From contig OZ245843.1 of NCBI GenBank assembly GCA_965228875.1, positions 3,764,616 through 3,828,615 of the forward strand: a stretch of 64,000 nucleotides of DNA, read 5' to 3'. This document shows, one piece after another, positions 1 through 64,000 of this stretch (its first letter is position 1; each line of letters opens with the position of its first letter). This DNA is from Thalassobaculaceae bacterium (GTDB taxonomy: Bacteria > Pseudomonadota > Alphaproteobacteria > Thalassobaculales > Thalassobaculaceae). Under the pieces are notes generated by a model. The model ran no database searches, was not told the origin of the DNA, and was given only the letters and a program-made list of their open reading frames with translations. The translations under genes were made by a program, and so were the position numbers.

Positions 1-21
1 GGGAGCGGACCGGCCATGGCG

Positions 22-873
22 TCAGACCGTGGGCCTGCCGTGCTTGTCGATGTAGCGGAGCTCCCGCAGAACCTCGCCATGGGCCTCGATCAGCCTGGCG
101 ACGTGCGCGTCCGACAGATGCCTGCGCCAGCCGCCGACCCTGCCTTCGCGAAAGAAGGTCTGATCTGCCCGCACCCGTTCGCGGAACCCGCCCTGCTTCT
201 CCTGCCTGGACATTTCCGCGAAGCTGCTGAAGCGGATGGCCTTCTTTATGCGGTCCGGCGTCGACGGCAGGTTCAGGAACTTCACGACGCGGGAGAATTC
301 CTTGAACGGGCGGCCGCGCAGGTCCTCGTAGCGCAGAACCAAGGGCTCGAAACCGGGAACCCCGCGGGTCCAGCTCTGGTAGTGAGCGCCCCAGGGTCCG
401 AGGTACTGAACGATGGCGGCTTGCGTGGTCGGCGTATGCATCGTCTCCCGGCACAGCCCGTCGACGACATCGTCCATGTCGCCGTTGTAGTGCGCGGCGA
501 AGGAGACGGCGACGTCGAACACGTTCCGCACGACGTAGATCGCGCCCATCGTGCAGTCGAGGTCGATCAGCGGGATGTCGTTGACGAACCCGATGCGGTT
601 GTGGGTCTTGACGATCGACGTGTCCGGCCGGTCCGCCAGCGAGCGCTGGAGGACGGGGCGCAGTTCCTGGATCTCCAGGTCGCTCAGCTCGTCGATCGGG
701 CGGGCGGCGAGCGCCTGATAGAGGTGACGCTGGGAATCCCCGAAGGCGACCACATTCAGATCGTTGATGGAGACGGGCTCGTCGGCGTTCCGGAACAGGT
801 TCTCCAGAAAGACCCGAACCCAGGTGTTGCCCGACTTCGGATAGGACGCGAGCCAGAGAATGCCGCCGGCCAT
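22..873 (-). CDS. Sulfotransferase domain protein
   Basis: 5'-PSB motif WLASYPKSGNTW, VKTH, YVVRN, LRYEDL, C-terminal FFREGRVGGW. Confidence 0.9.
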   Translation of the reverse strand: MAGGILWLASYPKSGNTWVRVFLENLFRNADEPVSINDLNVVAFGDSQRHLYQALAARPIDELSDLEIQELRPVLQRSLADRPDTSIVKTHNRIGFVNDIPLIDLDCTMGAIYVVRNVFDVAVSFAAHYNGDMDDVVDGLCRETMHTPTTQAAIVQYLGPWGAHYQSWTRGVPGFEPLVLRYEDLRGRPFKEFSRVVKFLNLPSTPDRIKKAIRFSSFAEMSRQEKQGGFRERVRADQTFFREGRVGGWRRHLSDAHVARLIEAHGEVLRELRYIDKHGRPTV

Positions 874-876
874 TGG

Positions 877-2073
877 CTAGACCTGGACGGGGAAGATGAC
901 CCGGTGATCGATCAGCGCCTGGATCAGCCGCCGGCCCGCATCGCCCCGCTGACCATGGGCCTGTGAGAGCTGGGACAGCCAGAAGTCCTCGCGATCGAGG
1001 ATCCAGGACAGCATCCCGGCATCGTCTGCGCCCAGGCGGAAGTCAGCGCCGCGATGGGAGACCTTGAGGCCGTCGGCATCGGGCTCGACCGCGGGCCGGT
1101 AACGGGAGACGAAGAAATAGCCGTCGGGCTCGCGTTCGGGAAACCGGTAGTCGGTGACCTTGTCGAACATCCGATCCTTCTGAAAGGCGGAGACGAACTC
1201 GTGGAACGCCGGGTCCGCCAGGACCTTGGTCACGGTCTGGCCGATACCCTGCAGATACGCCGCCAGTGCGCCGCGATCCTCGAAATGCGGCAGGCGTTTG
1301 CGGAAGTACTCCTGGCCCTGCATCTCGCGCGCGAGCATCTCGAGCACGGCGACGCCTACCGCCGGGGTCGCACCGAAGGACAGGTGAAGCGACGCCGTGT
1401 CGGTGGCGATGGCGTCGTGGTACACGCCGCGCGGCAGGTAGAGAATGTCGCCGGGCCGGGTGGTAACCTGCTGGGCGAGTTTGCCCTTCATCCGCGTATG
1501 CTGCTCGGCGGTGAAGTCGCTGGGTCGGCTGCCCGGTACGAAGGCCGCCTCCGGAAAGCGCCCCTCATAGACGTTCCAGGTCTTCTCCCCTTCGATCTGC
1601 AGGGCGAAGACGTCCATGCAGTCGAAATGCGAGGCATAGCCACGGACCGACTTCCAGGAGCAGTAGGCGTTGCAGGACGTGTTGGCACCGGTCAGGCGCT
1701 CCAACGCGCGCGAGACGGCGGAGACCTCCGGGTCGATCCCTTCGAGGAAATCCAGGACGAACGTCGCGCCCTTCTGAAGCAGGGCCGTGACCTTGGCCCG
1801 GTCGGGCCGCAGACCCTGCTCGCCCTGCCGTCCATGGCCCGGCCGGCAATACTGCGGCGGCGGCAGGACTTTCCCGTCCAGCGCCATCTCGATCGTGTCC
1901 GCATCCCAGAGCTTCGGGCGCTGCAGCAGATCGTTCATCCGGCTCCAGGAGAACAGCTCCGCGACGTCGCGCACGGCGCCGGCTTCATAGTAGGGGGCCT
2001 TGTCGAAGTACCGGTCGAGAAACGTCTCGCGGTCGATCTGACGGAACAGGCGGTCGAAGGTCACGACGGTCAT
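877..2073 (-). CDS. JmjC/cupin-4 (YcfD/ROXA-like) Fe(II)/2OG hydroxylase
   Basis: HFD..DVFALQIEGEKTW and PGDILYLPRGVYHDA motifs; C-terminal wHTH-like extension. Confidence 0.85.
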   Translation of the reverse strand: MTVVTFDRLFRQIDRETFLDRYFDKAPYYEAGAVRDVAELFSWSRMNDLLQRPKLWDADTIEMALDGKVLPPPQYCRPGHGRQGEQGLRPDRAKVTALLQKGATFVLDFLEGIDPEVSAVSRALERLTGANTSCNAYCSWKSVRGYASHFDCMDVFALQIEGEKTWNVYEGRFPEAAFVPGSRPSDFTAEQHTRMKGKLAQQVTTRPGDILYLPRGVYHDAIATDTASLHLSFGATPAVGVAVLEMLAREMQGQEYFRKRLPHFEDRGALAAYLQGIGQTVTKVLADPAFHEFVSAFQKDRMFDKVTDYRFPEREPDGYFFVSRYRPAVEPDADGLKVSHRGADFRLGADDAGMLSWILDREDFWLSQLSQAHGQRGDAGRRLIQALIDHRVIFPVQV

Positions 2074-2134
2074 GGGATGCCCTGGTCACGGTCTCGAGAA
2101 CGGAACACGGGCAACCGATAGCGTATCCGCAGGC

Positions 2135-2167
2135 AAAAAAGAAGGGAGCCGCCCGAAGGCGGCTCCC
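2135..2167 (-). terminator. Intrinsic terminator of porin gene
   Basis: GGGAGCCGCC-CGAA-GGCGGCTCCC stem followed by a U-rich tract on the minus strand. Confidence 0.85.
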
Positions 2168-2191
2168 CCGATGTCTGACTGTCGATCTGGA

Positions 2192-3265
2192 TTAGAAGGA
2201 CAGACGGATACCGGTGACGACGTAGGTGGCCTCGAGCTCGTCGGTGCCCGCAGTGCCGGCGTCCTGGAATTGCGCGTGACCGATGGTCGCGTTGGCCGAC
2301 ACACCCGGGCCCAGGGCGTACTTGCCCGACAGGTGGATGGTGTCCTGCTCGGAGGAGTTCTCAACTTCGCCGTGGAAGTAGGAGAGGCTCACGCCGAACG
2401 GGCCGGTCGAGTAGGAAACGCCGAGGTTGTAGGCGTCGCCGTCCGCGTTGCTGTCGTCGGAACCGGCATAGGAAGCGCCGATGCCGAAGCCGCCGACACC
2501 GATGGTGATACCGGCGTTGTAGGCTTCCGGCTCGTCGGTACCCGAAGCGGACTCGAGGAAGGTGCCGTAGCCGACGGACACGCCGACCGACGCGCCACCG
2601 AAGTCGCCCGAGTAGTTGGCGCCGAAGGCGACCATGTCGGACACACCGGTGTCACGATCAACCGGGCTGTTGTCGTCCTGGTTGGTGTCCGGCGAGTAGG
2701 AAGCACCCAGCTGGAAGCCGGCGAAGCGCGGCGTGTAGTAGGTCAGCTTCTCGGAGTCGTTGGCGCGGTTCGGCTCGACATAGGTCGAACCCAGAACGCC
2801 ACGGAAGTAGCCGCTGCCGGAGACGTTGCTGCCCGAGAGAGCCGCCCAGTCGCCCTGGTCACCGGAGTTGATGCCGATACCGAAATCGCTCGGGGCGTAA
2901 TGCATCTTGTACATCGCCGAGTTTTCGGAACCGAGGTTGATCTCACCGAAGGAGCCCTTGACGATCAGATACGACTCGTCGATCTGGTCGCTGCCGTTGT
3001 GGTTGGCTTCGAGCTGGACGTTCACACCGAACTCGATGCCGTTGTCCAGGGTGGTCGAGCCCTTGAAGTGGATTTCGGAGTCGGACTTGACGTCGAGGCC
3101 GTCCACGTCGCGGGTACCGCCATCCTCGTCAACCGAGGTGTAGCCGAACCACTGCTCCATGTAGCCGCCAACCTTCGCCTGGATCTTTTCAGCAGCCATG
3201 GCGGAGGGCGCAGCGATCAGGCCGGCGGCAACGATGGCCGTCGAGCCGAGAAGAACCTTTTTCAT
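2192..3265 (-). CDS. Outer-membrane porin (alphaproteobacterial type)
   Basis: Signal peptide MKKVLLGSTAIVAAG, TTLDNGIEFGVNVQLE, amphipathic beta strands, C-terminal Phe; strongly biased codon usage. Confidence 0.92.
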   Translation of the reverse strand: MKKVLLGSTAIVAAGLIAAPSAMAAEKIQAKVGGYMEQWFGYTSVDEDGGTRDVDGLDVKSDSEIHFKGSTTLDNGIEFGVNVQLEANHNGSDQIDESYLIVKGSFGEINLGSENSAMYKMHYAPSDFGIGINSGDQGDWAALSGSNVSGSGYFRGVLGSTYVEPNRANDSEKLTYYTPRFAGFQLGASYSPDTNQDDNSPVDRDTGVSDMVAFGANYSGDFGGASVGVSVGYGTFLESASGTDEPEAYNAGITIGVGGFGIGASYAGSDDSNADGDAYNLGVSYSTGPFGVSLSYFHGEVENSSEQDTIHLSGKYALGPGVSANATIGHAQFQDAGTAGTDELEATYVVTGIRLSF

Positions 3266-3516
3266 TCCCCATCTCCCGAGTTCGAGGTGTTTTCAGGGTC
3301 CACGGTCCATCCGGAATCAGCGAAACAGCACGCTCGCCATCCCTGACCGATACGCCATTGCTACAGGCGTCGAAGGACCAGCGTCAACTCGGCTGTCACG
3401 GCGCCAAGTGCAAAACTGTCTCATTGTGGCGAAATTGTCACATCGGCGTTCGGGCGGCGGGAACGCTGTATCATTGCGCCGGAGCGCGGCCACCGGTAAA
3501 CAGGTGACGTCGAAAT

Positions 3517-4068
3517 ATGGACAAGAATGCGATGGTCGGCTTTCACACGAGAATAGCGATAGGCGCGGCAGCCCTTGCCCTCGCGGCATGCGGCTCGGAT
3601 GTGCCGGTCGAGTACGAGTATCCGACCAAGGGCGCCGACGGCCTCCCGACCTATGAGAAACAGGAGAGCCTGGTAGGTCCGAGCGGGCTCGACCTGTTTT
3701 CGCTCGGTCAGGGCGGCAACGAGGGTCAGGGCGCCGGAACCGGGGTCGCCGTGAACGCCTTCCTGTGGCGGGCGTCGCTGGACACGTTGTCTTTCCTGCC
3801 GCTGGCGTCGGCGGATCCGTTCGGAGGCGTGATCATCACCGACTGGTACAATCCGCCGGAAAGCCCGAACGAGCGGTTCAAGATCACCGTCTACATCCTC
3901 GACCGGACCCTGCGATCGGACGGTATCCGCGCCAACGTGTTCCGCCAGCTTCGGATCTCCAACGGGGAGTGGCGGGACGCCGCCGTCGACGAGGGGCTCG
4001 GCAAGGATCTCGAGAACACGATCCTGACACGGGCCCGCCAGATCCGCATTCAACAGGCGTCGCAGTAG
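3517..4068 (+). CDS. DUF3576-family lipoprotein
   Basis: Lipobox [37 protein letters not shown]; conserved position upstream of leuS. Confidence 0.85.
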
Positions 4069-4105
4069 TCCGCCGCGCATCCGCCGTCAAAGAGAGCACC
4101 ACGTC

Positions 4106-6673
4106 ATGGCGCGCTATAACGTGAAGGAGACCGAGGCCCGGTGGCAGACCCGCTGGGCCGAGGATGGTTGCTTCGAGGTCGAGGCAGACCCGTCACGTCC
4201 GAAATACTACGTCCTCGAGATGTTCCCCTATCCGTCGGGGCGCATTCATATGGGGCACGTGCGCAACTATACCCTCGGCGACGTGGTCGCCCGGTACAAG
4301 AAGGCGCGCGGGTTCAACGTCCTGCATCCGATGGGGTGGGACGCATTCGGTCTGCCGGCGGAGAACGCCGCGATCGAACGGGGCGTGCATCCGCAGAAGT
4401 GGACCCATGAGAACATCGACGCCATGCGCGAACAGCTCAGGGGGATGGGCCTGAGCTACGACTGGCGTCGCGAGATCGCGACCTGCGATCCCGACTACTA
4501 TCGCCACGAACAGAAGATGTTCCTCGATTTCCTCAAGGCCGGGCTCGCCTACCGCAAGGAGAGCTGGGTCAACTGGGATCCGGTCGAGAACACGGTGCTG
4601 GCGAACGAGCAGGTGATCGACGGCAAGGGCTGGCGCTCCGGCGCGCCGGTCGAGAAGCGCAAGCTGAACCAGTGGTTCCTCAAGATCACCCACTACGCCG
4701 AGGATCTGCTCGGCGCGCTCGGGGAGCTGGAGGGCCGCTGGCCCGACAAGGTCCGGCTGATGCAGCACAACTGGATCGGCCGCTCCGAGGGCGCGCGGGT
4801 CCGTTTCCAGCTGGTCGGGCGCGACGACAGCCTGGAAGTGTTCACCACTCGGCCGGACACGCTGTTCGGCGCCAGCTTCTGCGCGGTGTCGCCGAACCAT
4901 CCCCTGGCGGCAGAGGTGGCCGAGGGCGACGAGGGACTCCTGTCCTTCATCGCCGAGTGCAACCGCATGGGCACCAGCGAGGCGGATATCGAGACCGCCG
5001 AGAAGCGCGGCTATCGCACCGGTCTGGAGGTCGAGCATCCCTTCGTGCCCGGCAAGACGCTGCCGGTCTACGTCGCCAATTTCGTGCTGATGGAATACGG
5101 CACCGGCGCCATCTTCGGCTGTCCGGCGCACGACCAGCGTGACCTGGATTTCGCCCGCAAGTACGAGTTGCCGGTCCTGCCGGTTGTGCTCCCGGGAGAC
5201 GTCGAGGCGGCGGACTTCGCGGTCGGCGACGAGGCGTATGTCGGTCCGGGCAGGATCTACAATTCCGACTTCCTGGACGGCATGGAGATCGAGGCGGCGA
5301 AGTCGGCGGTCGCCCGCAGGCTCGAGGAAATCGGGCGCGGCGAGAGCACGACGACGTGGCGTCTGCGCGACTGGGGCGTCTCCCGTCAGCGCTATTGGGG
5401 CTGCCCGGTCCCGATCGTCCACTGCGAGTCCTGCGGTGTGGTTCCGGTACCGGAAGATCAGCTGCCGGTGACGCTGCCGGAGGATGTGGAGTTCGACTCC
5501 CCCGGCAACCCGCTGGACCGGCATCCGAGCTGGAAGCACACGACCTGTCCGACCTGCGGCGGCGCTGCCACGCGGGAGACCGACACGTTCGACACGTTCT
5601 TCGAGTCCTCCTGGTATTTCGCCCGCTTCACCGACGCCAAGGGCGAGACCGCGTTCGACCGGGAGGCCGCGGACTACTGGCTCCCCGTCGATCAGTATAT
5701 CGGCGGTGTCGAGCACGCGGTGCTTCACCTGCTCTACGCCCGCTTCTTCACCCGGGCGCTGCGCGACTGCGGGTATCTGTCGGTCGCCGAGCCGTTCAGC
5801 GGCCTGGTCACCCAGGGCATGGTCTGCCACGAGACCTATCGCGGCCCCGACAACCGCTGGCTCTATCCCGACGAGGTCGCCCGCACCGACGGCGGCGACT
5901 GGGTCACGGTCGACGGCGGGCGGCCGGTGACGGTCGGCCGGGTCGAGAAGATGTCGAAGTCCAAGCGCAATACCGTGGACCCGGCCAACATCATCGACGG
6001 CTACGGTGCGGACACCGCCCGGCTCTTCATGCTCTCCGACAGCCCGCCGGAACGCGATCTGGAATGGACGGAGGCCGGCGTCGATGGTGCCTGGCGCTTC
6101 ATCAACCGGGTCTGGCGCGAGATCACCGAGTGCGCGGTGCCCCTGCCGGCGGCTGGAACCGCGAAACCCGACGCCCTGTCGCCGGACGCCGAGGCCGCCT
6201 ACCGCGCGTGCCACAAGGCCGTGCTTGCCGTGGCCGACAGCATCGAGCGGTTCCGCTTCAACAGCGCCGTCGCCCAGGTTCGCGAACTGTCCAACCAGAT
6301 CTTCGCCCTGTCCGGCAAAGGCGCCGGCGAGGACTGGGTCCTGCGGTTCGGTTTCGAGACCCTGGTCCGGCTGCTCGCCCCCATGACCCCGCATATCTGC
6401 GAGGAGCTGTGGCAGCACCTCGGCCACACCACCATGCTGGCTGACGGCGCCTGGCCCGAGGCCGATGCGCGTCTGGCCGAGGACGAGACCGTCACCATCG
6501 CCATTCAGGTCAACGGCAAGCTGCGTGCGACCGTCGAGATGGCGAAGGACAGCTCCAAGGATGCGATGATCGAGCAGGCGCTGACCCAGCCGAACGTGGT
6601 CAAGCTGCTGGACGGCAAGGATCCGCGCAAGGTCATCGCGGTGCCGAACAAGATCGTCAACGTGGTGGCCTGA
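4106..6673 (+). CDS. leuS: Leucine--tRNA ligase
   Basis: [13 protein letters not shown] (HIGH) and KMSKS motifs, 855 aa. Confidence 0.98.
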
Positions 6674-6675
6674 TC

Positions 6676-7185
6676 GTGGGCCGCGCCGCCCGCCTTGCCG
6701 CGGCCGCGCTCCTGCTGCTCGGCGGGGCGCTGGGTGGCTGCGGGTTCCAGCCGCTGCACGCCAAGCGGACGGCGAGTTCGGCCTACAATCAGGGTTTTCC
6801 CCAGGTCGACGTCGCACCGATCCCCGATCGGCTGGGACAGATCCTGCGCAACGAACTGCTGGACCGGATCAACCCGCGCGGCGTGGCGCCGGCACCGCGC
6901 TACCGTCTCGACGTGGCGGCGAAGGAGTACCGGTCGGACATCGTGATCCTGCGGGACTCGACCGCGACGTTCGCCAAGTTCATCGTCGAGGCGAAATGGG
7001 TGCTGGTCGACCTTCAGACGGACGCCCCGGTGGCGCGCGGCAAGAACGAGCGGACCTCCAGCTTCTCCATCAGCTCCTCCGAGTTCGCCATTCTTCAGGC
7101 CGAGAACGATGCCCGGATGCGGGCCGCGACCGAACTCGCCGACGACATCCGCCTGCGTCTGGCGCTGTTCTTCAAGCGCTCCTAG
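6676..7185 (+). CDS. lptE: LPS assembly lipoprotein LptE
   Basis: Lipobox LGGCGFQPL; leuS-lptE-holA synteny. Confidence 0.85.
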   Translation: MGRAARLAAAALLLLGGALGGCGFQPLHAKRTASSAYNQGFPQVDVAPIPDRLGQILRNELLDRINPRGVAPAPRYRLDVAAKEYRSDIVILRDSTATFAKFIVEAKWVLVDLQTDAPVARGKNERTSSFSISSSEFAILQAENDARMRAATELADDIRLRLALFFKRS

Positions 7186-7195
7186 GGATCGCACG

Positions 7196-8251
7196 ATGAA
7201 GGTCGCGGCCAACGGTGTGGAGCGCTTCGCCAAGGAGCCGCCCTCCGGCATCCGCGCCGTTCTGGTCTACGGTCCGGATACCGGCAAGGTCCTGGAGACC
7301 GCCCGGCGGATCTCCCGCTCCGCCGTCGCCGACCTGGACGACCCCTTCAACGTCTGCGAGCTCGACGGCGACGCGATCACCGGCGACCCCGCCAGACTGT
7401 CCGACGAAATGCACGCCCGCTCGCTGATGGGCGGCCGGCGGCTGGTCCGGCTGCGCGGCGCCCGCGACTCCGCCGCGGAAGCGATCGCCAACGGGCTCGA
7501 CGGCGATACCGGCGACACGCTTCTGGTCGTCGAGGCCGGCGACCTGAAGCCGTCGGGCGCGCTGCGCAAGCTGTTCGAGGCGAAGCGCGAGGACATCGCC
7601 GGACTCGCCTGCTATGCCGACAGCGGCCGCGATCTCGCGTCGATGGTCCGGGAAACACTGGGGAGCCACTCGGTTCGGATCGACGGTGAGGCCGAGCGGA
7701 TGCTGATCGACCATCTCGGCGGCGACCGGATGGCCAGCCGCATGGAGGTCGAGAAGCTGGCGCTGCTCGCCGGGCCCGGATCCACGGTCGACACCGCCCT
7801 CGTGATCGAGGCGATCGGCGACGGCGCCGCCCTCGATATCGACGCCCTGATCTCCGCCGCCGCCGACGGTCGGCCGGACGCCATTCTGACCGGTCTCGAC
7901 CGGGCGTTCCGTCAGGGCGAAGCGTCGGTGCGGATTATCCGCGGGGCCATCACCTACTTCCAGCGTCTGCACCTCGCCCGCTGCCGCACCGGGAGCGGAC
8001 GCAGCCCGGGAGACGCGGTCAAGTCGCTCCGACCGCCGCCGTTCTTCCGCGCCGTCGATGCCATGACCCGGCAGGTCTCCCGCTGGGACGCTCCTGCCCT
8101 GGCGGCCGCCCTCGCCCGTCTCGGCGAGGCCGAGATCCGATGCAAGACGACCGGGTATCCGGACGAGGCCGAGTGCGGCCAGGCGCTCATAGACGTCGCC
8201 CGGATGGCGGTGATGGCCGGTCGTCGGTCGGGAGGGTCACGCCGCACCTGA
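7196..8251 (+). CDS. holA: DNA polymerase III delta subunit
   Basis: VLVYGPD, DPARLSDE, EVEKLAL; synteny; start moved to ATG 7196. Confidence 0.92.
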   Translation: MKVAANGVERFAKEPPSGIRAVLVYGPDTGKVLETARRISRSAVADLDDPFNVCELDGDAITGDPARLSDEMHARSLMGGRRLVRLRGARDSAAEAIANGLDGDTGDTLLVVEAGDLKPSGALRKLFEAKREDIAGLACYADSGRDLASMVRETLGSHSVRIDGEAERMLIDHLGGDRMASRMEVEKLALLAGPGSTVDTALVIEAIGDGAALDIDALISAAADGRPDAILTGLDRAFRQGEASVRIIRGAITYFQRLHLARCRTGSGRSPGDAVKSLRPPPFFRAVDAMTRQVSRWDAPALAAALARLGEAEIRCKTTGYPDEAECGQALIDVARMAVMAGRRSGGSRRT

Positions 8252-8271
8252 CCCGGTGTCGCGGTGGGGTG

Positions 8272-9498
8272 TCAGGCTTTCGGAACCAGGGGATCGTCGT
8301 CCCCCTCCTCATCATCGTCGAAATCCCACCGCATGTCGGTGGGGTCGTCATCGGTCGCGGTCTCTCCGTCATCCGGCGCGACGAAATCCCGCGAGGGCGC
8401 GTCCTCGGGAAGCGGGTCGAAACCGTCCCCATCGCCGTTCCTGTCACCGCCGATCGGGTCGCCCTCACCATCCAGGTCGATCGTCGACGGCAGCTCCGCG
8501 TCGCGGACCGTGTCCTCCTCCTGGATCGTCTGATAGTTCGACCACGCACCCTCGCGCGCCGGTGGTTCGGTTCCGTCCTCGGTATCCGGCACCAGGTAGG
8601 CGTCGGGCCGATGGTCCGCATGGGCGGAAAGGCGCTCCACGATCAGGTCGAGCTGATCGAGATTCTGGTAGCGCAAGGTCACGCTACCGGCACCGGATGT
8701 TGCGTTATGGCTGATCGCTACCACGAGCCCTGTCCGGTCCGACAGGTCCTGCTCCAGGATCCGGGTATCCGCGTCCTTCTGCTTCTCCGCTTTCGGCGCC
8801 GGCGGCGGAGACTTCTCGCGCTGGACCAGACGCTCGGTGTCCCGGACGTTGAGCTTACGGGTGACGACGTCCCGGGCCAGCGCCGACGGGTCCTCCGCGG
8901 AGAGCAGGGCGCGGGCGTGGCCGGCGGTGAGCTGGCCGTCCTCGAGCAGAACCCGGACCTCGTCCGGCAGGTTGAGCAGGCGCAGAATATTGGCGATATG
9001 GCTGCGGCTCTTGCCGACGGCGCGGGCGATGTCGTCCTGGGAGTGGCCGTACTCGTCGATCAGCCGGCGGTAGCCCTCGGCCTCCTCCAGCGGCGTGAGA
9101 TCGCGGCGCTGAACGTTCTCGACCAGGGCGATCTCCATCGCCGTCTGGTCGTCGAACTCGCGGACGAGAACCGGAACCTCGTGCAGCTGTGCCAGCTGGG
9201 CCGCCCGCCAGCGCCGCTCGCCGGCGATGATCTGGTAGGTGTCGCCGTCCGGCGCCCGGCGCACCAGGATCGGCTGGATCACCCCCTGCTCGCGGACGCT
9301 CTCGGCGAGTTCCCGCAGATCGTCCTGATCGAACCGCCGCCGCGGCTGAAACGGGCCCGGCGTCAGCTGCTCCACCGGCAGGGCCCGGGACTGACGCAGG
9401 CGCTCGAGCTGGACCTGCTCGTCGTCATCCTCGCCGAGCAGCGCGGACAGGCCGCGACCCAGCTTGTTGCTGCGGCGTTTGCCGGTTTCTTCGCTCAT
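8272..9498 (-). CDS. parB: Chromosome partitioning protein ParB with acidic C-terminal extension
   Basis: LGRGLSALL, QPRRRF, IIAGERRWRAA, ENVQRRDL, HTH. Confidence 0.96.
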   Translation of the reverse strand: MSEETGKRRSNKLGRGLSALLGEDDDEQVQLERLRQSRALPVEQLTPGPFQPRRRFDQDDLRELAESVREQGVIQPILVRRAPDGDTYQIIAGERRWRAAQLAQLHEVPVLVREFDDQTAMEIALVENVQRRDLTPLEEAEGYRRLIDEYGHSQDDIARAVGKSRSHIANILRLLNLPDEVRVLLEDGQLTAGHARALLSAEDPSALARDVVTRKLNVRDTERLVQREKSPPPAPKAEKQKDADTRILEQDLSDRTGLVVAISHNATSGAGSVTLRYQNLDQLDLIVERLSAHADHRPDAYLVPDTEDGTEPPAREGAWSNYQTIQEEDTVRDAELPSTIDLDGEGDPIGGDRNGDGDGFDPLPEDAPSRDFVAPDDGETATDDDPTDMRWDFDDDEEGDDDPLVPKA

Positions 9499-9527
9499 GT
9501 CACCTCAGGCCGGCCGGTCGCCCGCTT

Positions 9528-10355
9528 CTATGCCGCCACCGCGCCCGCCGCCAGGGCGGATTCGCGGGCCAGCACCTCGCGGGCCAGAGAGATATACGCC
9601 TTCGATCCGCTGCACGCCATGTCGTAGACGATCACCGGTTTGCCGTAGGACGGCGCCTCGGAGACCCGGACATTGCGTGGGATCATGGTTCCGTAGACCA
9701 CGTCGCCGAAATAGTCGCGCACGTCCGCCGCCACCTGGTCGGACAGGTTGTTGCGGCGGTCGTACATGGTGAGCACCACGCCCTGGATCTCCAGGCCGGG
9801 GTTCAGCGCCTTGCGCACCCGCTCGACCGTGCGGACCAGCTGCGAGAGACCCTCAAGCGCGTAGAACTCGCACTGCAGCGGGACCAGCACGGCATCGGCG
9901 GCGACCAGGGCGTTCAGGGTCAGCAGGCCGAGCGACGGCGGACAGTCGATCAGGATGTAGTCGTAGGGCGACGTGGCCGCGTGGCGCACCACCGCCTCCC
10001 GCAGCCGGAACTCCCGGTGGTCCATGTCCACCAGTTCGATCTCCGCACCGGAGAGGTCGGTCGAGGCCGGAACCACCTCGAGACCGGGAACCGGTGTGTC
10101 GATCGCCGCCTCGGCGATCGTCGCCTCGCCGATCAGCACCGCGTAGGAATCCGCCTCGCGCGCCTTTCGCGGGACGCCGAAACCGGTCGACGCATTGCCC
10201 TGGGGGTCCAGGTCGATGACCAGGACCTTCTTGCGGCAGGCCGCCATGGCGGTGGCCAGGTTGACCGCCGTCGTCGTCTTTCCGACCCCGCCCTTCTGGT
10301 TCACGATCGCCAGGATCCGCGGTGCCACTACCTGGTTGGTCTGTCCGTCAAGCAC
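9528..10355 (-). CDS. parA: Chromosome partitioning ATPase ParA
   Basis: NQKGGVGKTTT, DLDPQGNAS, IDCPPSLG. Confidence 0.97.
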   Translation of the reverse strand: MLDGQTNQVVAPRILAIVNQKGGVGKTTTAVNLATAMAACRKKVLVIDLDPQGNASTGFGVPRKAREADSYAVLIGEATIAEAAIDTPVPGLEVVPASTDLSGAEIELVDMDHREFRLREAVVRHAATSPYDYILIDCPPSLGLLTLNALVAADAVLVPLQCEFYALEGLSQLVRTVERVRKALNPGLEIQGVVLTMYDRRNNLSDQVAADVRDYFGDVVYGTMIPRNVRVSEAPSYGKPVIVYDMACSGSKAYISLAREVLARESALAAGAVAA

Positions 10356-10953
10356 GGCTCACCTCCTCCAGCCTCAGCACGACCCCCCGAGAGTCAGAAA
10401 TGCTGGGAGCCTTGGTGACAGCGATTTTCCAGGTGTTTCGTGCGGTAGTCAACTCGGCGTCCGCCTGCTCCCCCTTAAGAAACAGAAAGACCGTGTTTCC
10501 GTCGACGTATGGCTCCGCGTAGCGCAGGAGCTTGTCGACGGGTGCCAGGGCCCGTGCCGTGACAATACCGGCGCGAATCGGGCGTAGTGATTCGATTCGG
10601 CAGGCTTCGATACCCGGTTTTACCCCGGTCACCCGCGCCACTTCCTGAAGAAAGGCGACCTTCCGACGGTCGGATTCGACCAGAGTGATGTCCGTCCGGC
10701 CGAGAATGGACAGAACCATGCCCGGAAACCCGGCGCCGGACCCCAGATCCAGAACCGGGCCGGGAACACCCTCCATATGGCTGAGGAGTTGAGCCGAATC
10801 GAGAATATGGCGGCTCCACAGCTCCGGCAGGGTCGCCGGAGCCACGAGATTGATCCGCGACTGCCATTTTCGAAGGAGATCCGCATAGGATTCGAGGGCG
10901 CGGCGGCAATCGTCGCTCAGAGACAGCCGAGATTGGACGTCGTCGGGGGTCAC
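10348..10953 (-). CDS. rsmG: 16S rRNA m7G527 methyltransferase
   Basis: [28 protein letters not shown] start overlaps the mnmG stop. Confidence 0.95.
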
Positions 10954-12806
10954 GCCGCTGACTTTTTCACGTGACGCAGCAACGCGACCGTCGCCGCCGG
11001 CGTCATTCCCGGCAAACGGCTGGCCTGACCGAGCGTGCGGGGCTTCTCCCGGGACAGAAGTGCCCGAATTTCCGCCGAGAGCGATCCGATCGAGGACGGA
11101 TCCAGGTCCTCCGGCAAGGTCAGACCCTCGTCGCGGCGATACGCGCGGATATCCGCTTCCTGTCGGGCGAGATAACCGGCGTACCGGGCCTCCGTCGCGA
11201 TCTGCTCCGCCACCGCGATCGGGATTTCCGAGAGCTCCTCTGGCCACGCCGCCGTCAGTCGCTCCCAGGTCACGTCCGGATAGGCCAGAAGATCGAGGGC
11301 GGAGCGTCGCTGACCGTCCTGATTCACCGAGAACCCGAGCCGGGCAAGCGCCTGGGGCGATCCTCCGAGCCGCATCAGTGTTTCACGTGAAACATCCAGC
11401 GCCCGCTTGCGGGCCGCGAAGGCACCCGCCCGCGCACCCCCGACGAGGCCCAACCGCTCTCCAAGGGGGGTCAGCCGCAGATCCGCATTATCCGCCCGCA
11501 ACCGCAGCCGGTACTCGGCCCGGGAGGTAAACATACGGTAGGGCTCAGGCGCGCCACGAGACACAAGATCATCGATCATGACCCCGATATACCCGTCTGC
11601 TCGGTCTATATATAGTGTGTCATACGAACCGCCCGACGCCAGAGTAGCGTTGGTAGCAGCCACCAGCCCTTGAGCTCCTGCCTCCTCGTATCCCGTCGTG
11701 CCATTGATCTGGCCGGCCAGATAGAGGCCTGGCAGGGCCCGAACCTCGAGACTTGACGACAGCGCCCGCGGGTCCACGTAGTCGTACTCGATGGCGTATC
11801 CGTATTGCCGGATCACCGCGCGTTCCAGCCCCGGGATCGAGGCGACGATGCGATCCTGGACGTCCCGCGGCATCGACGTCGAAATGCCGTTCGGATACAC
11901 GGTCGGGTCGTCCAGCCCTTCGGGTTCAAGAAAGATCTGGTGGCTGGCCTTGTCGGCGAAGCGGACGATCTTGTCCTCGATCGACGGACAGTACCGGGGC
12001 CCCGAGCTTCCGATCTGCCCGCTGTACATCGGAGAGCGGGCGAGGTTCTCGCGGATCGCCTCATGAGTCGCCGCAGTCGTATAGGTGATGTGGCAGGGCA
12101 GCTGCGGCACCGTGATCCGGTCGGTCAGGGTCGAGAACGGCTCCGGCGGATCGTCGCCCGGCTGCACCTCCAGACGCGACCAGTCGATCGTGCGCCCGTC
12201 GAGACGCGGCGGCGTGCCGGTCTTCAACCGCCCGAGCGGCAGACCAAGTCGTTCAAGGGTCCGCGCGAGTCCCACCGCCGGCGCGTCCCCCACCCGACCG
12301 GCGGGCTTGCGCTCCTCGCCGAGATGGATTTCGCCGCGCAGGAACGTGCCGGTGGTCAGCACCACCGCCCCCGCGGTCAACGTCCGGCCATCCGCCAGGA
12401 CAACGCCGGCGCACCGGCCATCGACGATCCGCAGGTCCTCGACCCCGGCTTCCACGATCGACAGGGTCTCGTATTCCGCCAGCAGGTCCTGCATCGCGGC
12501 CCGATACAGGGCGCGGTCGGCCTGGGCGCGCGGGCCCCGCACCGCCGGTCCCTTGGAGCGGTTCAGAACCCGGAACTGGATGCCGGAGCGGTCGATCGCC
12601 CGTCCCATGATTCCGTCGAGGGCGTCGATCTCGCGTACCAGATGGCCCTTGCCGAGACCGCCGATCGCCGGATTGCAGGACATCACGCCGATGGTGTCCC
12701 GCCGGTGCGTCACCAGGGCCGTGCGCGCGCCGAGGCGGGCGGCCGCCGCCGCCGCTTCCGAACCGGCGTGGCCGCCGCCGACAACGATGATATCGAAGGA
12801 GGTCAT
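10950..12806 (-). CDS. mnmG: tRNA U34 carboxymethylaminomethyl modification enzyme MnmG (GidA)
   Basis: [44 protein letters not shown]. Confidence 0.98.
11379..11394. promoter_or_regulatory. parS site (inside mnmG)
   Basis: TGTTTCACGTGAAACA, perfect consensus palindrome. Confidence 0.93.
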
Positions 12807-12856
12807 GGTCTTGAGATACGCAGGGCGGCCGCCCCTGTCAAAGACTCCGCGCGCCC

Positions 12857-12872
12857 TGTTTCACGTGAAACG
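12857..12872. promoter_or_regulatory. parS site (mnmG-mnmE intergenic)
   Basis: TGTTTCACGTGAAACG. Confidence 0.92.
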
Positions 12873-12888
12873 GGCCCGCGCCGACCGG

Positions 12889-14223
12889 TTACTTGCCAAG
12901 ACAGAACTCGGCGAACAGCCGGTCCAGGATTTCCTCCACATCCACGCGCCCCAGGATACGGCCGAGCTGTCCGGCCGCGGCGCGCAGGTCCTCCGCGGCG
13001 ATCTCCAGCGGATCGCCCGCGTCCAGCGCGGTCCGGCATCGCCGTACCGCCTCGTGCGACTTGGCGACAGCCTCGCGGTGACGCGCGCGGGTCAGTGCGA
13101 CCTCGCCCACGCGATCCATCCGCGCCGCGACGGCGGCCGACAGGCTCCGCAGAAGATCCGGTAGGCCGTCGCCCGACCGGACCGACACGCCGAGCCAGGG
13201 CGACGGGATTTCGCCACCCACGACGTCGGTCTTGGTGGCGATCGCCAGACTGTCCGGTCCGAGAAGGTGCGCCACAGCCCGGCGCCCGGCGTCGCCCGAC
13301 TGCGCGTCGGCCAGAACCAGGGTCAGGTCGGCCGCCTCGGCCCGCTCGAGGGCCCGGCGCACGCCTTCCGCCTCGACCGTGTCATCGGTCTCCCGCAATC
13401 CGGCCGTATCCGCCACAGTGGCCGCGTAACCGTCGATATCCAGGTGAACCTCAAGCACGTCGCGGGTCGTGCCGGCAGTTGCACTGACAATCGCTACTTC
13501 CCTTTGTGCCAACCAGTTAAGGAGAGAAGACTTACCCGCGTTCGGCACTCCCACAAGCGCGATCCGCACGCCGTCGCGAACCCGCTCCGCCCGCCGGCCG
13601 TCGGTCAGTGCCGCCGCCATTTCCGCGGCCAGGCCATCGAGATCTCCGCAGATCCGCGCCAGAAGATCCTCGGGCAGATCTTCGTCGGGGAAGTCGATGA
13701 AAGCCTCGAGCTGTGCCATCGCTCCGACCAGCCGGCCACGCCATCCTTCAAGCGCGGCTTCCAGCACCCCGGTCGCCTGGCGGGCGGCCTGTCGGCGCTG
13801 GGACTCGGTCTCCGCGTCGACCAGATCGAGAATGCCTTCCGCCCGTGTCAGGTCGATTCTGTCGTTCAGATAGGCCCGCCGGGTGAACTCCCCCGGATCG
13901 GCCAGACGCAACCCGTCCATGCGCGCCAGGCGGTCGCTGATCGCCGCGACGACGGCCCGTCCGCCATGGAGGTGCAGTTCGACCACGTCCTCGCCGGTGG
14001 CGCTCGCGGGCCCCGGAAAGGCCGCCACCATGGCGTCGTCCAGCACCTCGCCATCGCCCGGGTCTCGCAGAATCCTGCGGGACAGGCGGCGTGGTTCCGG
14101 CACATCCCCGGCAAGCCGGATCAGCGCCTCGAACGCCCCCGGTCCGGAAATCCGGACGATCGCCACGGCGCCCCGCCCCGGTGCGGTCGCCGGCGCGAAG
14201 ATGGTATCCACCGCCGCTGTCAT
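12889..14223 (-). CDS. mnmE: tRNA modification GTPase MnmE (TrmE)
   Basis: DTIFAPAT, GVPNAGKSSL, GTTRDVLE, DTAGLR, C-terminal FCLGK. Confidence 0.97.
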   Translation of the reverse strand: MTAAVDTIFAPATAPGRGAVAIVRISGPGAFEALIRLAGDVPEPRRLSRRILRDPGDGEVLDDAMVAAFPGPASATGEDVVELHLHGGRAVVAAISDRLARMDGLRLADPGEFTRRAYLNDRIDLTRAEGILDLVDAETESQRRQAARQATGVLEAALEGWRGRLVGAMAQLEAFIDFPDEDLPEDLLARICGDLDGLAAEMAAALTDGRRAERVRDGVRIALVGVPNAGKSSLLNWLAQREVAIVSATAGTTRDVLEVHLDIDGYAATVADTAGLRETDDTVEAEGVRRALERAEAADLTLVLADAQSGDAGRRAVAHLLGPDSLAIATKTDVVGGEIPSPWLGVSVRSGDGLPDLLRSLSAAVAARMDRVGEVALTRARHREAVAKSHEAVRRCRTALDAGDPLEIAAEDLRAAAGQLGRILGRVDVEEILDRLFAEFCLGK

Positions 14224-14313
14224 GGCCTTATCCTGAGTGTCCGTTCTCATCGATCCCGAGGGTCGTCTATCGCCGACCCCGTGGGTCGTTGCCCCTCTTA
14301 CAGGGACGCCGCC

Positions 14314-14790
14314 ATGCCCGCCAGCGATCTCGACACCCCGGTCGGCCGGCTTCGCGCCGTGAGCGACGGGACCGCCCTGATCCGCGTCACCTGGCTCGCG
14401 GACGGCGAACCACCGATGCCCGCGGCGGACGGCGACGATGTTTCACGTGAAACGATCCGCCAGCTCGACGCCTATTTCCGCAGCGCGCTGACCAGGTTCG
14501 ATCTGCCGGTCGCCTTCCGCGGCGGCTCGGCGTTTGAGCGCGCCGTGTGGGAGGGCATGCGCGCCATCCCCTACGGCGAGACCTGGACCTATGGCGAGCT
14601 GGCGGCCCGCACCGGCGGCGTCGCCCGCGCCGTCGGCGGCGCCTGCGGCCGCAATCCCGTCCCCGTCGTCGTTCCCTGCCACAGGGTGGTCGGCTCGAGC
14701 GGCCGGCTCGTCGGGTTCTCCGGCGGCGACGGCATCGAGAGCAAGCAGCGGCTTCTCGACCTCGAGCGCGGTCAGGCCACATTGTTCTAG
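14314..14790 (+). CDS. ogt: Methylated-DNA--protein-cysteine methyltransferase
   Basis: IPYGETWTYG and NPVPVVVPCHRVV active-site motif. Confidence 0.92.
   Translation: MPASDLDTPVGRLRAVSDGTALIRVTWLADGEPPMPAADGDDVSRETIRQLDAYFRSALTRFDLPVAFRGGSAFERAVWEGMRAIPYGETWTYGELAARTGGVARAVGGACGRNPVPVVVPCHRVVGSSGRLVGFSGGDGIESKQRLLDLERGQATLF
14439..14454. promoter_or_regulatory. parS site (inside ogt)
   Basis: TGTTTCACGTGAAACG. Confidence 0.9.
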
Positions 14791-14800
14791 CCGCGGGGGC

Positions 14801-14845
14801 TTTGCTACGGTCGGATCTGCTACGGTCGGATTTGCTACGGTCGGG
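14801..14845. repeat. Tandem repeat, 3 x 15 bp
   Basis: T(T/C)TGCTACGGTCGG(A/G) x3. Confidence 0.9.
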
Positions 14846-14932
14846 GTCGCGGACCGGTCGTCGCCCGCACCGGAACGGCCGCGATCGTCGCCAAGAACCC
14901 ATGTCGGACCACGACCACATCAGGGGAGCGCC

Positions 14933-15628
14933 ATGTCCACCGTCACCGTTTCCGCCGCCGATGGCGGCAGCTTCAGCGCCTACGTCGCCAGACCGGCCGC
15001 GCCGGCCGCCGCCGCGGTCGTCGTGATTCAGGAGATCTTCGGGGTCAACAAGGTCATGCGCGACCTGACCGACGCCTACGCCGCCCAGGGGTATGTCGCG
15101 ATCTGCCCGGACCTGTTCTGGCGGATCGAGCCCGGTGTCGACATCACCGACCAGAGCGAGGCAGAGTGGCAGAAGGCGTTCGACCTGTTCGGCAAATTCG
15201 ATGTCGACCTGGGGGTCCAGGACCTGATCGCCACCCTGCACCATGTCCGCGCCATGGACGGCTGCAACGGGAAGGCCGGCTCAGTCGGCTACTGCCTCGG
15301 CGGCAAGCTGGCCTACCTGATGGCCACCCGTTCCGACGCGGACGCCAATGTCAGCTTCTATGGGGTCGGCCTGGACGAGCTGATCGGCGAAGCCGGCAAC
15401 ATCTCCCGGCCCTATCTCTGTCACGTCGCCGAGAAGGACGGCTTCGTCCCGAAAGAGGCGCAGGACGTGTTCGTTCCCGTCCTCGAGGGTGTCCCGAAGG
15501 CTACCGTCCACGTCTATGCCGGTCAGGACCACGCTTTCGCCCGCGTCGGCGGCCAGCATTACGATCAGGCGTCGGCCGATCTCGCGAACGGCCGAACCGC
15601 CGACTTCTTCAAGGCCAACCTGGCCTAG
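14933..15628 (+). CDS. Dienelactone hydrolase family protein
   Basis: VIQEIFGVN, GYCLGG nucleophile motif, HAFAR. Confidence 0.93.
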   Translation: MSTVTVSAADGGSFSAYVARPAAPAAAAVVVIQEIFGVNKVMRDLTDAYAAQGYVAICPDLFWRIEPGVDITDQSEAEWQKAFDLFGKFDVDLGVQDLIATLHHVRAMDGCNGKAGSVGYCLGGKLAYLMATRSDADANVSFYGVGLDELIGEAGNISRPYLCHVAEKDGFVPKEAQDVFVPVLEGVPKATVHVYAGQDHAFARVGGQHYDQASADLANGRTADFFKANLA

Positions 15629-15763
15629 GGCGGTCGGAACCGACGCCCACCCCATAATCAGGCGCGGACCGGCACGGCAGTGGTGCCGGCGCGGGTGCTT
15701 CCCCGCCCCGCGCCCCTATCGTAGCCAAGCGTCACGACACTATCGAACAGGGAGGACAATTCC

Positions 15764-16738
15764 ATGGTGAAAGCCATCCGCATGCACGAGCAGGGCGGCC
15801 CCGAGGTCATGAAACTCGAGGACGTCGACCTGCCGGCGCCCGAGGCCGGTCAGATTCAGATCCGGCACTCGGCGATCGGCCTGAACTACATCGACACCTA
15901 TCACCGCTCCGGCCTGTACCCTCTGCCCCTGCCCTCGGGCATCGGCATGGAGGCCGCCGGAACCGTCGCGGCCGTCGGCGACGGCGTCACGGATTTCGCG
16001 GAGGGCGACCGTGTGGCCTATGCCGCTCCGCCTCCCGGCTCCTATGCCGAGGCGCGGAACCTCGAGGCGAGCAAGGTGGTGAAGGTCCCGGCCTCGGTCA
16101 GCGACAAGCTGGCCGCGGCGATGATGCTTCAGGGCATGACAGTTCAGTACCTGATCCGTCAGATCTACAAGGTGGGCCCGGGCGATACGATCCTCATCCA
16201 CGCGGCCGCCGGCGGCGTCGGCCTGATCCTGTGCCAGTGGGCCAAACATCTGGGCGCCTCGGTCATCGGTACGGTCGGCTCGGACGAGAAGGCGGAGCTA
16301 GCGCGCAAGAACGGCTGCGACCACCCGATCGTCTACACCCGCGAGAACTTCGTCGACCGGGTGATCGAGATCACCGACGGCAAGAAGGTCCCCGTGGTCT
16401 ATGACTCCATCGGCAAGGACACCTGGCCCGCCAGCCTCGACTGCATCGCGCCGACCGGCATGATGGTCAGCTTCGGTCAGGCATCGGGTCCGATCCCGCC
16501 GGTCGATCTCGGCATTTTCGCCGGAAAGGGTTCTCTGAAGTTCACCCGGCCGACCCTGATGACCTACACCGCCACGAAGGAGCTGCTCGACGCCTCCGCG
16601 GCCGATCTGTTCGACGTCGTCGGCAAGGGCGCGGTCAGCGTGTCGATCAATCAGGAGTACGCCCTGGCCGATGCGGTCCAGGCACATGTCGATCTGGAAG
16701 GGCGCAAGACCACCGGCTCGACCATTCTGCTGCCGTAA
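15764..16738 (+). CDS. qor: NADPH:quinone oxidoreductase
   Basis: GLNYIDTYHRSGLYP, HAAAGGVGL, RKTTGS. Confidence 0.92.
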   Translation: MVKAIRMHEQGGPEVMKLEDVDLPAPEAGQIQIRHSAIGLNYIDTYHRSGLYPLPLPSGIGMEAAGTVAAVGDGVTDFAEGDRVAYAAPPPGSYAEARNLEASKVVKVPASVSDKLAAAMMLQGMTVQYLIRQIYKVGPGDTILIHAAAGGVGLILCQWAKHLGASVIGTVGSDEKAELARKNGCDHPIVYTRENFVDRVIEITDGKKVPVVYDSIGKDTWPASLDCIAPTGMMVSFGQASGPIPPVDLGIFAGKGSLKFTRPTLMTYTATKELLDASAADLFDVVGKGAVSVSINQEYALADAVQAHVDLEGRKTTGSTILLP

Positions 16739-16748
16739 CGAGGCGAAG

Positions 16749-16764
16749 TGTTTCACGTGAAACA
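16749..16764. promoter_or_regulatory. parS site
   Basis: TGTTTCACGTGAAACA within a perfect 20-bp palindrome at 16747-16766. Confidence 0.93.
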
Positions 16765-16829
16765 CTGAATCCCGGACCAACCTATGACGTCCCCGACCGC
16801 CATCGCGGTCGGGGCCAGGACGGTGCCCC

Positions 16830-17207
16830 ATGGAAAAAGAGACGTTCGACGCCTTCTGCGGCTCGCTTCCGGCCACCTTCCACGTCGTCCAATGGGGTGG
16901 CGCGACCGTGTGGAAGGTCGGCAACGCCGAGCAGAGCAAGGTCTTCGCCATCGCGGGCTGGCAGACCGGCGACCACCCCGCCTACACCTTCAAGGTCTCT
17001 CCAGTCGCCTATGAGATGCTGCGGGAGGAGCCGGGACTGCGTCCCGCGCCCTACCTGGCGTCCCGAGGCATGAAATGGATCCAGCAGTTCGGCCCGCCCG
17101 GGCTTTCCGATCCGGACCTTCGCGCCTACCTCCAGGAATCCCACCGGCTGGTCGCGCGCGGACTGACGAAGAAACTGCAGCGCGCGCTCGGTCTCGCTTC
17201 AGGCTGA
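16830..17207 (+). CDS. MmcQ/YjbR family DNA-binding protein
   Basis: VQWGGATVWKVG..KVFA, PAPYLASRGMKW. Confidence 0.85.
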   Translation: MEKETFDAFCGSLPATFHVVQWGGATVWKVGNAEQSKVFAIAGWQTGDHPAYTFKVSPVAYEMLREEPGLRPAPYLASRGMKWIQQFGPPGLSDPDLRAYLQESHRLVARGLTKKLQRALGLASG

Positions 17208-17243
17208 GATGGTGAACATCGCGATCAGGCGGAAACGCGCCGG

Positions 17244-18446
17244 TCAGTCCGGAACCGCGACCTGCCTGTTGGGATCGAGTCCCTTCGGCAGCAGCAGCCA
17301 CATCCGGCCTTTCGCCGCCATGGCCCCCGCCCTCTCGCCCGCCGCGTCGCCCGACCCCCAGAAGAAGTCGCCGCGCACCGGCCCGCGGATGGCGCCGCCC
17401 GTGTCCTGCGCCACCATCAGCCGCCGCAATCCGCCGTCCCCGTAGTCGATATCGACCCAGACCGGCACCCCGAGCGCGTGCCGCGTCCGATCGACCGCCA
17501 GCGACCGCCCCGCCGTCAGGGGCACGCCCTGGGCGCCGATCGGGCCGCTGCCCTTGAGCTCGCGGAAGAAGATGTAGGACGGATTGCGGTTCATGACCGC
17601 GTCCTGCTGCTCCGGGTGGTCGTCGAGCCAGGCGCGAATGGCCTGCATCGACATCTCCTCGCGCGGCACGTGACCGGCATCGATCAGATAGCGGCCGATC
17701 GGGAAATAGATGTGACCGTTATGGCCGTCATATCCGACCCGGGTCCGCGTGCCGTCGGCCAGGCGGATAAGCCCGGAGCCCTGGATGTGAAGGAAGAACG
17801 AGTCGATGGGGTCGGCCAGCCAGAGGAGCGGCTCCACCTTGTCGGCGAGCGATCCGGCCTCGATATCGGCGCGGCTGTCATAGGGTTTCAGCCTGAACCC
17901 GACCATCCGGCCGGCAAGCCGCTCGCCCTTCATGCTGTCGCGGAAATCGCCCAGATCGACCAGCACGAGATCCTCCGGCCGGGGGTAGATCGGGACGTCA
18001 TAGTTTTCGTCGCGCTGCCGGGACCCGCGCAGTTCCGGCTCGTAGTAGCCGGTGAACAGATCGTTGTCCGGATCTCGGTCGGAGGCGCGCCAGACCGCGA
18101 AGGACCGTTCCAGCGCGGCGCGGGCGCCTTGTGTGTCGCCGTCGGCCACCGCCGTGACGGCGTCGCAGGCCGCACGCCAGTCCCCCACGGTACCGTAGCG
18201 GCCGCCGGGTCCGATCAGCCGGGCGTCGTCGCCGCGAAGGAGCCGGGGACAGGAGCGGCGAAGCGCCGGAAGGGCGGCTGACGGATCGTCCTCGGTCCAT
18301 CCCGGCAGATCGTCGAACCCGGCCGGCTCGAGCAGCAGGGCGTCGTCTTGCAGCGGAGGTGTAGGCTCGGGCGCGCAGGCGAAGAGGGTCGCCGCCAGGG
18401 CGACGGCCGCGGCGGAGAGGACTCCGGCCTTACTCTTCGGGGACAC
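17244..18446 (-). CDS. mltA: Membrane-bound lytic murein transglycosylase A
   Basis: Lipobox LFAC, FTGYYEP, FFLHIQGSG, AQDTGGAIRG; GTG start uncertain. Confidence 0.93.
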   Translation of the reverse strand: MSPKSKAGVLSAAAVALAATLFACAPEPTPPLQDDALLLEPAGFDDLPGWTEDDPSAALPALRRSCPRLLRGDDARLIGPGGRYGTVGDWRAACDAVTAVADGDTQGARAALERSFAVWRASDRDPDNDLFTGYYEPELRGSRQRDENYDVPIYPRPEDLVLVDLGDFRDSMKGERLAGRMVGFRLKPYDSRADIEAGSLADKVEPLLWLADPIDSFFLHIQGSGLIRLADGTRTRVGYDGHNGHIYFPIGRYLIDAGHVPREEMSMQAIRAWLDDHPEQQDAVMNRNPSYIFFRELKGSGPIGAQGVPLTAGRSLAVDRTRHALGVPVWVDIDYGDGGLRRLMVAQDTGGAIRGPVRGDFFWGSGDAAGERAGAMAAKGRMWLLLPKGLDPNRQVAVPD

Positions 18447-19110
18447 GGGCGGCGACCAGCTCCCAGTTCGGATCGCTCGACCGGACATCGCGCTCGAACG
18501 TCCAGATGTCGGTGAGCACCTCGATCTTGTCCGGATCGCCGTCGACGACCTTGCCGTCGGCGTCGCGGGTGACCTTGACCTGCTCGGTCACGAACTCGAC
18601 CGTCACGCGGGCCTCCTGGCCGTCGAGTTCGGCGTCGGTGATTTCCGAGGACCGAACCGTGACGATCGTCGTCTCCTGGGACTCGTTCGCCTGCTCGCGT
18701 TCCTCGATCGCCTGGACGAAGCCACCGTAGAGCGGGCCGGAGACGAGGGATTTCAGGGTGTCCACATCGCCGGAGGCATAGGCCTGAACGATCATCTCGA
18801 AGGCGCCCCGGGCACCGACGGCGAACTCCTTCTCGTCGAAGTCGGGGTCCGCGAGCTTGATGCGCATCAGCGCGGCCGTGAGCGGATCGCGCTCGTCGAT
18901 CTCCTCGTCGTCGATGACCGCCCTGTCGGGGAGCTGGATCACGTTGTCCTGCTCGCTCTCGGCGGTCGCCTCCTCGGGCGCGCTGAACGGATCCGGTCGC
19001 TGTTTCTCGTGGCCGGTCCGGCGTCCGAGAACGCCTCTGAGCTTCAAAATCAGGAAGCCGGCGATCATCGCGTAAAGGATGATTTCGAAGAGAGGAAAAC
19101 TGCTTCCCAT
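18430..19110 (-). CDS. Tim44/TimA family protein
   Basis: N-terminal TM, LRGVLGRRTG, GARGAFEMIV, DIWTFER..DPNW. Confidence 0.9.
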   Translation of the reverse strand: MGSSFPLFEIILYAMIAGFLILKLRGVLGRRTGHEKQRPDPFSAPEEATAESEQDNVIQLPDRAVIDDEEIDERDPLTAALMRIKLADPDFDEKEFAVGARGAFEMIVQAYASGDVDTLKSLVSGPLYGGFVQAIEEREQANESQETTIVTVRSSEITDAELDGQEARVTVEFVTEQVKVTRDADGKVVDGDPDKIEVLTDIWTFERDVRSSDPNWELVAARVPEE

Positions 19111-19338
19111 ACCCACTTGCGTCCTCGGGTGGACCGAGCCGCACCCTCACGTTTAGAGTGCCCGCCGCGGTTGGTGCCCCGTTTCGGCGGCCCCGGTTGT
19201 TGCCCCAGTCGTCGGCGTCGTCTCGGTGCGGCATCGGCTGTCGCGACGCCGGCGGGACCGAATGGACAACCGAACAGGCGCCGGGACCGCTTCCGACGCC
19301 TGATGAGTAGATAAGGCGTCGATATCCGAAGGGCAAGC

Positions 19339-19923
19339 ATGGGCTTAGTCGTTCTCCTGATTCTCGTCGGTGTGCCGGCCGGCGAACTCTGGCTCCTGAT
19401 CGAGGTCGGCACCGAGATCGGTGCGGCGGCGACGATCGCGCTGATCATCCTGACCGCGGTTCTCGGAACCCTGCTGTTCCGGATCCAGGGCCTGGCGACC
19501 CTCCAGCGGCTGCGCCTCCATGTCGCGCGCAGGGAGGCACCCGTTGCCGAGGTCATTTCCGGCTTCGGCCTGCTGTTCGCCGGTCTGCTGCTGCTGATCC
19601 CCGGCTTCGCAACCGACGCGCTCGGCTTCCTCCTGTTCATCCCGCCGCTCAGGCGCTGGCTCGCCGGCCTGATCATCGCCTATGTCCTCGCCCGCGGCGG
19701 GTCGGCGATCTTCGTCGACCTGGGGCGTGGCCGGGGTTCCGGTGGCGGCCCCTCCGGTGGGCCCGGTCCGCGTTCCGGCGGCGCGGCAGGGTCGGGCGAC
19801 ATCATCGACGGCGAGTTCGAGGACCTGTCCGACCGCAACGGAGATGACCAGCGTCCCGGCGCCGGCTCCCCGCCCAGCTCCCCGACCGGCGGCCCACCGC
19901 CGCTCGACCGGCCCCGCGACTGA
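19339..19923 (+). CDS. fxsA: FxsA family membrane protein
   Basis: LLLIPGFATDALG, C-terminal IIDGEF. Confidence 0.9.
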   Translation: MGLVVLLILVGVPAGELWLLIEVGTEIGAAATIALIILTAVLGTLLFRIQGLATLQRLRLHVARREAPVAEVISGFGLLFAGLLLLIPGFATDALGFLLFIPPLRRWLAGLIIAYVLARGGSAIFVDLGRGRGSGGGPSGGPGPRSGGAAGSGDIIDGEFEDLSDRNGDDQRPGAGSPPSSPTGGPPPLDRPRD

Positions 19924-19955
19924 TCCGATCCCGCAACCGACACGGTCCCGACCCC

Positions 19956-20510
19956 ATGTATCTGCTGCGCCACGGCGAGAGCGAGTTCAACGTCCACTAC
20001 TCCCGTACCCGGATCGATCCCGGGATCGAGGATCCGTCCATCACCGACCAGGGCCGCGACCAGGCCGCCGCGGCGGCAGAGCATCTTGTCGATCGGACGA
20101 TCCGTCGGGTGGTGGCCAGCCCCTATCGCCGGGCGCTGCAGACCGCGGAGATCGTCGCCGACCGTCTCGGGCTGGCGATCGAGGTCGAACCCCTGGTCCG
20201 CGAACGGTGCTGGTTCGCCTGCGACATCGGCACGCCGGCATCGCGGCTGCGGACCGACTGGCCCCACGTCCCGTTCGGCGACCTGCCCGAGCAGTGGTGG
20301 CCCGAGGATGGCGAGGACGAGGATCAGCTCGATATCCGCTGCGCGGCGTTTCGCCGGAAGCTCTCCGCCTCGACGAGCTGGGACGATACGGTCTACGTGA
20401 CCCACTGGGCCTTTATCCGCGGCCTCACGGGCCTGACCGTACCCAACGGCACGGTTCTCGCCCTCGACCGCGACCTGGCCGCCACTATTGTCCACACCTC
20501 GCAGTCGTGA
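19956..20510 (+). CDS. Histidine phosphatase family protein
   Basis: LLRHGES, SPYRRALQTA, VTHW. Confidence 0.9.
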   Translation: MYLLRHGESEFNVHYSRTRIDPGIEDPSITDQGRDQAAAAAEHLVDRTIRRVVASPYRRALQTAEIVADRLGLAIEVEPLVRERCWFACDIGTPASRLRTDWPHVPFGDLPEQWWPEDGEDEDQLDIRCAAFRRKLSASTSWDDTVYVTHWAFIRGLTGLTVPNGTVLALDRDLAATIVHTSQS

Positions 20511-20564
20511 TAGCGAAGCCGGGTTATCCTGTCCGCTGACGGACCTTATCGATCAGGAATTCCC

Positions 20565-21059
20565 ATGTCCGACCTCTCCTCGGTGACCGAGCCGACCAAG
20601 ATGGCGGCGGCGACCATGCCGCTGCAGATCAACGCGCAGTACATCAAGGACTTCTCCTTCGAGAACCCGCGCGCGCCGGCCAGCCTGCGCCCGCAGAGCG
20701 CGCAGCCGCGCATCGACGTGAACGTCGACGTCCAGGCCGCCAAGGTGGCCAAGGACGAGGAGGTCTACGAGGTCATCCTGAAGATCACCGCCACCGGCAA
20801 GACGGAGAGCGAGCCGCTGTTTCTCGCCGACCTCACCTATGCCGGGCTGTTCGTCCTGCAGAACATGGACGAGGACGCGCTCCACGCCACGCTGCTGGTG
20901 GAGTGTCCGCGGCTGCTGTTCCCGTTCGCCCGCGCGATCGTGGCCGATGCGACCCGCGACGGCGGCTTCCCGCCGCTGCTGATCCAGCCGGTAGATTTCG
21001 CCGCGATGTATCGCCAGAGCAAGGAATCGCCGGCCGGCGCCCCCGTGGCCGACGCCTGA
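20565..21059 (+). CDS. secB: Protein-export chaperone SecB
   Basis: QYIKDFSFENP, CPRLLFPFAR, PVDFAAMY. Confidence 0.96.
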   Translation: MSDLSSVTEPTKMAAATMPLQINAQYIKDFSFENPRAPASLRPQSAQPRIDVNVDVQAAKVAKDEEVYEVILKITATGKTESEPLFLADLTYAGLFVLQNMDEDALHATLLVECPRLLFPFARAIVADATRDGGFPPLLIQPVDFAAMYRQSKESPAGAPVADA

Positions 21060-21062
21060 TCC

Positions 21063-21107
21063 GCCAGTCTGAAGGGCAAGCCTGAAAGGCCAGTCTGAAG
21101 GGCCAGC
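21063..21107. repeat. Degenerate ~13-bp tandem repeat
   Basis: GCCAGTCTGAAGG-like unit about 3.5 times after the secB stop. Confidence 0.65.
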
Positions 21108-21168
21108 CCGGCGGGCCAGTCCGACACGTCCCGGGGTCACTCGATCCGAGTCCGGGACGAAAGACCCG

Positions 21169-21876
21169 TCAGTCCGCCGCGCCGGTCCAGATCGGGTTGG
21201 ACAGCTTCTCGAGGAACGACGCATGGGCCGCCTGCTCCGCGTCGCTGGGAGCGTGGGGGCGCGGTTCACGATAGATTCGGTCTATCTTCTCGGCCAATCC
21301 GATAGCCGTTCCCCGGGTCGTCGACCCCCCGGCGTCGTCCGATGCGGGGGCCATCAGGTCCGGCTGCCGGCCTCCGATCAGTTCCAGATACACCGACGCC
21401 AGCAGGTCGGCGTCGATCAGGGCGCCGTGAAGCTCGCGGTTCGAATTGTCGATTTCAAACCGGCGGCACAGCGCGTCCAGGCTGACCTGCGCCCCCGGAT
21501 ACTTGCGGCGGGCGAGCGCGACCGTATCCAGCGCCCGGTCCATCGGAAGCGGCGGCCGCCCGGCCAGCTCCAGCTCCTTGTTGAGGAAGCGCATGTCGAA
21601 CTTGGCATTGTGGATGATCAGGGTCGCGTCGCCCAGGAACTCGAGGATCTCGTCGACCAGCTCACCAAACAGCGGATAGCCGGACAGGAACTCCGCCGAC
21701 AGTCCGTGGACCGCGAACGCCCCCTCCGGCATGTCGCGTTCAGGGTTCATGTAGTGGTGAAGCGTGCGACCCGTCGGGACGTGGTTGATCAGTTCGAGAC
21801 AGCCGATTTCGACGACCCGGTCGCCGGTTTCGGGATCCAGGCCCGTCGTCTCCGTGTCGAGCACGATCTCGCGCAT
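21169..21876 (-). CDS. dnaQ: DNA polymerase III epsilon subunit
   Basis: MREIVLDTETTG, HNAKFD, HGALIDA. Confidence 0.96.
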   Translation of the reverse strand: MREIVLDTETTGLDPETGDRVVEIGCLELINHVPTGRTLHHYMNPERDMPEGAFAVHGLSAEFLSGYPLFGELVDEILEFLGDATLIIHNAKFDMRFLNKELELAGRPPLPMDRALDTVALARRKYPGAQVSLDALCRRFEIDNSNRELHGALIDADLLASVYLELIGGRQPDLMAPASDDAGGSTTRGTAIGLAEKIDRIYREPRPHAPSDAEQAAHASFLEKLSNPIWTGAAD

Positions 21877-22490
21877 TCTGTCCTCTTTCCCCAAGCCGCA
21901 TCCCGGCGCAGTCGGACGACGATGCGTTTCACGCTCCGCATCGCCGCCGCCCGCCCCAGGCCGGTCGGAATCACCACCTCGGCCCGGCGCCGCTTTTCGC
22001 CATCGGGCATCTGCTTGTCCAGAATACGCGCCAACCGGTCCGCGGTCATCCCGGGGCGGGTCAGCACGCGCTGACGCTGCAGGAACGCCGGGGCGCTGAC
22101 CACCGCCACCAGGTCGCAGCGTCGGTGGCCACCGCCCTCAAGCAGCAGCGGCACATCGAGCACGGCGAGCGTCCGGCGATCGCGCCGGCAGCGATCCAGG
22201 AACCTCCGGGTCCGTTCCGTTACCAGCGGATGGACGATCTGCTCCAGCCGGCGCAGCGCCGCCGCGTCACCGAACACCAGGGAACCGAGCACCGAACGAT
22301 CCACCGCGCCGCCGCGCACGGTGTCGGGAAACGCCTCGGCGATCGGCGCGACCGCCTCGCCCCCGGCCCTCATCATGTCGTGGACACTGGCGTCGGCATC
22401 GTGAACCGGGACACCGAGCTGGCGGAACATCTGCGCGGTCGTGCTCTTGCCCATGCCGATGGAACCGGTCAGGCCGAGGATTACGGTCAT
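21789..22490 (-). CDS. coaE: Dephospho-CoA kinase
   Basis: GLTGSIGMGKST, DVPLLLE; 3' end overlaps dnaQ by 88 nt. Confidence 0.94.
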   Translation of the reverse strand: MTVILGLTGSIGMGKSTTAQMFRQLGVPVHDADASVHDMMRAGGEAVAPIAEAFPDTVRGGAVDRSVLGSLVFGDAAALRRLEQIVHPLVTERTRRFLDRCRRDRRTLAVLDVPLLLEGGGHRRCDLVAVVSAPAFLQRQRVLTRPGMTADRLARILDKQMPDGEKRRRAEVVIPTGLGRAAAMRSVKRIVVRLRRDAAWGKRTECARSCSTRRRRAWIPKPATGSSKSAVSN

Positions 22491-23119
22491 GTCGCGAGAA
22501 CGCCGTGGGTCCGCAGGAAGTCGAGCAGCGGCAGCAGCGGCAGACCGAGAACGGTGAAATAATCGCCCTCGACGCCGGTGAACAGCTGCCCGCCGAGCCC
22601 TTCGAGCTGATAGGCGCCGACCGACAGGAACGCTTCCTCGCCGACCGTGTCGAGGTACCGGTCGATGAACGCCGGCGACAGCGGGCGCATGCGCATCGTG
22701 ACACTGTCCATGGCGTGCCAGATCCGGCTGCCGCCGCGGGCCACGACTACGGCCGTCACCAGCCGATGGGTCCGTCCCGACAGGGCGGTCAGCGTCGCAT
22801 GGGCGTGGTCGCGGTCGACGGGCTTCTCGAACCAGACCCCGCCGCAGTCGAGCATCTGGTCGGAACCGATGACCAGGGCCTCGGGATGGCGGCGCGAGAT
22901 GGCCACCGCCTTCAGCTCCGCCAGCATGGAGGCGACGTCCTCGGTCGTGGCGTTCTCGGCCTTCAGGGAATCCCGCACCGATCCCTCGTCCACCCCCGGA
23001 ACGTCGACCGTGAACGGCACACCGGCATCGCGGAGCATGCGTGCGCGAAACCGGCTTCCCGACGCCAGGACAACGGGGACCGATCCGGCGTTCGCGCCGA
23101 GCAGTGTCGGTTCATCCAT
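22487..23119 (-). CDS. maf: Maf-family nucleoside triphosphate pyrophosphatase
   Basis: VLASGSRFR, IGSDQ, SVGAYQLEG, GDYFTVLGLPL. Confidence 0.93.
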   Translation of the reverse strand: MDEPTLLGANAGSVPVVLASGSRFRARMLRDAGVPFTVDVPGVDEGSVRDSLKAENATTEDVASMLAELKAVAISRRHPEALVIGSDQMLDCGGVWFEKPVDRDHAHATLTALSGRTHRLVTAVVVARGGSRIWHAMDSVTMRMRPLSPAFIDRYLDTVGEEAFLSVGAYQLEGLGGQLFTGVEGDYFTVLGLPLLPLLDFLRTHGVLAT

Positions 23120-23939
23120 GTCCGCTCTCCCGCGCCTCGAGATGCTGCAGCACCGCCGCCGACGTCTCCTCGATCGACCGTCGCGTCACGTCGATCACCG
23201 GCCATCCGTTGCGCACGAACATGCGCCGCGCCTCGGCCACTTCCTTGCGGACCTGTTCCAGAGCCACGTAATCGGTCTCCTCGCGCTGCTTGAGCATCAG
23301 CACCCGGTTCCGGCGGACCTGGATCAGACGGGCGGGGTCGGTCGTGAAGGCGACCACAAGCGGGCGTTTCAGGTTGAAGATCTCGTCGGGCGGCGGGACG
23401 TCGGGAACGATCGGAACGTTCGCCGTCTTGTAGCCCCGGTTGGCCAGATAGAGCGAGGTCGGCGTCTTCGAGGTACGGGACACGCCGACGATCACGATGT
23501 CCGCCTCCTCCAGGTCGTGGACCAGTTGGCCGTCGTCATGGGCAAGGGTGTAGTCCATCGCCTCGATGCGGTTGAAATAGGCTGCGTCCATCTCGTGCTG
23601 ACGGCCGGGCCGCGGATGGGATTCCCGGCCCATGAACGCCGCGAGCGCCATGACGGTGGGATCGAGCACCGGCAGACAGGGCACCTCGACGCGCCGGCAG
23701 GCCTCCTCGAGACGCCGGCGCAGCTCCGTATCGACCAGGGTGAACAGCACCGGACCCGGGTTCGTCTCGATCCCGGCGATCACCTTGTCGAGATAGCTCG
23801 ACGTGCGGACCAGGGACCACACGTGTTCCTTCGCCCGGACGTCCTCGAACTGCACCAGACAGGCGCGGGCGATCTGGTGATTGGTCTCGCCGGTGGCGTC
23901 GGACACGAGATGGAGATGCAGCAGGTCCGACGCGCTCAT
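23112..23939 (-). CDS. Pyruvate,water/phosphate dikinase regulatory protein (DUF299)
   Basis: HLVSDATGET, HDDG, GVSRTSKTPTS, DVTRRSIEET. Confidence 0.94.
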   Translation of the reverse strand: MSASDLLHLHLVSDATGETNHQIARACLVQFEDVRAKEHVWSLVRTSSYLDKVIAGIETNPGPVLFTLVDTELRRRLEEACRRVEVPCLPVLDPTVMALAAFMGRESHPRPGRQHEMDAAYFNRIEAMDYTLAHDDGQLVHDLEEADIVIVGVSRTSKTPTSLYLANRGYKTANVPIVPDVPPPDEIFNLKRPLVVAFTTDPARLIQVRRNRVLMLKQREETDYVALEQVRKEVAEARRMFVRNGWPVIDVTRRSIEETSAAVLQHLEARESGHG

Positions 23940-24349
23940 CCACCGGACTCCTGGGGAGAACTCGACCCGGCCTCTGGATAACCCGGCCCGATTACGATGC
24001 TGGCGAAATCGCTCAAGGATCACCTCGATTCACTGCCCGGCCCTATCAAGGACGGGATAACTCTATCGACCTCATCGGACACCGTCGTCGCGTCGTCGCT
24101 TGCAGACACTGTCCACGTTATCCCCGTCATTCAAGTCCGCAGATCGGCCCCGGTCGTGCGCGGGTCCGGAGCGGGTCTCGCGAATTTCCTCCCCAGGACG
24201 GCATCCGAAATCTCGATGACAATGGATCTGTGGACGGCCGGTGGAGCGAATTTGATCCCCGGCTTTCCACCCCCCAACCACTGCTCCCCCCTATATTTTA
24301 AAAAAGAGATTAGGGTAGAGAAGTTATCCCGAACCCGACGGAGCGCGAC
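23940..24349. other. Probable chromosomal replication origin (oriC)
   Basis: Intergenic region upstream of hemE (typical alphaproteobacterial oriC site); DnaA-box-like TCTGGATAA 23973 and TTATCCCCG 24118 plus weaker boxes; AT-rich tract 24292-24312; GANTC sites at 23946 and 24027. Confidence 0.75.
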
Positions 24350-25372
24350 ATGCCGGCCATCCCCCTGCTGGACACGCTGAACGGCCAGACCGGATCACCG
24401 CCACCGATCTGGCTGATGCGTCAGGCCGGCCGGTATCTGCCGGAGTACCGTCAGGTCCGCCAGAAAGCCGGCGGCTTCGTCGATCTGTGTCTCAACCCGG
24501 AGCTTGCCTGCGAGGTCACCCTGCAGCCAATCCGCCGCTTCGGCTTCGATGCGGCGATCCTGTTCTCGGACATCCTCATGGTGCCCTACGGCCTCGGCCG
24601 CCGGCTCGAGTTCCAGGAGGGACGCGGACCGGTGCTCGATCCGGTCGAGAGCGCGGCCGATCTCCCGGTCTTCGACGCCGAGGCGTTCCACGCTCGGATC
24701 GGCAACGTCTACGAGACGGTCTTGCGGCTTCGCGAGGCTCTGGCGCCGGAGGTGACGCTGATCGGGTTCGCCGGAAGCCCTTGGACAGTCGCCTCCTACA
24801 TGGTCGAAGGCGGCAGCAGCAAGGACTTCGCCCGGCTCAAGACCCTGGCCTTCGCGCGCCCGGCGGAATTCCAGGCGCTGATCGATCTCCTGGTCGACGC
24901 CACGGTGGCGTATCTCGATCGCCAGGTCGCGGCCGGCGCCCAGGTGGTGAAGCTGTTCGACAGTTGGGCGGGGGCGGCACCGGAAACCGTGTTCCAGCGG
25001 GCTGTGGTCGCCCCGACGGCGGAGATCGTCCGGCGGCTCAAGGTGCTGCATCCGACGGTGAAGGTGATCGGGTTCGCCCGGGGTGCCGGCGCGATGACAC
25101 GGGGCTACGGCTCGCAGACGGGGATCGACGCGCTGGCCCTGGACAGTTCGATTCCGCTGGCCATGGCATGCGCCCTTCAGGCCGACCGACCGGTTCAGGG
25201 CAACCTCGACCCGATGGCCCTCGTGGCGGGCGGCGACGCGCTTCTCGCCGAGACCGATCGGATCCTGGACGCTCTGTCCGGCGGACCGTTCATCTTCAAC
25301 CTCGGTCATGGCATCGTTCCGCAGACGCCGCCGGAGCATGTGGCGGCGCTGGTCAACCGGATCCGGGGCTGA
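24350..25372 (+). CDS. hemE: Uroporphyrinogen decarboxylase
   Basis: WLMRQAGRYLPEY, AAILFSDIL, FNLGHGI. Confidence 0.97.
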   Translation: MPAIPLLDTLNGQTGSPPPIWLMRQAGRYLPEYRQVRQKAGGFVDLCLNPELACEVTLQPIRRFGFDAAILFSDILMVPYGLGRRLEFQEGRGPVLDPVESAADLPVFDAEAFHARIGNVYETVLRLREALAPEVTLIGFAGSPWTVASYMVEGGSSKDFARLKTLAFARPAEFQALIDLLVDATVAYLDRQVAAGAQVVKLFDSWAGAAPETVFQRAVVAPTAEIVRRLKVLHPTVKVIGFARGAGAMTRGYGSQTGIDALALDSSIPLAMACALQADRPVQGNLDPMALVAGGDALLAETDRILDALSGGPFIFNLGHGIVPQTPPEHVAALVNRIRG

Positions 25373-25378
25373 GGCGCG

Positions 25379-25810
25379 ATGGACCTCTATCTGATCGTCA
25401 AATGGTTGCACGTGGTCAGCGTCATCTCCTGGATGGCCGGCCTGCTCTACCTGCCGCGGCTGTTCGTCTACCACGCCGGCGAGGCGCCGGGATCCGACAC
25501 GTCCGAGACGTTCAAGGTGATGGAACGTCGGCTCTACAAGGCGATCATGAACCCCGCTATGATGGCCAGCTGGGTGTTCGGTCTGTGGATGCTGTGGCTG
25601 ACGCCGGGATGGCTTGAAGACGGCTGGATGCACGCCAAATTGTTCCTCGTCATGGCGATGACGGCGATGCATCACGTGATGGGGCGCTGGCGGAAGGCAT
25701 TCGCCGCCGACGCCAATTCCCATGGGGACCGCTACTATCGAATCGCCAACGAAGTTCCGACGGTCATCATGGTGGCGATTGTGTTCCTGGTGATCGCCAA
25801 ACCGTTTTAG
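25379..25810 (+). CDS. hemJ: Protoporphyrinogen oxidase HemJ
   Basis: WMAGLLYLPRLFVYH, MERRL, NEVPT. Confidence 0.94.
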   Translation: MDLYLIVKWLHVVSVISWMAGLLYLPRLFVYHAGEAPGSDTSETFKVMERRLYKAIMNPAMMASWVFGLWMLWLTPGWLEDGWMHAKLFLVMAMTAMHHVMGRWRKAFAADANSHGDRYYRIANEVPTVIMVAIVFLVIAKPF

Positions 25811-26006
25811 GATCCGCCGCCGGGTCATCGCCGTTGACACCGTCCGGTGTCTCGGGTATGGCCTATTCCGGTCGCTTGGCGCGACACTTTCTCCGGAACA
25901 TTGCGTGTTTTGCAGACGGGCCCCGTTCGGACGGGCTTATGGGTAAGACGAAAGCCCTGTGCGTCGGCCGTGTTCCGGTCCCTTCCCCGAAGGCTATCCA
26001 CAGCAG

Positions 26007-27266
<1,260 letters not shown>

Positions 27267-27297
27267 CCGTTCAGGATGTCGAGAGCCTTTCCGGGAC

Positions 27298-27328
27298 GGG
27301 CCGGCCTTCGGGTCGGCCCTTTCTCTTT
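27298..27328 (+). terminator. Intrinsic terminator after rho
   Basis: GGGCCGGCC-TTCG-GGTCGGCCC followed by TTTCTCTTT. Confidence 0.85.
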
Positions 27329-27748
27329 CCGCCCCCATGCCTTGCCGCCCCCGGGTGTGCGTGATAGCTCACAGGCACATGGTTCAACCGCGTGCGGCCA
27401 GGCTCCAATGGATCAGGACATCTCGCAAGACGGTCGCCGATCCGAAACGCGTCCGCCGGTGCCGCGCATCTTCGGGCGCTGGATAGTGGGGACTCGCCGC
27501 TGGGGATCGTTGGGCACCGTCCCGACGAAGGACCCGAGGGACGTCGCTACATCGCGTGGCCACTACTCTCGCAAAGGACAGAAAAGCGCTAGAAATCAGT
27601 TGGTTGGTTCCGCGTTCCCGCGGTGGTCATACCCCGTTGATCCGGTGATCGCTTCTGTCGTCGCTACCCATATCGCTACCCCGCCGATGGGGCGCGTCGG
27701 GCGGGATGGGCGGCCGGCCCTCGCCGTCGGCGCCGCCTGAACCGGCCG

Positions 27749-28429
27749 ATGGCGGATCCGCGCAAGCCTCGCAGACCGACATCGGAGGAGCTCGAACTGT
27801 TCGGCAAGGTGCTGCGCGACGCGGTCCCGATCGACAGCGACCGCCACGCCACGCACGCGGTCCCTCCGGAGGCGCCGCCCGAACCGCCACCGGAGCCGGT
27901 CAAGGCCGGGGACGACGCGCCCGATACCGGCCCAGCCCTGCCGAAACCTGCAGGACAGAGGCGCAAGCGGGCGGCGGCGCCAACCCCGGCGGTCCCCGAT
28001 ATCGTGCCCTCCGACCTGCAGGATCATGCCCATGGCGGCGCCCCGGGCATGGACCGCCGCCTGCAGCTCCGCCTCAAACGCGGCCAGCTTCCGATCGAGG
28101 GTCGCATCGACCTGCACGGGCTCAGCCGCGAGAAGGCGCATGTGGCCCTCAACGGTTTCCTCGCCCGTCAGGAGGCCCTGGACCGACGCTGCGTGCTGGT
28201 GATCACCGGCAAGGGGCGCCCTGACTGGCACCGCCCGGCCTGGGGCAGCGACGAGCGGGAGATCGGCGTGATCCGCCGGGCCCTGCCGGGCTGGCTGTCC
28301 GACTACCCCAATCGGGAACGGGTGCTGGCTTTCGCCCCCGCCCAGCCGCAGGACGGCGGTAAGGGGGCCTGGTATGTTCTGCTGCGCCGGCGCCGGGACA
28401 GGACGCGCGGAACGGGGTCGGGTCCGTGA
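27749..28429 (+). CDS. Smr/MutS2 C-terminal domain protein
   Basis: IDLHGL, VLVITGKG, GGKGAWYVLLRR. Confidence 0.92.
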   Translation: MADPRKPRRPTSEELELFGKVLRDAVPIDSDRHATHAVPPEAPPEPPPEPVKAGDDAPDTGPALPKPAGQRRKRAAAPTPAVPDIVPSDLQDHAHGGAPGMDRRLQLRLKRGQLPIEGRIDLHGLSREKAHVALNGFLARQEALDRRCVLVITGKGRPDWHRPAWGSDEREIGVIRRALPGWLSDYPNRERVLAFAPAQPQDGGKGAWYVLLRRRRDRTRGTGSGP

Positions 28430-28779
28430 CCCCGCTCGGCGCGCGCCTGCGGGAACTGCGCGAGTCCCGGGGCCTGACCCTGGCCCAGATGGCGGAGGGT
28501 CTCGGGGTGTCCGCCGCCTACCTGTCGGCGGTCGAGCACGGCAAGAGGGCGCGGCCGCGCTCCGGCTTCCTCGAACTGGTCAACGCCTGCCTGGCGCTGG
28601 ACTGGGAGGAGGCGGAGGAACTCCGCCGGCTCTCGGAAATATCGCGACCGCGTGTCCTGCTGGATACTGCGGGACTCAGCCCGAAAGCGACGGAACTCGC
28701 GAACCGGCTGGCGGAGCGGATCCGCGACCTGGACGACACCAGGATCGACACGTTGCTGGCCGAACTTCGCGACCCCTGA
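28426..28779 (+). CDS. XRE-family HTH regulator
   Basis: MTPLGARLRELR..GVSAAYLSAVEHGKR, DTAGLSPKATE. Confidence 0.9.
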   Translation: MTPLGARLRELRESRGLTLAQMAEGLGVSAAYLSAVEHGKRARPRSGFLELVNACLALDWEEAEELRRLSEISRPRVLLDTAGLSPKATELANRLAERIRDLDDTRIDTLLAELRDP

Positions 28780-28785
28780 CCGCGA

Positions 28786-29901
28786 TCAGCTCTCCGGTGT
28801 GCGCGGTCGGAAGATCAGATGGCTGTTGCGGTCGGGGCGTCCCAGTACCGGCGCATTGACGAGCGCGTCCAGGCCCTCGGGGTCGAGCTCGGTCATGCCG
28901 CGGTCCTGCAGGTCGAAGACCCGCCAGCGGTCGGCCGGAAACAGGCTGGAGAACCCCTCGACCTCGGTGCCGAAATCGCCGACCGAATGGGCGTGGTATT
29001 CGACCAGGAACTCGGTCCGACCGGCGGCGATCAGCCGGCGGGCGCCGGCGAGGATCCGCAGTTCGAGACCCTCGGCGTCGATCTTGACCAGACGCGGGGG
29101 GTCGCCATCGGCGAACAGGGTGTCCAGGCGCATCACCGGCACGGCTTGGGCGTTGCGGTCCCGCAGGCTCGGCCGGTGCGCGTCGTGCACCGCCAGCTCG
29201 CGGTACAGCCGGGCGCCGAGCTGGGGATTGAAACGCGGCGCGGTGGTCATGCCGTCGCGGTCGCCCGCCGCCAGGTCGAGCACATGCGCCCGGCGCACGC
29301 CGTTGAGCGCCAGGTTGCGGTCGATGACCTGGGCCAGGGGCTTCTGGAACTCGATGGCCAGGACCGTGGCACCGGCAACGCCGGCGATGCAGCTCAGGTA
29401 GCCGGTATGGGCGCCGACATCGACGAACAGGTCGCCGGGGCCCAGTATGTGGCAGAGGTAGGCGACGACGCCGGGTTCGTGCGCCGTTCCGTCCGGCATG
29501 AGCTTGCTGAAGAACGCCCGGTTCAGCACGTCGTCCAGCCCGTAGAGCACCTCGCCGACCGGTGTGCGCAGCGTGTAGACCTCGCCTGGTTCCGGCCGGT
29601 AGCGGTCGCGCACCTTGTCGCCGGCGACCATCCGCGCGCCGAGCGCGACCATGGTCTCCGCGGTCTCGCGGTCCGCGCCGGCGACCGTGGCATAGCGCCG
29701 TCCCCAGTCGCCGATCACGTCGGGCGCGGCATCCCACAGGACGGCGGTCAGAATCCGCTGGATCGCCTGCGGATCGCCCGGCGCCTCGGCCAGCGGTCGC
29801 AGGAGTTCCGCCGGCAACCGGCGCGGCCGACGCGGTTCCCCGGCGTGCTTGGCGGTGTGCTTTCCGGCGTGCCTTGTGGCGGTCGAACCCCGGTCCGTCA
29901 C
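28786..29901 (-). CDS. FkbM-family methyltransferase
   Basis: [30 protein letters not shown] start overlaps the hslU stop. Confidence 0.85.
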
Positions 29902-31211
29902 AGGATGAACCGGCTCAAATCGGCGTCCTTGGCCAGTTCGCCGACGCGCTCGTGGACCATGGCCGCATCGACCGTCACCGACTGGCCGCCGCGGTCGGAG
30001 GCGGTGAAGCTCACGTCCTCGAGCAGCTTCTCCATCACCGTATGCAGCCGCCGCGCGCCCAGGTTCTCGACCGTGCGGTTGATCTCCACCGCCATGTCGG
30101 CCAGCGCGGCGACGGCGTCGTCGGTGAACTCGAGGGTGAGGTCCTCCGTGCCGAGAAGGGCCTTGTACTGGGTCACCAGACTGGCCTCGGGTTCGGTGAG
30201 GATCCGGCGGAAGTCGTCGCGGGTCAGCGCCTTCAGCTCGACCCGGATCGGCAACCGGCCCTGAAGTTCCGGAAGCAGGTCGGACGGTTTCGCCAGATGG
30301 AAGGCGCCGGAGGCGATGAACAGGATGAAATCGGTCTTCACCGGTCCGTGCTTGGTGGCGACCGTCGTGCCCTCGATCAGCGGCAGCAGGTCGCGCTGCA
30401 CGCCCTCGCGGCTGACATCGCCGCTCCCGCGCTCGTCCGAGCGGGCGATCTTGTCGACCTCGTCGAGGAAGACGATGCCGTTCTGCTCGACCAGCTCGAT
30501 GGCCTCGCGGGTGACGGTCTCCTCGTCCAGAAGCTTGTCCGCCTCCTCGCGCACCAGCACCTCGTAGCTTTCGGCGACCGACAGGCGCTTGCGCTTCTGC
30601 TGACCGCCGAAGGCCTTGCCGAGCATGTCGCCGAGGTTCATCACCCCCATCTGGGCGCCGGGCATCCCGGGGATGTCGAAGGCCGGCAGTCCGCCGGGCG
30701 CGCCGGAGCTGGTCACGTCGATCTCGATCTCGCGGCCGGCGAGCTCGCCCTCGCGCAGCATCTTGCGGAACTTCTGCCGGGTCTCGGCGCCGGCGCTGTC
30801 GCCGACCAGGGCGTCGATCACCCGCTCCTCAGCCTGCAGTTCCGCCTTGGCATGAACATCCTTGCGCATGCGCTCGCGGGTCATGGCGATCGCGCTCTCG
30901 ACAAGGTCGCGCACGATCGACTCGACATCGCGGCCGACATAGCCGACCTCGGTGAACTTGGTCGCCTCGACCTTCAGGAAGGGAGCGTTGGCCAGCTTCG
31001 CCAGACGCCGGGCGATCTCGGTCTTGCCGACGCCGGTCGGACCGATCATCAGAATGTTCTTCGGCAGGATCTCCTCGCGCAGCGCCTCGTCAAGCTGGCG
31101 CCGGCGCCAGCGGTTGCGGAGCGCGATGGCGACGGCCCGCTTGGCGTCGTGCTGACCGATGATGAACCGGTCGAGTTCGGAGACGATCTCGCGGGGGGAG
31201 AAATCGGTCAT
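29898..31211 (-). CDS. hslU: ATP-dependent protease ATPase subunit HslU
   Basis: [32 protein letters not shown]. Confidence 0.97.
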
Positions 31212-31753
31212 AGGCTTTCGACCACCACATTGTCGTTGGTGTAGATGCAGATATCGGCGGCGATCGCCATGGCCCGGCGGGCGATGGCCTCGGCGTCCAT
31301 GTCGTCGCGGTCGGCCAGGGCCCGCGCCGCGGCCAGGGCGAAGGAGCCGCCGGAACCGATGCCGATCAGCCCGTCCTCGGGCTCCAGCACATCGCCGGTA
31401 CCGGTCAGCACGAGGGAAACGTCGGCGTCGACCACCGCCATCATCGCCTCGAGCCGGCGCAGGTACCGGTCGGTCCGCCAATCCTTGGCGAGCTCGACGC
31501 AGGCGCGGGTGAGCTGGCCCGGATGCTGCTCCAGCTTGGCCTCGAGGCGCTCGAAGAGGGTGAACGCGTCCGCCGTGGCGCCGGCGAAACCGGCGATCAC
31601 GGATCCGCCGGACAGCCGGCGTACCTTGCGCGCGGTCGCCTTCATCACCGTGTTGCCGAAGGTCACCTGGCCGTCGCCGGCGACGACCACGCGATCACCC
31701 TTGCGCACGGCCAGGATGGTCGTGCCGTGCCACTGGGTCGGATCGTCCGTCAT
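31208..31753 (-). CDS. hslV: ATP-dependent protease subunit HslV
   Basis: [25 protein letters not shown]. Confidence 0.97.
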
Positions 31754-31784
31754 GCATGTCCGCCTTGGTTCGATGGTGCGGGGA

Positions 31785-31812
31785 ATGTAATGTCCCGCGC
31801 GTCCGCTTCAAG
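31785..31812 (-). promoter_or_regulatory. Putative RpoH promoter of hslVU
   Basis: CTTGAA-N15-ATTACAT on the minus strand. Confidence 0.55.
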
Positions 31813-31844
31813 CAAGGCCTCACCGACGCGAAGGGTCCCCGATC

Positions 31845-32630
31845 ATGTATTTCGCCGCGGCACCCGACGGCAGGCGCTGGCCCCTGGTCGAGCGCGGTCT
31901 TGCCGACGCCCCGACCCTGGAAACGCTGGACGCCTGTTTTCGCGAGGCCTTCGAGGTCGGACAGGAGTTCGAGGGGCTGCACAACTCCGTCAGCCTCGGT
32001 CACGCGATCCGCGAGGGTCGCCGGGAGATCGCCGACCGGGCGATCGCCGCAGTGCTGGCCGCGCCGGCCGGCGAGCGTTTGCGCTGGATTCTGGGGAACG
32101 ACCTCGTCTTTCTGATCAACAACTGCTCGCTGCGGTATCACGAGCCGGAGAACGACGAGAGCCGGCTGCGGTATCATTTCGATGCCGATTTCATCGGGAG
32201 CCAGCATCTCGCGATCAATCTCTGGGTTCCGCTCGACCCGGTCGGCGAGACCAGTCCCGGACTGACCTTCCTGAACCCGGACGCCGATGGTCGGCTGCTG
32301 ATCCAGGCCTGGCACCAGCGCATCAGCGAGACGGCCGATCCGAGCCGACCGCAGATCAAGATCCGGTTCCGGGAGGACTTCATTCTCAGCGCGATCGAGG
32401 GGCAGGTCGACCAGCCGTTCGTCACCCCGGTCCTGGCGCGCGGAGACGCGCTGCTGTTCAACCAGTTCGTCCTGCACGCGACGCAGGAGATGGCACCGCC
32501 GCACGCCATGCGGCGCTCGATCGAGTTCCGGGTCGCGGCCGCCGGTGCGATCCCGAACTTCTACCGCAATCACGGCCGGCCCGAGGAGCACTGGTCGTGG
32601 CGCGAGGGAACCTGGTCGCGGGGCGATTGA
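31845..32630 (+). CDS. Putative Fe(II)/2OG-dependent dioxygenase (PhyH-like), paralog 1
   Basis: HFDAD, NLWVPLD, GDALLFNQFVLHATQ, RRSIEFR. Confidence 0.7.
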   Translation: MYFAAAPDGRRWPLVERGLADAPTLETLDACFREAFEVGQEFEGLHNSVSLGHAIREGRREIADRAIAAVLAAPAGERLRWILGNDLVFLINNCSLRYHEPENDESRLRYHFDADFIGSQHLAINLWVPLDPVGETSPGLTFLNPDADGRLLIQAWHQRISETADPSRPQIKIRFREDFILSAIEGQVDQPFVTPVLARGDALLFNQFVLHATQEMAPPHAMRRSIEFRVAAAGAIPNFYRNHGRPEEHWSWREGTWSRGD

Positions 32631-32756
32631 ACCCGGGCCGCGGAGCGACTGGACTTGGGCCGCGGCGCTGGGTTCGACCGAAAGACGCGGGATTGTACAT
32701 CCCGGCATGCACGTTAAGCTTGCCGGTATTCGCCCGCCTCGGAAGGACAGCGGCCC

Positions 32757-33542
32757 GTGCACTTCGCCAAGACGCCGGACAACAGACCCTGGCCGCTGGT
32801 CGAGCGTAGTCTGTTCGAGGCCGAAACGATCTCTGTGTTGTCAGGCTGCTTCGACGCCGCATTCGCCGGCGGTCTCGAGAAAGAGGGCGGGCACAACTCG
32901 GTCAGCTTCGGCCATGTGGTGCGGACGGGAAACCGGGCGGTCACCGACCGTGCCATATCGAGCGTCCTCGCGGATGGTGGCGGGCCCAGGCTTCGGTGGC
33001 TGCTCGGCGACCGGTTGGCGTTTCTGGTCGACAACTGCTCCCTGAGGTATCAGGAGCAGGCCAACGCGGAGAGCCGGCTCGGCTTTCATTTCGATGCCGA
33101 TTTCATCGGAATGGCCCAGTTCAGTGTCAATCTCTGGGTTCCGCTCGACCCCGTCGGAGAGAGCGCGCCGGGCCTGACCTTCCTCAACCCGCAGGTCGAC
33201 GGAACCCCGCTGCTGAACGACTGGCGGAACATGGTGAAGTCATCGGCCGACCCGCGCCGGCCGCTGATCCGCGGTCGGTTCACCGCCGATTATGTCACCC
33301 GGATCGCGCACGCGCAGGGCCGGCAGCCGTTCCTCACGCCCGTCCTCCAGCCGGGAGACCCGCTGATGTTCAACCAATTCGTCCTGCATGCGACGCAGGT
33401 GATGGAAGGCGCCCACGCCCTGCGAAGATCGCTGGAGTTCCGGGTGGCGGCCGCCGGCGCCATTCCAAGCTTCTACGCGGCGCGTGGATCGCCGGTGCAA
33501 CACTGGTCGTGGGAGAATGGCCACTGGACGGCCGACGACTGA
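32757..33542 (+). CDS. Putative Fe(II)/2OG-dependent dioxygenase (PhyH-like), paralog 2
   Basis: Same length (261 aa) and motifs as paralog 1; GTG start. Confidence 0.7.
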   Translation: MHFAKTPDNRPWPLVERSLFEAETISVLSGCFDAAFAGGLEKEGGHNSVSFGHVVRTGNRAVTDRAISSVLADGGGPRLRWLLGDRLAFLVDNCSLRYQEQANAESRLGFHFDADFIGMAQFSVNLWVPLDPVGESAPGLTFLNPQVDGTPLLNDWRNMVKSSADPRRPLIRGRFTADYVTRIAHAQGRQPFLTPVLQPGDPLMFNQFVLHATQVMEGAHALRRSLEFRVAAAGAIPSFYAARGSPVQHWSWENGHWTADD

Positions 33543-33610
33543 CCAGCGGACCGCTTCCCCTGATCGATTTGTCGCCTGCGGTTGCCGTCAGCCTGAACCG
33601 CGCCAAAGAA

Positions 33611-33684
33611 ATCCGTGCCGGAGAGATCCGTGCCGGAGAGATCCGTGCCGGAGAGATCCGCGCCGGAGAGATCCGCGCCGGAGA
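33611..33684. repeat. Tandem repeat, 5 x 15 bp
   Basis: ATCCG(T/C)GCCGGAGAG x5 upstream of hisB. Confidence 0.95.
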
Positions 33685-33753
33685 CTGGCACCGTCGCGGG
33701 CTTCCTGCTAAACACCGCCGTTCGCTGGGGAGACAGGCCCAAGGAGAGGGTGC

Positions 33754-34353
33754 ATGGCCCGCACGGCGCGCGTCGAGCGCAATACCAACGAGACCCGAGT
33801 CACCGCTGCCGTCGATCTCGACGGGTCCGGTACCTACGAGGTGGCCACCGGGATCGGCTTTCTCGACCACATGCTCGAGCAGCTCTCGCGCCATTCCCTG
33901 ATCGACCTGACGGTGAACGCCGAGGGCGACCTGCATATCGACGACCACCACACCGCCGAGGACAGCGGCTACGCCATTGGTTCGGCCGTGGCCCAGGCGC
34001 TGGGCGAGCGGCGCGGCATCACCCGCTACGGCGCCTGCCTGCTGCCGATGGACGAGGCGCTGACCCGGGTGGCGATCGATCTCTCCGGCCGGCCCTATCT
34101 GTCCTGGGGCGTGGACTTTCCGACCCAGAAGATCGGGACGTTCGACACCGAACTGTTCAAGGAATGGTTCCGGGCCTTCGCCCAGGCCTCCGGCGCCACG
34201 CTGCATGTCGACAGCCTGAAGGGCGAGAACAGCCACCACATCGCCGAGACCTGCTTCAAGGGTCTCGCCCGTGCCCTCAGGGCGGCGGTCGAGATCGACC
34301 CGCGCAAGGCCGACGCCGTGCCGTCGACCAAGGGCGCGCTGCGGAGCGACTGA
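33754..34353 (+). CDS. hisB: Imidazoleglycerol-phosphate dehydratase
   Basis: [21 protein letters not shown]. Confidence 0.97.
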
Positions 34354-34360
34354 GGCGGAT

Positions 34361-35020
34361 ATGCAGACCATCGCGATCATCGACTACGGATCGGGGAACC
34401 TGCGTTCGGCGGCCAAGGCCTTCGAGCGGGCGGCCCGGGAGGCGGGGGCCGATGCGGAAATCCGCGTCACCGCCGACCACGACACCATCGCACGCGCCGA
34501 CCGGCTGGTGCTGCCGGGTGTCGGCGCCTTCGCCGACTGCCGGGCGGGGGTCGACCGGGTCGACGGGCTGCGCGAGACCCTGGAACAGCGGGCGATCCGG
34601 GACGCGGTGCCGTTTCTCGGCATCTGCGTCGGCATGCAGCTCATGGCCAAGGCCGGCTACGAGCACGTGACGACCGAGGGGTTCGGCTGGATCGCGGGTG
34701 AGGTCCACCGGATCGAACCGGAGGACGAGGCCGACGGCCGCCCGCGCAAGATTCCGCACATGGGCTGGAACGCCCTGACGGTCGGCGATCGCGACCATCC
34801 GGTGCTGGCCGGCCTGTCGGACGGCGATCACGCCTACTTCGTCCACTCCTACGCCATGCGGATGGACCGCCCGGCCGAGCGGCTGGCCACCGTCGACTAC
34901 GGCGGCGAGATCTGCGCCGTCGTCGGCCGCGACACGATGATCGGCACCCAGTTCCACCCCGAGAAGAGCCAGGCGACCGGCCTGCGGCTCATCGCCAATT
35001 TCATCGGATGGAGACCATGA
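34361..35020 (+). CDS. hisH: Imidazole glycerol phosphate synthase, glutaminase subunit
   Basis: [23 protein letters not shown]. Confidence 0.97.
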
Positions 35021-35592
35021 GCGGTGATCAACCGCGGTTCGCGCCGCAGCCCGCGACCGCCGTCGAGCGGGTCACGGCGCTGTCGCCCGGCGACCTGAAC
35101 GACCTGTGCGACGCCGCCGAGGCGGCGATCATCGATGGCGGCGGTTTCGGCTGGCTGACCCCGCCGCCGCGCGAGACGCTGGAAGCGTACTGGCGCGGGA
35201 CCCTGCTGATTCCCGAGCGCGACCTGTTCGTCGGCCGGCTCGACGGGGTGATCGCCGGATCGTCGCAGCTGCATCGGCCGCCGCGCAACAACGAGGCCCA
35301 GAGCTTCGCCTGTCAGTTCACCACGTCCTTCGTGGCCCCCTGGGCCCGGGGCCACGGCCTCGCCCGCGACCTGACCCAGATCGCCGAGGACCATGCCCGG
35401 AAACTCGGCTTCGAGGTCCTGAATCTGGACGTGCGCGAGACCCAGCGGGCGGCGATCCGGTTGTATGAGGTGCTCGGCTTCCAGAAGTTCGGCGAGCATC
35501 CGTGTTACGCTCGGACCCGCGACGGCTACGTGCGCGGCCTCTACTACTTCAAGCACCTCACCGTCGGTGGGGGGGAGCGCGGCGCGTCGTGA
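35017..35592 (+). CDS. GNAT-family N-acetyltransferase
   Basis: [27 protein letters not shown]. Confidence 0.88.
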
Positions 35593-36323
35593 TTCTGTAT
35601 CCCGCGATCGACCTGAAGGGCGGCGCCTGCGTGCGCCTGCTGCGCGGCGAGATGGACGCCGCCACGGTCTACAACCCCGATCCGGCCGGCCAGGCCCGGG
35701 CGTTTCAGGACTCGGGCTGCGCCTGGATCCACGTCGTCGATCTCGACGGCGCCTTTGCCGGCGCCGCGGTGAACGGCGACGCCGTGCGGTCGATCCTGGA
35801 GACGGTCGACGTGCCGGTCCAGCTCGGCGGCGGGATCCGCGACCGGGCGATGATCGACGCCTGGCTGGAAGCAGGGATCAGCCGGGTCATCCTCGGCACC
35901 GTCGCGCTCCGCGACCCGGACCTGGTGATCGCCGCCTGCCGCGACCATCCGGGGCGCGTGGCCGTCGGCATCGATGCCCGCGACGGGCGGGTGGCGGTTC
36001 AGGGCTGGGCCGAGACCTCGGAAATCGCCGCCCGCGACCTGGCGCTGAAGTTCGAGGACGCCGGCGTCGCCGCTATCATCTTCACCGATATCGACCGGGA
36101 CGGCGCGCTCCAGGGACCGAACCTGGAGGCGACCGGGGCGCTGGCCCGCAGCCTGTCGACTCCGGTCATCGCCTCGGGCGGCGTATCGTCGCTCGACGAC
36201 CTGCGGGCGATCGCCGGGCTGGCGGGTGACGGGGTCGCCGGCGCCATCGTCGGGCGGGCGCTCTACGACGGACGGGTCGACGTTGCCGGCGCGGTCCGGG
36301 CGCTCGCAGGGGAGGTTGCCTGA
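35589..36323 (+). CDS. hisA: ProFAR isomerase
   Basis: [27 protein letters not shown]. Confidence 0.96.
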
Positions 36324-37087
36324 TGCTGAAGGTCAGGGTCATCCCCTGCCTCGACGTCAAGGACGGCCGCGTGGTCAAGGGCGTCAACTTCGTCGACCTT
36401 GTCGATGCCGGCGATCCGGTCGAGCAGGCCAGACTCTACGATGCCGAGGGAGCGGACGAGCTCTGCTTCCTCGACATCACCGCAAGTCATGAGGACCGGG
36501 ACACCATCTTCGACGTGGTCTCCCGCACCGCCGAGCAGTGCTTCATGCCGCTCACGGTTGGCGGCGGCGTGCGCACCGTGGAGGATATCCGCAAGCTCCT
36601 GCTGGCGGGCGCCGACAAGGTGTCGATCAACACCGCCGCGGTGACCAACCCGGAGTTCGTACGCGAGGCCGCCCTCAAGTTCGGCAGCCAGTGCATCACC
36701 GTCGCCGTCGATGCCAAGGCCGTCGGCCCCGAGTCGTTCGAGGTGTTCACCCATGGCGGCCGCAAACCCACGGGGCTCGACGCCGTCGCGTGGGCGCAGC
36801 GGATGGCGGCGTACGGCGCCGGCGAGATCCTGCTGACCTCGATGGACCGCGACGGCACCAAGCAGGGGTTCGACATCCCGCTGACCCGGGCGATCTCGGA
36901 CGCCGTGCCGGTGCCGGTGATCGCCTCGGGCGGGGTCGGCACGCTGGACCACATGGTCGAGGGCGTGCGGGACGGCCACGCCAGCGCGGTGCTGGCGGCG
37001 TCCATTTTCCATTTCGGCACCTACCGGATCGGCGAGGCCAAGGCCGCCATGGCGGCCGCCGGACTGCCCATGCGCCTGGAGGGCTGA
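36323..37087 (+). CDS. hisF: Imidazole glycerol phosphate synthase, cyclase subunit
   Basis: [23 protein letters not shown]. Confidence 0.97.
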
Positions 37088-37091
37088 GGCC

Positions 37092-37478
37092 GTGAGAGAC
37101 CATGTCCTCGACCGCCTCGCGGCCACCATCGCGGCCCGGCGCGACGGCGACCCGGAACAGAGCTACACCGCCCGTCTGCTGGCCAAGGGGCCGGTCAAGT
37201 CCGCCCAGAAGGTCGGCGAGGAGGCGGTCGAGGTGGCGATCGAGGCGGCCCGCGGCGACAACGAGGCGCTTGTCTCAGAGAGCGCCGATCTGTTGTATCA
37301 CCTTCTGGTGCTGTGGACGGCCGCTGGGGTGACGCCGCAGGCGGTCTGGGACCGGCTGGCGGCGCGCGAGGGCACCTCCGGACTGGCGGAGAAGGCGGCG
37401 CGTGATCCTGCCGGTGTTTCTACCGGAGTTTCAGCCGATGTTTCAGGGGGCGCCGGGCGCAAGGGAGACGCGGAATGA
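37092..37478 (+). CDS. hisE: Phosphoribosyl-ATP diphosphatase
   Basis: SYTARL, KVGEEAVE, ESADLLYHL. Confidence 0.94.
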   Translation: MRDHVLDRLAATIAARRDGDPEQSYTARLLAKGPVKSAQKVGEEAVEVAIEAARGDNEALVSESADLLYHLLVLWTAAGVTPQAVWDRLAAREGTSGLAEKAARDPAGVSTGVSADVSGGAGRKGDAE

Positions 37479-37840
37479 GCTACGATCCGAACAACATCTT
37501 CGCCAGGATCCTGCGCGGCGAGATTCCGAACAACACGGTCTACGAGGACGAGCACGTGCTCGCCTTCCACGACATCAACCCGCAGACGCCGACCCATGTC
37601 CTGGTGATCCCCAAGGGCGCCTACGTCTCCTTCGCCGACTTCTCCGAGACGGCAAGCGCGGAGGAGATCGCCGCCTTCGTCCGTGCCGCCGGCAAGATCG
37701 CCCGCGACCTGGGGATCGAGGCGGACGGCTACCGGGTGCTGTCGAACTGCGGCGCCAACGCCCATCAGGAAGTTCCGCATTTCCACCTGCATATCTTCGG
37801 TGGCCAGAACCTCGGCCGGATGATCAAGCCGGTGTCGTGA
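37475..37840 (+). CDS. Histidine triad (HIT) nucleotide-binding protein
   Basis: NIFARILRGEIP, HFHLH. Confidence 0.93.
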   Translation: MSYDPNNIFARILRGEIPNNTVYEDEHVLAFHDINPQTPTHVLVIPKGAYVSFADFSETASAEEIAAFVRAAGKIARDLGIEADGYRVLSNCGANAHQEVPHFHLHIFGGQNLGRMIKPVS

Positions 37841-38064
37841 ACGCGCCGGCGACAGGTGTCGTTTGAATTTCGTTCCGCAATTCGTGAGTGGTAATCACGT
37901 TAAATTCGTAAACAACTGCGGATTTTGACAAGCCGGACGAAAACCCCCATATTGCTCAAGGCGTTGGGGCGCGTCAGGTCGAGGGGGGCGGCAGAACCTT
38001 CCCGTAAATTCCGTCTTTCTGCGCGAGACACTGGGCGGAGTCTCGCGGCCTTTGCGGGGTTCGC

Positions 38065-39330
38065 ATGCAGCGAGCACAAGATCTCGATTGGGACCTGGCT
38101 GAATCGGTCCGGAAGCACGCTCTGTTCCTGAAGCAGTACGCGGGCGGAGTGCAGGCCGATTTCCGGATGAAGACCCTGCGCGGCGCGATGCTCGCCGGCA
38201 CGGATCTGCGCCAGGGCCTGTTCCACGGCACCGACCTGCGTGGCGCAAGCTTCGCCGGCTCCAACCTCCAGGGCACCCAGTTCTCCACCGCCAGGCTGGA
38301 GCAGTGCGATTTCGCCGGAGCCAAGCTCATCAGCGCGAACATGCGCGGCGCGAACCTGAAGGGCGCCAAGCTGATGGCGGCCGACCTGACGGACGCCGAC
38401 CTGCGTCCCGCCAAGATCCAGGACCTGAACCGCAACATCGAGCAGAACGCCGATCTGACCAAGGCCGACATTTCCGATGCCAAGGTCGTGCGCACCAACC
38501 TCTCCGGGGCGAACATGGCCGGCGTGGTCGCCGTCAACACCGCCTTCCAGAGCGCGGTGATGCGCAACGTCAACCTGAACAAGGCAGACCTGTCGAAGAG
38601 CTCGTTCAAGGGGTCGGACCTGCGCGGCTCGAACCTGCGGGGGGTCAATTTCGCCGACTCCACCCTGACCGATACCGATCTCACCGGCTCCGACCTGCGG
38701 TCGTGCAACCTGGACGGTGCCGACATGGCGGGCGCCGACCTCACCGACTGCAAGATCGCCACCGGGCTGGAGACTATGGCACCGGACGTGCAGCAGAAGG
38801 TGGTGCAGCACTTCCTGTGGATCAGCTCCGGCGGCAAGAAGGGCGAGCGGGCCTCGTTCAAGGGCCAGGATCTGTCGGGCATGGACTTTTCCGGCGCCGA
38901 TCTGTCGGCCGCCGATTTCGAGGGCGCCAACCTGTCCGGCGCGAACGTGAAGCAGTGTTCGTTCCGCTTCGCCGTGCTGACAGGCGCGAACCTGGAACGG
39001 GCGGAGCTGACCGGTGCCGACCTGCGGGGAGCCTCGCTCAAGGGCGCCACCCTGGACGGGTCGACGCTGACCCGGGCCAAACTGGCGCCGATGCAGATCC
39101 TCAAGCCGTCGACGCTTGAGGTCATCCGCGAGTGGCCAGCCGACCTTTCGGGCGCGACACTGGCCGGTGCCGTCGCCCAGCGCGCCGATTTCAGCGGCAC
39201 CATCCTGGACGGGACCCAGTTCCACCATGCCGACCTGACCGGCGCGAACCTCGCCGGGGCGACGGTCGACAAGGCGGACTTCGACAACGCGGTCGGGGTG
39301 ACGCCGGAGATGATGGGCGCCACCGGTTAG
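38065..39330 (+). CDS. Pentapeptide repeat protein
   Basis: Extensive A(D/N)LxG repeats. Confidence 0.93.
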   Translation: MQRAQDLDWDLAESVRKHALFLKQYAGGVQADFRMKTLRGAMLAGTDLRQGLFHGTDLRGASFAGSNLQGTQFSTARLEQCDFAGAKLISANMRGANLKGAKLMAADLTDADLRPAKIQDLNRNIEQNADLTKADISDAKVVRTNLSGANMAGVVAVNTAFQSAVMRNVNLNKADLSKSSFKGSDLRGSNLRGVNFADSTLTDTDLTGSDLRSCNLDGADMAGADLTDCKIATGLETMAPDVQQKVVQHFLWISSGGKKGERASFKGQDLSGMDFSGADLSAADFEGANLSGANVKQCSFRFAVLTGANLERAELTGADLRGASLKGATLDGSTLTRAKLAPMQILKPSTLEVIREWPADLSGATLAGAVAQRADFSGTILDGTQFHHADLTGANLAGATVDKADFDNAVGVTPEMMGATG

Positions 39331-39451
39331 GGCGCGATCGGGTCAGACCGACGCGATCTGACCCGTGAATCGCCCTCAAAGCCGTTAAAGATAGAGCAGG
39401 TTCACACGATCGGATGTCCCCGTTCGATCGTGGTCTGATCTGGACCGCCCC

Positions 39452-39507
39452 GCCAGACCCCGCCCTGCCAGACCCCGCCCTGCCAGACTCCGCCCCACCA
39501 GATCCGC
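39452..39507. repeat. Tandem repeat, about 3.5-4 x 15 bp
   Basis: GCCAGACCCCGCCCT unit, degenerating, upstream of comM. Confidence 0.85.
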
Positions 39508-39586
39508 TTCGTTCAAAACCGTCGCCCCGCCTTCCATAGGCCTCGTGGCACATAACCGGGTGTGCCGTCGCGAGGGAGGAGCGGGG

Positions 39587-40509
39587 ATGGCGGCGCGGGT
39601 GACGACGGTGGCCTTTCGCGGAATCGAGACGGTGGAGGTCGACGTGCAGGTGCATGTCGGCGGTGGCGGCTGGCCGGGGGTCGCGCTTGTCGGTCTTGCC
39701 GACAAGGCGGTGACGGAATCCCGCGAACGGGTGGTCGCCGCCCTGCACGCCCTGGGCCTGGCCCTGCCCCACAAGCGGATCACCGTGAACCTGGCGCCGG
39801 CCGACCTGCCGAAGGAGGGCGGGCATTTCGACCTGCCGGTGGCGCTCGGCATTCTGGTGGCGATGGGGGCGCTGTCGGTCGAGGACGTGGCCGACCGCAT
39901 CGTGCTCGGCGAGCTGGCGCTGGACGGCCGGATCTCGCCGGTGGCCGGCGTGCTGCCGGCGGCGGTGGCGGCGTCGGGCAGCGGTCGGCGCGGCGTGATC
40001 TGTCCGGCGGCTTGCGGATCGGAGGCGCGCTGGGCCGACGGCATCGAGGTGGTCGCCGCCCCGGACCTGCTCTCCCTGCTGAACCACCTGCGTGGCGTCC
40101 AGGTCCTGCCGCCGGCCGCCGAGGGCGTGGTCGAGGCCGAGCCGCGCTACCCCGACCTGCGCGACGTGAAGGGGCAGGAGACGGCGAAACGGGCGCTGGA
40201 AGTGGTGGCGGCGGGAAGCCACAACCTGCTCATGGTCGGCCCGCCGGGGGCCGGCAAGTCGATGATGGCCGCGCGCCTTCCCGGCCTGCTGCCGCCGCTC
40301 ACTCCGGCGGAAGCGCTTGAGGTCTCCATGATCCGCTCGGTCGCCGGGGTCCTGAAGGAGGGGCGGATCGAGCGCGGGCGGCCGTTCCGCGATCCGCATC
40401 ATTCCAGCTCCGCCCCGGCGCTGATCGGCGGCGGCATCCGCGCCAGGCCGGGGGAGGTGTCCCTGGCGCACCGTGGCGTGCTGTTTCTGGACGAACTCGC
40501 CGAGTTCCC
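39587..40509 (+). pseudogene. comM: comM (YifB Mg-chelatase-like ATPase), 5' part, interrupted by transposon
   Basis: [42 protein letters not shown]; the frame stops inside the IS left end. Confidence 0.93.
40502..40509. repeat. Target-site duplication, left copy (GAGTTCCC)
   Basis: Identical 8-mer at 44104-44111. Confidence 0.95.
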
Positions 40510-40609
40510 CGGTATTAGGTAGCAAATGCACCTAGCTCGGAGACTGGTTCTCACCCTCATTGCTGGGATGCTGTTCGCTGCGCTAGCGGGTGGGGAGGCG
40601 AGGGCGTCG

Positions 40610-41482
40610 TCAGCATTCGTCGTTGTGCCTGTTGGGGAACTCAAACGGGACATCGGTAACAGCGTTCTTGGCTGCTTCGACATGCCCCCCCTTCAGGTTG
40701 AAGGACCAGCAAGCGCGAGTTCGATGTTTGTCTCCGAAGACATCTTCGTAGGTCATGACGCAAAACACGTAGACCCGTTCTTGGATCAGCGCCATGCGGT
40801 GAGCGTCCCCCACGCCGTCAAAGTCCGCGAAGATAGCTTGGGTGGAAAAGCTAGCTCCAGAGGAGATCGTGTTCTTTGCTTCACGAAAATCCGGTTCTGG
40901 CAGTTTCTCTCCGTCGGGCAGCGGATAAGGGAAGGCTTCGGACACCGCCGAAAATCGGCAGTTTTTGGCAGGCGTTTGACCCTTATTGGACTGAACGACG
41001 TAGAGCAGCAGGCGTTGGTTTGGCATATCGAAGAGCACACCGCCTGGAGCCAAGGAAATGTAGGCTCGAAGTTCAGTCTTAGCGTTGTTGCTGGTGATTC
41101 GGTTGGCTTCGACGGCGGCATTCGTCGCCCTAACGGTGAGGAAAATCACGACCGCCAACGCCGCGATTTCCAGTATCGTCAGGCGGACTTGATACTTAGT
41201 CCACTGAGCCTGGGTTTTGGCCGCTTCGGCCATTTGCCGTTGCTCGCAGAGATCGGCCTCATCAGTGTTCTTGGGGTTCTCGCATTCTGGCCGATAGCCG
41301 CTGCTCTCACTCCGGGGCGCGTCGCCCGTAACCGGGTTGAGCGCCAAAAGCGTATAGCCTTGGTTTGCTTCGGGCTGATGATGTTCGTTGTTAGCTTGGC
41401 GGTTATCGGTCTCTTGGGCTAGGACACCCGTCGTTAGGCATCCCCCAAGTGCAATGATGAGCAACCAATAGCGACCAGACAT
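40610..41482 (-). CDS. Hypothetical membrane protein (signal peptide plus one TM), IS passenger
   Basis: N-terminal hydrophobic stretch, Cys pair, TM LTILEIAALAVVIFLTV, ELRAYIS then a beta-rich domain. Confidence 0.7.
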   Translation of the reverse strand: MSGRYWLLIIALGGCLTTGVLAQETDNRQANNEHHQPEANQGYTLLALNPVTGDAPRSESSGYRPECENPKNTDEADLCEQRQMAEAAKTQAQWTKYQVRLTILEIAALAVVIFLTVRATNAAVEANRITSNNAKTELRAYISLAPGGVLFDMPNQRLLLYVVQSNKGQTPAKNCRFSAVSEAFPYPLPDGEKLPEPDFREAKNTISSGASFSTQAIFADFDGVGDAHRMALIQERVYVFCVMTYEDVFGDKHRTRACWSFNLKGGHVEAAKNAVTDVPFEFPNRHNDEC

Positions 41483-41664
41483 TGCAGCATGAAAGCAGCG
41501 GTGAATTTTCCGCGCGATAGTTTATTGCGGATGTTCACCTCTTTTTCGGCAACGCCGATCTCGGCCAGTCGCTCAACCAGGCCTGCGTAAGTTACGCCAC
41601 GGCGCTTAAGTTCTGCCTTCAGGAGGTTGGCGGCTCGGGATTCCCAATCGGTTTTCTCGACCAT
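41434..41664 (-). CDS. Small XRE-like HTH protein (DUF6471-like)
   Basis: LLKAELKRRGVTYAGL..NIRNKLSRGKFTAAFMLQCL; divergent from the transposase. Confidence 0.8.
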   Translation of the reverse strand: MVEKTDWESRAANLLKAELKRRGVTYAGLVERLAEIGVAEKEVNIRNKLSRGKFTAAFMLQCLVAIGCSSLHLGDA

Positions 41665-41737
41665 CGTATCGCCTACAGTGAAAAAAGTACTGTAGACGTT
41701 ACATATGCCCTTGAACCCGATACGTCAACGTACCATA

Positions 41738-41757
41738 TCCGTTACATAGGTAACGGA
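41738..41757. promoter_or_regulatory. Palindromic operator candidate between HTH gene and transposase
   Basis: TCCGTTAC-ATAG-GTAACGGA; half-site CGTTACATA repeated at 41697. Confidence 0.6.
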
Positions 41758-41768
41758 GACAGTACGAA

Positions 41769-42722
41769 ATGGCCCAACACTTCCTTCTCAGCGCGAAAGC
41801 CCGGACCCTCTCGGTGGTCCAGGTGGCGCGTATGTCGGAAGACGAGGCGCGTGCACTGTTCCGTGCCATCCGTTGGGCCGACACTGACGGCGAGCCGGTT
41901 TGCCCGCGCTGCGGCTGCTTTGCGGTCAACGAGTACAAGTCCCGCCCGATCTTCAAGTGCAAGGGCTGCGGCCATCAGTTCTCGATCACCTCGGGCACGA
42001 TCTTTGCCAGCCGGAAACTGCCGGTGCGCGATATCCTGTTGGCGATCGCTCTGTTCGTGAACGGCGCCAAGGGCATGTCCGCTCTGCAAATGAGCCGGAA
42101 CTTGGACGTTCAGTACAAGTCGGCCTACGTGCTGCTGCACAAGATCCGCGAAGTGATGGCCGCTGAGACCGCCGACGCCACGCTGTCTGGCGAGGTCGAG
42201 GTTGATGGTGCCTACTTCGGTGGTCACGTCCGTCCGGAGAACCGCAAGGAAGACCGCAAGGACCGTCGTCTGAAAGAGAACCAGACCGGCAAGCGCCGTG
42301 TCGTCGTCGTCATGCGCGAGCGTGGCGGGCGGACCCTGCCGTTCGTGTTCCGCAGCGAAGACCAGTCAGTCGGCACCATCCGCGCCCGTGTCGCCAGCGG
42401 GACCACCGTCTACGCTGACGAGGCGTCGGGCTGGGATGAACTGCACGCCGCTTACGAGACCAAGCGCATCAACCACAGCATCGCCTTCGAAGACGACGGC
42501 GCCTGCACCAATCAGGCGGAAAGCTACTTCTCCCGCCTGCGCCGTGCCGAGTGGGGCCAGCACCACCACATCAGCGGGCGCCACCTGCACGCCTACGCCG
42601 CCGAAATGGCGTGGCGCGAGGATCATCGCCGCGTGCCGAACGGCACGCTGTTCACCGCCGTTGTGGACGCCGCGCTGAACGCCCCGGTTTCGCGGCAGTG
42701 GAAGGGGTATTGGCAGCGGTAA
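41769..42722 (+). CDS. IS1595-family DDE transposase
   Basis: Zn ribbon CPRC..CKGC, HTH, EVEVDGAYFGG, VYADE, TNQAESYFSRLRR. Confidence 0.95.
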   Translation: MAQHFLLSAKARTLSVVQVARMSEDEARALFRAIRWADTDGEPVCPRCGCFAVNEYKSRPIFKCKGCGHQFSITSGTIFASRKLPVRDILLAIALFVNGAKGMSALQMSRNLDVQYKSAYVLLHKIREVMAAETADATLSGEVEVDGAYFGGHVRPENRKEDRKDRRLKENQTGKRRVVVVMRERGGRTLPFVFRSEDQSVGTIRARVASGTTVYADEASGWDELHAAYETKRINHSIAFEDDGACTNQAESYFSRLRRAEWGQHHHISGRHLHAYAAEMAWREDHRRVPNGTLFTAVVDAALNAPVSRQWKGYWQR

Positions 42723-42804
42723 TCGCTCGACTCGCCAAAACCTGCCGATTCGCCACGCACATTAAAATGTTGACGCTTGCGATATGATCACTAATTTAAA
42801 GCCA

Positions 42805-42911
42805 TGACACCCCATCAGTCTCCGCCCGGTAGACGGGTTAAACGGATGGCTGATTATTAAGACCCCAGGGACGCCTATGGCGTCCCTGTATTCTTTGAAG
42901 GGGGGCACAAA
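42805..42911 (+). ncRNA. Candidate structured leader/ncRNA upstream of NYN gene
   Basis: Promoter-like TTGACG-N16-TAATTT (42770-42797); interrupted long hairpin 42814-42854; perfect 10-bp hairpin 42866-42888. Confidence 0.45.
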
Positions 42912-43544
42912 ATGGCCCAAGCGCCGCAAGTCTCTCAGCCAAGTGCGCCAAAAATTCGGTTGTTTGTCGATTTTTGGAACTATGAGCTTGCCATGAAGCG
43001 ATCCGCCTCAGGCTTTCAGACAGACTGGAAAAAGATCGGGCCGCATCTAGCAAGCGTGGCAGCGCAAATGATTGGAGCATCTGGGCAGATTAATTACCAG
43101 GGTATGAATGTTTATGGTTCTTACAACACAAAAACAGGAAACGACCAGCCATTGAAAAAATGGGCAACGACAGTTTTAGACACATTCCCAGGCGTTCATG
43201 TGACATTTATTGAGCGGCAAAAGAAAAAAAGCCCACCTTCTTGCCCTGCCTGCCATGACGCTGTCGAAAACTGTCCGTCTTGTGGAGTCGATATGCGCGG
43301 CACTGAAGAAAAAGGTGTCGACACTCGGATGGTCACAGACATGATGAGTCTAGCCTGGGCCAATAATTATGATGTAGCTGTATTACTATCTTCCGATAAA
43401 GATTTTGTGCCAGTCGCAGAGTTTTTGCAGACGCGTGGCATCAAAGTTATTCACGGTGCATTTCCACCAAATGGTGCTGTTTTAAGTCAAAAGTGCTGGG
43501 CGAGCATAGATGTTCCGGGAGAGCGGAGTAATTTCCAACGCTAA
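42912..43544 (+). CDS. NYN (LabA/DUF88, PIN-like) RNase with Zn-ribbon insert
   Basis: FVDFWN, EKGVDTRMVTDM, LLSSDKDFVP; CPAC..CPSC insert; low GC. Confidence 0.9.
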   Translation: MAQAPQVSQPSAPKIRLFVDFWNYELAMKRSASGFQTDWKKIGPHLASVAAQMIGASGQINYQGMNVYGSYNTKTGNDQPLKKWATTVLDTFPGVHVTFIERQKKKSPPSCPACHDAVENCPSCGVDMRGTEEKGVDTRMVTDMMSLAWANNYDVAVLLSSDKDFVPVAEFLQTRGIKVIHGAFPPNGAVLSQKCWASIDVPGERSNFQR

Positions 43545-43600
43545 TTTAGGCTTTCTCCACCTAATCGCTGTCCAAGCCAACGCCTGACCGCATCGAGCGC

Positions 43601-44035
43601 CTACCCCGCCACCCACTGCTTATACGTCCCCTCGCTGGGAACCTCGCGGGCTAGCCCCTTCTCGACCAGCCGATACAGGCACGCGCCGACGCGCTTGCGG
43701 ATCAGCGAGACAGCGCGTGCGTCGTTCGGGTCCAGCCCACGGCCCTTGACCACCTCGACCGCCATCTCCAGCGTCGTCAGCGGCTCCGAGGCGTTCCGGA
43801 GTGCTCCGAGTACAAACCGCTGCATCTCGCCCCTGTAGGCGCCGTGGCGGGCTGGGAACTGCTTGGGCTTGGTCAGCGATACGTCGAGGTCCGGGGCGAA
43901 CATGTGGATGCAGTGGTCTACGTGGTCCAGGTCGATGACCAGGTCGTTCAATTGCTGCTGTAGGTGCTCGATCCGGCCGGATATCTCGCGGCGCTTCTCG
44001 ATCAGTCCCGCGACTGTGTTGGGTCTGTCTGACAT
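43601..44035 (-). CDS. Hypothetical coiled-coil plus winged-helix-like protein
   Basis: N-terminal heptads (LIEKRREISGRIEHLQQQL); C-terminal VLGALRNASEPLTTLEMA..VGACLYRLVEKGL..W pattern. Confidence 0.75.
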   Translation of the reverse strand: MSDRPNTVAGLIEKRREISGRIEHLQQQLNDLVIDLDHVDHCIHMFAPDLDVSLTKPKQFPARHGAYRGEMQRFVLGALRNASEPLTTLEMAVEVVKGRGLDPNDARAVSLIRKRVGACLYRLVEKGLAREVPSEGTYKQWVAG

Positions 44036-44103
44036 GCCCCAAGGATACGAAACCGGCGGGACTCTGCCGATATGGGGCTAGGTGCATTTGCTACCTAATA
44101 CCG

Positions 44104-44712
44104 GAGTTCCCGCGTCCGGTCCTCGACGCGCTGCGCCAGCCGATCGAGACCGGCCAGGCGGTCATCGCGCGGGCCAACCATCACGTCACCTATCCGGCCC
44201 GCTTCCAGATGGTGGCGGCGATGAATCCCTGCCGCTGCGGCCATATGGCCGATCCCGCCCGCGCCTGTTCCCGCGCGCCGCGCTGCGGCGCCGACTACCA
44301 GAATCGGCTCTCCGGCCCGCTACTCGACCGTTTTGATCTGGCAATAGAGGTGCAGGCGGTCTCGGCGGCGGACCTGTCGCTGCCGCCGCCGGCCGAGGGC
44401 AGCGCCGAGGTCGCCGCCCGGGTCGCCGCCGCCAGGGCCCTGCAGACCGAGCGGTACCGGACGCTGGATCCGACCGGCGCGGTGCGCACCAACGCCGATG
44501 CCGATGGCGAGCTGCTGACCGCCGTCGCCGAACCGGACGAGCCGGGTCGCGCCCTGATGCGCCGGGCGGCGGAGAAGCTGCAGCTCTCCGCCCGCGGCTA
44601 CCACCGCGTCCTCAAGGTCGCCCGCACCCTGGCCGATCTCGACCGGGCCGAGACGGTGGGACGGGTGCACGTGGCCGAGGCGCTAGCCTATCGGGGGAAT
44701 GGGGGTGGGTGA
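44104..44712 (+). pseudogene. comM: comM, 3' part (begins with right TSD copy)
   Basis: EFPRPVLDALRQPIETG, AAMNPCRCG, SGPLLDRFD, LSARGYHRVLKVARTLADL; rejoining gives an intact 507-aa ORF. Confidence 0.93.
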
Positions 44713-44985
44713 GCCGCACGTATGTTTTCCATCCCGGATCCAAAAGCTGGCGGACCTTGCAGGCACGATGCTGTATACAGCAGTGTCGCGATCTGGAAGA
44801 GAACAGTAGCAATGCAGCTATTTCGCGCTTGCCCGTTGACGTCGCCTATACCGCGAATTACGTTGACGCATACAGCGAATCGGCACCAAACCTAGGATCT
44901 TAGGTAACCCAACATTAATTGTTGTACCCTAGAATCCCTTGAGCACAAGATATTGCGTCTTGGCACGCTCAACAGGGAGGTTCCG

Positions 44986-45246
44986 ATGTCGTCCCAAGCG
45001 ACGCGGAAAAGCAGGACCAGGGCCATGTTATCCAATTTGTCGACGAGGTCTAGCGAGTCCGACGATGTTGAAGCGACGGATGCTACAGCCATCTCTCGAC
45101 CGGAGCGCCGGCATTCTTGGATGGTCAGCGGTGTCACTCTGAGCGGCAAAGCTGTTCGTCACATCGACGAGCAAACTCGTTCTGCTGCTAAGCAAGCTGC
45201 AAAAAGAAAACTTCGGGAAATGGTCCGTCGCCGCGAAGCAGGTTGA
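44986..45246 (+). CDS. Hypothetical small basic protein (low GC)
   Basis: GGGAGG SD 5 nt before the ATG; 86 aa. Confidence 0.55.
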   Translation: MSSQATRKSRTRAMLSNLSTRSSESDDVEATDATAISRPERRHSWMVSGVTLSGKAVRHIDEQTRSAAKQAAKRKLREMVRRREAG

Positions 45247-45268
45247 CGAAAGTTTCGTGCACGAGTAA

Positions 45269-45850
45269 ATGCCAATTATGGCTCAATCTGACCGTGCACA
45301 AAGCCAAGAGGAACCTAGCGCAAATAGCGTGCCTGGCGTGCCCGGGCACGTGACGGATTTAGTGAATCGAGGCTTCCAGCGGATCGTCACTGATCCAGAA
45401 GATATAGAACAGCTAGTAGCCTATGGACTTTATAAAGCGGCTAAACACAAATGGGCTATTAACCAAAGCCCAAAGAAGGCTGAAGCAGATAACTATTATA
45501 AAAACGAACTTGCTAGCGAAGAAAAAATCGACTTGTACATGCAGCAAGCCAATCAAATGGTTTTAGCATATACTGACGAGCTAATTCGACGTGATATAAA
45601 GGAAATTATTACCGATTATCTTGAAGAAGAACATCTAGAAGATATCAAATCAGATTTAAGACAGGTGAAGACAAACTCTTCTCTGTTATGGAATGGCGCT
45701 GTTTCTTTAGGCACAAATATAGTTGCTTGGGCTTTAATTGTCGTACTTACTCTGATCATACTTGCGGGAATGGAGAACGGTATCAGCGTTCTCCCGACAG
45801 CCGCTAGTCAGAATGGCCAAGAACAAGTACCTGCCCCAGCAAAAGAATAA
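45269..45850 (+). CDS. Hypothetical protein with C-terminal TM (low GC)
   Basis: 193-aa ORF in AT-rich DNA; LVAYGLYK helix; TM IVAWALIVVLTLIILAG. Confidence 0.75.
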   Translation: MPIMAQSDRAQSQEEPSANSVPGVPGHVTDLVNRGFQRIVTDPEDIEQLVAYGLYKAAKHKWAINQSPKKAEADNYYKNELASEEKIDLYMQQANQMVLAYTDELIRRDIKEIITDYLEEEHLEDIKSDLRQVKTNSSLLWNGAVSLGTNIVAWALIVVLTLIILAGMENGISVLPTAASQNGQEQVPAPAKE

Positions 45851-45871
45851 TAAGCCCCACTAGCTTATACC

Positions 45872-46810
45872 CTACAACCGCCCCTCGATCGCGTCCCACA
45901 GCATCGCCGGCACGTCGATACCGTCGAACCGGCTCAGTTCCTGGATGCCGGTGGGGGAGGTGACGTTGATCTCGGTGAGGTAGTTGCCGATCACGTCGAT
46001 GCCGACGAAGATCTGGCCGCGCTTCTTCAGCTCCGGGCCGATGATCTCGCAGATCTCGTGGTCGCGCCTGGTCATCTCGCATTTCACCGCGCGGCCGCCG
46101 ACATGCATGTTGGAGCGGGCCTCGCCCTCGGCCGGGATGCGGTTGATGGCGCCCACGCCCTTGCCGTCGACCAGGATCACCCGCTTGTCGCCCTGGCGGA
46201 CCTCCGGCAGGTAGGTCTGCACGATGATCGGCTCGCGGAACATCTGGGTGAACAGTTCCAGCAGCGAGTTCAGGTTCTCGTCGCCCGGCTTGATGTGGAA
46301 CACGCCGGCGCCGCCGTTGCCGAACAGCGGCTTGACGATGATGTCCTTGTGCTCGTCGCGGAACGCCTTGATCTCGTCCGGGTCGCTGGTGATCAGGGTC
46401 GGCGGCATCACCCCGTCGAAATGCGTGACGAACAGCTTCTCCGGGGCGTTGCGCACCTCGGCCGGGTCGTTCACCACCAGGGTCTTGGGGTGGATGTGCT
46501 CGAGCACGTGGGTCGCGGTGATGTAGGACATGTCGAAGGGCGGGTCCTGGCGCATCAGCACCACGTCGACATCGGCCAGGTCCAGCGCCGCGCGTTCGCC
46601 GAGCGTGAAGTGGTCGCCCTTGACCCGGCGCACGTCCAGTTCGGCCGCGCGGGCGGTGACCTTGCGGTCGCGGAAGCTCAGGTGTTTCGGCAGATAATGA
46701 TAGAGCTTGTGGCCCCGCTTTCTGGCTTCCAGCGCCAACGCGAAGGTGCTGTCGGCGTTGATGTCGACCGGCTCGATCGGGTCCATCTGGATCGCGACCT
46801 CAAGGGCCAT
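45872..46810 (-). CDS. gshB: Glutathione synthetase
   Basis: [23 protein letters not shown]. Confidence 0.97.
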
Positions 46811-46891
46811 GGCTCGCTCCCTGTCCGCATTCGTCGTTGCAGGCGTTCGCGCGGAACGCCCGTCCGGGGCGACAATCGGCCGGCCCGGCGG

Positions 46892-47728
46892 TCAGTTCAA
46901 GCGGCTTTCGATGGATGCGAGGAACCGCTCCATCTCCGCCCGGTCGTCAATCGCCCCGTATCCGGCGTCCAGATAGCCGCGCACGGCGCCGGCAGCCCCC
47001 TTCATGGCCCCGGATTCCGCCAGGATCGCCGCCTCCTCCATGACGAGGCCGGAGATGTCCGGCGCCAGTCGGCGCATCCGGCGCAGCACGGCGAGCCCGC
47101 CCTCGATGTCGTTGGCCTGGAGCCGGCGCAGCTTGATGTTGTTCTGCAGGCGCAACAGAATGTGACGGTCCGGCACGTCCTGGTGGTGTTCGGCCTTCAG
47201 TTCGTCGCCGGCACCCATGGCGCGCAGCAGGGCGCGCATGTCGCCGGCGTCGATCGACCGGCCGCCGTGAAACGGGTCGAGGATCCGCCGGCCGCCGGGA
47301 CCGTCGACCCGGATCAGGAAATGGGCGGGAAAGCTGAGGCCGGCCGCGTCCCAGCCGGCCGCCCGGGCGGCGTGGCAGTAGAGGATGCCGAGCGCCACCG
47401 GCAGACCGCGACGGCGCGCGATCACCGCCGCCAGATCGGCGTTGGCCATGTCGTCATAGGTGTCGGTGTCGCCGGCATAGCCGAATTCGCCGGCCAGGAC
47501 CTCCCCCAGCGCATCGACGGAGACGGCGGCCGCGGGGTCGGAGAATCGTCCGGCGATCGCTTCCAGATGCGTCTGCGCCGCCGCGACATCCCGTTCCGGC
47601 GTTTCCAGTACCGAGAAGGCCAGCGCGACCCCCGCCAGATCGAGACGGGCATTCGGGTCGGCGGCGCAGGCCGCGGCGGCCGTGTCGAGCAGGGCTCCGG
47701 CCGCCTGCGGCGTCAGGGCAGCGCTCAA
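46892..47728 (-). CDS. SirB1/transglutaminase-like TPR protein
   Basis: [37 protein letters not shown] start inferred. Confidence 0.85.
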   Translation of the reverse strand: MSAALTPQAAGALLDTAAAACAADPNARLDLAGVALAFSVLETPERDVAAAQTHLEAIAGRFSDPAAAVSVDALGEVLAGEFGYAGDTDTYDDMANADLAAVIARRRGLPVALGILYCHAARAAGWDAAGLSFPAHFLIRVDGPGGRRILDPFHGGRSIDAGDMRALLRAMGAGDELKAEHHQDVPDRHILLRLQNNIKLRRLQANDIEGGLAVLRRMRRLAPDISGLVMEEAAILAESGAMKGAAGAVRGYLDAGYGAIDDRAEMERFLASIESRLN

Positions 47729-48375
47729 GACCGCACCCGGACATAGTCCACCACGCCGCGGACATAGGGGATGTTGCGGGCGTGGCCGATCACCCGCGCC
47801 AGTTCGGCCTGGCTGCGGGCGATGCCCATGACGTAGATCGTCTGGTTGACCACCTCGACCGAGAAGTTGATCGACGCCACCTGATCGTCGGCCAGGAGCG
47901 TCACCCGCAGCTCCGTGGCGATCCGCGTGTCGCGGCCGAAATCGGTCAGCGACGACTGGTCGGTGACCTGGATCTCGTTGATCACCTCGACCACGCCTTC
48001 GGCGCTCCAGGCCAGCCGGGTGGCGGTCACCCGGTCGTCGGGATCCTCGACGGCGCCGGTCAGAAGGACCCGGCCCTCGTCCACCGTGAACGACACGTCG
48101 GAGAACAGGTCGTAGTTGGTCTCGAAGAACTTGGCGTTGAGCTGCAGGCGGATGCGGCCGTCGTCGACGGCGCGCGCGAAGCCCTTCTCCGTCTGCGCCG
48201 CGGTCACCCCGGCGGCACCGGCGCCGACGGCGACGCCGGCCGGCGAACAGGCGCCCAGGGAGGCGGCCAGGGGCAGCGCCAGGACGGCGACCAGAGCCAG
48301 CGCCGGTGCAGACGTTGGCGCGGGCGGTGACGCGGACGGCGGCGCGGGAAACGGCGGCAGGGAGGGCTTGAACAT
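47725..48375 (-). CDS. BON-domain lipoprotein (YraP/DolP-like)
   Basis: Lipobox LGAC; two BON domains (EGRVLLTG, IYVMGIA). Confidence 0.88.
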   Translation of the reverse strand: MFKPSLPPFPAPPSASPPAPTSAPALALVAVLALPLAASLGACSPAGVAVGAGAAGVTAAQTEKGFARAVDDGRIRLQLNAKFFETNYDLFSDVSFTVDEGRVLLTGAVEDPDDRVTATRLAWSAEGVVEVINEIQVTDQSSLTDFGRDTRIATELRVTLLADDQVASINFSVEVVNQTIYVMGIARSQAELARVIGHARNIPYVRGVVDYVRVRS

Positions 48376-48429
48376 CGTCGCGATCTCCTGTCGATACCGA
48401 CCCATACTTAGGTGTTTCGCGCCCGTCCG

Positions 48430-48909
48430 TCACCGGTTCTCGCGGTGCATGTCCGTCAGATGGACCGGCAGCCGCCACGGGCGGACCGCCACCAGGTCGA
48501 GCCGGCGGGCCAGCCCGGCCAGCGCCGGGTCGCGTCCGGCGACCAGATCCAGGGCACGCACGATGCGCAGGCGCTGGCGGGTCGAGACGCCGGACAGCGC
48601 GGACTCGACCGACGGCCGCGCCTTGACCTCGACCGCCACCAGGGTGTCGCCGCGCCGGGCGACCAGGTCGATCTCGCCCGCCGGGGTGCGGACCCGGCGC
48701 CCCAGGATCCGGTAGCCCTTCAGCCGCAGCCACAGTGCGGCGCAGGTCTCGGCGGCGAGACCCCAGGCCTGGGCCCGCCGCCGGCGGCGCCGCGCGCGTG
48801 CCGCGAAGCGGTCATCTTCTCGTGATTGACTGGCCCCGTCCCCGGCCTCCGGCGCGGCCGCGGGGGCATCGCGTTTACTTGGCGGCGCCGGTCGATTAGC
48901 GTCGGCCAC
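48430..48909 (-). CDS. YraN family protein (UPF0102)
   Basis: LRLKGYRIL, GEIDLVARRG..VEVKAR; start uncertain. Confidence 0.85.
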   Translation of the reverse strand: MADANRPAPPSKRDAPAAAPEAGDGASQSREDDRFAARARRRRRRAQAWGLAAETCAALWLRLKGYRILGRRVRTPAGEIDLVARRGDTLVAVEVKARPSVESALSGVSTRQRLRIVRALDLVAGRDPALAGLARRLDLVAVRPWRLPVHLTDMHRENR

Positions 48910-48968
48910 GGATGGGGCGACCGGTCGGCGGGAGCCCGAGGGCTCCGAGCGAAGCGAGGGCAGGCTGC

Positions 48969-50324
48969 ATGATGCGGTTCCGGACACGGCGGATGGGTCT
49001 CGCGGCGGCGCTGGCCGTCATGGTTGCAGCCCTGGCGGGTTGCGCAAGCGAAAAGGTGCCGATGCCGCCGAGCGAGCGGTCGGAAGCCGCGCCACCGCCG
49101 AGAACGGCGGAGACCACCCCGCCGCCGAACCTCGACCTGCAACGTCGCGCGCCCGAACCGGCACCCGTGGTCGTTCCGGTCCAGGTCGGACCGCCGAAGG
49201 TGGCGCTGCTCGTGCCCCTCACCGGCCGGGCGGCGGAGATCGGCAAGGCCCTGCGCAATGCCGCCGAACTCGCGCTGTTCGACATTGCCGCCGAGGACTT
49301 CGCGCTGGCCTTCTACGACACCGGGTCCAACCCGCAGACCGCGGCCGGCGTCGCCGCGACGGCGATCGCCGATGGTGCCCAGCTCATCGTCGGCCCGCTG
49401 TTCGCCGACTCCGCCAGGGCGGTCGGTCCGGTGGCCCGTGCCGCCGGCGTGCCGGTGCTGGCCTTCTCCAATGATCGCACGGCGGCGGGCGACGGGGTCT
49501 GGGTCCTCGGGCTGCTGCCGGATCAGCAGGTCGCGCGCGTCATCCGCTTCGCCGCCGAGAGCGGTTACGGCCGGATCGGCGTGCTGGCGCCGGCCAACGC
49601 CTACGGCAACGCCGCGATGCAGGCGGCGCGGGTGACCGCCGCCAGGGCCGGGGCAAGCATCTCCCGCGCCCAGTCCTACGTTCCCGGCAGCGCGTCGCTG
49701 TCCGACACGGTGCGGAGCTTCGCCAACTACGACTCTCGGAAAGCGGCCCTGGAGCGCCAGCGCGCCGCCCTGCGGGCCGACAACGGCGCGCTCGCCCGCA
49801 GCTCCCTCGCCCGCCTGAAGGGGCGCGAGACCACCGGCCCATTCCCCTACGACGCCGTGCTGGTGCCCGAGGGTGGTCAGGCGATCCTCAACCTGGCGCC
49901 GCTGATGGCTTACTACGATGTCGATCCGGCGGAGGTGAAATATCTCGGGACGGCGCTGTGGGCCGATCCGGCGCTCGGCCGCGAGCCGACCCTGGTCGGC
50001 GGGTGGTTCGCCGCCCCCGATCCCGCCGGCCGCCAGGGGTTCGTCGACCGGTACCGCGCGGTCCACGGTACCGCGCCGCAGGGACTGGCCTCGCTCGCCT
50101 ATGACGCGGTCGGACTGGCGGCCGTGCTGGCGCGTCAGCCGGACTCCCAGGGGTTTCCGATCGAGAGCCTGACCCAGCCGTCGGGCTTCGCCGGCGCGGA
50201 CGGATTGTTCCGGCTGCTTAACGACGGGACCAACCAGCGTGGTCTGGCGGTGCTTCGTCTGACGCCGGACGGATTCGACACGGTGGACCCGGCGCCACGC
50301 AGCTTCTCGGCGGCGATCAACTGA
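48969..50324 (+). CDS. Penicillin-binding protein activator (LppC/LpoA-like lipoprotein)
   Basis: Lipobox LAGC, KVALLVPLTG, IVGPLFA, LAYDAV, GFAGADGLFR. Confidence 0.85.
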   Translation: MMRFRTRRMGLAAALAVMVAALAGCASEKVPMPPSERSEAAPPPRTAETTPPPNLDLQRRAPEPAPVVVPVQVGPPKVALLVPLTGRAAEIGKALRNAAELALFDIAAEDFALAFYDTGSNPQTAAGVAATAIADGAQLIVGPLFADSARAVGPVARAAGVPVLAFSNDRTAAGDGVWVLGLLPDQQVARVIRFAAESGYGRIGVLAPANAYGNAAMQAARVTAARAGASISRAQSYVPGSASLSDTVRSFANYDSRKAALERQRAALRADNGALARSSLARLKGRETTGPFPYDAVLVPEGGQAILNLAPLMAYYDVDPAEVKYLGTALWADPALGREPTLVGGWFAAPDPAGRQGFVDRYRAVHGTAPQGLASLAYDAVGLAAVLARQPDSQGFPIESLTQPSGFAGADGLFRLLNDGTNQRGLAVLRLTPDGFDTVDPAPRSFSAAIN

Positions 50325-51510
50325 GCGGCAGCGCGTCCCGCAGCAGGCGGGCGGTGACCGCATCCAACCGGGCACGTCCCGACGGGGTCGCGCGCAATCC
50401 GTCGTCGTCGACCAGGAGAAAGCCGCCGTCGACGAGGGTTTCCAGAGCATCCGCGGCGAACAGGTCTGCCGGTGCCGCCCCGAACAGCGCGCGGCTTCGC
50501 GCCGCGGTCAGCCCCTCGTCGATCCGCAGCCCCATCAGGACCGCTTCCGTCAGCCCCTCGTCGATCGGGATCGGCGTGTCGTCGACCAGGGCGTGGCCGT
50601 CGCGGGCCACGCGCTCGAGCCAGATCTTCGGCGCGCGGTGGCTTCGGGTCGCGCTCTTCACCGCGCCAGCGCCACCGTCGCTGATGCGGCCATGGGCCCC
50701 GGGACCGACGCCGAGATAGTCCTGATAGCGCCAGTAGACGAGGTTGTGGCGGCAAGCCCGCTCCGCCCGCGCGTGATTCGACACCTCGTAGGCCGGCAGG
50801 CCCGCGCCCGCCAGGATCTCCTGCGTCGTTTCGTACAGGTCGGCCGCCGCGTCCTCGTCCGGCAGGGCGAACTCGCCGCGCGCGTGGCGGGCGAAGAACG
50901 GCGTCGTCGGCTCGATCGTGAGCTGGTAGAGCGAGAGGTGGACGGGTTCCAGGGCGATGGCGCGCCTCAGCTCCCGAATCCAGGTCGCCGGATCCTGTCC
51001 CGGCCGGGCGTAGATCAGGTCGAACGACACGTTCTCGAAGCTGGTCCGCACCGTCTCCAGGGCCGTCAGGGCCTCGGCGGTGGAGTGCTCGCGGCCAAGG
51101 AACCGCAGCGCCTCGTCGTCCAGGGCCTGGACGCCGAGCGACACCCGGTTGATCCCCGCGTCGCGGAACGCGGCCATCTTCGCCGCCTCGACGGAGGTCG
51201 GGTTGGCCTCCAGGGTGATCTCGATATCGTTGCTGAATCGGAACAGGCGCTGCGCGGCGGCGATCGTCGCGGCAGCGGTCTCCGGGTGCATCAGCGACGG
51301 CGTGCCACCGCCGAAGAAGATGCTGACCAGCCGCCGATCGCCGACCCGCGGTGCCAGGGTCTCCAGTTCGCGCACCAGCATCGTGCGCCAGAGCGCGTGG
51401 TCGACGCTGTCCGACACATGGCTGTTGAAATCGCAGTACGGGCACTTGGCGCGGCAGAACGGCCAGTGGACGTAGAGGCCGAGGGGCTCAGCCGGCCGGT
51501 TGTCCGTCAT
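50317..51510 (-). CDS. hemW: Radical SAM heme chaperone HemW
   Basis: [32 protein letters not shown]. Confidence 0.93.
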
Positions 51511-52126
51511 GGTCCGGGCCTTCCTCGAAGCACCGGGCCACAAGCTTGGCGAAGGCCTCGGCCCGATGGCTGATGGAGTGCTTCCACGTGCTGTCGCCCT
51601 CGCCGAAGGTCCTGGTGTCGCCGTCGGGCACGAACATCGGATCGTAGCCGAACCCGTGGTCGCCGCGCGGCGGCCACACGGCGGTGCCATGCACGTAACC
51701 CTCGACGCTCTCGCAGTGGCCGTCCGGCCAGGCGAGGGTCAGGGCGCAGGTGAACCACGCGCGCGCATCGTCTTTGCCGCTCTCCGTCATCCTGCGGTGC
51801 ACCAGCTCCATGGCGACCGAGAAGTCCTTGGACGGCCCGGCCCAGCGCGCGGAGTAGATCCCCGGGTCGCCGTCGAGGGCGGCGACGCAGAACCCGGAAT
51901 CGTCGGCCAGCGCCGGCTTGCCGGAGGCCCGAGCGGCAGCGAGCGCTTTCAATTCCGCATTCGCAATGAAGGTCGTCCCGGTCTCCTCCGGCTCCGGCAG
52001 GCCGAGGTCGCCGGCGGAGACGACGTCGAGACCATAGGGTGCCAGCAGCTCGCCGATCTCCCGCACCTTGCCGGGATTGTGCGAGGCGACCACCAGGGTG
52101 CCGCCGGTCAGTCTGCGCGCCGTCAT
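51488..52126 (-). CDS. rdgB: Non-canonical purine NTP pyrophosphatase
   Basis: [26 protein letters not shown]. Confidence 0.95.
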
Positions 52127-52137
52127 ATCCCGGTCCC

Positions 52138-52887
52138 CTAGGAAACCGCGGCGAGCTGCAGGGCGGCCAACTCTTCGGTGCCCTTGCGGGCGAGCCGAAG
52201 CAGCTCGAGCAGAGCGCTCTCCTCGAACGGGTCGCCTTCGGCGGTCGCCTGAACCTCGACCAGGCCGCCCGACGCGGTCAGCACGAAATTGGCGTCGGCG
52301 TCGCAGTCGCTGTCCTCGGCGTAGTCGAGATCGAGCACCGGCACGCCCCGATAGATGCCGCAGGAGATCGCGGCCACCCGGTCGGTCAGCGGGTCGCTCT
52401 TTACGGCCCCGAAACGCTTGAGCGTCGCCATCGCCTGGTGCAAGGCGACCCAGGATCCGGTGATCGCCGCCGTCCGGGTCCCGCCATCGGCCTGGAGGAC
52501 GTCGCAGTCGACGCGGACCTGACGTTCGCCGAGCGCCGACAGATCGGTGACAGCCCGCAGCGAGCGGCCGATCAGGCGCTGGATCTCCTGGGTGCGGCCG
52601 GACTGCTTGCCACGCGCCGCCTCGCGGTCGGTGCGGGTGTGGGTCGAGCGCGGCAGCATGCCGTATTCGGCGGTCACCCAACCCTTGCCGCCGCCCTTCA
52701 GCCACGGCGGCACCCGCTCCTCGACGGTCGCGGTGCACAGCACGTGGGTGTCGCCGAACCGGACCAGGCACGATCCCTCGGCGTGCTTGGCGAAACCGGG
52801 TTCCAGGACGACCTCGCGAAGGGCGTCGGTGGCACGGCCGGACGGGCGGCCGGAGGTCGAGACGCCGGGAGAAACGGCGGTTGCCAT
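52138..52887 (-). CDS. rph: Ribonuclease PH
   Basis: [27 protein letters not shown]. Confidence 0.96.
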
Positions 52888-53101
52888 GGAGAGGCCTTTC
52901 ATTGGTCGCGGATAGCGGTGATGCCGGCGGAAGCTAGCGATCCGGGCCGCGAGCGTCCAGCCTTCGGTGCCGGGTTCTGCCGGGCGGAGCCGGAGGCGTC
53001 GCAGTCGAGGTGTCGCAGTCACCTCGTTGACCGGCTCCCCGGGGCTCCCTAGATTTCGCCCTATCATGGTCCATATGCAGCGCGATCCCCTCGACGGTCC
53101 G

Positions 53102-54151
53102 ATGGCGACCACCACCCTGGCGCAGCTCAGCGAGCGTTCGCGTCGGATCTTCATGCACGTGGTCGACGCGTATGTGGAGACCGGCGAGCCGGTGGGCTCG
53201 CGCACCCTGTCGCGCAAGCAGGGTCTGGTGCTGTCGCCGGCAACGATCCGCAACGTCATGGCGGATCTGGAGGAGGCCGGCCTGCTGTTCTCGCCGCATA
53301 CCTCCGCCGGTCGTCTGCCGACCGATGCCGGGCTCAGGATGTTCGTCGACGGCCTGCTGGAGGTCGGGGGCGACCTCGGTCCGGCCGAGCGCGAAAGCAT
53401 CGACGGCCAGTGCGCCGCCGCGGGGCGCAGTGTGGCGGAAATGCTGGAGGAGGCGTCCTCGGCTCTGGCCGGCCTGACGCGTTGCGCCGGCCTGGTGGTG
53501 TCGCCGAAGAACGAGGGGTCGCTGCGCCATATCGAGTTCGTCCCGCTCGGCAATCAGCGTGCCCTCGTGGTCCTGGTCAGCGAGACCGGGCTGGTGGAGA
53601 ACCGGGTCGTGGAGCTTCCGGCGGGGCTCCCCCCCTCGGCGCTGGTCGAGGCGACCAACTATCTCAACACCCGCCTGGGCGGCCGCACCCTGGGCGAGGC
53701 GATGGCCGAGATCGAGCAGGAGATCGTGCACCGCAAGGCCGAGCTGGACGAGTTGACCACCCGGGTCGTGCAGGCCGGGCTCGCGACCTGGGGCGGCGGG
53801 CCGGGCGCCTCGACCCTGATCCTGCGCGGCCAGGCCGCCCTGCTGGACGACGTCACCGCGCTCGAGGATCTGGAGCGCATCCGCGGGCTGTTCGTGCAGC
53901 TCGAGGAGAAGGAGAGCACCCTGCGGCTGCTGGACGCCACCGGCGCGGCGGACGGGGTGCAGATCTTCATCGGCGCCGAGAACCAGCTGTTCCGCAACAC
54001 CGGCTGCTCGATGATCATCGCGCCGTATCACGACAGCAAACGCTCGGTCGTCGGCGCCATCGGCGTGATCGGTCCGACCCGGATGAACTACGCCCGGATC
54101 ATCCCGATGGTCGACTACACCGCCAAGCTGATCAGCCGGCTTCTCGGCTAG
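53102..54151 (+). CDS. hrcA: Heat-inducible transcription repressor
   Basis: [40 protein letters not shown]. Confidence 0.96.
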
Positions 54152-54263
54152 CAACCGCCGCCGGCCGCGCGTTTGTGGTTTGCAACGCGCGGCTCGCGTC
54201 CTACATAGCGGGCGAACCGCGAATGACCGATCTCTCGAAACCGCAGGACCACGAGTAGCGACC

Positions 54264-54932
54264 ATGGCGAACGACCAGAACAAGCCCGCCGGCCCGCAAC
54301 CCGTCAACGACCCGGCCGCGCCGGACGCCGCGCATGATCCGGCGGCCGAGGCCTCGTTGGCCGAGAGCCTGGGCCTGTCCACCGACGGAACGATCGATAC
54401 CGGCGGTGGGGGCTCGGACGCCCGCGACGTGCGCATCGCCGAGCTCGAGGAGCAGGTCGCCCAGCTCAAGGATCAGGCTCTGCGGGCGCTGGCCGATTCC
54501 GAGAACCTGCGCCGGCGCACCGACCGCGAGAAGGAGCAGTGGCGGAAATACGCTTCCGCCGACCTGGCGAAGGATCTGTTCAACGCGGTCGACAACCTGC
54601 GCCGGGCCCTGGATGCGGCGCCGGCCGAGCGCGACGGTCTGGACGACACGGTCAAGAACCTGATCGTCGGCGTCGAGATGACCGAGAAGGACGTGCTCAC
54701 CGCCTTCGAGAAGAACCACATCAAGCGCATCGATCCGATGGGCGAGAAGTTCGACTACAACCTGCACCAGGCCATGTTCGAGGTCGAGGACGCGAGCAAG
54801 GCGCCGGGTACGGTTGTCCAGGTTCTGGCACCGGGCTACGTGCTGCACGACCGCCTGCTGCGCGCCGCGATGGTCGGTGTCGCCAAGGGCGGCAAGCCCG
54901 ACGATCACGAACGGGTCGACACCACCGCCTGA
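54264..54932 (+). CDS. grpE: Nucleotide exchange factor GrpE
   Basis: LRALADSENLRRR, FDYNLHQAM, GYVLHDRLLRAAMV. Confidence 0.96.
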   Translation: MANDQNKPAGPQPVNDPAAPDAAHDPAAEASLAESLGLSTDGTIDTGGGGSDARDVRIAELEEQVAQLKDQALRALADSENLRRRTDREKEQWRKYASADLAKDLFNAVDNLRRALDAAPAERDGLDDTVKNLIVGVEMTEKDVLTAFEKNHIKRIDPMGEKFDYNLHQAMFEVEDASKAPGTVVQVLAPGYVLHDRLLRAAMVGVAKGGKPDDHERVDTTA

Positions 54933-55807
54933 CGCGGCCCGGCCGGCGATCCGAGGCGGTCCGCCGACGGATCGTGGCCCGCATGGGCCCGCTTCGCGGT
55001 GTCCGGTTTCGCGACCGCGTAGCAGTACACGCATCCATGCGGGCAGGTGTCGTAGGCGCCGATGTCACGCGATTCCGCGCACAGGCAGCCGGGCCGGTTG
55101 CCTTTCACCTTAGCGCCGATCTGTCGCCCGGCGACATCGGACAGGCGGGTGGCGTCGATGCAGGCCGCGGGTTCGATCACGGCGCTCGCCAGCGCCGGCT
55201 GGGCGCACAGGGTCGGCCGGAGCCCAGCGTTCCGGGCGATGCCGGCGAGGTCCCCGAGCAGCGCCCGCTTCTCCTCGTCCTCCGGGTCGCGCCACGCGAT
55301 CCCGGCGCGCTCCAGGTTGAGGCGGGTCTTGCGGTAGATCGTCGCGAAGGACAGCACAACCTCGTCCACCGACCCGGACAGGGCCGTGGCAAGCCGGGTC
55401 ATGGTGGCGCGGTGCCAGTCCGCGTCGGTCGCCGGCGTCAGCAGCACCGGGTCGTAGCGCCACACCACCGACCGTTTGCCGAACCGGCGCGCCAGGTCGA
55501 CGATCTGCGCCGCCGCCCGGTCGGCATCGACCACCGAGCGCTCGAGAAGGCGCGGGTAGCCGGTGACCGTCATCTGCACCACGAACGGCCGGCCGGCGGC
55601 CGCGAGGGCATCCAGCGTGTCCAGGAACGGCGCCGCGTTCCGGGTCCAGAACACGAAACCCTCGGCGCTTTCGGGATCGAGGCGCACGGTGAAGTCGCGG
55701 CCGCCCCACGGGTTGCGCACCACGGCGTGGCCCGCGGCCAGGCGTCGGCGGAACCAGTCTCCGTAGAATGCCGGAATGTCGGTCTTGTAGCTGGCCGAGA
55801 CGATCAT
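54905..55807 (-). CDS. DUF1848 family protein
   Basis: MIVSASYKTDIPAFY, VFWTRN, WRYDP, CLCAESRDIGAYDTCPHGCVYCYA. Confidence 0.88.
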   Translation of the reverse strand: MIVSASYKTDIPAFYGDWFRRRLAAGHAVVRNPWGGRDFTVRLDPESAEGFVFWTRNAAPFLDTLDALAAAGRPFVVQMTVTGYPRLLERSVVDADRAAAQIVDLARRFGKRSVVWRYDPVLLTPATDADWHRATMTRLATALSGSVDEVVLSFATIYRKTRLNLERAGIAWRDPEDEEKRALLGDLAGIARNAGLRPTLCAQPALASAVIEPAACIDATRLSDVAGRQIGAKVKGNRPGCLCAESRDIGAYDTCPHGCVYCYAVAKPDTAKRAHAGHDPSADRLGSPAGPRQAVVSTRS

Positions 55808-55848
55808 GGTAAACGCCACCGTGGCGCCAGAATCCGCGTTCGGCAATG

Positions 55849-55876
55849 CTTGCGTCGACCGAAGCCCCGCCTATAT
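55849..55876 (+). promoter_or_regulatory. Putative RpoH promoter of dnaK
   Basis: CTTG-N17-CCTATAT, resembling the alphaproteobacterial sigma32 consensus. Confidence 0.65.
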
Positions 55877-55965
55877 ACGAACCAATCCAGATTCATCACC
55901 CCCGTCTCGGGGGCGTCAGCGGTGCCTTCGGGGCCGCCCGCGCCTGCCAATGAAGAGAGGATCGA

Positions 55966-57900
<1,935 letters not shown>

Positions 57901-58025
57901 CCGGTTCCCGGCAGACCCGCGTGACCCGGCGCAATCCCTCAGCGGATCGGCGCCGGGCTATGCGGCCGAGCCGGATCCGGTCATTCTTTGGACACTTGCG
58001 GCGACACTGGGGGCGGTGACCAGCG

Positions 58026-59162
58026 ATGGCGAAGCGCGACTACTACGAGGTGCTGGGCGTTGACCGCGGCGCCGACAAGGACACCCTGAAAAAGGCCTAT
58101 CGCAAGCTTGCGATGCAGTTCCACCCGGACCGCAATCCGGGCGACGAGGAGGCCGAGCGCAAGTTCAAGGAACTGAACGAGGCCTACGACGTCCTCAAGG
58201 ACGACGAGAAGAAGGCCGCCTACGATCGTTTCGGTCACGCAGCGTTCGAGGGCGGCGGGCCGCGCCCGGGCGGCGCGGGTTTCGAGGGCTTCTCCGGCGG
58301 CTTCGCCGATATCTTCGAGGAGATGTTCGGCGAGTTCATGGGCGGTGGCGGCCGACGCGGCACCAGCCCGGGCCGGGGCTCCGACCTCCGTTACAACATG
58401 ACGGTGAGCCTGGAGGACGCGTTCAACGGCAAGCAGGCCGAGATCCGCGTCCCCACCTCGGTGAACTGCGACGTGTGCGACGGCACCGGGGCCGAGAAGG
58501 GCTCCAAGCCGGTCACCTGTCCGACCTGCGGCGGTCGCGGAAAGACCCGCACCCAGCAGGGGTTCTTCACGATCGAGCGGACCTGCGCCGCCTGTGGCGG
58601 CGTCGGTCAGGTGATCGAGAACCCGTGCAAGACGTGCAGCGGCTCCGGGCGGCTGCACAAGGAGAAGACCCTGTCGGTCAACATTCCGGCCGGGATCGAG
58701 GACGGGACCCGCATCCGCCTGCAGGGCGAGGGCGAGGCCGGCATGCGCGGCGCGCCGGCCGGCGACCTGTATCTGTTCCTGAACATTCAGCCGCACCCGA
58801 TCTTCCAGCGCGAGGGTGCCGACATCTACTGTCGGGTGCCGCTGGAGATGGTCACCGCCTCGCTCGGCGGATCGATCGAGGTCCCGACGATCGAGGGCGG
58901 GCGCGCCAAGGTCGCGGTTCCCTCCGGAACGCAGAGCGGCCGTCAGTTCCGCCTGCGCGGGAAGGGCATGTCGGTGTTGCGGTCGCCGTCACGCGGCGAC
59001 ATGTATGTGGAGGTCGCCGTCGAGACCCCGGTGAACCTGACGGACCGCCAGCGCGAGCTGCTGGAAGAGTTCCAGAAGGCCAGCGGCGTCGAGAAGACGA
59101 GCCCGCAGAGCCACGGCTTCTTCGACAAGGTCAAGGAGCTGTGGGAGGACCTGCGGGACTGA
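58026..59162 (+). CDS. dnaJ: Chaperone DnaJ
   Basis: J domain HPD, G/F region, four CxxCxGxG repeats. Confidence 0.98.
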
Positions 59163-59223
59163 CCGTCGGATCTGGTACTACTTCGTGGATTTTCAGATAG
59201 TTGAGCAGGTAGTGCTTTCAGGT

Positions 59224-59751
59224 TCAGCCTGACCGTTCCCGCTCGATCGACGTCAGCATGGCGCGGCCCTCACGCTCGAGGAAGGCGATGGCCGCGCTGT
59301 TCATCGCCAACGAATAGCGCACGGTGAAGCGCTGCCCCTCCGTCAGGTCGGCGTTCGGCAGGCCGCGCAACCGGCGCTGTTCCTGCCGGAGTCCTGCAAG
59401 CCTCTCGTCCACCACGCGGTGAACATCGTCCATTTCCAGCAGATGGGCGAAGAACATGGCCGACATGAACGGCGAGCGGAGGATCTCCTCGCCGGTGGCC
59501 GCGGAGACCGCCTCGGCGAGGGCGGCCCGGCCGGTATCCGTGATGCGGTACACCCGCTTCTCGAGGGCGAGGTCGGATCCGGCGATCACGGCCACGTCGC
59601 CCCTGGCGACAGCCTTTGCCAGGGCGGGATAGATCGCGCCGATGCTGGCATGGGCGAAGTGACCGAACCAGTCCTCGACCGCCTTGCGGATGCCGTAGCC
59701 GGTGGTGTCGCCAAAGCTCAGAACCCCGAGGCACAGTGTGCGAACGTCCAC
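59224..59751 (-). CDS. PadR-family transcriptional regulator
   Basis: TGYGIRK, ASIGAIYPAL, KRVYRITDTGR. Confidence 0.85.
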   Translation of the reverse strand: MDVRTLCLGVLSFGDTTGYGIRKAVEDWFGHFAHASIGAIYPALAKAVARGDVAVIAGSDLALEKRVYRITDTGRAALAEAVSAATGEEILRSPFMSAMFFAHLLEMDDVHRVVDERLAGLRQEQRRLRGLPNADLTEGQRFTVRYSLAMNSAAIAFLEREGRAMLTSIERERSG

Positions 59752-59902
59752 GGCATGCTCCGTCTCAATTCGTTATATCGAACTGAATTATATCCTATTA
59801 TAAAAGGATTACGATTTCCATGACGCATCACCATAGCGGTTTCGCTAGGATGTGGGATCGCACGGCCGCACCTGGGGGCGGTGTCTCGGCGGGAGAGAAC
59901 GG

Positions 59903-60709
59903 ATGACATTGGCAGTGGGCGTGTTCGGCAGCACCGGGCGCATGGGGCGGATGGTCACGCGAGCGGTGACCGAGGCGGACGGAATGGCGGTCGCGGCGGG
60001 GGCAGACCGCCCCGGTAGTGCCGACCTGGGCGCCGATTTGGGCGTCCTCGCCGGTGTCGGCACCCTGGACGTGGCGGTGACCGACGACATCGATGCCGTT
60101 CTCGGCGGCGATGTGGCCATCGACTTCACGCTGCCGGAGGCCACGCTGAGGCATGCAGAACGGGCGGCGGCGCTCGGCACGCCGCTGGTCATCGGCACCA
60201 CCGGCCTCTCGTCCGATCAGGAGGCCGTACTGGCGGAGCATGCCCGCTCGACGGCGATCGTCTACGCCCCGAACATGAGCCTCGGGGTCAATCTGCTGCT
60301 GGCGGTGGTCGAGCAGGTCGCGGCGGCGCTCGACGACGCCTGGGACGTCGAGGTGGTGGAGATGCATCACAACAGGAAGGTCGACGCCCCGTCGGGGACG
60401 GCGCTCGGTCTCGGCCGGGCGACGGCCAAGGGGCGGGGGCGGAGCTTCGACGACGTCGCGGTGCTGTCGCGCGAAGGCCATACGGGCCCCCGCGAGCGCG
60501 GGCAGATCGGGTTCGCGACCCTGCGCGGCGGCGACGTCATCGGCGATCATACGGTGATCTTCGCCGGCGCCGGCGAGCGGGTCGAGATCGGCCATCGGGC
60601 AAGCGGGCGCGAAGTGTTCGCCGCCGGCGCCGTCCGCGCGACGCGATGGGTCGCCGGGCGCGGGCCGGGCCTCTATTCGATGCGGGACGTGCTGGGCATC
60701 GGCGCCTGA
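59903..60709 (+). CDS. dapB: 4-hydroxy-tetrahydrodipicolinate reductase
   Basis: GSTGRMG, IDFT, EMHHNRKVDAPSGTA. Confidence 0.96.
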   Translation: MTLAVGVFGSTGRMGRMVTRAVTEADGMAVAAGADRPGSADLGADLGVLAGVGTLDVAVTDDIDAVLGGDVAIDFTLPEATLRHAERAAALGTPLVIGTTGLSSDQEAVLAEHARSTAIVYAPNMSLGVNLLLAVVEQVAAALDDAWDVEVVEMHHNRKVDAPSGTALGLGRATAKGRGRSFDDVAVLSREGHTGPRERGQIGFATLRGGDVIGDHTVIFAGAGERVEIGHRASGREVFAAGAVRATRWVAGRGPGLYSMRDVLGIGA

Positions 60710-60780
60710 AGGCGACCCCGAGTGAAGGCACCCCGAGTGAAGGCGACCCCCGGCGAAGGCGACTCCGGACGAAGCGATCC
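60707..60780. repeat. Degenerate 15-16-bp tandem repeat (about 5 units)
   Basis: TGAAGGCGACCCCGAG-like unit starting at the dapB stop. Confidence 0.8.
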
Positions 60781-60803
60781 CGTCGATCTGAACTGATCGC
60801 GCT

Positions 60804-61325
60804 CTATGGCAGGGCCGGCATTGCCGCCCGCCGCAACCCGTCGCGCAGGACATCCGCAAGGCCCTGCTTCTCGTCCGGTCCGAGAAAGGCGCCGACCTCG
60901 AGGCCCTTGCCTCGGGACCGCAGGGTCAGCCGGCTGCCGAGCGGCGGCCGGTCCTCCAGATGCACCGCCAGCCAGGTCGGCGGCAGCACATAGCGCTTGG
61001 CCCGCCCGGTGTGATCGACCTTGACGACCTCGAGCGCTGCGGCGGTGAGCCGGATGGTCTCGTACGCCCGGGCGGCGCGAAAATTCAGTCGGAAAGCGAT
61101 GTAGACCAGGGCGACGTCGAGGCCGAAGAAGCCGAGGATCGGCCAGGCGCCCGACAGGAAGAAGGCCATGCCGATGACGAAGGACAGGCTGGCCACGGCG
61201 CTCATCAGAATGACGAATCCGGTCGGCGACAGCGACCGGTGCGGGTAGAGCACCAGTTCCAGCACGGTCGGATCATCCGATGCGGAGTCCGTTTCCGATG
61301 CGTGAGCGTGCGGCCGTTCATCCAT
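60804..61325 (-). CDS. DUF2244 family membrane protein
   Basis: PHRSLSPTGF, GAWPILGFFGLDV, EVGAFL. Confidence 0.85.
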   Translation of the reverse strand: MDERPHAHASETDSASDDPTVLELVLYPHRSLSPTGFVILMSAVASLSFVIGMAFFLSGAWPILGFFGLDVALVYIAFRLNFRAARAYETIRLTAAALEVVKVDHTGRAKRYVLPPTWLAVHLEDRPPLGSRLTLRSRGKGLEVGAFLGPDEKQGLADVLRDGLRRAAMPALP

Positions 61326-61420
61326 GACGACAGATATCGTCGCCCCCCGGTGGGAGGTCAATCGCCGGGAAGCGGCTCGGGGCGCATTGCGGCCACCTGT
61401 CGCGGCGGCTAAACAGGGTC

Positions 61421-62071
61421 ATGGCCCGCCCGATGACCAAAGCGCAGATCGAGACGTTCTTCGCCACCCTCCAGGCGGCGAACCCCGAGCCCCAGGGGGA
61501 ACTGGACTGGATCAATCCGTTCACCCTCCTGGTGGCCGTCGTCCTGTCGGCCCAGGCGACCGATGTCGGCGTCAACAAGGCGACCCGGAACCTGTTTCCC
61601 ATCGCCGATACGCCGGAGAAGATGCTGGCCCTGGGCGAGGAGGGCGTGCGGCAGCACATCAAGACGATCGGTCTGTTCAACGCCAAGGCCAAGAACGTGA
61701 TCGCGCTGTGCCGGCAGCTGATCGAGCGTCACGGCAGCGAGGTGCCGCGCGACCGCGAGGCGCTGGAGGCGCTTCCCGGGGTCGGGCGCAAGACCGCGAA
61801 CGTGGTGCTGAACATCGCTTTCGGCGACCCGACCATCGCGGTCGACACCCATCTCTTCCGGGTCGCCAACCGCACTGGACTGGCCGCCGGCAAGACGCCA
61901 TTGGCGGTGGAGAAGGCGCTGCTCAAGAAGGTGCCGCCGGCCTACCTGCGGCATGCCCATCACTGGCTGATTCTGCACGGCCGCTACATCTGCAAGGCGC
62001 GGCGCCCGCGCTGTCCGGACTGCGCGGTCCGGGAAGTGTGCAATTTCAAGGAGAAGACGCCGGCCCCATAG
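61421..62071 (+). CDS. nth: Endonuclease III
   Basis: LSAQATD, HhH LPGVGRKTAN, C-x6-C-x2-C-x5-C cluster. Confidence 0.97.
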   Translation: MARPMTKAQIETFFATLQAANPEPQGELDWINPFTLLVAVVLSAQATDVGVNKATRNLFPIADTPEKMLALGEEGVRQHIKTIGLFNAKAKNVIALCRQLIERHGSEVPRDREALEALPGVGRKTANVVLNIAFGDPTIAVDTHLFRVANRTGLAAGKTPLAVEKALLKKVPPAYLRHAHHWLILHGRYICKARRPRCPDCAVREVCNFKEKTPAP

Positions 62072-62116
62072 AGCAGACCACGATCGAGTCTGAAGCGATC
62101 GCGCTCTTGCGGGCCG

Positions 62117-62596
62117 TCAGCTCTCGGCCTGCTGCGACCGGGCGATCCAGAGGTCCTCCAGGCACGCCTGCATCTCGACGGTGCCCGGCGCGTGAACCCC
62201 TCGCGCTTCCACGTGCAGCAGCGACAGTCCCGCGTCCGAGCGGTACCAGAACAGATCCATCACGCAGCCCTGCACGGAGTACTGCCAGATGATCGCGCCG
62301 CTGTCCTGACGCACGAACCCCGGCGCGCCGAGCAGTCCCTCCACCGCGGTCGGGTCGAGCGCGCGCAGGGCCATGGTGTCGCGCAACGCGACCGGCCTGG
62401 GCCGCACCGGATTGCTGCGCGCCGTCGGATCGGGTTTCGCAACGGGCAGGGGGGCGACGCCGCGCATGGCCGGGGTCGCCGGGTCGTGCGGAGCGGCCGC
62501 GACGGATCCGGCGTCGGGAGTCGTTACACAGCCGGAAAGGGCCAGGCCGGCGACGAGGGCGAGGGCGGGCAGGCAACGACGGGTCACGCGGATCAT
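62117..62596 (-). CDS. Hypothetical lipoprotein
   Basis: Lipobox LSGC; LLGAPGFVR..IWQY..CVMDLF. Confidence 0.75.
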   Translation of the reverse strand: MIRVTRRCLPALALVAGLALSGCVTTPDAGSVAAAPHDPATPAMRGVAPLPVAKPDPTARSNPVRPRPVALRDTMALRALDPTAVEGLLGAPGFVRQDSGAIIWQYSVQGCVMDLFWYRSDAGLSLLHVEARGVHAPGTVEMQACLEDLWIARSQQAES

Positions 62597-62603
62597 CCGA
62601 GGG

Positions 62604-63302
62604 TCACTCTTCGGTCAGGGGGGCGATGTTGCCTTTGATCACGCCGCCGAGTTCGACTTCCAGGCGGTTGAAGCGGACCTTGCCTTCGAGCACGCCGGTG
62701 GACTTGATGGACAGGGTCCCGCGCACGCTCAACTCGCCCTCGAAGCGGCCGGCGATGATGGCCTCCTCGATCGTCACCTTGCCTTTGTACAGGCCGGTAT
62801 CGGTGACCTCGAGCGACTGACTGTGCTCCAGCGTGGCCTGAACCGTTCCCTCGACCACGAGCGAGTCGCAGGCGGTGATCTCGCCGGAGAGCGAGATGTC
62901 CCTGCCGACCAGCAGGCGCTTGCTCTCCTCGCTGTTCCTGCCTGGCGTTCGCCGTGCCGGCGCGCCGGGAATGTCGGCGGCCGAGCGTCGCGGAATCTCG
63001 GGAACGAACCCCTGTCCGGGGGAGCGCGGCGGAGTGGAAGCGGACATGGCCGAACCTTTCGAGTCGGAAGCGGCGGGCGACGTGACAGCAGGCGATGTGA
63101 CGGCGGGCGTGGCATCCGAGGGCGGCGTCGCGGGCGCTGGCGCCCCCGACATGCTGTCCGCGTGCTCCGACAGGCTGGTGATCGAGGCCGTTGCCGCGCC
63201 CGCCACGGTCTGCGGCGCGGCGTCGGCCTCCCCGGCGGCATCCCGTGCCGGCTCGACGTTTCCGTCTCGCGGCAGTTCGGATGCTCTACGGCGCCGGAAC
63301 AT
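62604..63302 (-). CDS. Bactofilin (polymer-forming cytoskeletal protein)
   Basis: Disordered N-terminus, then LLVGRDISLSGEITACDSLVVEGTV beta-helix. Confidence 0.9.
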   Translation of the reverse strand: MFRRRRASELPRDGNVEPARDAAGEADAAPQTVAGAATASITSLSEHADSMSGAPAPATPPSDATPAVTSPAVTSPAASDSKGSAMSASTPPRSPGQGFVPEIPRRSAADIPGAPARRTPGRNSEESKRLLVGRDISLSGEITACDSLVVEGTVQATLEHSQSLEVTDTGLYKGKVTIEEAIIAGRFEGELSVRGTLSIKSTGVLEGKVRFNRLEVELGGVIKGNIAPLTEE

Positions 63303-63352
63303 GGCTGATCTCCTTACTGAGCGCTATCGGCTAAGCAGTTGCCTCGTCGGTA

Positions 63353-64000
63353 TTATCGCGGAACGGTTCGGCGTCGCAACCGTTCATGTTCGTGGACCGC
63401 AAAAGCGGTTGCCACGACGGGAGTTGTGAGGTTCACCACAGGGATCGTCGATATCCCGGCGATCAGGATTCCGCCCAGGAACAACGATCCCCGATTCGCC
63501 TGACGGAAGGCCCGCAGGTCGTCGCGCGCCAGATAGCGCTGACCGACCATGTCGGCGTATTCCCGGCCGAGCAGGTACCCGTTCAGCCCCAGGAAGATCA
63601 TCAGGTTGAGCCCCGGCAGGAAGAGGTACAGGGGCAGGGCCAGGATGTTCAGGCCGATCGACAACAGGGCGAAGCGCAGTCCGTCGCCCAGAATCTCCGC
63701 GACCGGCACCGTGCGGGCCGGTGCGGCGCCGGGATAGTGGACCGCCTGCACCGCGTCGGCGACCCGGTCGGCAAAGAGGCCGCTGACCAGTTGTACGGAG
63801 CCCGGGAAGAAGATCAGAGCGAACACGGCGGTGCCGATGGCCCCGAGCCAGACGATCAGGTCGTCCAGCCAGCCGGTCCCGGTCTGCGCCAGGGCCGAGA
63901 GTACGAAGCCGACGGCGGCGGCGAGCGCGACGATCAGCAGCAGGCTTGCGACGACGGACAGGATCAGAACCGACCGCAGGCGCGGATCGCCGAGCTGGCC
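63353..64000 (-). CDS. EI24/CysZ-like membrane protein (5' end outside window)
   Basis: NGYLLGREY, IPVVNL..PVVATA; hydrophobic frame open to the window edge. Confidence 0.8.
   Translation of the reverse strand, partial: GQLGDPRLRSVLILSVVASLLLIVALAAAVGFVLSALAQTGTGWLDDLIVWLGAIGTAVFALIFFPGSVQLVSGLFADRVADAVQAVHYPGAAPARTVPVAEILGDGLRFALLSIGLNILALPLYLFLPGLNLMIFLGLNGYLLGREYADMVGQRYLARDDLRAFRQANRGSLFLGGILIAGISTIPVVNLTTPVVATAFAVHEHERLRRRTVPR

Follow-up and report, generated by a model that had tools for sequence, protein, structure and literature searches.

An IS1595-family element within comM

The window analysed here is a stretch of 64,000 nucleotides from a Thalassobaculaceae bacterium (GCA_965228875.1 OZ245843.1:3764616-3828615), in which an IS1595-family element of 3,594 bp is inserted within comM. 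The features of the locus, numbered from the first nucleotide of the window, are as follows.

39545..40509, plus strand: comM 5' part (YifB-type Mg-chelatase-like AAA+ ATPase), including the left duplication copy
40502..40509: left copy of the target-site duplication GAGTTCCC, 8 bp; codons Glu320-Phe321 plus 2 nt
40510..40536, plus strand: left terminal inverted repeat, 27 bp, begins CGGTATT
40610..41482, minus strand: variable membrane-anchored protein, 290 aa, in the conserved slot downstream of the DUF6471 gene
41434..41664, minus strand: DUF6471 protein, 76 aa (Pfam PF20075, 6.6e-32), divergent from the transposase gene
41769..42722, plus strand: IS1595-family DDE transposase, 317 aa, intact (Pfam, NCBIfam)
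42912..43544, plus strand: NYN-domain (LabA-like) predicted nuclease, 210 aa (Pfam NYN, 2.2e-15)
43601..44035, minus strand: orf144, 144 aa, adjoining the right end; long N-terminal helix and C-terminal winged helix
44077..44103, minus strand: right terminal inverted repeat, 27 bp
44104..44111: right copy of the target-site duplication GAGTTCCC, 8 bp
44104..44712, plus strand: comM 3' part (Pfam Mg_chelatase, 4.4e-17; Mg_chelatase_C, 1.6e-29)

The original observation of perfect 27-bp ends flanked by an 8-bp duplication was borne out: the inverted repeats are complementary at 27 of 27 bases and both repeat copies are present. A repeat search gave 203 inverted pairs, and of the 25 longest the element ends alone match at 100%; the search reports 28 nt for each end, the additional base being one that overlaps the duplication. 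In the 4.96-Mb genome the 27-mer end has four matches at up to 5 mismatches, two here and two at a relic locus described below. This scarcity, together with a GC content of 46-66% in the element against 72-75% in comM, marks the element as foreign in origin. It is best explained as an IS1595-family insertion sequence, still intact, that carries passenger genes and arrived recently; within the family it looks like ISNha5. Its CGGTATT ends fit, as had been proposed, the CGGnnTT pattern of the ISNha5 group.

The 5' part of comM matches Pfam ChlI (4e-38) and Mg_chelatase (9.4e-53) and NCBIfam TIGR00368 (2.7e-98). With the element and one copy of the duplication excised, the two parts lie in a single frame, which runs open for 521 aa (1,566 nt including the stop) from a GTG start at 39545. 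A restored comM frame had been foreseen, and an open frame is indeed regained; the length then given, 1,524 nt, corresponds to an alternative ATG start at 39587 (Met-15, 14 codons further in). In the translation, Walker A occupies residues 232-239 and the Walker B Asp-Glu is Asp316-Glu317. The duplication spans Glu320-Phe321, 3 codons past this pair; the insertion, originally placed at the Walker B motif, therefore adjoins the motif but lies outside its core. It is predicted to inactivate comM.

Genes carried by the element

The element carries five ORFs, the transposase and four more genes, in the order, from the left end, 290-aa gene (minus), DUF6471 (minus), transposase (plus), NYN (plus), orf144 (minus) and right end. 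The transposase is, as anticipated, an intact member of the IS1595 family, with Zn_ribbon_IS1595 (PF12760, 1.9e-11) and DDE_Tnp_IS1595 (PF12762, 8.5e-42) domains and a match above the family cut-off to NCBIfam transpos_IS1595 (NF033547, 1.4e-44). It is the one protein in the whole genome that matches PF12762.

The four extra genes had been regarded as cargo. All four are present, but two of them, those for DUF6471 and orf144, are conserved backbone genes of the element family. Of the 79 best genome loci (out of 222 relatives), 76 have the DUF6471 gene, whose product is a probable HTH regulator, beside that of the transposase, and 55 of the 59 elements in which both ends were found have an ORF on the minus strand at the right end. 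The NYN gene is true cargo: its GC content is 46-48% and its product has no tblastn match in any of the same 79 loci. Against PADLOC, this protein gives a partial match to a HEC-09 candidate (1.3e-10; residues 117-188, 72 residues) and a match to an NYN model (3e-4). The partial HEC-09 match is the one result bearing on the earlier suggestion that the cargo may be defence-like.

At its N-terminus the 290-aa protein has a hydrophobic stretch that contains an LGGC motif; a long helix (73-138) and then a beta-sandwich follow (AF2 mean pLDDT 77.8). No match to it was found in Pfam, NCBIfam or PADLOC, and its Foldseek matches, to Ig-like or Kir C-terminal domains, are weak (TM at most 0.31). Relatives with 23-36% identity by tblastn occupy the same slot in 18 other loci.

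Recurrent insertion at fixed sites

Relatives were chosen by transposase similarity, taking the 79 best of 222 loci in species-representative genomes and the 80 best of 260 on metagenome contigs. Among these 159 best relatives, which are not independent and in which the two collections may overlap, 55 lie in comM: 27 of the 79 genome loci (flank visible in 62) and 28 of the 80 metagenome loci (flank visible in 64). Mapped comM junctions fall at codon 320/321 in 27 of 46 cases and at codon 256/257 in the other 19, with none elsewhere. Both orientations occur at each site: at codon 320 the counts are 12 forward and 11 reverse, and at codon 256 they are 7 and 7; orientation-specific insertion, a Tn7-like trait, is absent. 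Named comM hosts belong to three orders, Rhodospirillales, Hyphomicrobiales and Sphingomonadales; the loci of the last sit at a single exact position in comM, in most cases codon 256/257. The proposal that the element selects a conserved comM motif is thus upheld by independent same-codon insertions in many genera and in both orientations.

In 20 of 22 genome loci, excision of the element yields a comM frame of 517 aa or more, and among the 8 congeners in which comM was matched, 6 have it uninterrupted at the site. Perfect 8-bp duplications flank 45 of the 59 relatives with both ends found, and the ends of nearly all 59 read CGG, two variable bases and TT.

The element family is not comM-specific, and other lineages use other conserved sites. 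A GT2 glycosyltransferase gene is another fixed target, at codons 148/149, 163 and 171/172, and further ones are a site in a distant GT2 paralogue, an SLBB/polysaccharide-export gene and the tRNA-Gln(CTG) 3' end. Some relatives are found in REP-like hairpins.

The right-end gene and the choice of target

Trees of three element proteins, all built by the 'quick' method with LG+G4, were compared on one set of 53 elements (52 rows for DUF6471). Target labels change 23 times on the transposase tree and 23 times on that of DUF6471, as against 10 times on the orf144 tree, where the minimum possible is 7. All 15 of the codon-320 elements form a single orf144 clade (SH-aLRT 83), and the GT2_149 and GT2_163 classes are orf144 clades with support of 100. 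A tree forcing the 15 codon-320 elements together is rejected by the transposase data (lnL difference 638, p-AU 1.6e-5), and near-alike transposases occur in pairs with different targets, for example L028/L031, L039/L040, L053/L084 and L022/L023. In these comparisons, the insertion site appears to follow orf144 rather than the transposase or DUF6471.

The association extends to an out-of-sample set of 26 new metagenome loci in which the target was recognised and an ORF lay at the right end. In 24 of them the closest labelled orf144 predicted the target correctly, nine of these at 56-73% identity; for the remaining two, the nearest neighbour is an unlabelled short-contig sequence inside the codon-256 clade. 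Cross-target errors were absent among the 26.

Target specificity is not absolute. L029 and L102 are nearly identical to L023 (comM codon 256) yet are located elsewhere; L114, whose orf144 is 89% identical to a comM selector, has a perfect duplication at a non-comM site; and in L158 the right-end gene is 88% identical to a GT2_149 selector, while the GT2 flank is not recognised. L051, L037 and L129 share the tRNA-Gln site, although the right-end ORF of L051 is barely similar. Insertion in both orientations also tells against a selector role, since known protein selectors, Tn7 TnsD among them, give a single one. Moreover, as orf144 adjoins the right flank, some of the site association could reflect physical linkage or the shared descent of insertion alleles.

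The predicted structure of orf144 (AF2 mean pLDDT 84.9) consists of a helix at 6-46 followed by a winged helix. Foldseek returns the DNA-binding domains of PerR, Fur, MarR, RosR and FoxO over ~75 residues, all weak (best E 6.8e-3). No Pfam family reaches its cut-off in the window protein or the 53 members, and weak HARE-HTH matches are seen in 15 of the 53. When the protein is divided, labels change 13 times on the tree of the N-terminal half and 12 times on that of the C-terminal half; both track the target equally and the winged helix is not singled out. From the trees and the model, we infer that orf144 is probably a swappable target selector.

A relic copy in the same genome

A copy of the element elsewhere in this genome, at a site other than comM and sharing no target motif, had been named in advance as one finding that would refute targeting. 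Such a copy does exist, as a relic at G000:C1:2558664, but its target is a REP-like hairpin and its right-end gene is a different one, no more than 32% identical to any of the labelled selectors and 28% identical to the orf144 of the window. Relatives with a similar right-end gene also lie in REP-like hairpins. Having another right-end gene and a target of this kind, the relic is therefore not counted as refuting comM targeting. Its 76-bp right end is identical to that of the window element, yet its orf144-type gene and its target both differ, which argues against the non-coding end setting specificity.

Alternative explanations

Targeting might be encoded by the element while orf144 is a mere regulator, for example of transposition or of its own promoter. 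Specificity would then be set by the transposase, perhaps through the zinc ribbon, or by an unrecognised feature of RNA or DNA with linkage to the right arm. Winged-helix proteins are mostly transcription regulators, ISNha5 passenger genes are termed 'transcription regulators' in a review (PMC11891212), and the role given to orf144 is read from sequence and a model. That both of its halves track the target equally is also what would be expected of a right arm that is simply co-inherited. We nevertheless consider this account unlikely. The label counts and the rejected codon-320 grouping speak against the transposase, and the relic speaks against the right end. The genes carried between those for the transposase and orf144 differ greatly among elements of a single target class, and no guide-like complementarity to the target was found in element interiors, where the longest shared word is 9.0 nt with own targets and 9.1 nt with other classes. 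Two further accounts dispense with targeting. Each class could descend from one old insertion, spread vertically or as a comM::IS allele, with the transposase part replaced later by recombination. The orf144 tree does cluster elements by site, and the window element and L009/L089, which agree in site and orientation and have transposases that are 97% identical, could represent one event. This is very improbable for the classes as a whole, each of which contains both orientations. L031 and L040, from two Parvibaculum MAGs, have sister selectors in opposite orientation; within Pelagibius, codon 320 is hit in one species and codon 256 in a second; most congeners have an uninterrupted comM; and the duplication matches each host's own codons. 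That the comM halves are still open in nearly all the genome loci would be unexpected of insertions predating three orders. Alternatively, insertion could be random or weakly sequence-biased, with selection retaining comM or GT2 knock-outs that help host or element. Many unrelated mobile elements disrupt comM, according to one study (PMC12378983), a serine-recombinase element sits in comM of one congener, and GT2 and polysaccharide-export genes are plausible as selected knock-outs. Such selection fails to explain why all 46 junctions fall at two exact positions in a 1.5-kb gene, or why elements insert just outside the tRNA-Gln 3' end, where nothing is knocked out; it is scarcely credible.

Why comM should be used is a separate matter, on which the selector explanation is compatible with more than one view. 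An existing hypothesis, taken up in the original proposal, is that disrupting comM, which assists DNA uptake, may block removal of the element by transformation. The Walker B region may instead serve as a landing pad that is portable and extremely conserved, the inactivation of comM being incidental, as Faure et al. 2023 argue for TnsF elements at the comM Walker B (PMC10293859). The same IS family also inserts at further conserved anchors, namely tRNA-Gln and a motif in GT2. Conversely, all comM and GT2 sites are intragenic and disruptive, unlike attTn7, and ComEC and DprA homologues are kept in the genome, so that a DNA-uptake route exists that comM could serve; neither point is decisive, and we give the landing-pad view somewhat less than an even chance. 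Whatever benefit the loss of comM may bring is one that we infer.

Comparison with known elements

Siguier, Gagnevin and Chandler reportedly treated the ISNha5 group in 2009 as the passenger-carrying 'transporter IS' of IS1595. The window element shares with the family and group the Zn-ribbon and DDE_Tnp_IS1595 transposase and the 8-bp duplication. HTH-type 'transcription regulators' are among the passenger genes of the group in two articles (PMC11891212, PMC8101967), and have counterparts here in DUF6471 and the winged-helix orf144. The extra genes are termed passengers in the first of these, whereas here two belong to the backbone and one tracks the insertion site. No Nitrobacter record occurs among the plasmid matches or the loci of the 159 best relatives. 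No report of site-specific insertion for the ISNha5 group was found in the literature; the correlation of orf144 with target and its reading as a swappable selector appear to be new, nothing of the kind having been found in print.

The Tn7-like Tn6022 and the Tsy elements are directed to the comM Walker B region by TnsF, and TnsF selectors are described by Faure et al. as modular and exchanged between transposon backbones, with a conserved-anchor rationale (PMC10293859). The likeness, at the level of the region, lies in a dedicated element-encoded protein, here the candidate orf144, and a conserved comM Walker B stretch. The machinery, though, is unrelated: genes for TnsA, TnsB, TnsC or a tyrosine recombinase are lacking from the window element, a 3.6-kb unit with a single DDE transposase whose family inserts in both orientations. 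Their selector is the tyrosine-recombinase-like TnsF, whereas the candidate here is a 144-aa winged-helix protein. None of the five element ORFs matches the TnsB, TnsC, TniQ, TnsD or TnsF families in Pfam or NCBIfam.

In Tn7 itself, the sequence-specific DNA-binding protein TnsD/TniQ reads the conserved glmS coding sequence and insertion follows at a fixed offset, downstream of the gene, without disruption and in a single orientation, and needs TnsABC. A conserved coding sequence read by a sequence-specific protein would be common to both, with orf144 as the candidate here; the window element family differs in inserting intragenically and free of orientation.

A proposed mechanism

Transposition would proceed, as judged from the family, by ordinary DDE cut-and-paste or copy-out with an 8-bp staggered cut. 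Insertion would be non-random, at a few exact nucleotide positions in highly conserved coding or RNA sequences. The position may be picked by orf144, acting as a dimeric sequence-specific DNA binder on conserved DNA beside the site and recruiting or positioning the transposase there. Since the two element ends are identical, the transposition complex is proposed to be symmetric, and either orientation would therefore result. The window copy would bear a selector of the 'comM codon 320/321' class. By swapping selector genes between elements, recombination may retarget an otherwise similar transposase backbone from one conserved site to another.

Structure of the element

The insertion that splits comM, the gene for a Mg-chelatase-like AAA+ ATPase, is bounded by the perfect 27-bp terminal inverted repeats of the original prediction, positions 40510-40536 and 44077-44103 being complementary over 27 bases. 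The 8-bp duplication claimed with them, GAGTTCCC, lies at 40502-40509 and 44104-44111 and so flanks both repeats. When the element and one copy of the repeat are removed, comM reads as a single open frame of 521 aa from a GTG at 39545, and the restored reading of 1,524 nt proposed earlier is recovered by counting from an internal ATG. The placement of the insertion at Walker B has to be shifted slightly: the duplication corresponds to Glu320-Phe321, three codons past the Walker B Asp-Glu. The GC content of the element is 46-66%, compared with 72-75% for comM.

Genes of the element (window coordinates, strand, product)
40610-41482, minus strand, 290-aa protein without family match
41434-41664, minus strand, DUF6471 protein of 76 aa, family match
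41769-42722, plus strand, IS1595 transposase of 317 aa, family match
42912-43544, plus strand, NYN-domain protein of 210 aa, domain match
43601-44035, minus strand, 144-aa protein (orf144) without family match, starting 42 bp inside the right repeat

Every IS1595 feature that was tested was found in the element. Its sequence also fits membership of the ISNha5 group, as it carries regulator-type passengers and its ends agree with the end consensus of that group, which we take to be CGGnnTT. Its transposase is the only one of the IS1595 family in the genome, and the 27-mer of its ends occurs just four times in the 4.96 Mb, with up to five mismatches allowed.

The DUF6471 gene is divergent from that of the transposase, and its product is probably a regulator. 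Within the 104 bp that separate the two genes a CGTTACATA word is repeated, and part of this word recurs in inverted form. Positions 41684-41766 contain a direct repeat of 22 nt, whose two copies are 77% identical and end in CGTTACATA, as well as a 17-nt inverted repeat, and these repeats are a candidate operator for the DUF6471 protein. A promoter and terminator scan of the element returned one promoter-like site against 1.2 expected. Beyond the element, a stretch of low GC content (41-54%) at 44750-45870 separates the end of comM from the glutathione synthetase gene and has two ORFs, of 97 and 193 aa, without a Pfam match. Clear terminal repeats are absent from this stretch, which may be another foreign insert.

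Recurrent insertion at two positions in comM

Relatives were collected with the transposase as query, from species-representative genomes and from metagenome contigs, and their repeats were located by fuzzy matching to the 27-mer. Among the 79 genome loci used, both ends were found in 59, and 45 of these 59 have a perfect 8-bp duplication.

Insertion targets of the relatives (set; flank visible; comM; GT2 gene; SLBB/Poly_export gene; other; no flank seen)
Genomes, best 79 of 222; 62; 27; 9; 2; 24; 17
Metagenome contigs, best 80 of 260; 64; 28; 11; not separate; 25; 16

For junction mapping, the element-proximal end of each flank was placed on the restored ComM. All 46 mappable comM junctions fall at two positions, 27 at codon 320/321, the site of the window element (L115 and L133 among them), and 19 at codon 256/257, within the PAEAL stretch past Walker A; none lies elsewhere. 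Read along comM, the duplicated bases are GARTTY and two more at the former site and mostly GAGGCNCT at the latter, and they match the codons of each host's own gene. Both orientations are about equally frequent, with 12 forward and 11 reverse at codon 320, and seven of each at codon 256. The named hosts belong to the Rhodospirillales, Hyphomicrobiales and Sphingomonadales. Two Pelagibius species have insertions at different comM sites, and two Parvibaculum MAGs share a site with the element in opposite orientations.

Removal of the element restores a frame of at least 517 aa in 20 of the 22 genome loci with both ends, the exceptions being L034, where the duplication is mismatched, and L043, where a second element abuts the first. 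In the genus of the window, a comM match was found in eight of 10 genomes and the frame is uninterrupted across the site in six. Of its two interrupted congeners, one (G003) has comM split as in the window and the other (G005) has it split by a different element. These data point to repeated and recent insertion at fixed positions. The range of hosts, the mixed orientations, the restored frames and the intact genes of congeners speak against chance, against a single inherited event and against selection for comM knock-outs as the sole cause. The suggestion that the element is selective for a conserved comM motif is supported, with 46 of 46 junctions on two positions, in many hosts and in both orientations.

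Further disruptions of comM were also seen. At L043 two elements lie side by side at codon 320/321: a second, decayed family member (about 9095-12925), its transposase gene in several pieces, starts right after the duplication of the first. In G005, comM is split a short way upstream of Walker A by a 14.2-kb element of another kind (L088 1728-15923), and 12 codons (residues 220-231) are duplicated. This element, which codes for a large serine recombinase, a relaxase/RepB-primase protein, a C5 cytosine methylase and a Cfr10I/Bse634I-type restriction enzyme, looks like an integrative mobilizable element. At six loci (L034, L097, L111, L116, L146 and L165) the comM match upstream of the IS begins only at residue 226-228, and four of these have short restored frames. 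These starts suggest a second, older disruption near the position of the G005 element.

Other fixed targets

A GT2 glycosyltransferase gene is the second hotspot of the family, with nine genome loci (L028, L039, L049, L053-L056, L074 and L083) and 11 metagenome loci. Insertions are found at codons 148/149, 163 and 171/172 of the reference GT2, three exact sites within 24 codons that flank a single conserved DNA stretch coding for GPTTKADCLN. A further site lies in a distant paralogue that has an MshEN domain at its N-terminus, as does the GT2 gene hit at L039. In two Belnapia species an SLBB/Poly_export gene is hit at a common site. At three loci the duplication abuts the 3' end of a tRNA-Gln gene, and further elements are located in palindromic intergenic repeats. 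Inspection by eye of the aligned sites revealed no DNA motif common to all target classes.

Duplications abutting the 3' end of tRNA-Gln(CTG)
L037 4638-4646
L051 8637-8645
L129 3996-4004

The right-end gene tracks the target

In 55 of the 59 elements with both ends, a homologous ORF of 80 aa or more starts on the minus strand within 300 bp of the right end, and a tblastn match was obtained for three of the other four. No Pfam family matches orf144 at cut-off, although 15 of the 53 members have weak HARE-HTH matches, the best with an E of 4.4e-4. Relatives in the ESM Atlas and in a set of 5.8 billion proteins form 'hypothetical protein' clusters with no common Pfam family. An AlphaFold2 model from a 53-row alignment (mean pLDDT 84.9) has a long helix at residues 6-46, a linker and a winged helix (helices 70-81, 88-98 and 106-125; strands 129-132 and 140-143). 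Foldseek matched the C-terminal ~75 residues to the winged-helix DNA-binding domains of PerR, Fur, MarR, RosR, FoxO1 and Z-alpha, with a weak best E of 6.8e-3.

Trees were built in quick IQ-TREE runs (LG+G4) from loci picked by transposase similarity, the best ~80 of each scan, and each element was labelled by its insertion target. The transposase tree has 27 label changes over 79 rows, with close pairs in different targets, and the orf144 tree has 10 over 53 rows, the minimum being seven, where the label 'other' mixes truly different targets with unseen ones. On identical rows, there are 23 changes for the transposase, 23 for DUF6471 and 10 for the 144-aa protein. All 15 codon-320 elements fall in one orf144 clade (SH-aLRT 83), and support is 100 for each of the target classes GT2_149 and GT2_163 and 99 for GT2_171 together with L080. 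The 12 codon-256 rows form a single clade that also takes in three rows with a differing or unseen target. A tree uniting the codon-320 elements, a group set by site and not taken from the tree, is rejected by the transposase alignment (lnL difference 638, p-AU 1.6e-5). Transposase and right-end gene are exchanged between elements as modules, and it is the right-end gene that co-varies with the site.

The metagenome loci served as an out-of-sample set: in 43 of them an ORF adjoins the right end, and for 26 of the 43 the target was recognised. In 24 of these 26 cases the closest labelled orf144 homologue pointed to the correct target, nine times at only 56-73% identity, and there was no cross-target error; these counts are to be read in the knowledge that the two sets may overlap and that related elements are not independent. 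In the other two cases the nearest homologue was L063, a short contig without flank inside the codon-256 clade. For the 17 loci with other or unseen targets, the nearest neighbour belonged to a labelled class in nine. The right-end protein of L114 is 89% identical to a putative codon-320 selector, yet a perfect duplication places this element at a non-comM site. That of L158 is 88% identical to a GT2_149 selector, and no GT2 flank was recognised at this locus. The comM-inserted L023 has near-identical counterparts in L029 and L102, which are located elsewhere. At tRNA-Gln, the right-end proteins of L037 and L129 are 82% identical, whereas that of L051 is barely similar. Because of these counter-examples, the target preference is strong without being absolute, and selector similarity leaves some cases unexplained.

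The two halves of orf144 do not differ in target signal: trees of residues 1-62 and 66-144 have 13 and 12 label changes, and identities within and between classes are 0.50 and 0.35 for the first half and 0.49 and 0.33 for the second. Among residues that might set codon-320 apart from codon-256 selectors, just positions 37 and 64 emerged, an uninformative result. A nucleic-acid guide was considered and rejected, the longest exact word that an element's interior shares with its own 48-bp empty site being 9.0 nt on average, against 9.1 nt for sites of other classes (48 elements).

A relic in the same genome

Further copies in this genome outside comM, without a shared target motif, had been named as a refutation of site selectivity, and one non-comM copy, although decayed, was found at G000:C1:2558664-2561160 (L008 5665-8160), outside the window. 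It is not counted as a refutation, since no labelled homologue is more than 32% identical to its right-end protein and its target is REP-like. The right end of this relic is identical to that of the window element over 76 bp, comprising the 27-bp repeat and the next 49 bp, and beyond it lie the homologue of the 144-aa gene, coding for 143 aa, and a DUF3800 gene. Some 1.4 kb further on there is a second, left-type repeat with three mismatches, in the same orientation, and after it come a homologue of the 290-aa gene that codes for 301 aa and the truncated end of a DUF6471 gene. There is no transposase. The relic is a decayed composite of two family members. It is neighboured by a REP-like palindrome, with a formylglutamate amidohydrolase gene on one side and a DUF4440 gene on the other. 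By eye, its 143-aa protein resembles the right-end proteins of L010-L012; L010 and L011 are also in REP-like hairpins with a common GTCATCCCGG-type arm, and the flank of L012 is masked.

Cargo

The 290-aa protein matched no family in Pfam, NCBIfam or PADLOC. Its structure model is a membrane-anchored helix with a beta-sandwich, for which a fold search returned weak, uninformative Ig-like matches only. Most elements have a fast-evolving protein of ~280-340 aa in this slot directly downstream of DUF6471, with a mean column identity of 16% across ~35 aligned loci. An N-terminal hydrophobic or lipobox-like segment is followed by a long helix and a beta-sandwich, and the slot protein behaves like a semi-conserved module rather than free cargo.

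The NYN protein matches the PADLOC candidate HEC-09 in part only. Across both sets 199 cargo ORFs were listed, and 119, all from elements of the genome set, were scanned; about three-quarters of the 119 are without a Pfam family. The remainder include six Panacea-domain antitoxins, two Fic proteins, PemK, DUF3800, a Cas2-like protein, Bro-N, Rap1a, ImmA-type peptidases and ParA-like ATPases. Overall, the cargo is a mixed load of addiction and defence flavour with no defined system. The genome of the window retains homologues of ComEC and DprA, so a route for DNA uptake exists.

A model for target selection

Target choice by simple insertion sequences is generally attributed to weak preferences of the transposase itself, and dedicated, exchangeable target selectors are known from large, multi-protein Tn7-like transposons. 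We lean, by a modest degree, towards the view that ISNha5-like IS1595 elements carry out a minimal form of protein-guided site-specific transposition. One DDE transposase would be steered by one selector of ~145 residues, a coiled coil joined to a winged helix, and swapping of this selector between elements would direct them to different ultra-conserved targets: the two comM sites, three offsets at one GT2 motif, the 3' end of tRNA-Gln and REP-like hairpins.

It may be supposed that orf144 dimerises via its long helix and binds conserved DNA adjoining the site. It would then recruit or position a symmetric transposase complex built on the two identical ends, and such symmetry would explain insertion in both orientations. 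The 8-bp staggered cut is presumed to follow the usual chemistry of the family. A complex prediction for transposase and orf144 scored 0.01, against a mark of 0.32, and counts neither for nor against binding.

The closest functional parallel is provided by the TnsF-guided elements at comM Walker B (Faure et al. 2023, PMC10293859). Unlike those elements, the window element uses unrelated machinery and its orientation is not fixed. A 2025 review (PMC12378983) lists 'various MGEs' as hitting comM in species of the gamma-proteobacteria and beyond, and no IS1595 element is named in the portion available. A literature search covering few subscription journals found no paper in which IS1595 or ISNha5 is connected with comM, with a target selector or with insertion at a specific site.

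If a 144-residue protein does retarget a single-transposase IS, selector-guided site-specific transposition has evolved in a much simpler system, and among modular targeting modules of DDE transposons this would be the simplest known. Such a role would account for the conservation of 'passenger regulators' in this IS group, and the protein would be a very compact natural scaffold on which DNA insertion could be studied and perhaps re-aimed. The window element adds a third unrelated type of mobile element to those converging on the comM Walker B region, which under the model would be a third, independent invention of targeting to this site. This convergence bears on whether comM is disabled by mobile elements as an escape from curing by recombination, or serves them only as a conserved landing pad.

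Follow-up and report, generated by a model that had tools for sequence, protein, structure and literature searches.

A gene for a Zn-ribbon NYN protein in the genome of a Thalassobaculaceae bacterium is preceded by a putative promoter and a strongly folded stretch of DNA, and the locus raises the question of whether the RNA made from this stretch is a partner of the predicted nuclease, a regulatory leader of its mRNA, or the terminator of the transposase gene upstream. The window analysed here is the whole 64,000-nucleotide stretch (GCA_965228875.1 OZ245843.1:3764616-3828615), with positions counted from its first letter. The promoter, both hairpins and the ACCCC runs described in a sequence-only reading of this DNA were all recovered in place (Table 1), the ACCCC runs lying at 42809-42813 and 42862-42866.

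The terminator and promoter scan of the locus did not list the TTGACG/TAATTT promoter, because TAATTT agrees with TATAAT at three of six positions only. Of 82 homologous sequences, 67 carry a TTG-type −35 and 68 carry a −10 at a constant distance ahead of the motif, and the best −35/−10 pair scored 8.54 of 12, compared with 6.99 ± 0.96 in shuffles. The RNA would start at A42804, judging from a conserved CA 7 nt past the −10, and the A at this putative +1 is present in 80 of 81 distinct sequences; the 3′ end probably falls within the U-tract at 42889-42896. Folding of the predicted RNA (42804-42897) gave −41.8 kcal/mol (z = −4.75, matched by none of 200 shuffles) and a structure that matches the family consensus, and a 126-nt stretch gave −54.3 kcal/mol (z = −3.97, equalled by none of 200 shuffles). 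Hairpin 2 consists of a perfect 10-bp stem (42866-42875/42879-42888) with a loop of 3, followed by TATTCTTT, and 42866-42888 was the top-ranked site in the terminator scan. An 18-codon ORF that begins at the predicted +1 was considered as a leader peptide and rejected on inspection of the alignment, since the AUG there is not conserved.

Table 1. Features of the RNA–NYN locus and its carrier transposon (positions in the window)
Feature	Position	Strand	Evidence
IS1595-family transposon with RNA–NYN module	40502..44111	+	repeats, target duplications, Pfam
IS1595 transposase gene	41769..42722	+	DDE_Tnp_IS1595 8.5e-42, Zn_ribbon_IS1595 1.9e-11, NF033547 1.4e-44
Predicted small-RNA promoter: −35 TTGACG (42770-42775), 16-nt spacer, −10 TAATTT (42792-42797)	42770..42797	+	sequence reading; position conserved in homologues
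Predicted small RNA, about 93 nt	42804..42896 (about)	+	covariance model R1, 75.2 bits, E 5.7e-20; both ends predicted
First single-stranded ACCC(C) element, directly 5′ of hairpin 1	42809..42813	+	conserved alignment columns 14-17
Hairpin 1, three stacked helices (P1, P1b, P2) and an A-rich 3′ internal loop	42814..42854	+	fold, compensatory changes
Hairpin 1, P1, 7 bp	42814-42820/42848-42854	+	
Hairpin 1, P1b, 4 bp here, 3 in consensus	42821-42824/42843-42846	+	
Hairpin 1, P2, 4 bp here, 3 in consensus, loop GUAGA	42825-42828/42834-42837	+	
Second single-stranded ACCC element, directly 5′ of hairpin 2	42862..42865	+	conserved alignment columns 77-80
Hairpin 2 and U-tract, predicted intrinsic terminator, near-invariant stem sequence	42866..42896	+	terminator scan, conservation
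Zn-ribbon NYN (PIN-like) nuclease gene, 210 aa	42912..43544	+	PF01936
144-aa ORF of the IS backbone, convergent with NYN, outside the RNA–NYN module	43601..44035	-	sister IS copies

The NYN protein matched PF01936 with 57.9 bits (cut-off 24.2; E 2.2e-15), and its family comprised 724 protein clusters at E up to 0.001, from 849 candidates, the best identities being 85% and 82%. The sequence-only reading held that the protein keeps its acidic catalytic motifs and a CxxC...CxxC insert, and the comparison with homologues agreed: Asp20, Asp137, Asp162, Asp164, Cys111, Cys114, Cys121 and Cys124 are invariant in the 31 aligned, the insert being encoded at 43242-43283. The closest structural matches of an AlphaFold2 model (pLDDT 87.4) were 2QIP (a LabA-like NYN, 2.6e-7) and the MARF1 NYN domains, and a sequence search of solved structures returned nothing below E 0.5. 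The protein thus resembles the LabA-like/COG1432 NYN proteins (PF01936; 2QIP) and the MARF1 NYN in its fold and acidic active-site residues, but differs from them in the Zn-ribbon insert and the dedicated RNA gene. We assume from the modelled fold and the conserved acidic residues that NYN would be toxic. In the part of a 2017 survey of the PIN superfamily that was available, bacterial NYN proteins are described as unstudied as nucleases and no RNA partner is mentioned (PMC5499597).

One genome per species was scanned for homologues, 165 stretches were confirmed and the best 80 of the 165 were kept, in which the NYN proteins are 50-65% identical. By their record titles, the best 80 of 165 loci come from many groups, among them Alpha- and Gammaproteobacteria, Binatia, Vicinamibacterales, Holophagales, Latescibacterota, Longimicrobiales/Gemmatimonadota, Dehalococcoidia, Rhodothermales and Spirochaetia; many are metagenome-assembled genomes from related habitats and hence non-independent. 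Nearly everywhere the 150 nt 5′ of the NYN start have a common layout, which consists of −35/−10, CA, ACCC, a covarying hairpin, an A/U-rich linker, a second ACCC, a near-invariant hairpin with the stem CAGGGACGC / GCGUCCCUG, and a U-tract. DNA 5′ of the −35 does not align among the homologous loci.

In a structure-unfitted MAFFT alignment of 79 sequences, 91.7% of the cells at paired positions were paired, compared with 23.8-45.9% when the partners were slid by 1-3 columns, and 15 of the 22 base pairs showed compensatory changes; none of 500 shuffles matched the observed value on any measure. The model-fitted alignment of 82 sequences, whose pair counts are biased towards the covariance model, gave 93.6% paired cells (23.8-45.9% when slid by 1-3 columns) and compensatory changes at 16 of 22 pairs, again with 0 of 500 shuffles. 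By helix, the compensatory pairs in this alignment numbered 7 of 7 in P1, 3 of 3 in P1b and 1 of 3 in P2, with which the MAFFT alignment agrees. In hairpin 2, 99% of the model-fitted cells were paired, five of nine pairs showed a compensatory change and two never varied; the sequences of P2 and of the terminator stem are mostly invariant. The unpaired ACCC elements are likewise conserved, the first with A, C, C and C in 76, 77, 77 and 80 of 81 distinct sequences and the second in 78, 70, 73 and 73, and 6-8 U are found within the 9 nt after the stem in 62 of 81. A search of the leader against Rfam 15 at E up to 10 returned no family, the sole match, to mir-5881, being noise that hit hairpin 2 on both strands, and no family matched at gathering score in 17 loci. 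The leader RNA is a conserved RNA family and not a chance structure; the check put forward in the sequence-only reading, a conserved covarying structure upstream of NYN homologues, came out strongly positive. A further idea of that reading, that the C-runs pair with the G-run of the ribosome-binding region (42900-42905), did not hold beyond the window: the pairing is seen in the window's own minimum-free-energy fold and is not conserved, GGGG being present between terminator and start codon in just 10 of 74 co-oriented homologues.

The linkage of this RNA with NYN was searched with the covariance model R1. A match of 44-105 bits was found in 79 of the best 80 of 165 genome loci, and in 78 of these best 80 of 165 it lies directly upstream of NYN. 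At the 79th (L066), a gene for a 440-aa transposase sits between the RNA motif and an N-terminally truncated NYN, and at the last (L061, Hoeflea marina) no RNA was detected within 4 kb of an intact NYN that keeps its catalytic residues. All 12 NYN loci outside the model-building set also gave a match (26-69 bits); they comprise five small plasmids, three viral contigs, two metagenome contigs, the genome G594 and the NYN pseudogene of G021. The window's own genome contains one copy of the RNA, and five other whole genomes gave six matches, five at NYN and one adjoining an NYN fragment (residues 14-50). Strong matches among 101 relatives were confined to G000, G021 (at the NYN pseudogene) and G047, in which a relic of 70.9 bits has lost its U-tract and is followed by AbiEi/AbiEii genes in place of NYN. 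Three weak matches in relatives (24-31 bits) were rejected as generic terminator-like hairpins, with no ACCC and no NYN in the flanks retrieved. These results show that the RNA is linked exclusively to the Zn-ribbon NYN family.

The distribution of NYN is rare and patchy. In the set of 101 genomes (G000 and 100 others), the sole match with E < 1e-10 outside G000 was that of G021, a pseudogene with an internal TAG. Ten genomes of the window's genus gave no NYN match at E up to 0.001, an even class-level sample of 400 genomes contained NYN in none beyond the centre genome, and a phylum sample had it in 1 of 400, the single new one. A plasmid search for loci of the divergent subtype returned the same five plasmids again, and the phage records searched for NYN gave no match.

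In the window, the module is carried by an IS1595-family transposon, as the sequence-only reading had proposed. The element is 3.6 kb long, is bounded by perfect 28-nt terminal inverted repeats (40509-40536/44077-44104) and an 8-bp target duplication (GAGTTCCC, 40502-40509 and 44104-44111), and interrupts a comM/yifB-type Mg-chelatase gene, the Mg_chelatase/ChlI/Mg_chelatase_C Pfam matches of which are split across both flanks. A target duplication of 8 bp is typical of the IS1595 family, to which the carrier also conforms in its inverted repeats and in its DDE_Tnp_IS1595 transposase with an N-terminal Zn ribbon. The full element is single-copy in the window's genome; its other ORFs are a 290-aa ORF without a family and a DUF6471 ORF. 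The G+C content is 44-53% in the NYN gene and leader, 61-70% in the transposase gene and 72-77% in the host gene, so that NYN and its leader look like later cargo. Sister IS copies in relatives retain the transposase and the 144-aa ORF and lack both the RNA and NYN; their cargo slot holds other genes, for example one for a protein with a SocA/Panacea antitoxin domain, accompanied by a 124-aa partner.

Hairpin 2 sits 144 nt past the transposase stop codon and would block read-through from that gene, which would suit the reading that the hairpins are simply the transposase terminator combined with chance structure. This reading can be dismissed almost entirely: it is refuted by the compensatory covariation of the hairpins, by the sister IS copies that have the same transposase and no such RNA, and by the linkage with NYN, since the RNA follows NYN into genomes, plasmids and viral contigs without this transposase (79 of 80 loci in the best 80 of 165).

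No protein family common to the neighbours of NYN was found in a Pfam scan of flanking ORFs, which covered 85 of 144 picked ORFs from 44 loci, six near-duplicate loci having been removed before picking. The 144-aa ORF matched nothing in Pfam, NCBIfam or PADLOC, and sister IS copies without NYN retain it with a DNA identity of 78-79%. The earlier observation that no protein antitoxin is co-oriented with NYN therefore stands, no neighbour being conserved and the 144-aa ORF belonging to the IS backbone. An apparent neighbour cluster of 21 loci proved to be an artefact of antisense ORFs over NYN and unrelated ABC ATPases. Integrase, transposase, restriction, TA (toxin–antitoxin) or Abi-type neighbours occurred in 18 of 44 loci, a raw count without a control. 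Small plasmids of 6.3-12.4 kb carry NYN with hardly any other accessory genes. In the 8.55-kb Cobetia plasmid record a single NYN protein is entered at two sites, 4275 bp from each other, so that the record resembles a 4.3-kb plasmid in dimeric form. The RNA–NYN pair also occurs in viral contigs.

The RNA is co-oriented with NYN in 78 of the best 80 of 165 genome loci and in 8 of the 12 further loci. In four independent loci, it lies directly upstream of NYN on the opposite strand and is thus not always a same-strand 5′ UTR: an Aeromonas plasmid (L108, with an identical copy in the metagenome contig L111), a Cobetia plasmid (L109), a metagenome contig (L112) and the genome G594 (L131). R1 scored 55.3 bits on the minus strand of L112, compared with 8.5 bits on the plus strand, and 33.7 bits at L131. 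Reading of the reverse strand revealed putative promoters for these divergent RNAs, which lie at the family's usual distance and look good: TTGxxx and a perfect TATAAT in both L108 and L109, TTGACA, 18 nt and TAGCAT in L112, and TTGACA ... TACATT in L131. The L112 RNA faces the 3′ end of the upstream gene and has no gene downstream of it, implying that it is not another gene's leader. At L131, a TATAAT box and GGAGG directly precede the NYN start. Because adjacency to NYN is kept while the orientation flips, the RNA appears to be a separate partner and not merely a leader or riboswitch, and we regard it as very probable that it is a specific functional partner of NYN. The sequence-only reading had offered two roles for the leader, RNA antitoxin or autoregulatory substrate; its idea of an RNA partner is strengthened by the four divergent loci.

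A rival explanation is that the RNA is mainly a cis-acting 5′ leader that is recognized or cleaved by NYN, or whose terminator is modulated, so as to limit NYN synthesis with no TA role. RNase III and RNase E regulate their own mRNAs in this way. Among 74 co-oriented loci, the terminator stem and the start codon are a median 20 nt apart, and in 65 the gap is 15-29 nt; where the RNA is co-oriented and terminates about 20 nt before the start codon, NYN would be made through terminator read-through only, as expected of an autoregulatory leader, and the near-invariant terminator stem suggests sequence-specific recognition. In the four divergent loci, however, the RNA cannot belong to the NYN mRNA, the NYN gene of L131 has its own TATAAT box, the spacer of L112 is 115 nt, and orphan copies of the RNA survive without NYN, all of which make this explanation unlikely. 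It overlaps with the explanation preferred below, since type III TA loci use such a terminator too.

A riboswitch or attenuator, with hairpin 1 as an aptamer for a small molecule or tRNA and hairpin 2 as the expression platform, would account for a structured domain close to the promoter in which unpaired nucleotides are conserved, and for the intrinsic terminator that comes after it, immediately ahead of the ORF. It is nevertheless highly improbable, given that the RNA is found with one protein family only, is divergent from the gene in four loci and matches no Rfam family, and that the terminator stem is its most conserved part, with no conserved antiterminator pairing on inspection of the alignment.

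The RNA was retained beside a broken or lost NYN in five cases (L009, L066, L102, L114 and the duplicate at L022, where a second RNA copy forms part of a 188-bp duplication without the gene), and an intact NYN without the RNA was found once (L061). This pattern of decay fits a poison and its antidote. It also bears on the possibility that the RNA is not an inhibitor but a functional RNA matured by NYN, or else a part that an active NYN ribonucleoprotein needs as its subunit, scaffold or sensor. The strict co-occurrence in whichever orientation is compatible with such a role, and the two conserved single-stranded ACCC elements, each before a hairpin, could be cleavage or docking sites. The survival of the RNA beside dead or deleted NYN is easier to understand if the RNA is an antidote than if it is a substrate or cofactor, and there is no sign of a second target or of a variable region that could act as a guide, conservation being highest in the unpaired parts; a product or cofactor role is thus rather improbable.

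The single most likely explanation, which may equally well prove wrong, is by analogy with known systems a type III-like module of an RNA antitoxin and an NYN RNase toxin. Such a module would have two parts, a structured RNA about 93 nt long that is transcribed from a sigma-70-type promoter of its own and ends at an intrinsic terminator, and the gene for the Zn-ribbon NYN endoribonuclease, which would start about 20 nt past the RNA terminator. The RNA would bind the nuclease and restrain it, just as the toxins of type III TA and AbiF are restrained by their RNAs. The terminator would provide abundant RNA, with the nuclease encoded by read-through transcripts only, and the module would ride mobile DNA as addiction or abortive-infection cargo, here in the cargo slot of an IS1595 element. 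Candidate protein contacts or cleavage sites would be the near-invariant hairpin and both ACCC elements. The binding of RNA and protein, the toxicity of NYN and its neutralization, and the biological role are what we infer, and for the part of the explanation in which the RNA acts as an antitoxin or inhibitor the balance is close to even, if anything on the doubtful side. Two observations count against this explanation: the RNA is present as one copy, whereas known type III antitoxins are tandem repeat arrays, and L061 has an intact NYN without an RNA.

A bolder version, which we hold to be a long shot, is that the RNA is the sensing or specificity subunit of an RNA-gated NYN ribonucleoprotein, in which the two ACCC-plus-hairpin units would dock the nuclease, perhaps as a dimer, and hold it in a latent state; an invader's RNase, RNA or protein would then remove or remodel the RNA and so free an abortive-infection RNase. 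If this were true, the module would be a defence or addiction system without a described relative in its RNA or its protein–RNA interface, spread over many phyla on plasmids, IS elements and viruses.

ToxIN consists of a promoter, a non-coding RNA, an intrinsic terminator and an endoribonuclease gene. The locus shares this order with the type III TA systems (ToxIN, CptIN, TenpIN), and also their lack of a protein antitoxin and carriage on plasmids or other mobile DNA; the intrinsic terminator between RNA and toxin gene is present here (42866-42896) and conserved in the family, and is not applicable to the four divergent loci. It differs from them in that the predicted toxin is NYN/PIN-like with a Zn ribbon and not ToxN/AbiQ-like, no ToxN-type match being found in the protein in Pfam, NCBIfam or PADLOC. 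Their RNA is a tandem array of short repeats, whereas here it is one structured unit of about 93 nt; no tandem repeats were found in 42650-43000 and no direct repeats in the leader. A further difference is that the RNA gene here can be divergent from the predicted toxin gene. A type III RNA also binds its toxin and neutralizes it, and is itself processed by that toxin. Because it departs in toxin fold and repeat array, the module is classed as working like type III TA and not as a member of it. A general description of type III TA is given in the accessible part of PMC12737573.

An adjacent conserved non-repeat RNA (RCd22, AbiFr, the abiF motif) checks the AbiF RNase (Abi_2, HEPN) by direct contact, according to the sections available. 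In these sources the AbiF toxin is neutralized in cis and in trans by its adjacent structured ncRNA (10.1101/2025.04.15.648962; PMC12737573). We consider AbiF the best functional analogy for what the RNA–NYN module may be. It differs in having a HEPN fold where the present protein has NYN, and the RNAs are unrelated; no Abi_2/HEPN match was found in the NYN protein in Pfam, and the leader RNA matched no family of Rfam, a collection that should contain the abiF motif.

HEC-09, a PADLOC candidate defence gene, is an NYN-domain candidate within defence loci, and its model is matched by NYN with E 1.3e-10, a partial match of residues 117-188 to model positions 87-159 of 203. In the portion of its description that was available, HEC-09 has a different N-terminal part, gave no protection against the phages tested and is not mentioned with an RNA (10.1101/2024.01.29.577857). 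This lack of phage protection, as given in that portion, counts against a toxin or defence reading of the RNA–NYN module. In the open literature, which formed the scope of the search (subscription journals and closed supplements lying outside it), no paper was found linking an NYN protein with a conserved RNA motif, and the module looks undescribed as an RNA-plus-RNase TA or defence system.

Bacterial NYN (LabA-like) proteins are very numerous, and with this RNA one widespread subfamily of them gains a concrete partner, of about 90 nt, with a defined structure, conserved unpaired ACCC and a near-invariant hairpin. The RNA family is seemingly absent from Rfam 15 and could be added to genome annotation. 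If the RNA neutralizes the nuclease, type III-like TA would be extended by a toxin fold new to it and by an RNA antitoxin that is not built of repeats, and the presence of the pair as cargo on tiny plasmids and in an IS slot would be explained.

The IS1595-family transposon that carries the RNA motif and the NYN nuclease gene interrupts a comM/yifB-type Mg-chelatase-like gene, as indicated by Pfam halves in the window, and the open frame of this gene, as read from the sequence, is regained when the two flanks are joined so that a single copy of the 8-bp duplication remains. A 193-aa ORF directly follows the 3′ portion of the interrupted gene. It lies in a patch of 36-39% G+C, much lower than the 65-75% on either side, and may represent a further foreign insertion. 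A 421-aa ORF in the window consists mostly of pentapeptide-like repeats, a name given by reading of the sequence. One of the two further passenger ORFs of the transposon encodes a 290-aa protein with only a weak PycTM-like match (E 0.026) and no assigned family, and the second encodes a DUF6471 protein.

Coordinates of the features described
Feature	Source	Position	Strand	Remark
Mg-chelatase-like gene (comM/yifB type), two parts	Window	39545-40522 and 44082-44712		Pfam halves on both sides
Two further passenger ORFs	Window	40610-41664	minus
421-aa ORF	Window	38065-39330
193-aa ORF	Window	45269-45850
Partial transposon relative (L002-L004)	G000 (window's own genome)	C1:2558664-2561147
Cargo slot, sister IS1595 copy	L122 (G038)	2527-3465
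Cargo slot, sister IS1595 copy	L119 (G003)	2615-3305
Orphan RNA motif, then AbiEi/AbiEii genes	L114 (G047)	1501-3101
sRNA-Xcc1 match	L104 (viral contig)	3203-3287		Downstream of NYN
RNAI match	L108 (Aeromonas plasmid)	4679-4781

The window's own genome also contains a second, partial relative of the transposon, in which a 76-bp copy of the right end is 100% identical, the left end is 84% identical, and part of the region of the 290-aa ORF is 80% identical; the NYN gene is absent from this relative. The two sister IS1595 copies hold different cargo in the slot between the transposase gene and the 144-aa ORF, one carrying a SocA/Panacea-domain gene with a 124-aa ORF and the other carrying a pair of small ORFs that match no family; one member of this pair appears to be membrane-bound.

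The orphan RNA motif in the relative G047 scored 70.9 bits and showed decay, with the first ACCC altered and the U-tract gone. The motif is followed by the AbiEi/AbiEii genes, and the NYN gene appears to have been replaced at this locus.

Rfam matches near the NYN gene were found for sRNA-Xcc1 and RNAI, on a viral contig and an Aeromonas plasmid, respectively. On the 8550-bp Cobetia amphilecti plasmid, the identical NYN protein accession is listed twice, 4275 bp apart, so that the record appears to represent a dimer, with two copies of a 4.3-kb plasmid joined head to tail. Record titles for the best 80 of 165 genome stretches showed that many of the NYN-RNA loci belong to metagenome-assembled genomes that, judging by their names, may be those of sponge or marine-host symbionts.

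Follow-up and report, generated by a model that had tools for sequence, protein, structure and literature searches.

A winged-helix gene at the tip of an IS1595-family element tracks insertion into comM and may encode a target selector

Site-specific DDE transposition is understood mainly from Tn7-like systems, in which four or five proteins are needed and, in Tn7, a TnsD and a TnsE pathway are available. Simple insertion sequences (IS) are usually thought to select their targets through the transposase itself. InsA of IS1 and OrfA of IS911, which bind the inverted repeats, are made from the N-terminal part of the transposase frame. In the IS1595 family, subgroups with passenger genes are recognized in ISfinder (ISNwi1+/ISNha5). 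The gene comM is disrupted by AbaR/Tn6022-type islands and by integrase-bearing elements, which use tyrosine integrases or Tn7-like machinery and occur in Gammaproteobacteria. The presumed pay-off is the loss of natural transformation function (PMC4774983, PMC11441513). The locus described here adds a DDE-transposon case, from the class Alphaproteobacteria, to this recurrent disruption of comM. It differs from the gammaproteobacterial elements in that it has one DDE transposase and, beside it, a protein of 144 aa, and the loci analysed were labelled Alphaproteobacteria or unresolved Proteobacteria/Pseudomonadota. What sets its clade apart from other IS1595 elements is the hotspot in comM, precise to the base, together with a second gene that is conserved at the tip. 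In the literature searched we found neither the tip gene nor the comM hotspot of IS1595 described; an earlier account may exist in Siguier et al. 2009 or in ISfinder/TnPedia.

In the 64,000-nucleotide stretch of DNA analysed (the window), comM is split in its Walker-B codons by a 3594-bp IS1595-family element (40510-44103). The 5' part of comM (39545-40509, plus strand), of the ComM/YifB AAA+ type, ends in the Walker-B codons DELAEF and matched Pfam ChlI (4e-38) and Mg_chelatase (9e-53, profile positions 1-119 of 207). The 3' part (44104-44712, plus strand) matched positions 152-206 of the Mg_chelatase profile and Mg_chelatase_C (1.6e-29, at 44209-44712). The target-site duplication has 8 bp, GAGTTCCC, and is found as a direct repeat on both sides (40502-40509 and 44104-44111). 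A perfect 28-nt inverted repeat (40509-40536 / 44077-44104) resolves, with the flanks, to 27-bp terminal inverted repeats (TIRs): the left one, starting with CGG, at 40510-40536 on the plus strand, and the right one at 44077-44103 on the minus strand. The consensus of these TIRs is also present in related loci.

The transposase (41769-42722, plus strand, 317 aa) is a single copy in its genome and matched PF12762 (8.5e-42; 143 bits, cut-off 27), PF12760 (1.9e-11) and NF033547 (1.4e-44; 152 bits, cut-off 75). The element shares with the IS1595 family an ISXO2-like catalytic domain, an N-terminal zinc ribbon, TIRs, an 8-bp duplication and passenger genes. Divergent from the transposase lies a 76-aa DUF6471 gene (41434-41664, minus strand; PF20075, 6.6e-32), likely a transposase-proximal HTH regulator, on which a literature search returned nothing. 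Downstream follow an AT-rich passenger gene with a NYN domain (42912-43544, plus strand; PF01936, 2.2e-15; PADLOC HEC-09, 1.3e-10) and the gene under study, p144 (43601-44035, minus strand). The ATG of p144 (44035) is 41 nt from the inner edge of the right TIR (leader 44036-44076, minus strand) and the gene points inward, exactly as the initial annotation had it. The resemblance in codon usage noted there between p144 and the transposase, and not the NYN gene, also held: the GC and GC3 values were 0.648 and 0.855 for p144, 0.649 and 0.833 for the transposase, and 0.472 and 0.441 for the NYN gene. The DUF6471 gene had a GC of 0.537.

Among 401 genomes of the window's class, 20 matches formed the transposase clade (at least 43% identity, E<=2e-78), clearly set apart from the next best match (38%, 2e-43). 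In 19 of these 20, p144 lay inside the same TIR pair, and the contig of the 20th starts inside the transposase. Two plasmids carried minimal elements of 1698 and 1596 bp, consisting of p144 and the transposase only. In a sample of the phylum, matches came from 12 genomes, and all but one of these (11) belonged to the window's class. The proposal that p144 is a core component was borne out by these comparisons: the element is a 3.6-kb 'transporter' IS of the IS1595 family, with 27-bp TIRs, DDE transposase and p144 as its invariant parts, and p144 is very probably a core gene.

No family was found for p144 in Pfam, NCBIfam (E<=0.1) or PADLOC. PHROGs gave one weak row (E 0.07), and the ESM Atlas yielded only clusters labelled 'hypothetical protein', which had no Pfam family in common. 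It is more than a chance ORF, because 141 of 173 candidates were homologues at E<=1e-3 and the family had 1461 clusters (50% identity) at E<=1e-3, 364 of these at <=1e-10. Thus p144 defines a large protein family that is without a Pfam or NCBIfam model. The dN/dS was 0.14-0.28 in seven pairs and 0.54 in one distant pair, one pair being saturated; judged from these substitutions, p144 is under purifying selection.

An AlphaFold2 model (38-row alignment, mean pLDDT 87.4) showed a helix at residues 5-46, three further helices and a beta hairpin. With VIA-align, residues 65-144 aligned to winged-helix DNA-binding domains with Z up to 10.1 (74 chains at Z>=8; best match 1ku9_B, rmsd 3.3 over 66 residues). 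Foldseek had a best E of 5e-3, with no PDB match at E<=1e-3. The N-terminal helix gave no informative fold match, the VIA-align hits covering residues 65-144 only. We thus predict a winged-helix protein with a long N-terminal helix, in line with the C-terminal wHTH-like pattern annotated before. The same residues resemble the MarR, Fur, PerR and IclR regulators (Z 8.4-10.1). Unlike these, p144 has no sequence-family match (no Pfam MarR) and sits at a transposon end, and its putative dimerisation element is the N-terminal helix of 42 residues. The predicted recognition helix of the window protein reads RKRVGACL, and the N-terminal part carries a conserved DLDHxD..RLFDP. Between lineages, identity was 0.31 in the N-terminal helix and 0.24 in the recognition helix, a difference too small to argue from.

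The distance from TIR tip to ATG was 67-70 nt in 62 of the 87 relatives with a TIR found. The gene thus starts at a fixed distance of ~68 nt from the element tip, which places its promoter in or next to the TIR. When the region ahead of p144 was scanned with the sigma-70 consensus, no promoter was detected. The leader had no Shine-Dalgarno-like purine run, and a TATCCT box lay 10-15 nt before the ATG, for which reasons the p144 mRNA is possibly leaderless.

The insertion into comM was base-precise. We classified 121 near-full p144 homologues, with comM1 standing for one exact position in comM: 67 were at comM1, 3 at other comM sites (one of them, L126, with a pC helix, see below), 34 elsewhere, and 17 were unclassified. 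The comM1 insertions had 46 distinct flanks and occurred in both orientations, the p144 end adjoining the 5' part of comM in 24, the 3' part in 17, and 5 being unplaced. The comM flanks around the site were conserved. A perfect 8-bp duplication was present at 20 of 25 candidate TIR pairs, and 2 of the remaining 5 were alternative boundaries of elements that have one; many distinct insertion sites of the clade carry such perfect duplications. These proportions depend on the searches, one being an HMM sample of species genomes and the other two having started from peptide patterns typical of the comM-type lineage. In the HMM sample, which is the less biased one, comM1 accounted for only 4 of 20 classified copies (plus the window).

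Targets were labelled by hand for 53 non-redundant elements, and the comM1 label was placed on trees of p144 and of the transposase by the same method. On the p144 tree it needed 9 changes (shuffled mean 15.8; 0 of 300 as low), and on the two halves of p144 9 and 10. Thirds of the transposase needed 15, 16 and 17 (mean 15.7; 127, 187 and 261 of 300 as low), and a quick tree of the whole transposase needed 14 (101 of 500 as low). Within the 43 elements carrying DUF6471, the tree of that gene needed 9 changes (shuffled mean 10.0; 83 of 300 as low), and p144 needed 7 on the same subset (1 of 300). As far as these trees tell, the comM target follows p144, and neither the transposase nor DUF6471. 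The correlation of protein clades with target genes envisaged in the initial annotation was therefore found for p144 and was absent for the other two. As determinants of comM insertion, a segment of the transposase is unsupported, since none of the three thirds tracks the target, and DUF6471 was rejected, being also missing from the comM-inserted elements L105 and L112, which have a HTH_3 or DUF2321 gene in its place.

A split in the p144 tree (98/93*) separates 10 basal rows (pB), none at comM1, from 43 rows (pC), 34 of them at comM1. The transposase data rejected the 10 basal rows as one clade (delta lnL 275, p-AU 4e-52), in a test for which the split was taken from the tree of p144 and which was made after an earlier tree of the transposase had been seen. 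The co-phylogeny with the transposase that had been put forward as a check was thus not found, and the sequences indicate that the two genes were reshuffled between elements by recombination. Such natural swaps act as built-in exchange experiments. The starred branches of the transposase tree offer only four sister contrasts that are independent; in 3.6 of these (mean) the target differed as predicted, and in none oppositely (sign test, p 0.125). RKRVGACL-like motifs dominated the comM1 set, and the basal lineages had diverse helices; the TIR was common to pB and pC. Uninterrupted comM with DELPEF was present in three hosts of basal-type elements (G188, G198 and G374), showing that the site was available to these. 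The p144 gene and the adjacent TIR end are inherited together and are inseparable in this comparison.

The association with comM was incomplete. Outside comM were 34 of the 104 classified copies, among them many with the RKRVGACL helix, and 9 of the 43 pC rows were sited elsewhere. One of these, L056, is near-identical to L057 of the same genome; L157, also elsewhere, has a p144 identical to that of the comM-inserted L156. When scored with the comM-flank models, the flanks of all 23 distinct non-comM sites resembled shuffled sequence (-14 to -69; self medians ~+45), so that they are not comM look-alikes, and a second, unexplained mode of target choice exists. The idea that other sites are used only when comM is occupied was rejected as well, because hosts of such pC elements (G129, G164 and G155) have an intact comM. 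Abutting or tandem insertions sharing the 8-bp duplication were found at five loci (L006, L011, L064, L066 and L069). The earlier suggestion that p144 directs insertion to comM therefore stands in so far as the target follows the p144 tree, and falls short in that a third of the classified copies lie outside comM, with identical p144 proteins inside and outside, and that both orientations are used.

By comparison among the elements, an element-encoded target selector or adaptor is the best reading of p144, short of proof, and we put its chances at about even. The winged helix of pC proteins (RKRVGACL) would recognize the highly conserved DNA encoding the Walker-B region of ComM (..LFLDELPEF..), and dimerisation and/or docking of the transposase would fall to the conserved N-terminal part (DLDHxD..RLFDP). 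For either orientation of the element, the 8-bp staggered cut would then be made precisely at GARTTYNN, behind the Pro/Ala codon. In the older pB lineages, whose recognition helices differ, the comM1 site would be left unused. When the comM route is not taken, insertion would occur at unrelated sites, often abutting a resident copy. In favour of a selector, DUF6471 is dispensable for comM insertion (L105 and L112). The transcription of the transposase is likelier to be regulated by the divergent DUF6471 or HTH_3 gene than by p144. Complex prediction of the transposase with p144, suggested before, gave a weak contact: the median score was 0.37 (runs 0.00, 0.37 and 0.47) against 0.00 for the best of three controls, with a run agreement of at least 0% and a partner pLDDT of at least 70. 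In the calibration of this score, 116 of 157 solved complexes passed, as did 2 of 215 mismatches, and passes at <=0.60 were more often wrong than right.

The likeness to TnsD/TniQ of Tn7 drawn in the initial annotation survives at the level of function only. As an analogy, p144 would be an element-encoded DNA-binding protein that steers a DDE transposase to one conserved host gene, with a second, less specific route beside the targeted one and with a selector module exchanged between elements. It differs from TnsD/TniQ in having only 144 aa and a plain winged helix, with no TniQ or TnsD domain detected by Pfam and NCBIfam. No TnsC-like ATPase, TniB, TnsA or heteromeric transposase was found among the five ORFs of the window element that were scanned. 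The insertion is inside comM and destroys the gene, in both orientations (24 vs 17), unlike in Tn7, and the tandem insertions of p144 elements argue against target immunity, of which none was evident. Possibly, though we consider this rather less likely than not, p144 represents the smallest type of target selector known from a transposon, a naturally swappable winged-helix module of 144 aa that needs only one DDE transposase, of 317 aa, and no ATPase to achieve base-precise integration into a conserved gene. If so, an exchanged or re-engineered recognition helix would retarget the element, and elements with two paralogues, one at the tip and one beside the transposase, would run two target pathways, like TnsD and TnsE of Tn7. 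In this IS1595 clade it is a separate gene of 144 aa, rather than the transposase, that predicts where exactly in comM an element lands. The question whether a simple IS can outsource its choice of target can here be put to the test with a pair of proteins, the two ends of 27 bp and a target of 80 bp.

Alternatively, p144 could be an IS-encoded regulator or inhibitor of transposition without a targeting role, which we consider unlikely. A winged-helix dimer would bind the ends or its own TIR-overlapping promoter and thereby repress its own gene and/or block transposase binding, a mode of action known from small DNA-binding proteins that other IS families encode. Such a role would suit the resemblance to MarR, Fur, PerR and IclR repressor domains, a fixed start that puts the promoter in or beside the TIR, and the position of p144 as the sole gene besides the transposase in minimal elements. 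It would also suit the third of the classified copies outside comM, and the intact p144 ORFs in remnants that lack a transposase (L003, L084/L085, L053/L054 and L073), as expected if the protein is useful by itself. A parallel is offered by InsA and OrfA, likewise small element-encoded proteins beside the transposase, with DNA binding predicted in the case of p144; unlike them, p144 has a gene of its own, which mostly converges on that of the transposase, and the target is tracked by the lineage of p144. This tracking of p144 rather than the transposase tree is left unexplained by a regulator. No conserved operator was seen beyond the TIR, conservation in the leader being low (0.35 vs 1.48 bits per position), and the TIR itself is common to lineages with differing recognition helices. 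Moreover, the place classically taken by a repressor is already filled in most elements by a divergent HTH gene (DUF6471 or HTH_3).

A general transposition cofactor, needed in all lineages for synapsis, as an architectural protein or for non-specific target capture, is an improbable alternative. The preference for comM would then come from a co-inherited feature of the p144 end, a host factor, or selection for insertions by which competence is lost. In basal lineages and in minimal elements p144 is indeed kept though their sites are many and unrelated, pC elements also insert where there is no likeness to comM, and the tandem insertions sharing the duplication suggest that the ends of resident copies attract new ones. 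Moreover, mobile elements are known to disrupt comM as a selected outcome (PMC4774983). However, selection alone cannot yield the same base pair with 46 distinct flanks and in both orientations. The p144 end brings no further conserved protein with it, and neither the three transposase segments nor DUF6471 track the target.

That p144 is passenger cargo, a host-directed regulator unconnected with transposition, might be suggested by its lack of a known family and its occurrence alone in a few loci, but is hardly tenable, being already contradicted by the near-complete co-occurrence with one transposase clade, the fixed position and distance at the tip, its presence in the two-gene minimal elements and a composition that is the same as that of the transposase.

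The cargo differs among related elements and includes NYN, orf290, Fic, DUF2321 and other genes. In 16 of the 121 copies, p144 came immediately after the transposase gene and was read from the same strand. The second passenger gene of the window element, orf290 (40610-41482, minus strand), has a GC of 0.558 and no family match in Pfam or NCBIfam. Its tblastn matches, of 24-32% identity, were in the loci L004, L011, L057, L058, L064, L086 and L117, and in several relatives it adjoins DUF6471.

The element is 3594 bp long and interrupts a ComM/YifB-type AAA+ gene (comM). The left part of the gene carries the Pfam domain ChlI and Mg_chelatase profile positions 1–119, the right part Mg_chelatase positions 152–206 and Mg_chelatase_C, and the gene is split within the DELAEF codons of its Walker-B motif. 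At 40509–40536 and 44077–44104 of the window the sequence forms a perfect inverted repeat. Resolved with the flanking sequence, the terminal inverted repeats (TIRs) are 27 bp long and start with CGG (40510–40536 and 44077–44103), and the element is flanked by the 8-bp direct repeat GAGTTCCC. From left to right it encodes orf290 (40610–41482, minus strand, no family), a DUF6471 gene (minus), an IS1595-family transposase (plus; PF12762, PF12760 and NF033547), an AT-rich NYN-domain gene (42912–43544, plus) and p144 (43601–44035, minus). Transposase domains, TIRs and 8-bp duplication are those of the IS1595 family, which in ISfinder includes subgroups with passenger genes. The NYN gene matched the PADLOC candidate defence family HEC-09 (1.3e-10), and orf290-like genes adjoin DUF6471 in several relatives (24–32% identity).

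The initial annotation described p144 as a 144-aa gene lying 41 nt inside the right TIR, with the GC-rich composition of the transposase rather than that of the NYN gene. Both points were confirmed: the ATG is at this distance, and G + C and GC3 were 0.648 and 0.855 for p144, 0.649 and 0.833 for the transposase, and 0.472 and 0.441 for the NYN gene. The window's genome has a single transposase copy, plus one distant p144 paralogue at another place.

No match to p144 was found in Pfam, NCBIfam or PADLOC, and the match in PHROGs was weak. Among 173 candidates (90% clusters), 141 were homologues at E ≤ 1e-3, named "hypothetical" where the source gives a name. At 50% identity the wider relatives fell into 1461 clusters with E ≤ 1e-3, and for 364 of these E was ≤ 1e-10. 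The dN/dS ratio was 0.14–0.28 in seven pairs. The AlphaFold2 model (38-row alignment, pLDDT 87.4) has a helix at residues 5–46 (a candidate coiled coil), a linker and a winged helix, in agreement with the C-terminal wHTH-like pattern noticed earlier. Foldseek by itself gave weak matches; residues 65–144 of the model align to winged helices of the MarR, PerR, Fur, IclR and Z-alpha types (Z up to 10.1).

A p144 profile search of 401 genomes of the window's class matched 25. In the same genomes the transposase clade had at least 20 matches, the best five candidates per genome being scored (≥43% identity, E ≤ 2e-78; next best IS1595 match 38%, 2e-43). Within the 20-kb regions fetched, p144 lay inside the same TIR pair as the transposase for 19 of the 20, one of them very divergent (G198, E 2e-8); for the twentieth (G059) the contig starts inside the transposase. 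Another of the 19 is a 16.6-kb element at the main comM site (L059, G146:C1, ~2315–18920), in which the p144 tip is 15 kb away from the transposase and DUF6471 at the opposite tip. Two plasmid elements of 1698 and 1596 bp carry only a distant p144 homologue and a convergent "IS1595 family transposase". In 16 of 121 copies p144 is directly 3′ of the transposase on the same strand. The cargo varies between elements (NYN, orf290, Fic, DUF2321, HTH_3, others). Together, the 19 of 20 matches, the minimal two-gene elements and the variable cargo argue, as first proposed, that p144 is a core component. The family appears to be restricted to the class of the window: in a phylum sample 12 of 401 genomes matched, 11 from this class and the twelfth weakly (E 9e-6), and titled records of p144 loci were Alphaproteobacteria, or just Proteobacteria/Pseudomonadota.

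Three comM-inserted remnants (L003, L084 and L085) have lost part of comM and, of the element, everything but a single TIR and an intact p144 ORF, so that p144 persists there without its transposase. Two identical copies of flank, TIR and intact p144, 46.7 kb apart (L053 and L054, G388:C1), are without a transposase and have as neighbours an HTH_3 gene and phage-like genes (lysozyme, long ORFs). They may be a duplicated or prophage-borne remnant.

We examined 129 loci with a p144 match, from the window, 18 genome contigs, 30 species-genome regions, 2 plasmid regions and 80 metagenome contigs, and labelled the targets by hand (tblastn matches, TIRs, flanks). Most of the near-full p144 genes (67/121) were at one base-precise site, comM1, where the 8-bp duplication GARTTYNN directly follows the Pro/Ala codon of DELPEF. 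One of the 121 each was at a second (..P/EALE, L062, plus remnant L081), a third (GQ/ETAK, L068) and a fourth comM site (L126), 34 were outside comM, and 17 targets were not placed. The comM1 share shifts with the sampling: it was 62 of 81 classified copies in the scans of genome contigs and metagenomes, whose seeds were peptide patterns from the lineage of the window, and, besides the window itself, 4 of 20 in the species genomes searched with the profile. The three extra comM positions (L062, L081, L068 and L126) correspond to residues near 255, 213 and 285, numbered as in the window, with one or two elements apiece; L081 is a 220-bp remnant that includes a TIR and p144 up to codon 40. All 23 distinct non-comM flanks scored as their own shuffles and shared no sequence with the comM flanks.

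The comM1 label followed the p144 tree. The set comprised 53 non-redundant elements with near-full p144, full transposase and known target (34 comM1, 18 other, one comM site 3; five near-duplicates dropped). Trees were quick LG+G4, or quick LG+C20+F+G4 for the whole transposase, and were scored by changes of the label against shuffles. The p144 tree had 9 changes (shuffled mean 15.8; 0/300 as low), a careful tree again 9 (15.9; 0/500), and the N- and C-terminal halves 9 (15.7; 0/300) and 10 (15.9; 0/300). The whole transposase had 14 (15.8; 101/500), and its first, middle and last thirds 15 (15.7; 127/300), 16 (15.8; 187/300) and 17 (15.7; 261/300). For the 43 elements bearing DUF6471, the DUF6471 tree had 9 changes (10.0; 83/300), p144 7 (10.0; 1/300) and the transposase 10 (9.9; 194/300).

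A starred split (98/93) separated 10 basal p144 rows (pB; nine other, one comM site 3, no comM1) from 43 rows (pC; 34 comM1, nine other). On the transposase tree the pB rows are intermingled with pC rows, and co-phylogeny, suggested at the outset as a check, failed: forcing pB together there cost 275 log-likelihood units (p-AU 4e-52; we defined the group on the p144 tree, having already seen an earlier transposase tree). The transposase tree implies 8 switches of p144 type. Of four independent sister contrasts on its starred branches, 3.6 on average went in the predicted direction and none in the opposite one, the sign test with four pairs having a floor of 0.125. In three hosts of pB elements comM is intact and encodes DELPEF, so the site was available and unused. 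The recognition helix is RKRVGACL or near it in the comM1 set and diverse in pB. Since pB and pC have a common TIR consensus, and we found no other conserved element DNA, the comM flanks appear to be the only conserved DNA going with the conserved pC helix.

This natural exchange of p144 types favours, short of proof, the proposed role in target selection, and the likeliest reading, to which we give even odds, is that p144 is the target-choosing adaptor of the element. The protein would act as a dimeric winged-helix protein, pC-lineage p144 would recognise the comM Walker-B coding DNA, and comM-bound p144 would bring in the transposase; the remaining insertions would use a second route, unrelated in sequence.

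Several observations weigh against p144 as a simple selector. Of the 43 pC rows, nine lie outside comM1, and RKRVGACL is present in many "other" copies. L156 and L157 have identical p144, and L056 and L057, in one genome, near-identical p144; each pair has one member inside comM and one outside it. In G129, G164 and G155 pC elements sit outside comM despite an intact comM, and L126 has the pC helix, yet lies ~40 codons upstream in comM. Orientation at comM1 is not controlled: among 46 distinct flanks the p144 end points toward the 5′ comM part in 24 and the 3′ part in 17, with 5 unresolved. Moreover, p144 and the adjoining TIR end are inherited jointly and are inseparable by comparison. The predicted transposase–p144 contact was weak, with a median score of 0.37 (runs 0.00, 0.37 and 0.47; best of three controls 0.00; run agreement at least 0%, partner pLDDT at least 70), on a scale where the mark is reached by 116/157 solved complexes and 2/215 mismatches and passes ≤0.60 are more often wrong.

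A repressor or inhibitor acting at the element ends, which would suit a winged helix encoded beside the TIR, is an unlikely but serious reading. DUF6471, divergent to the transposase, is the likelier transcriptional regulator; an HTH_3 or DUF2321 gene is in its place in two comM-inserted elements (L105 and L112). A general cofactor with no role in specificity would fit a core gene and the pC elements outside comM; the label changes on the p144 tree speak for specificity, and we hold this reading to be improbable. Cargo is very improbable given the near-constant pairing of p144 with the transposase.

The nearest functional model for p144 is TnsD/TniQ of Tn7. The defining parts of Tn7 (TniQ domain, AAA+ adaptor, TnsA) were not found among the ORFs of the window's element, and orientation control and immunity also appear to be absent. 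Five insertions (L006, L011, L064, L066 and L069) abut a resident copy or remnant end to end, with only a shared 8-bp duplication between them; target immunity is therefore not evident. The arrangement suggests that insertion recurs at the junction with a resident copy, which would also explain the origin of chimeric elements. L058 has an additional TIR 48 nt outside the first. Integrase-bearing elements and AbaR-type islands are both known to insert into comM (PMC4774983, PMC11441513). In the literature searched, no DDE insertion sequence was described as homing to comM; an earlier mention of a conserved second ORF in IS1595 elements is possible.

Two p144 genes per element were found at eight loci, representing six distinct elements (L013, L108/L109, L127, L143, L146/L150 and L149), all at comM1. 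The tip bears the comM-type copy; the other copy is very divergent, matching the profile at E 1e-4 to 9e-9, and converges on the transposase 3′ end. This arrangement would fit the gain of a comM-type tip module by an element already having a basal-type partner.

From element tip to p144 ATG there were 67–70 nt in 62 of 87 copies with a TIR within 320 nt, and 58–59 nt in 6. Across 31 distinct ends the leader was unconserved, with 0.35 bits per position where the TIR has 1.48. A TAnnnT-like box lies 10–16 nt upstream of the ATG; no Shine-Dalgarno-like run precedes the ATG, and a consensus promoter scan upstream found no promoter. The p144 mRNA is thus possibly leaderless.

Directly 3′ of comM, G + C drops to 0.46–0.51 (44900–45900; ~0.67 for the window). 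This stretch contains a 193-aa ORF (45269–45850) and may be another foreign insert.

The second p144 locus of the window's genome (L073, G000:C1:2549000-2568900, positions 9666–10164 and 11101–12148) has no transposase. Its TIR, 68-nt leader and first 8 coding bases (78 nt) are 100% identical to the window's p144 end, followed by an abrupt switch to an intact 143-aa paralogue with 29% identity to the window's p144. Another TIR, pointing the same way and with 2 mismatches, follows 1.4 kb on, together with an orf290-like gene and a fragment of DUF6471. The locus appears to be a relative that has decayed or been rearranged, and its start codon appears to mark a sharp boundary of recombination.
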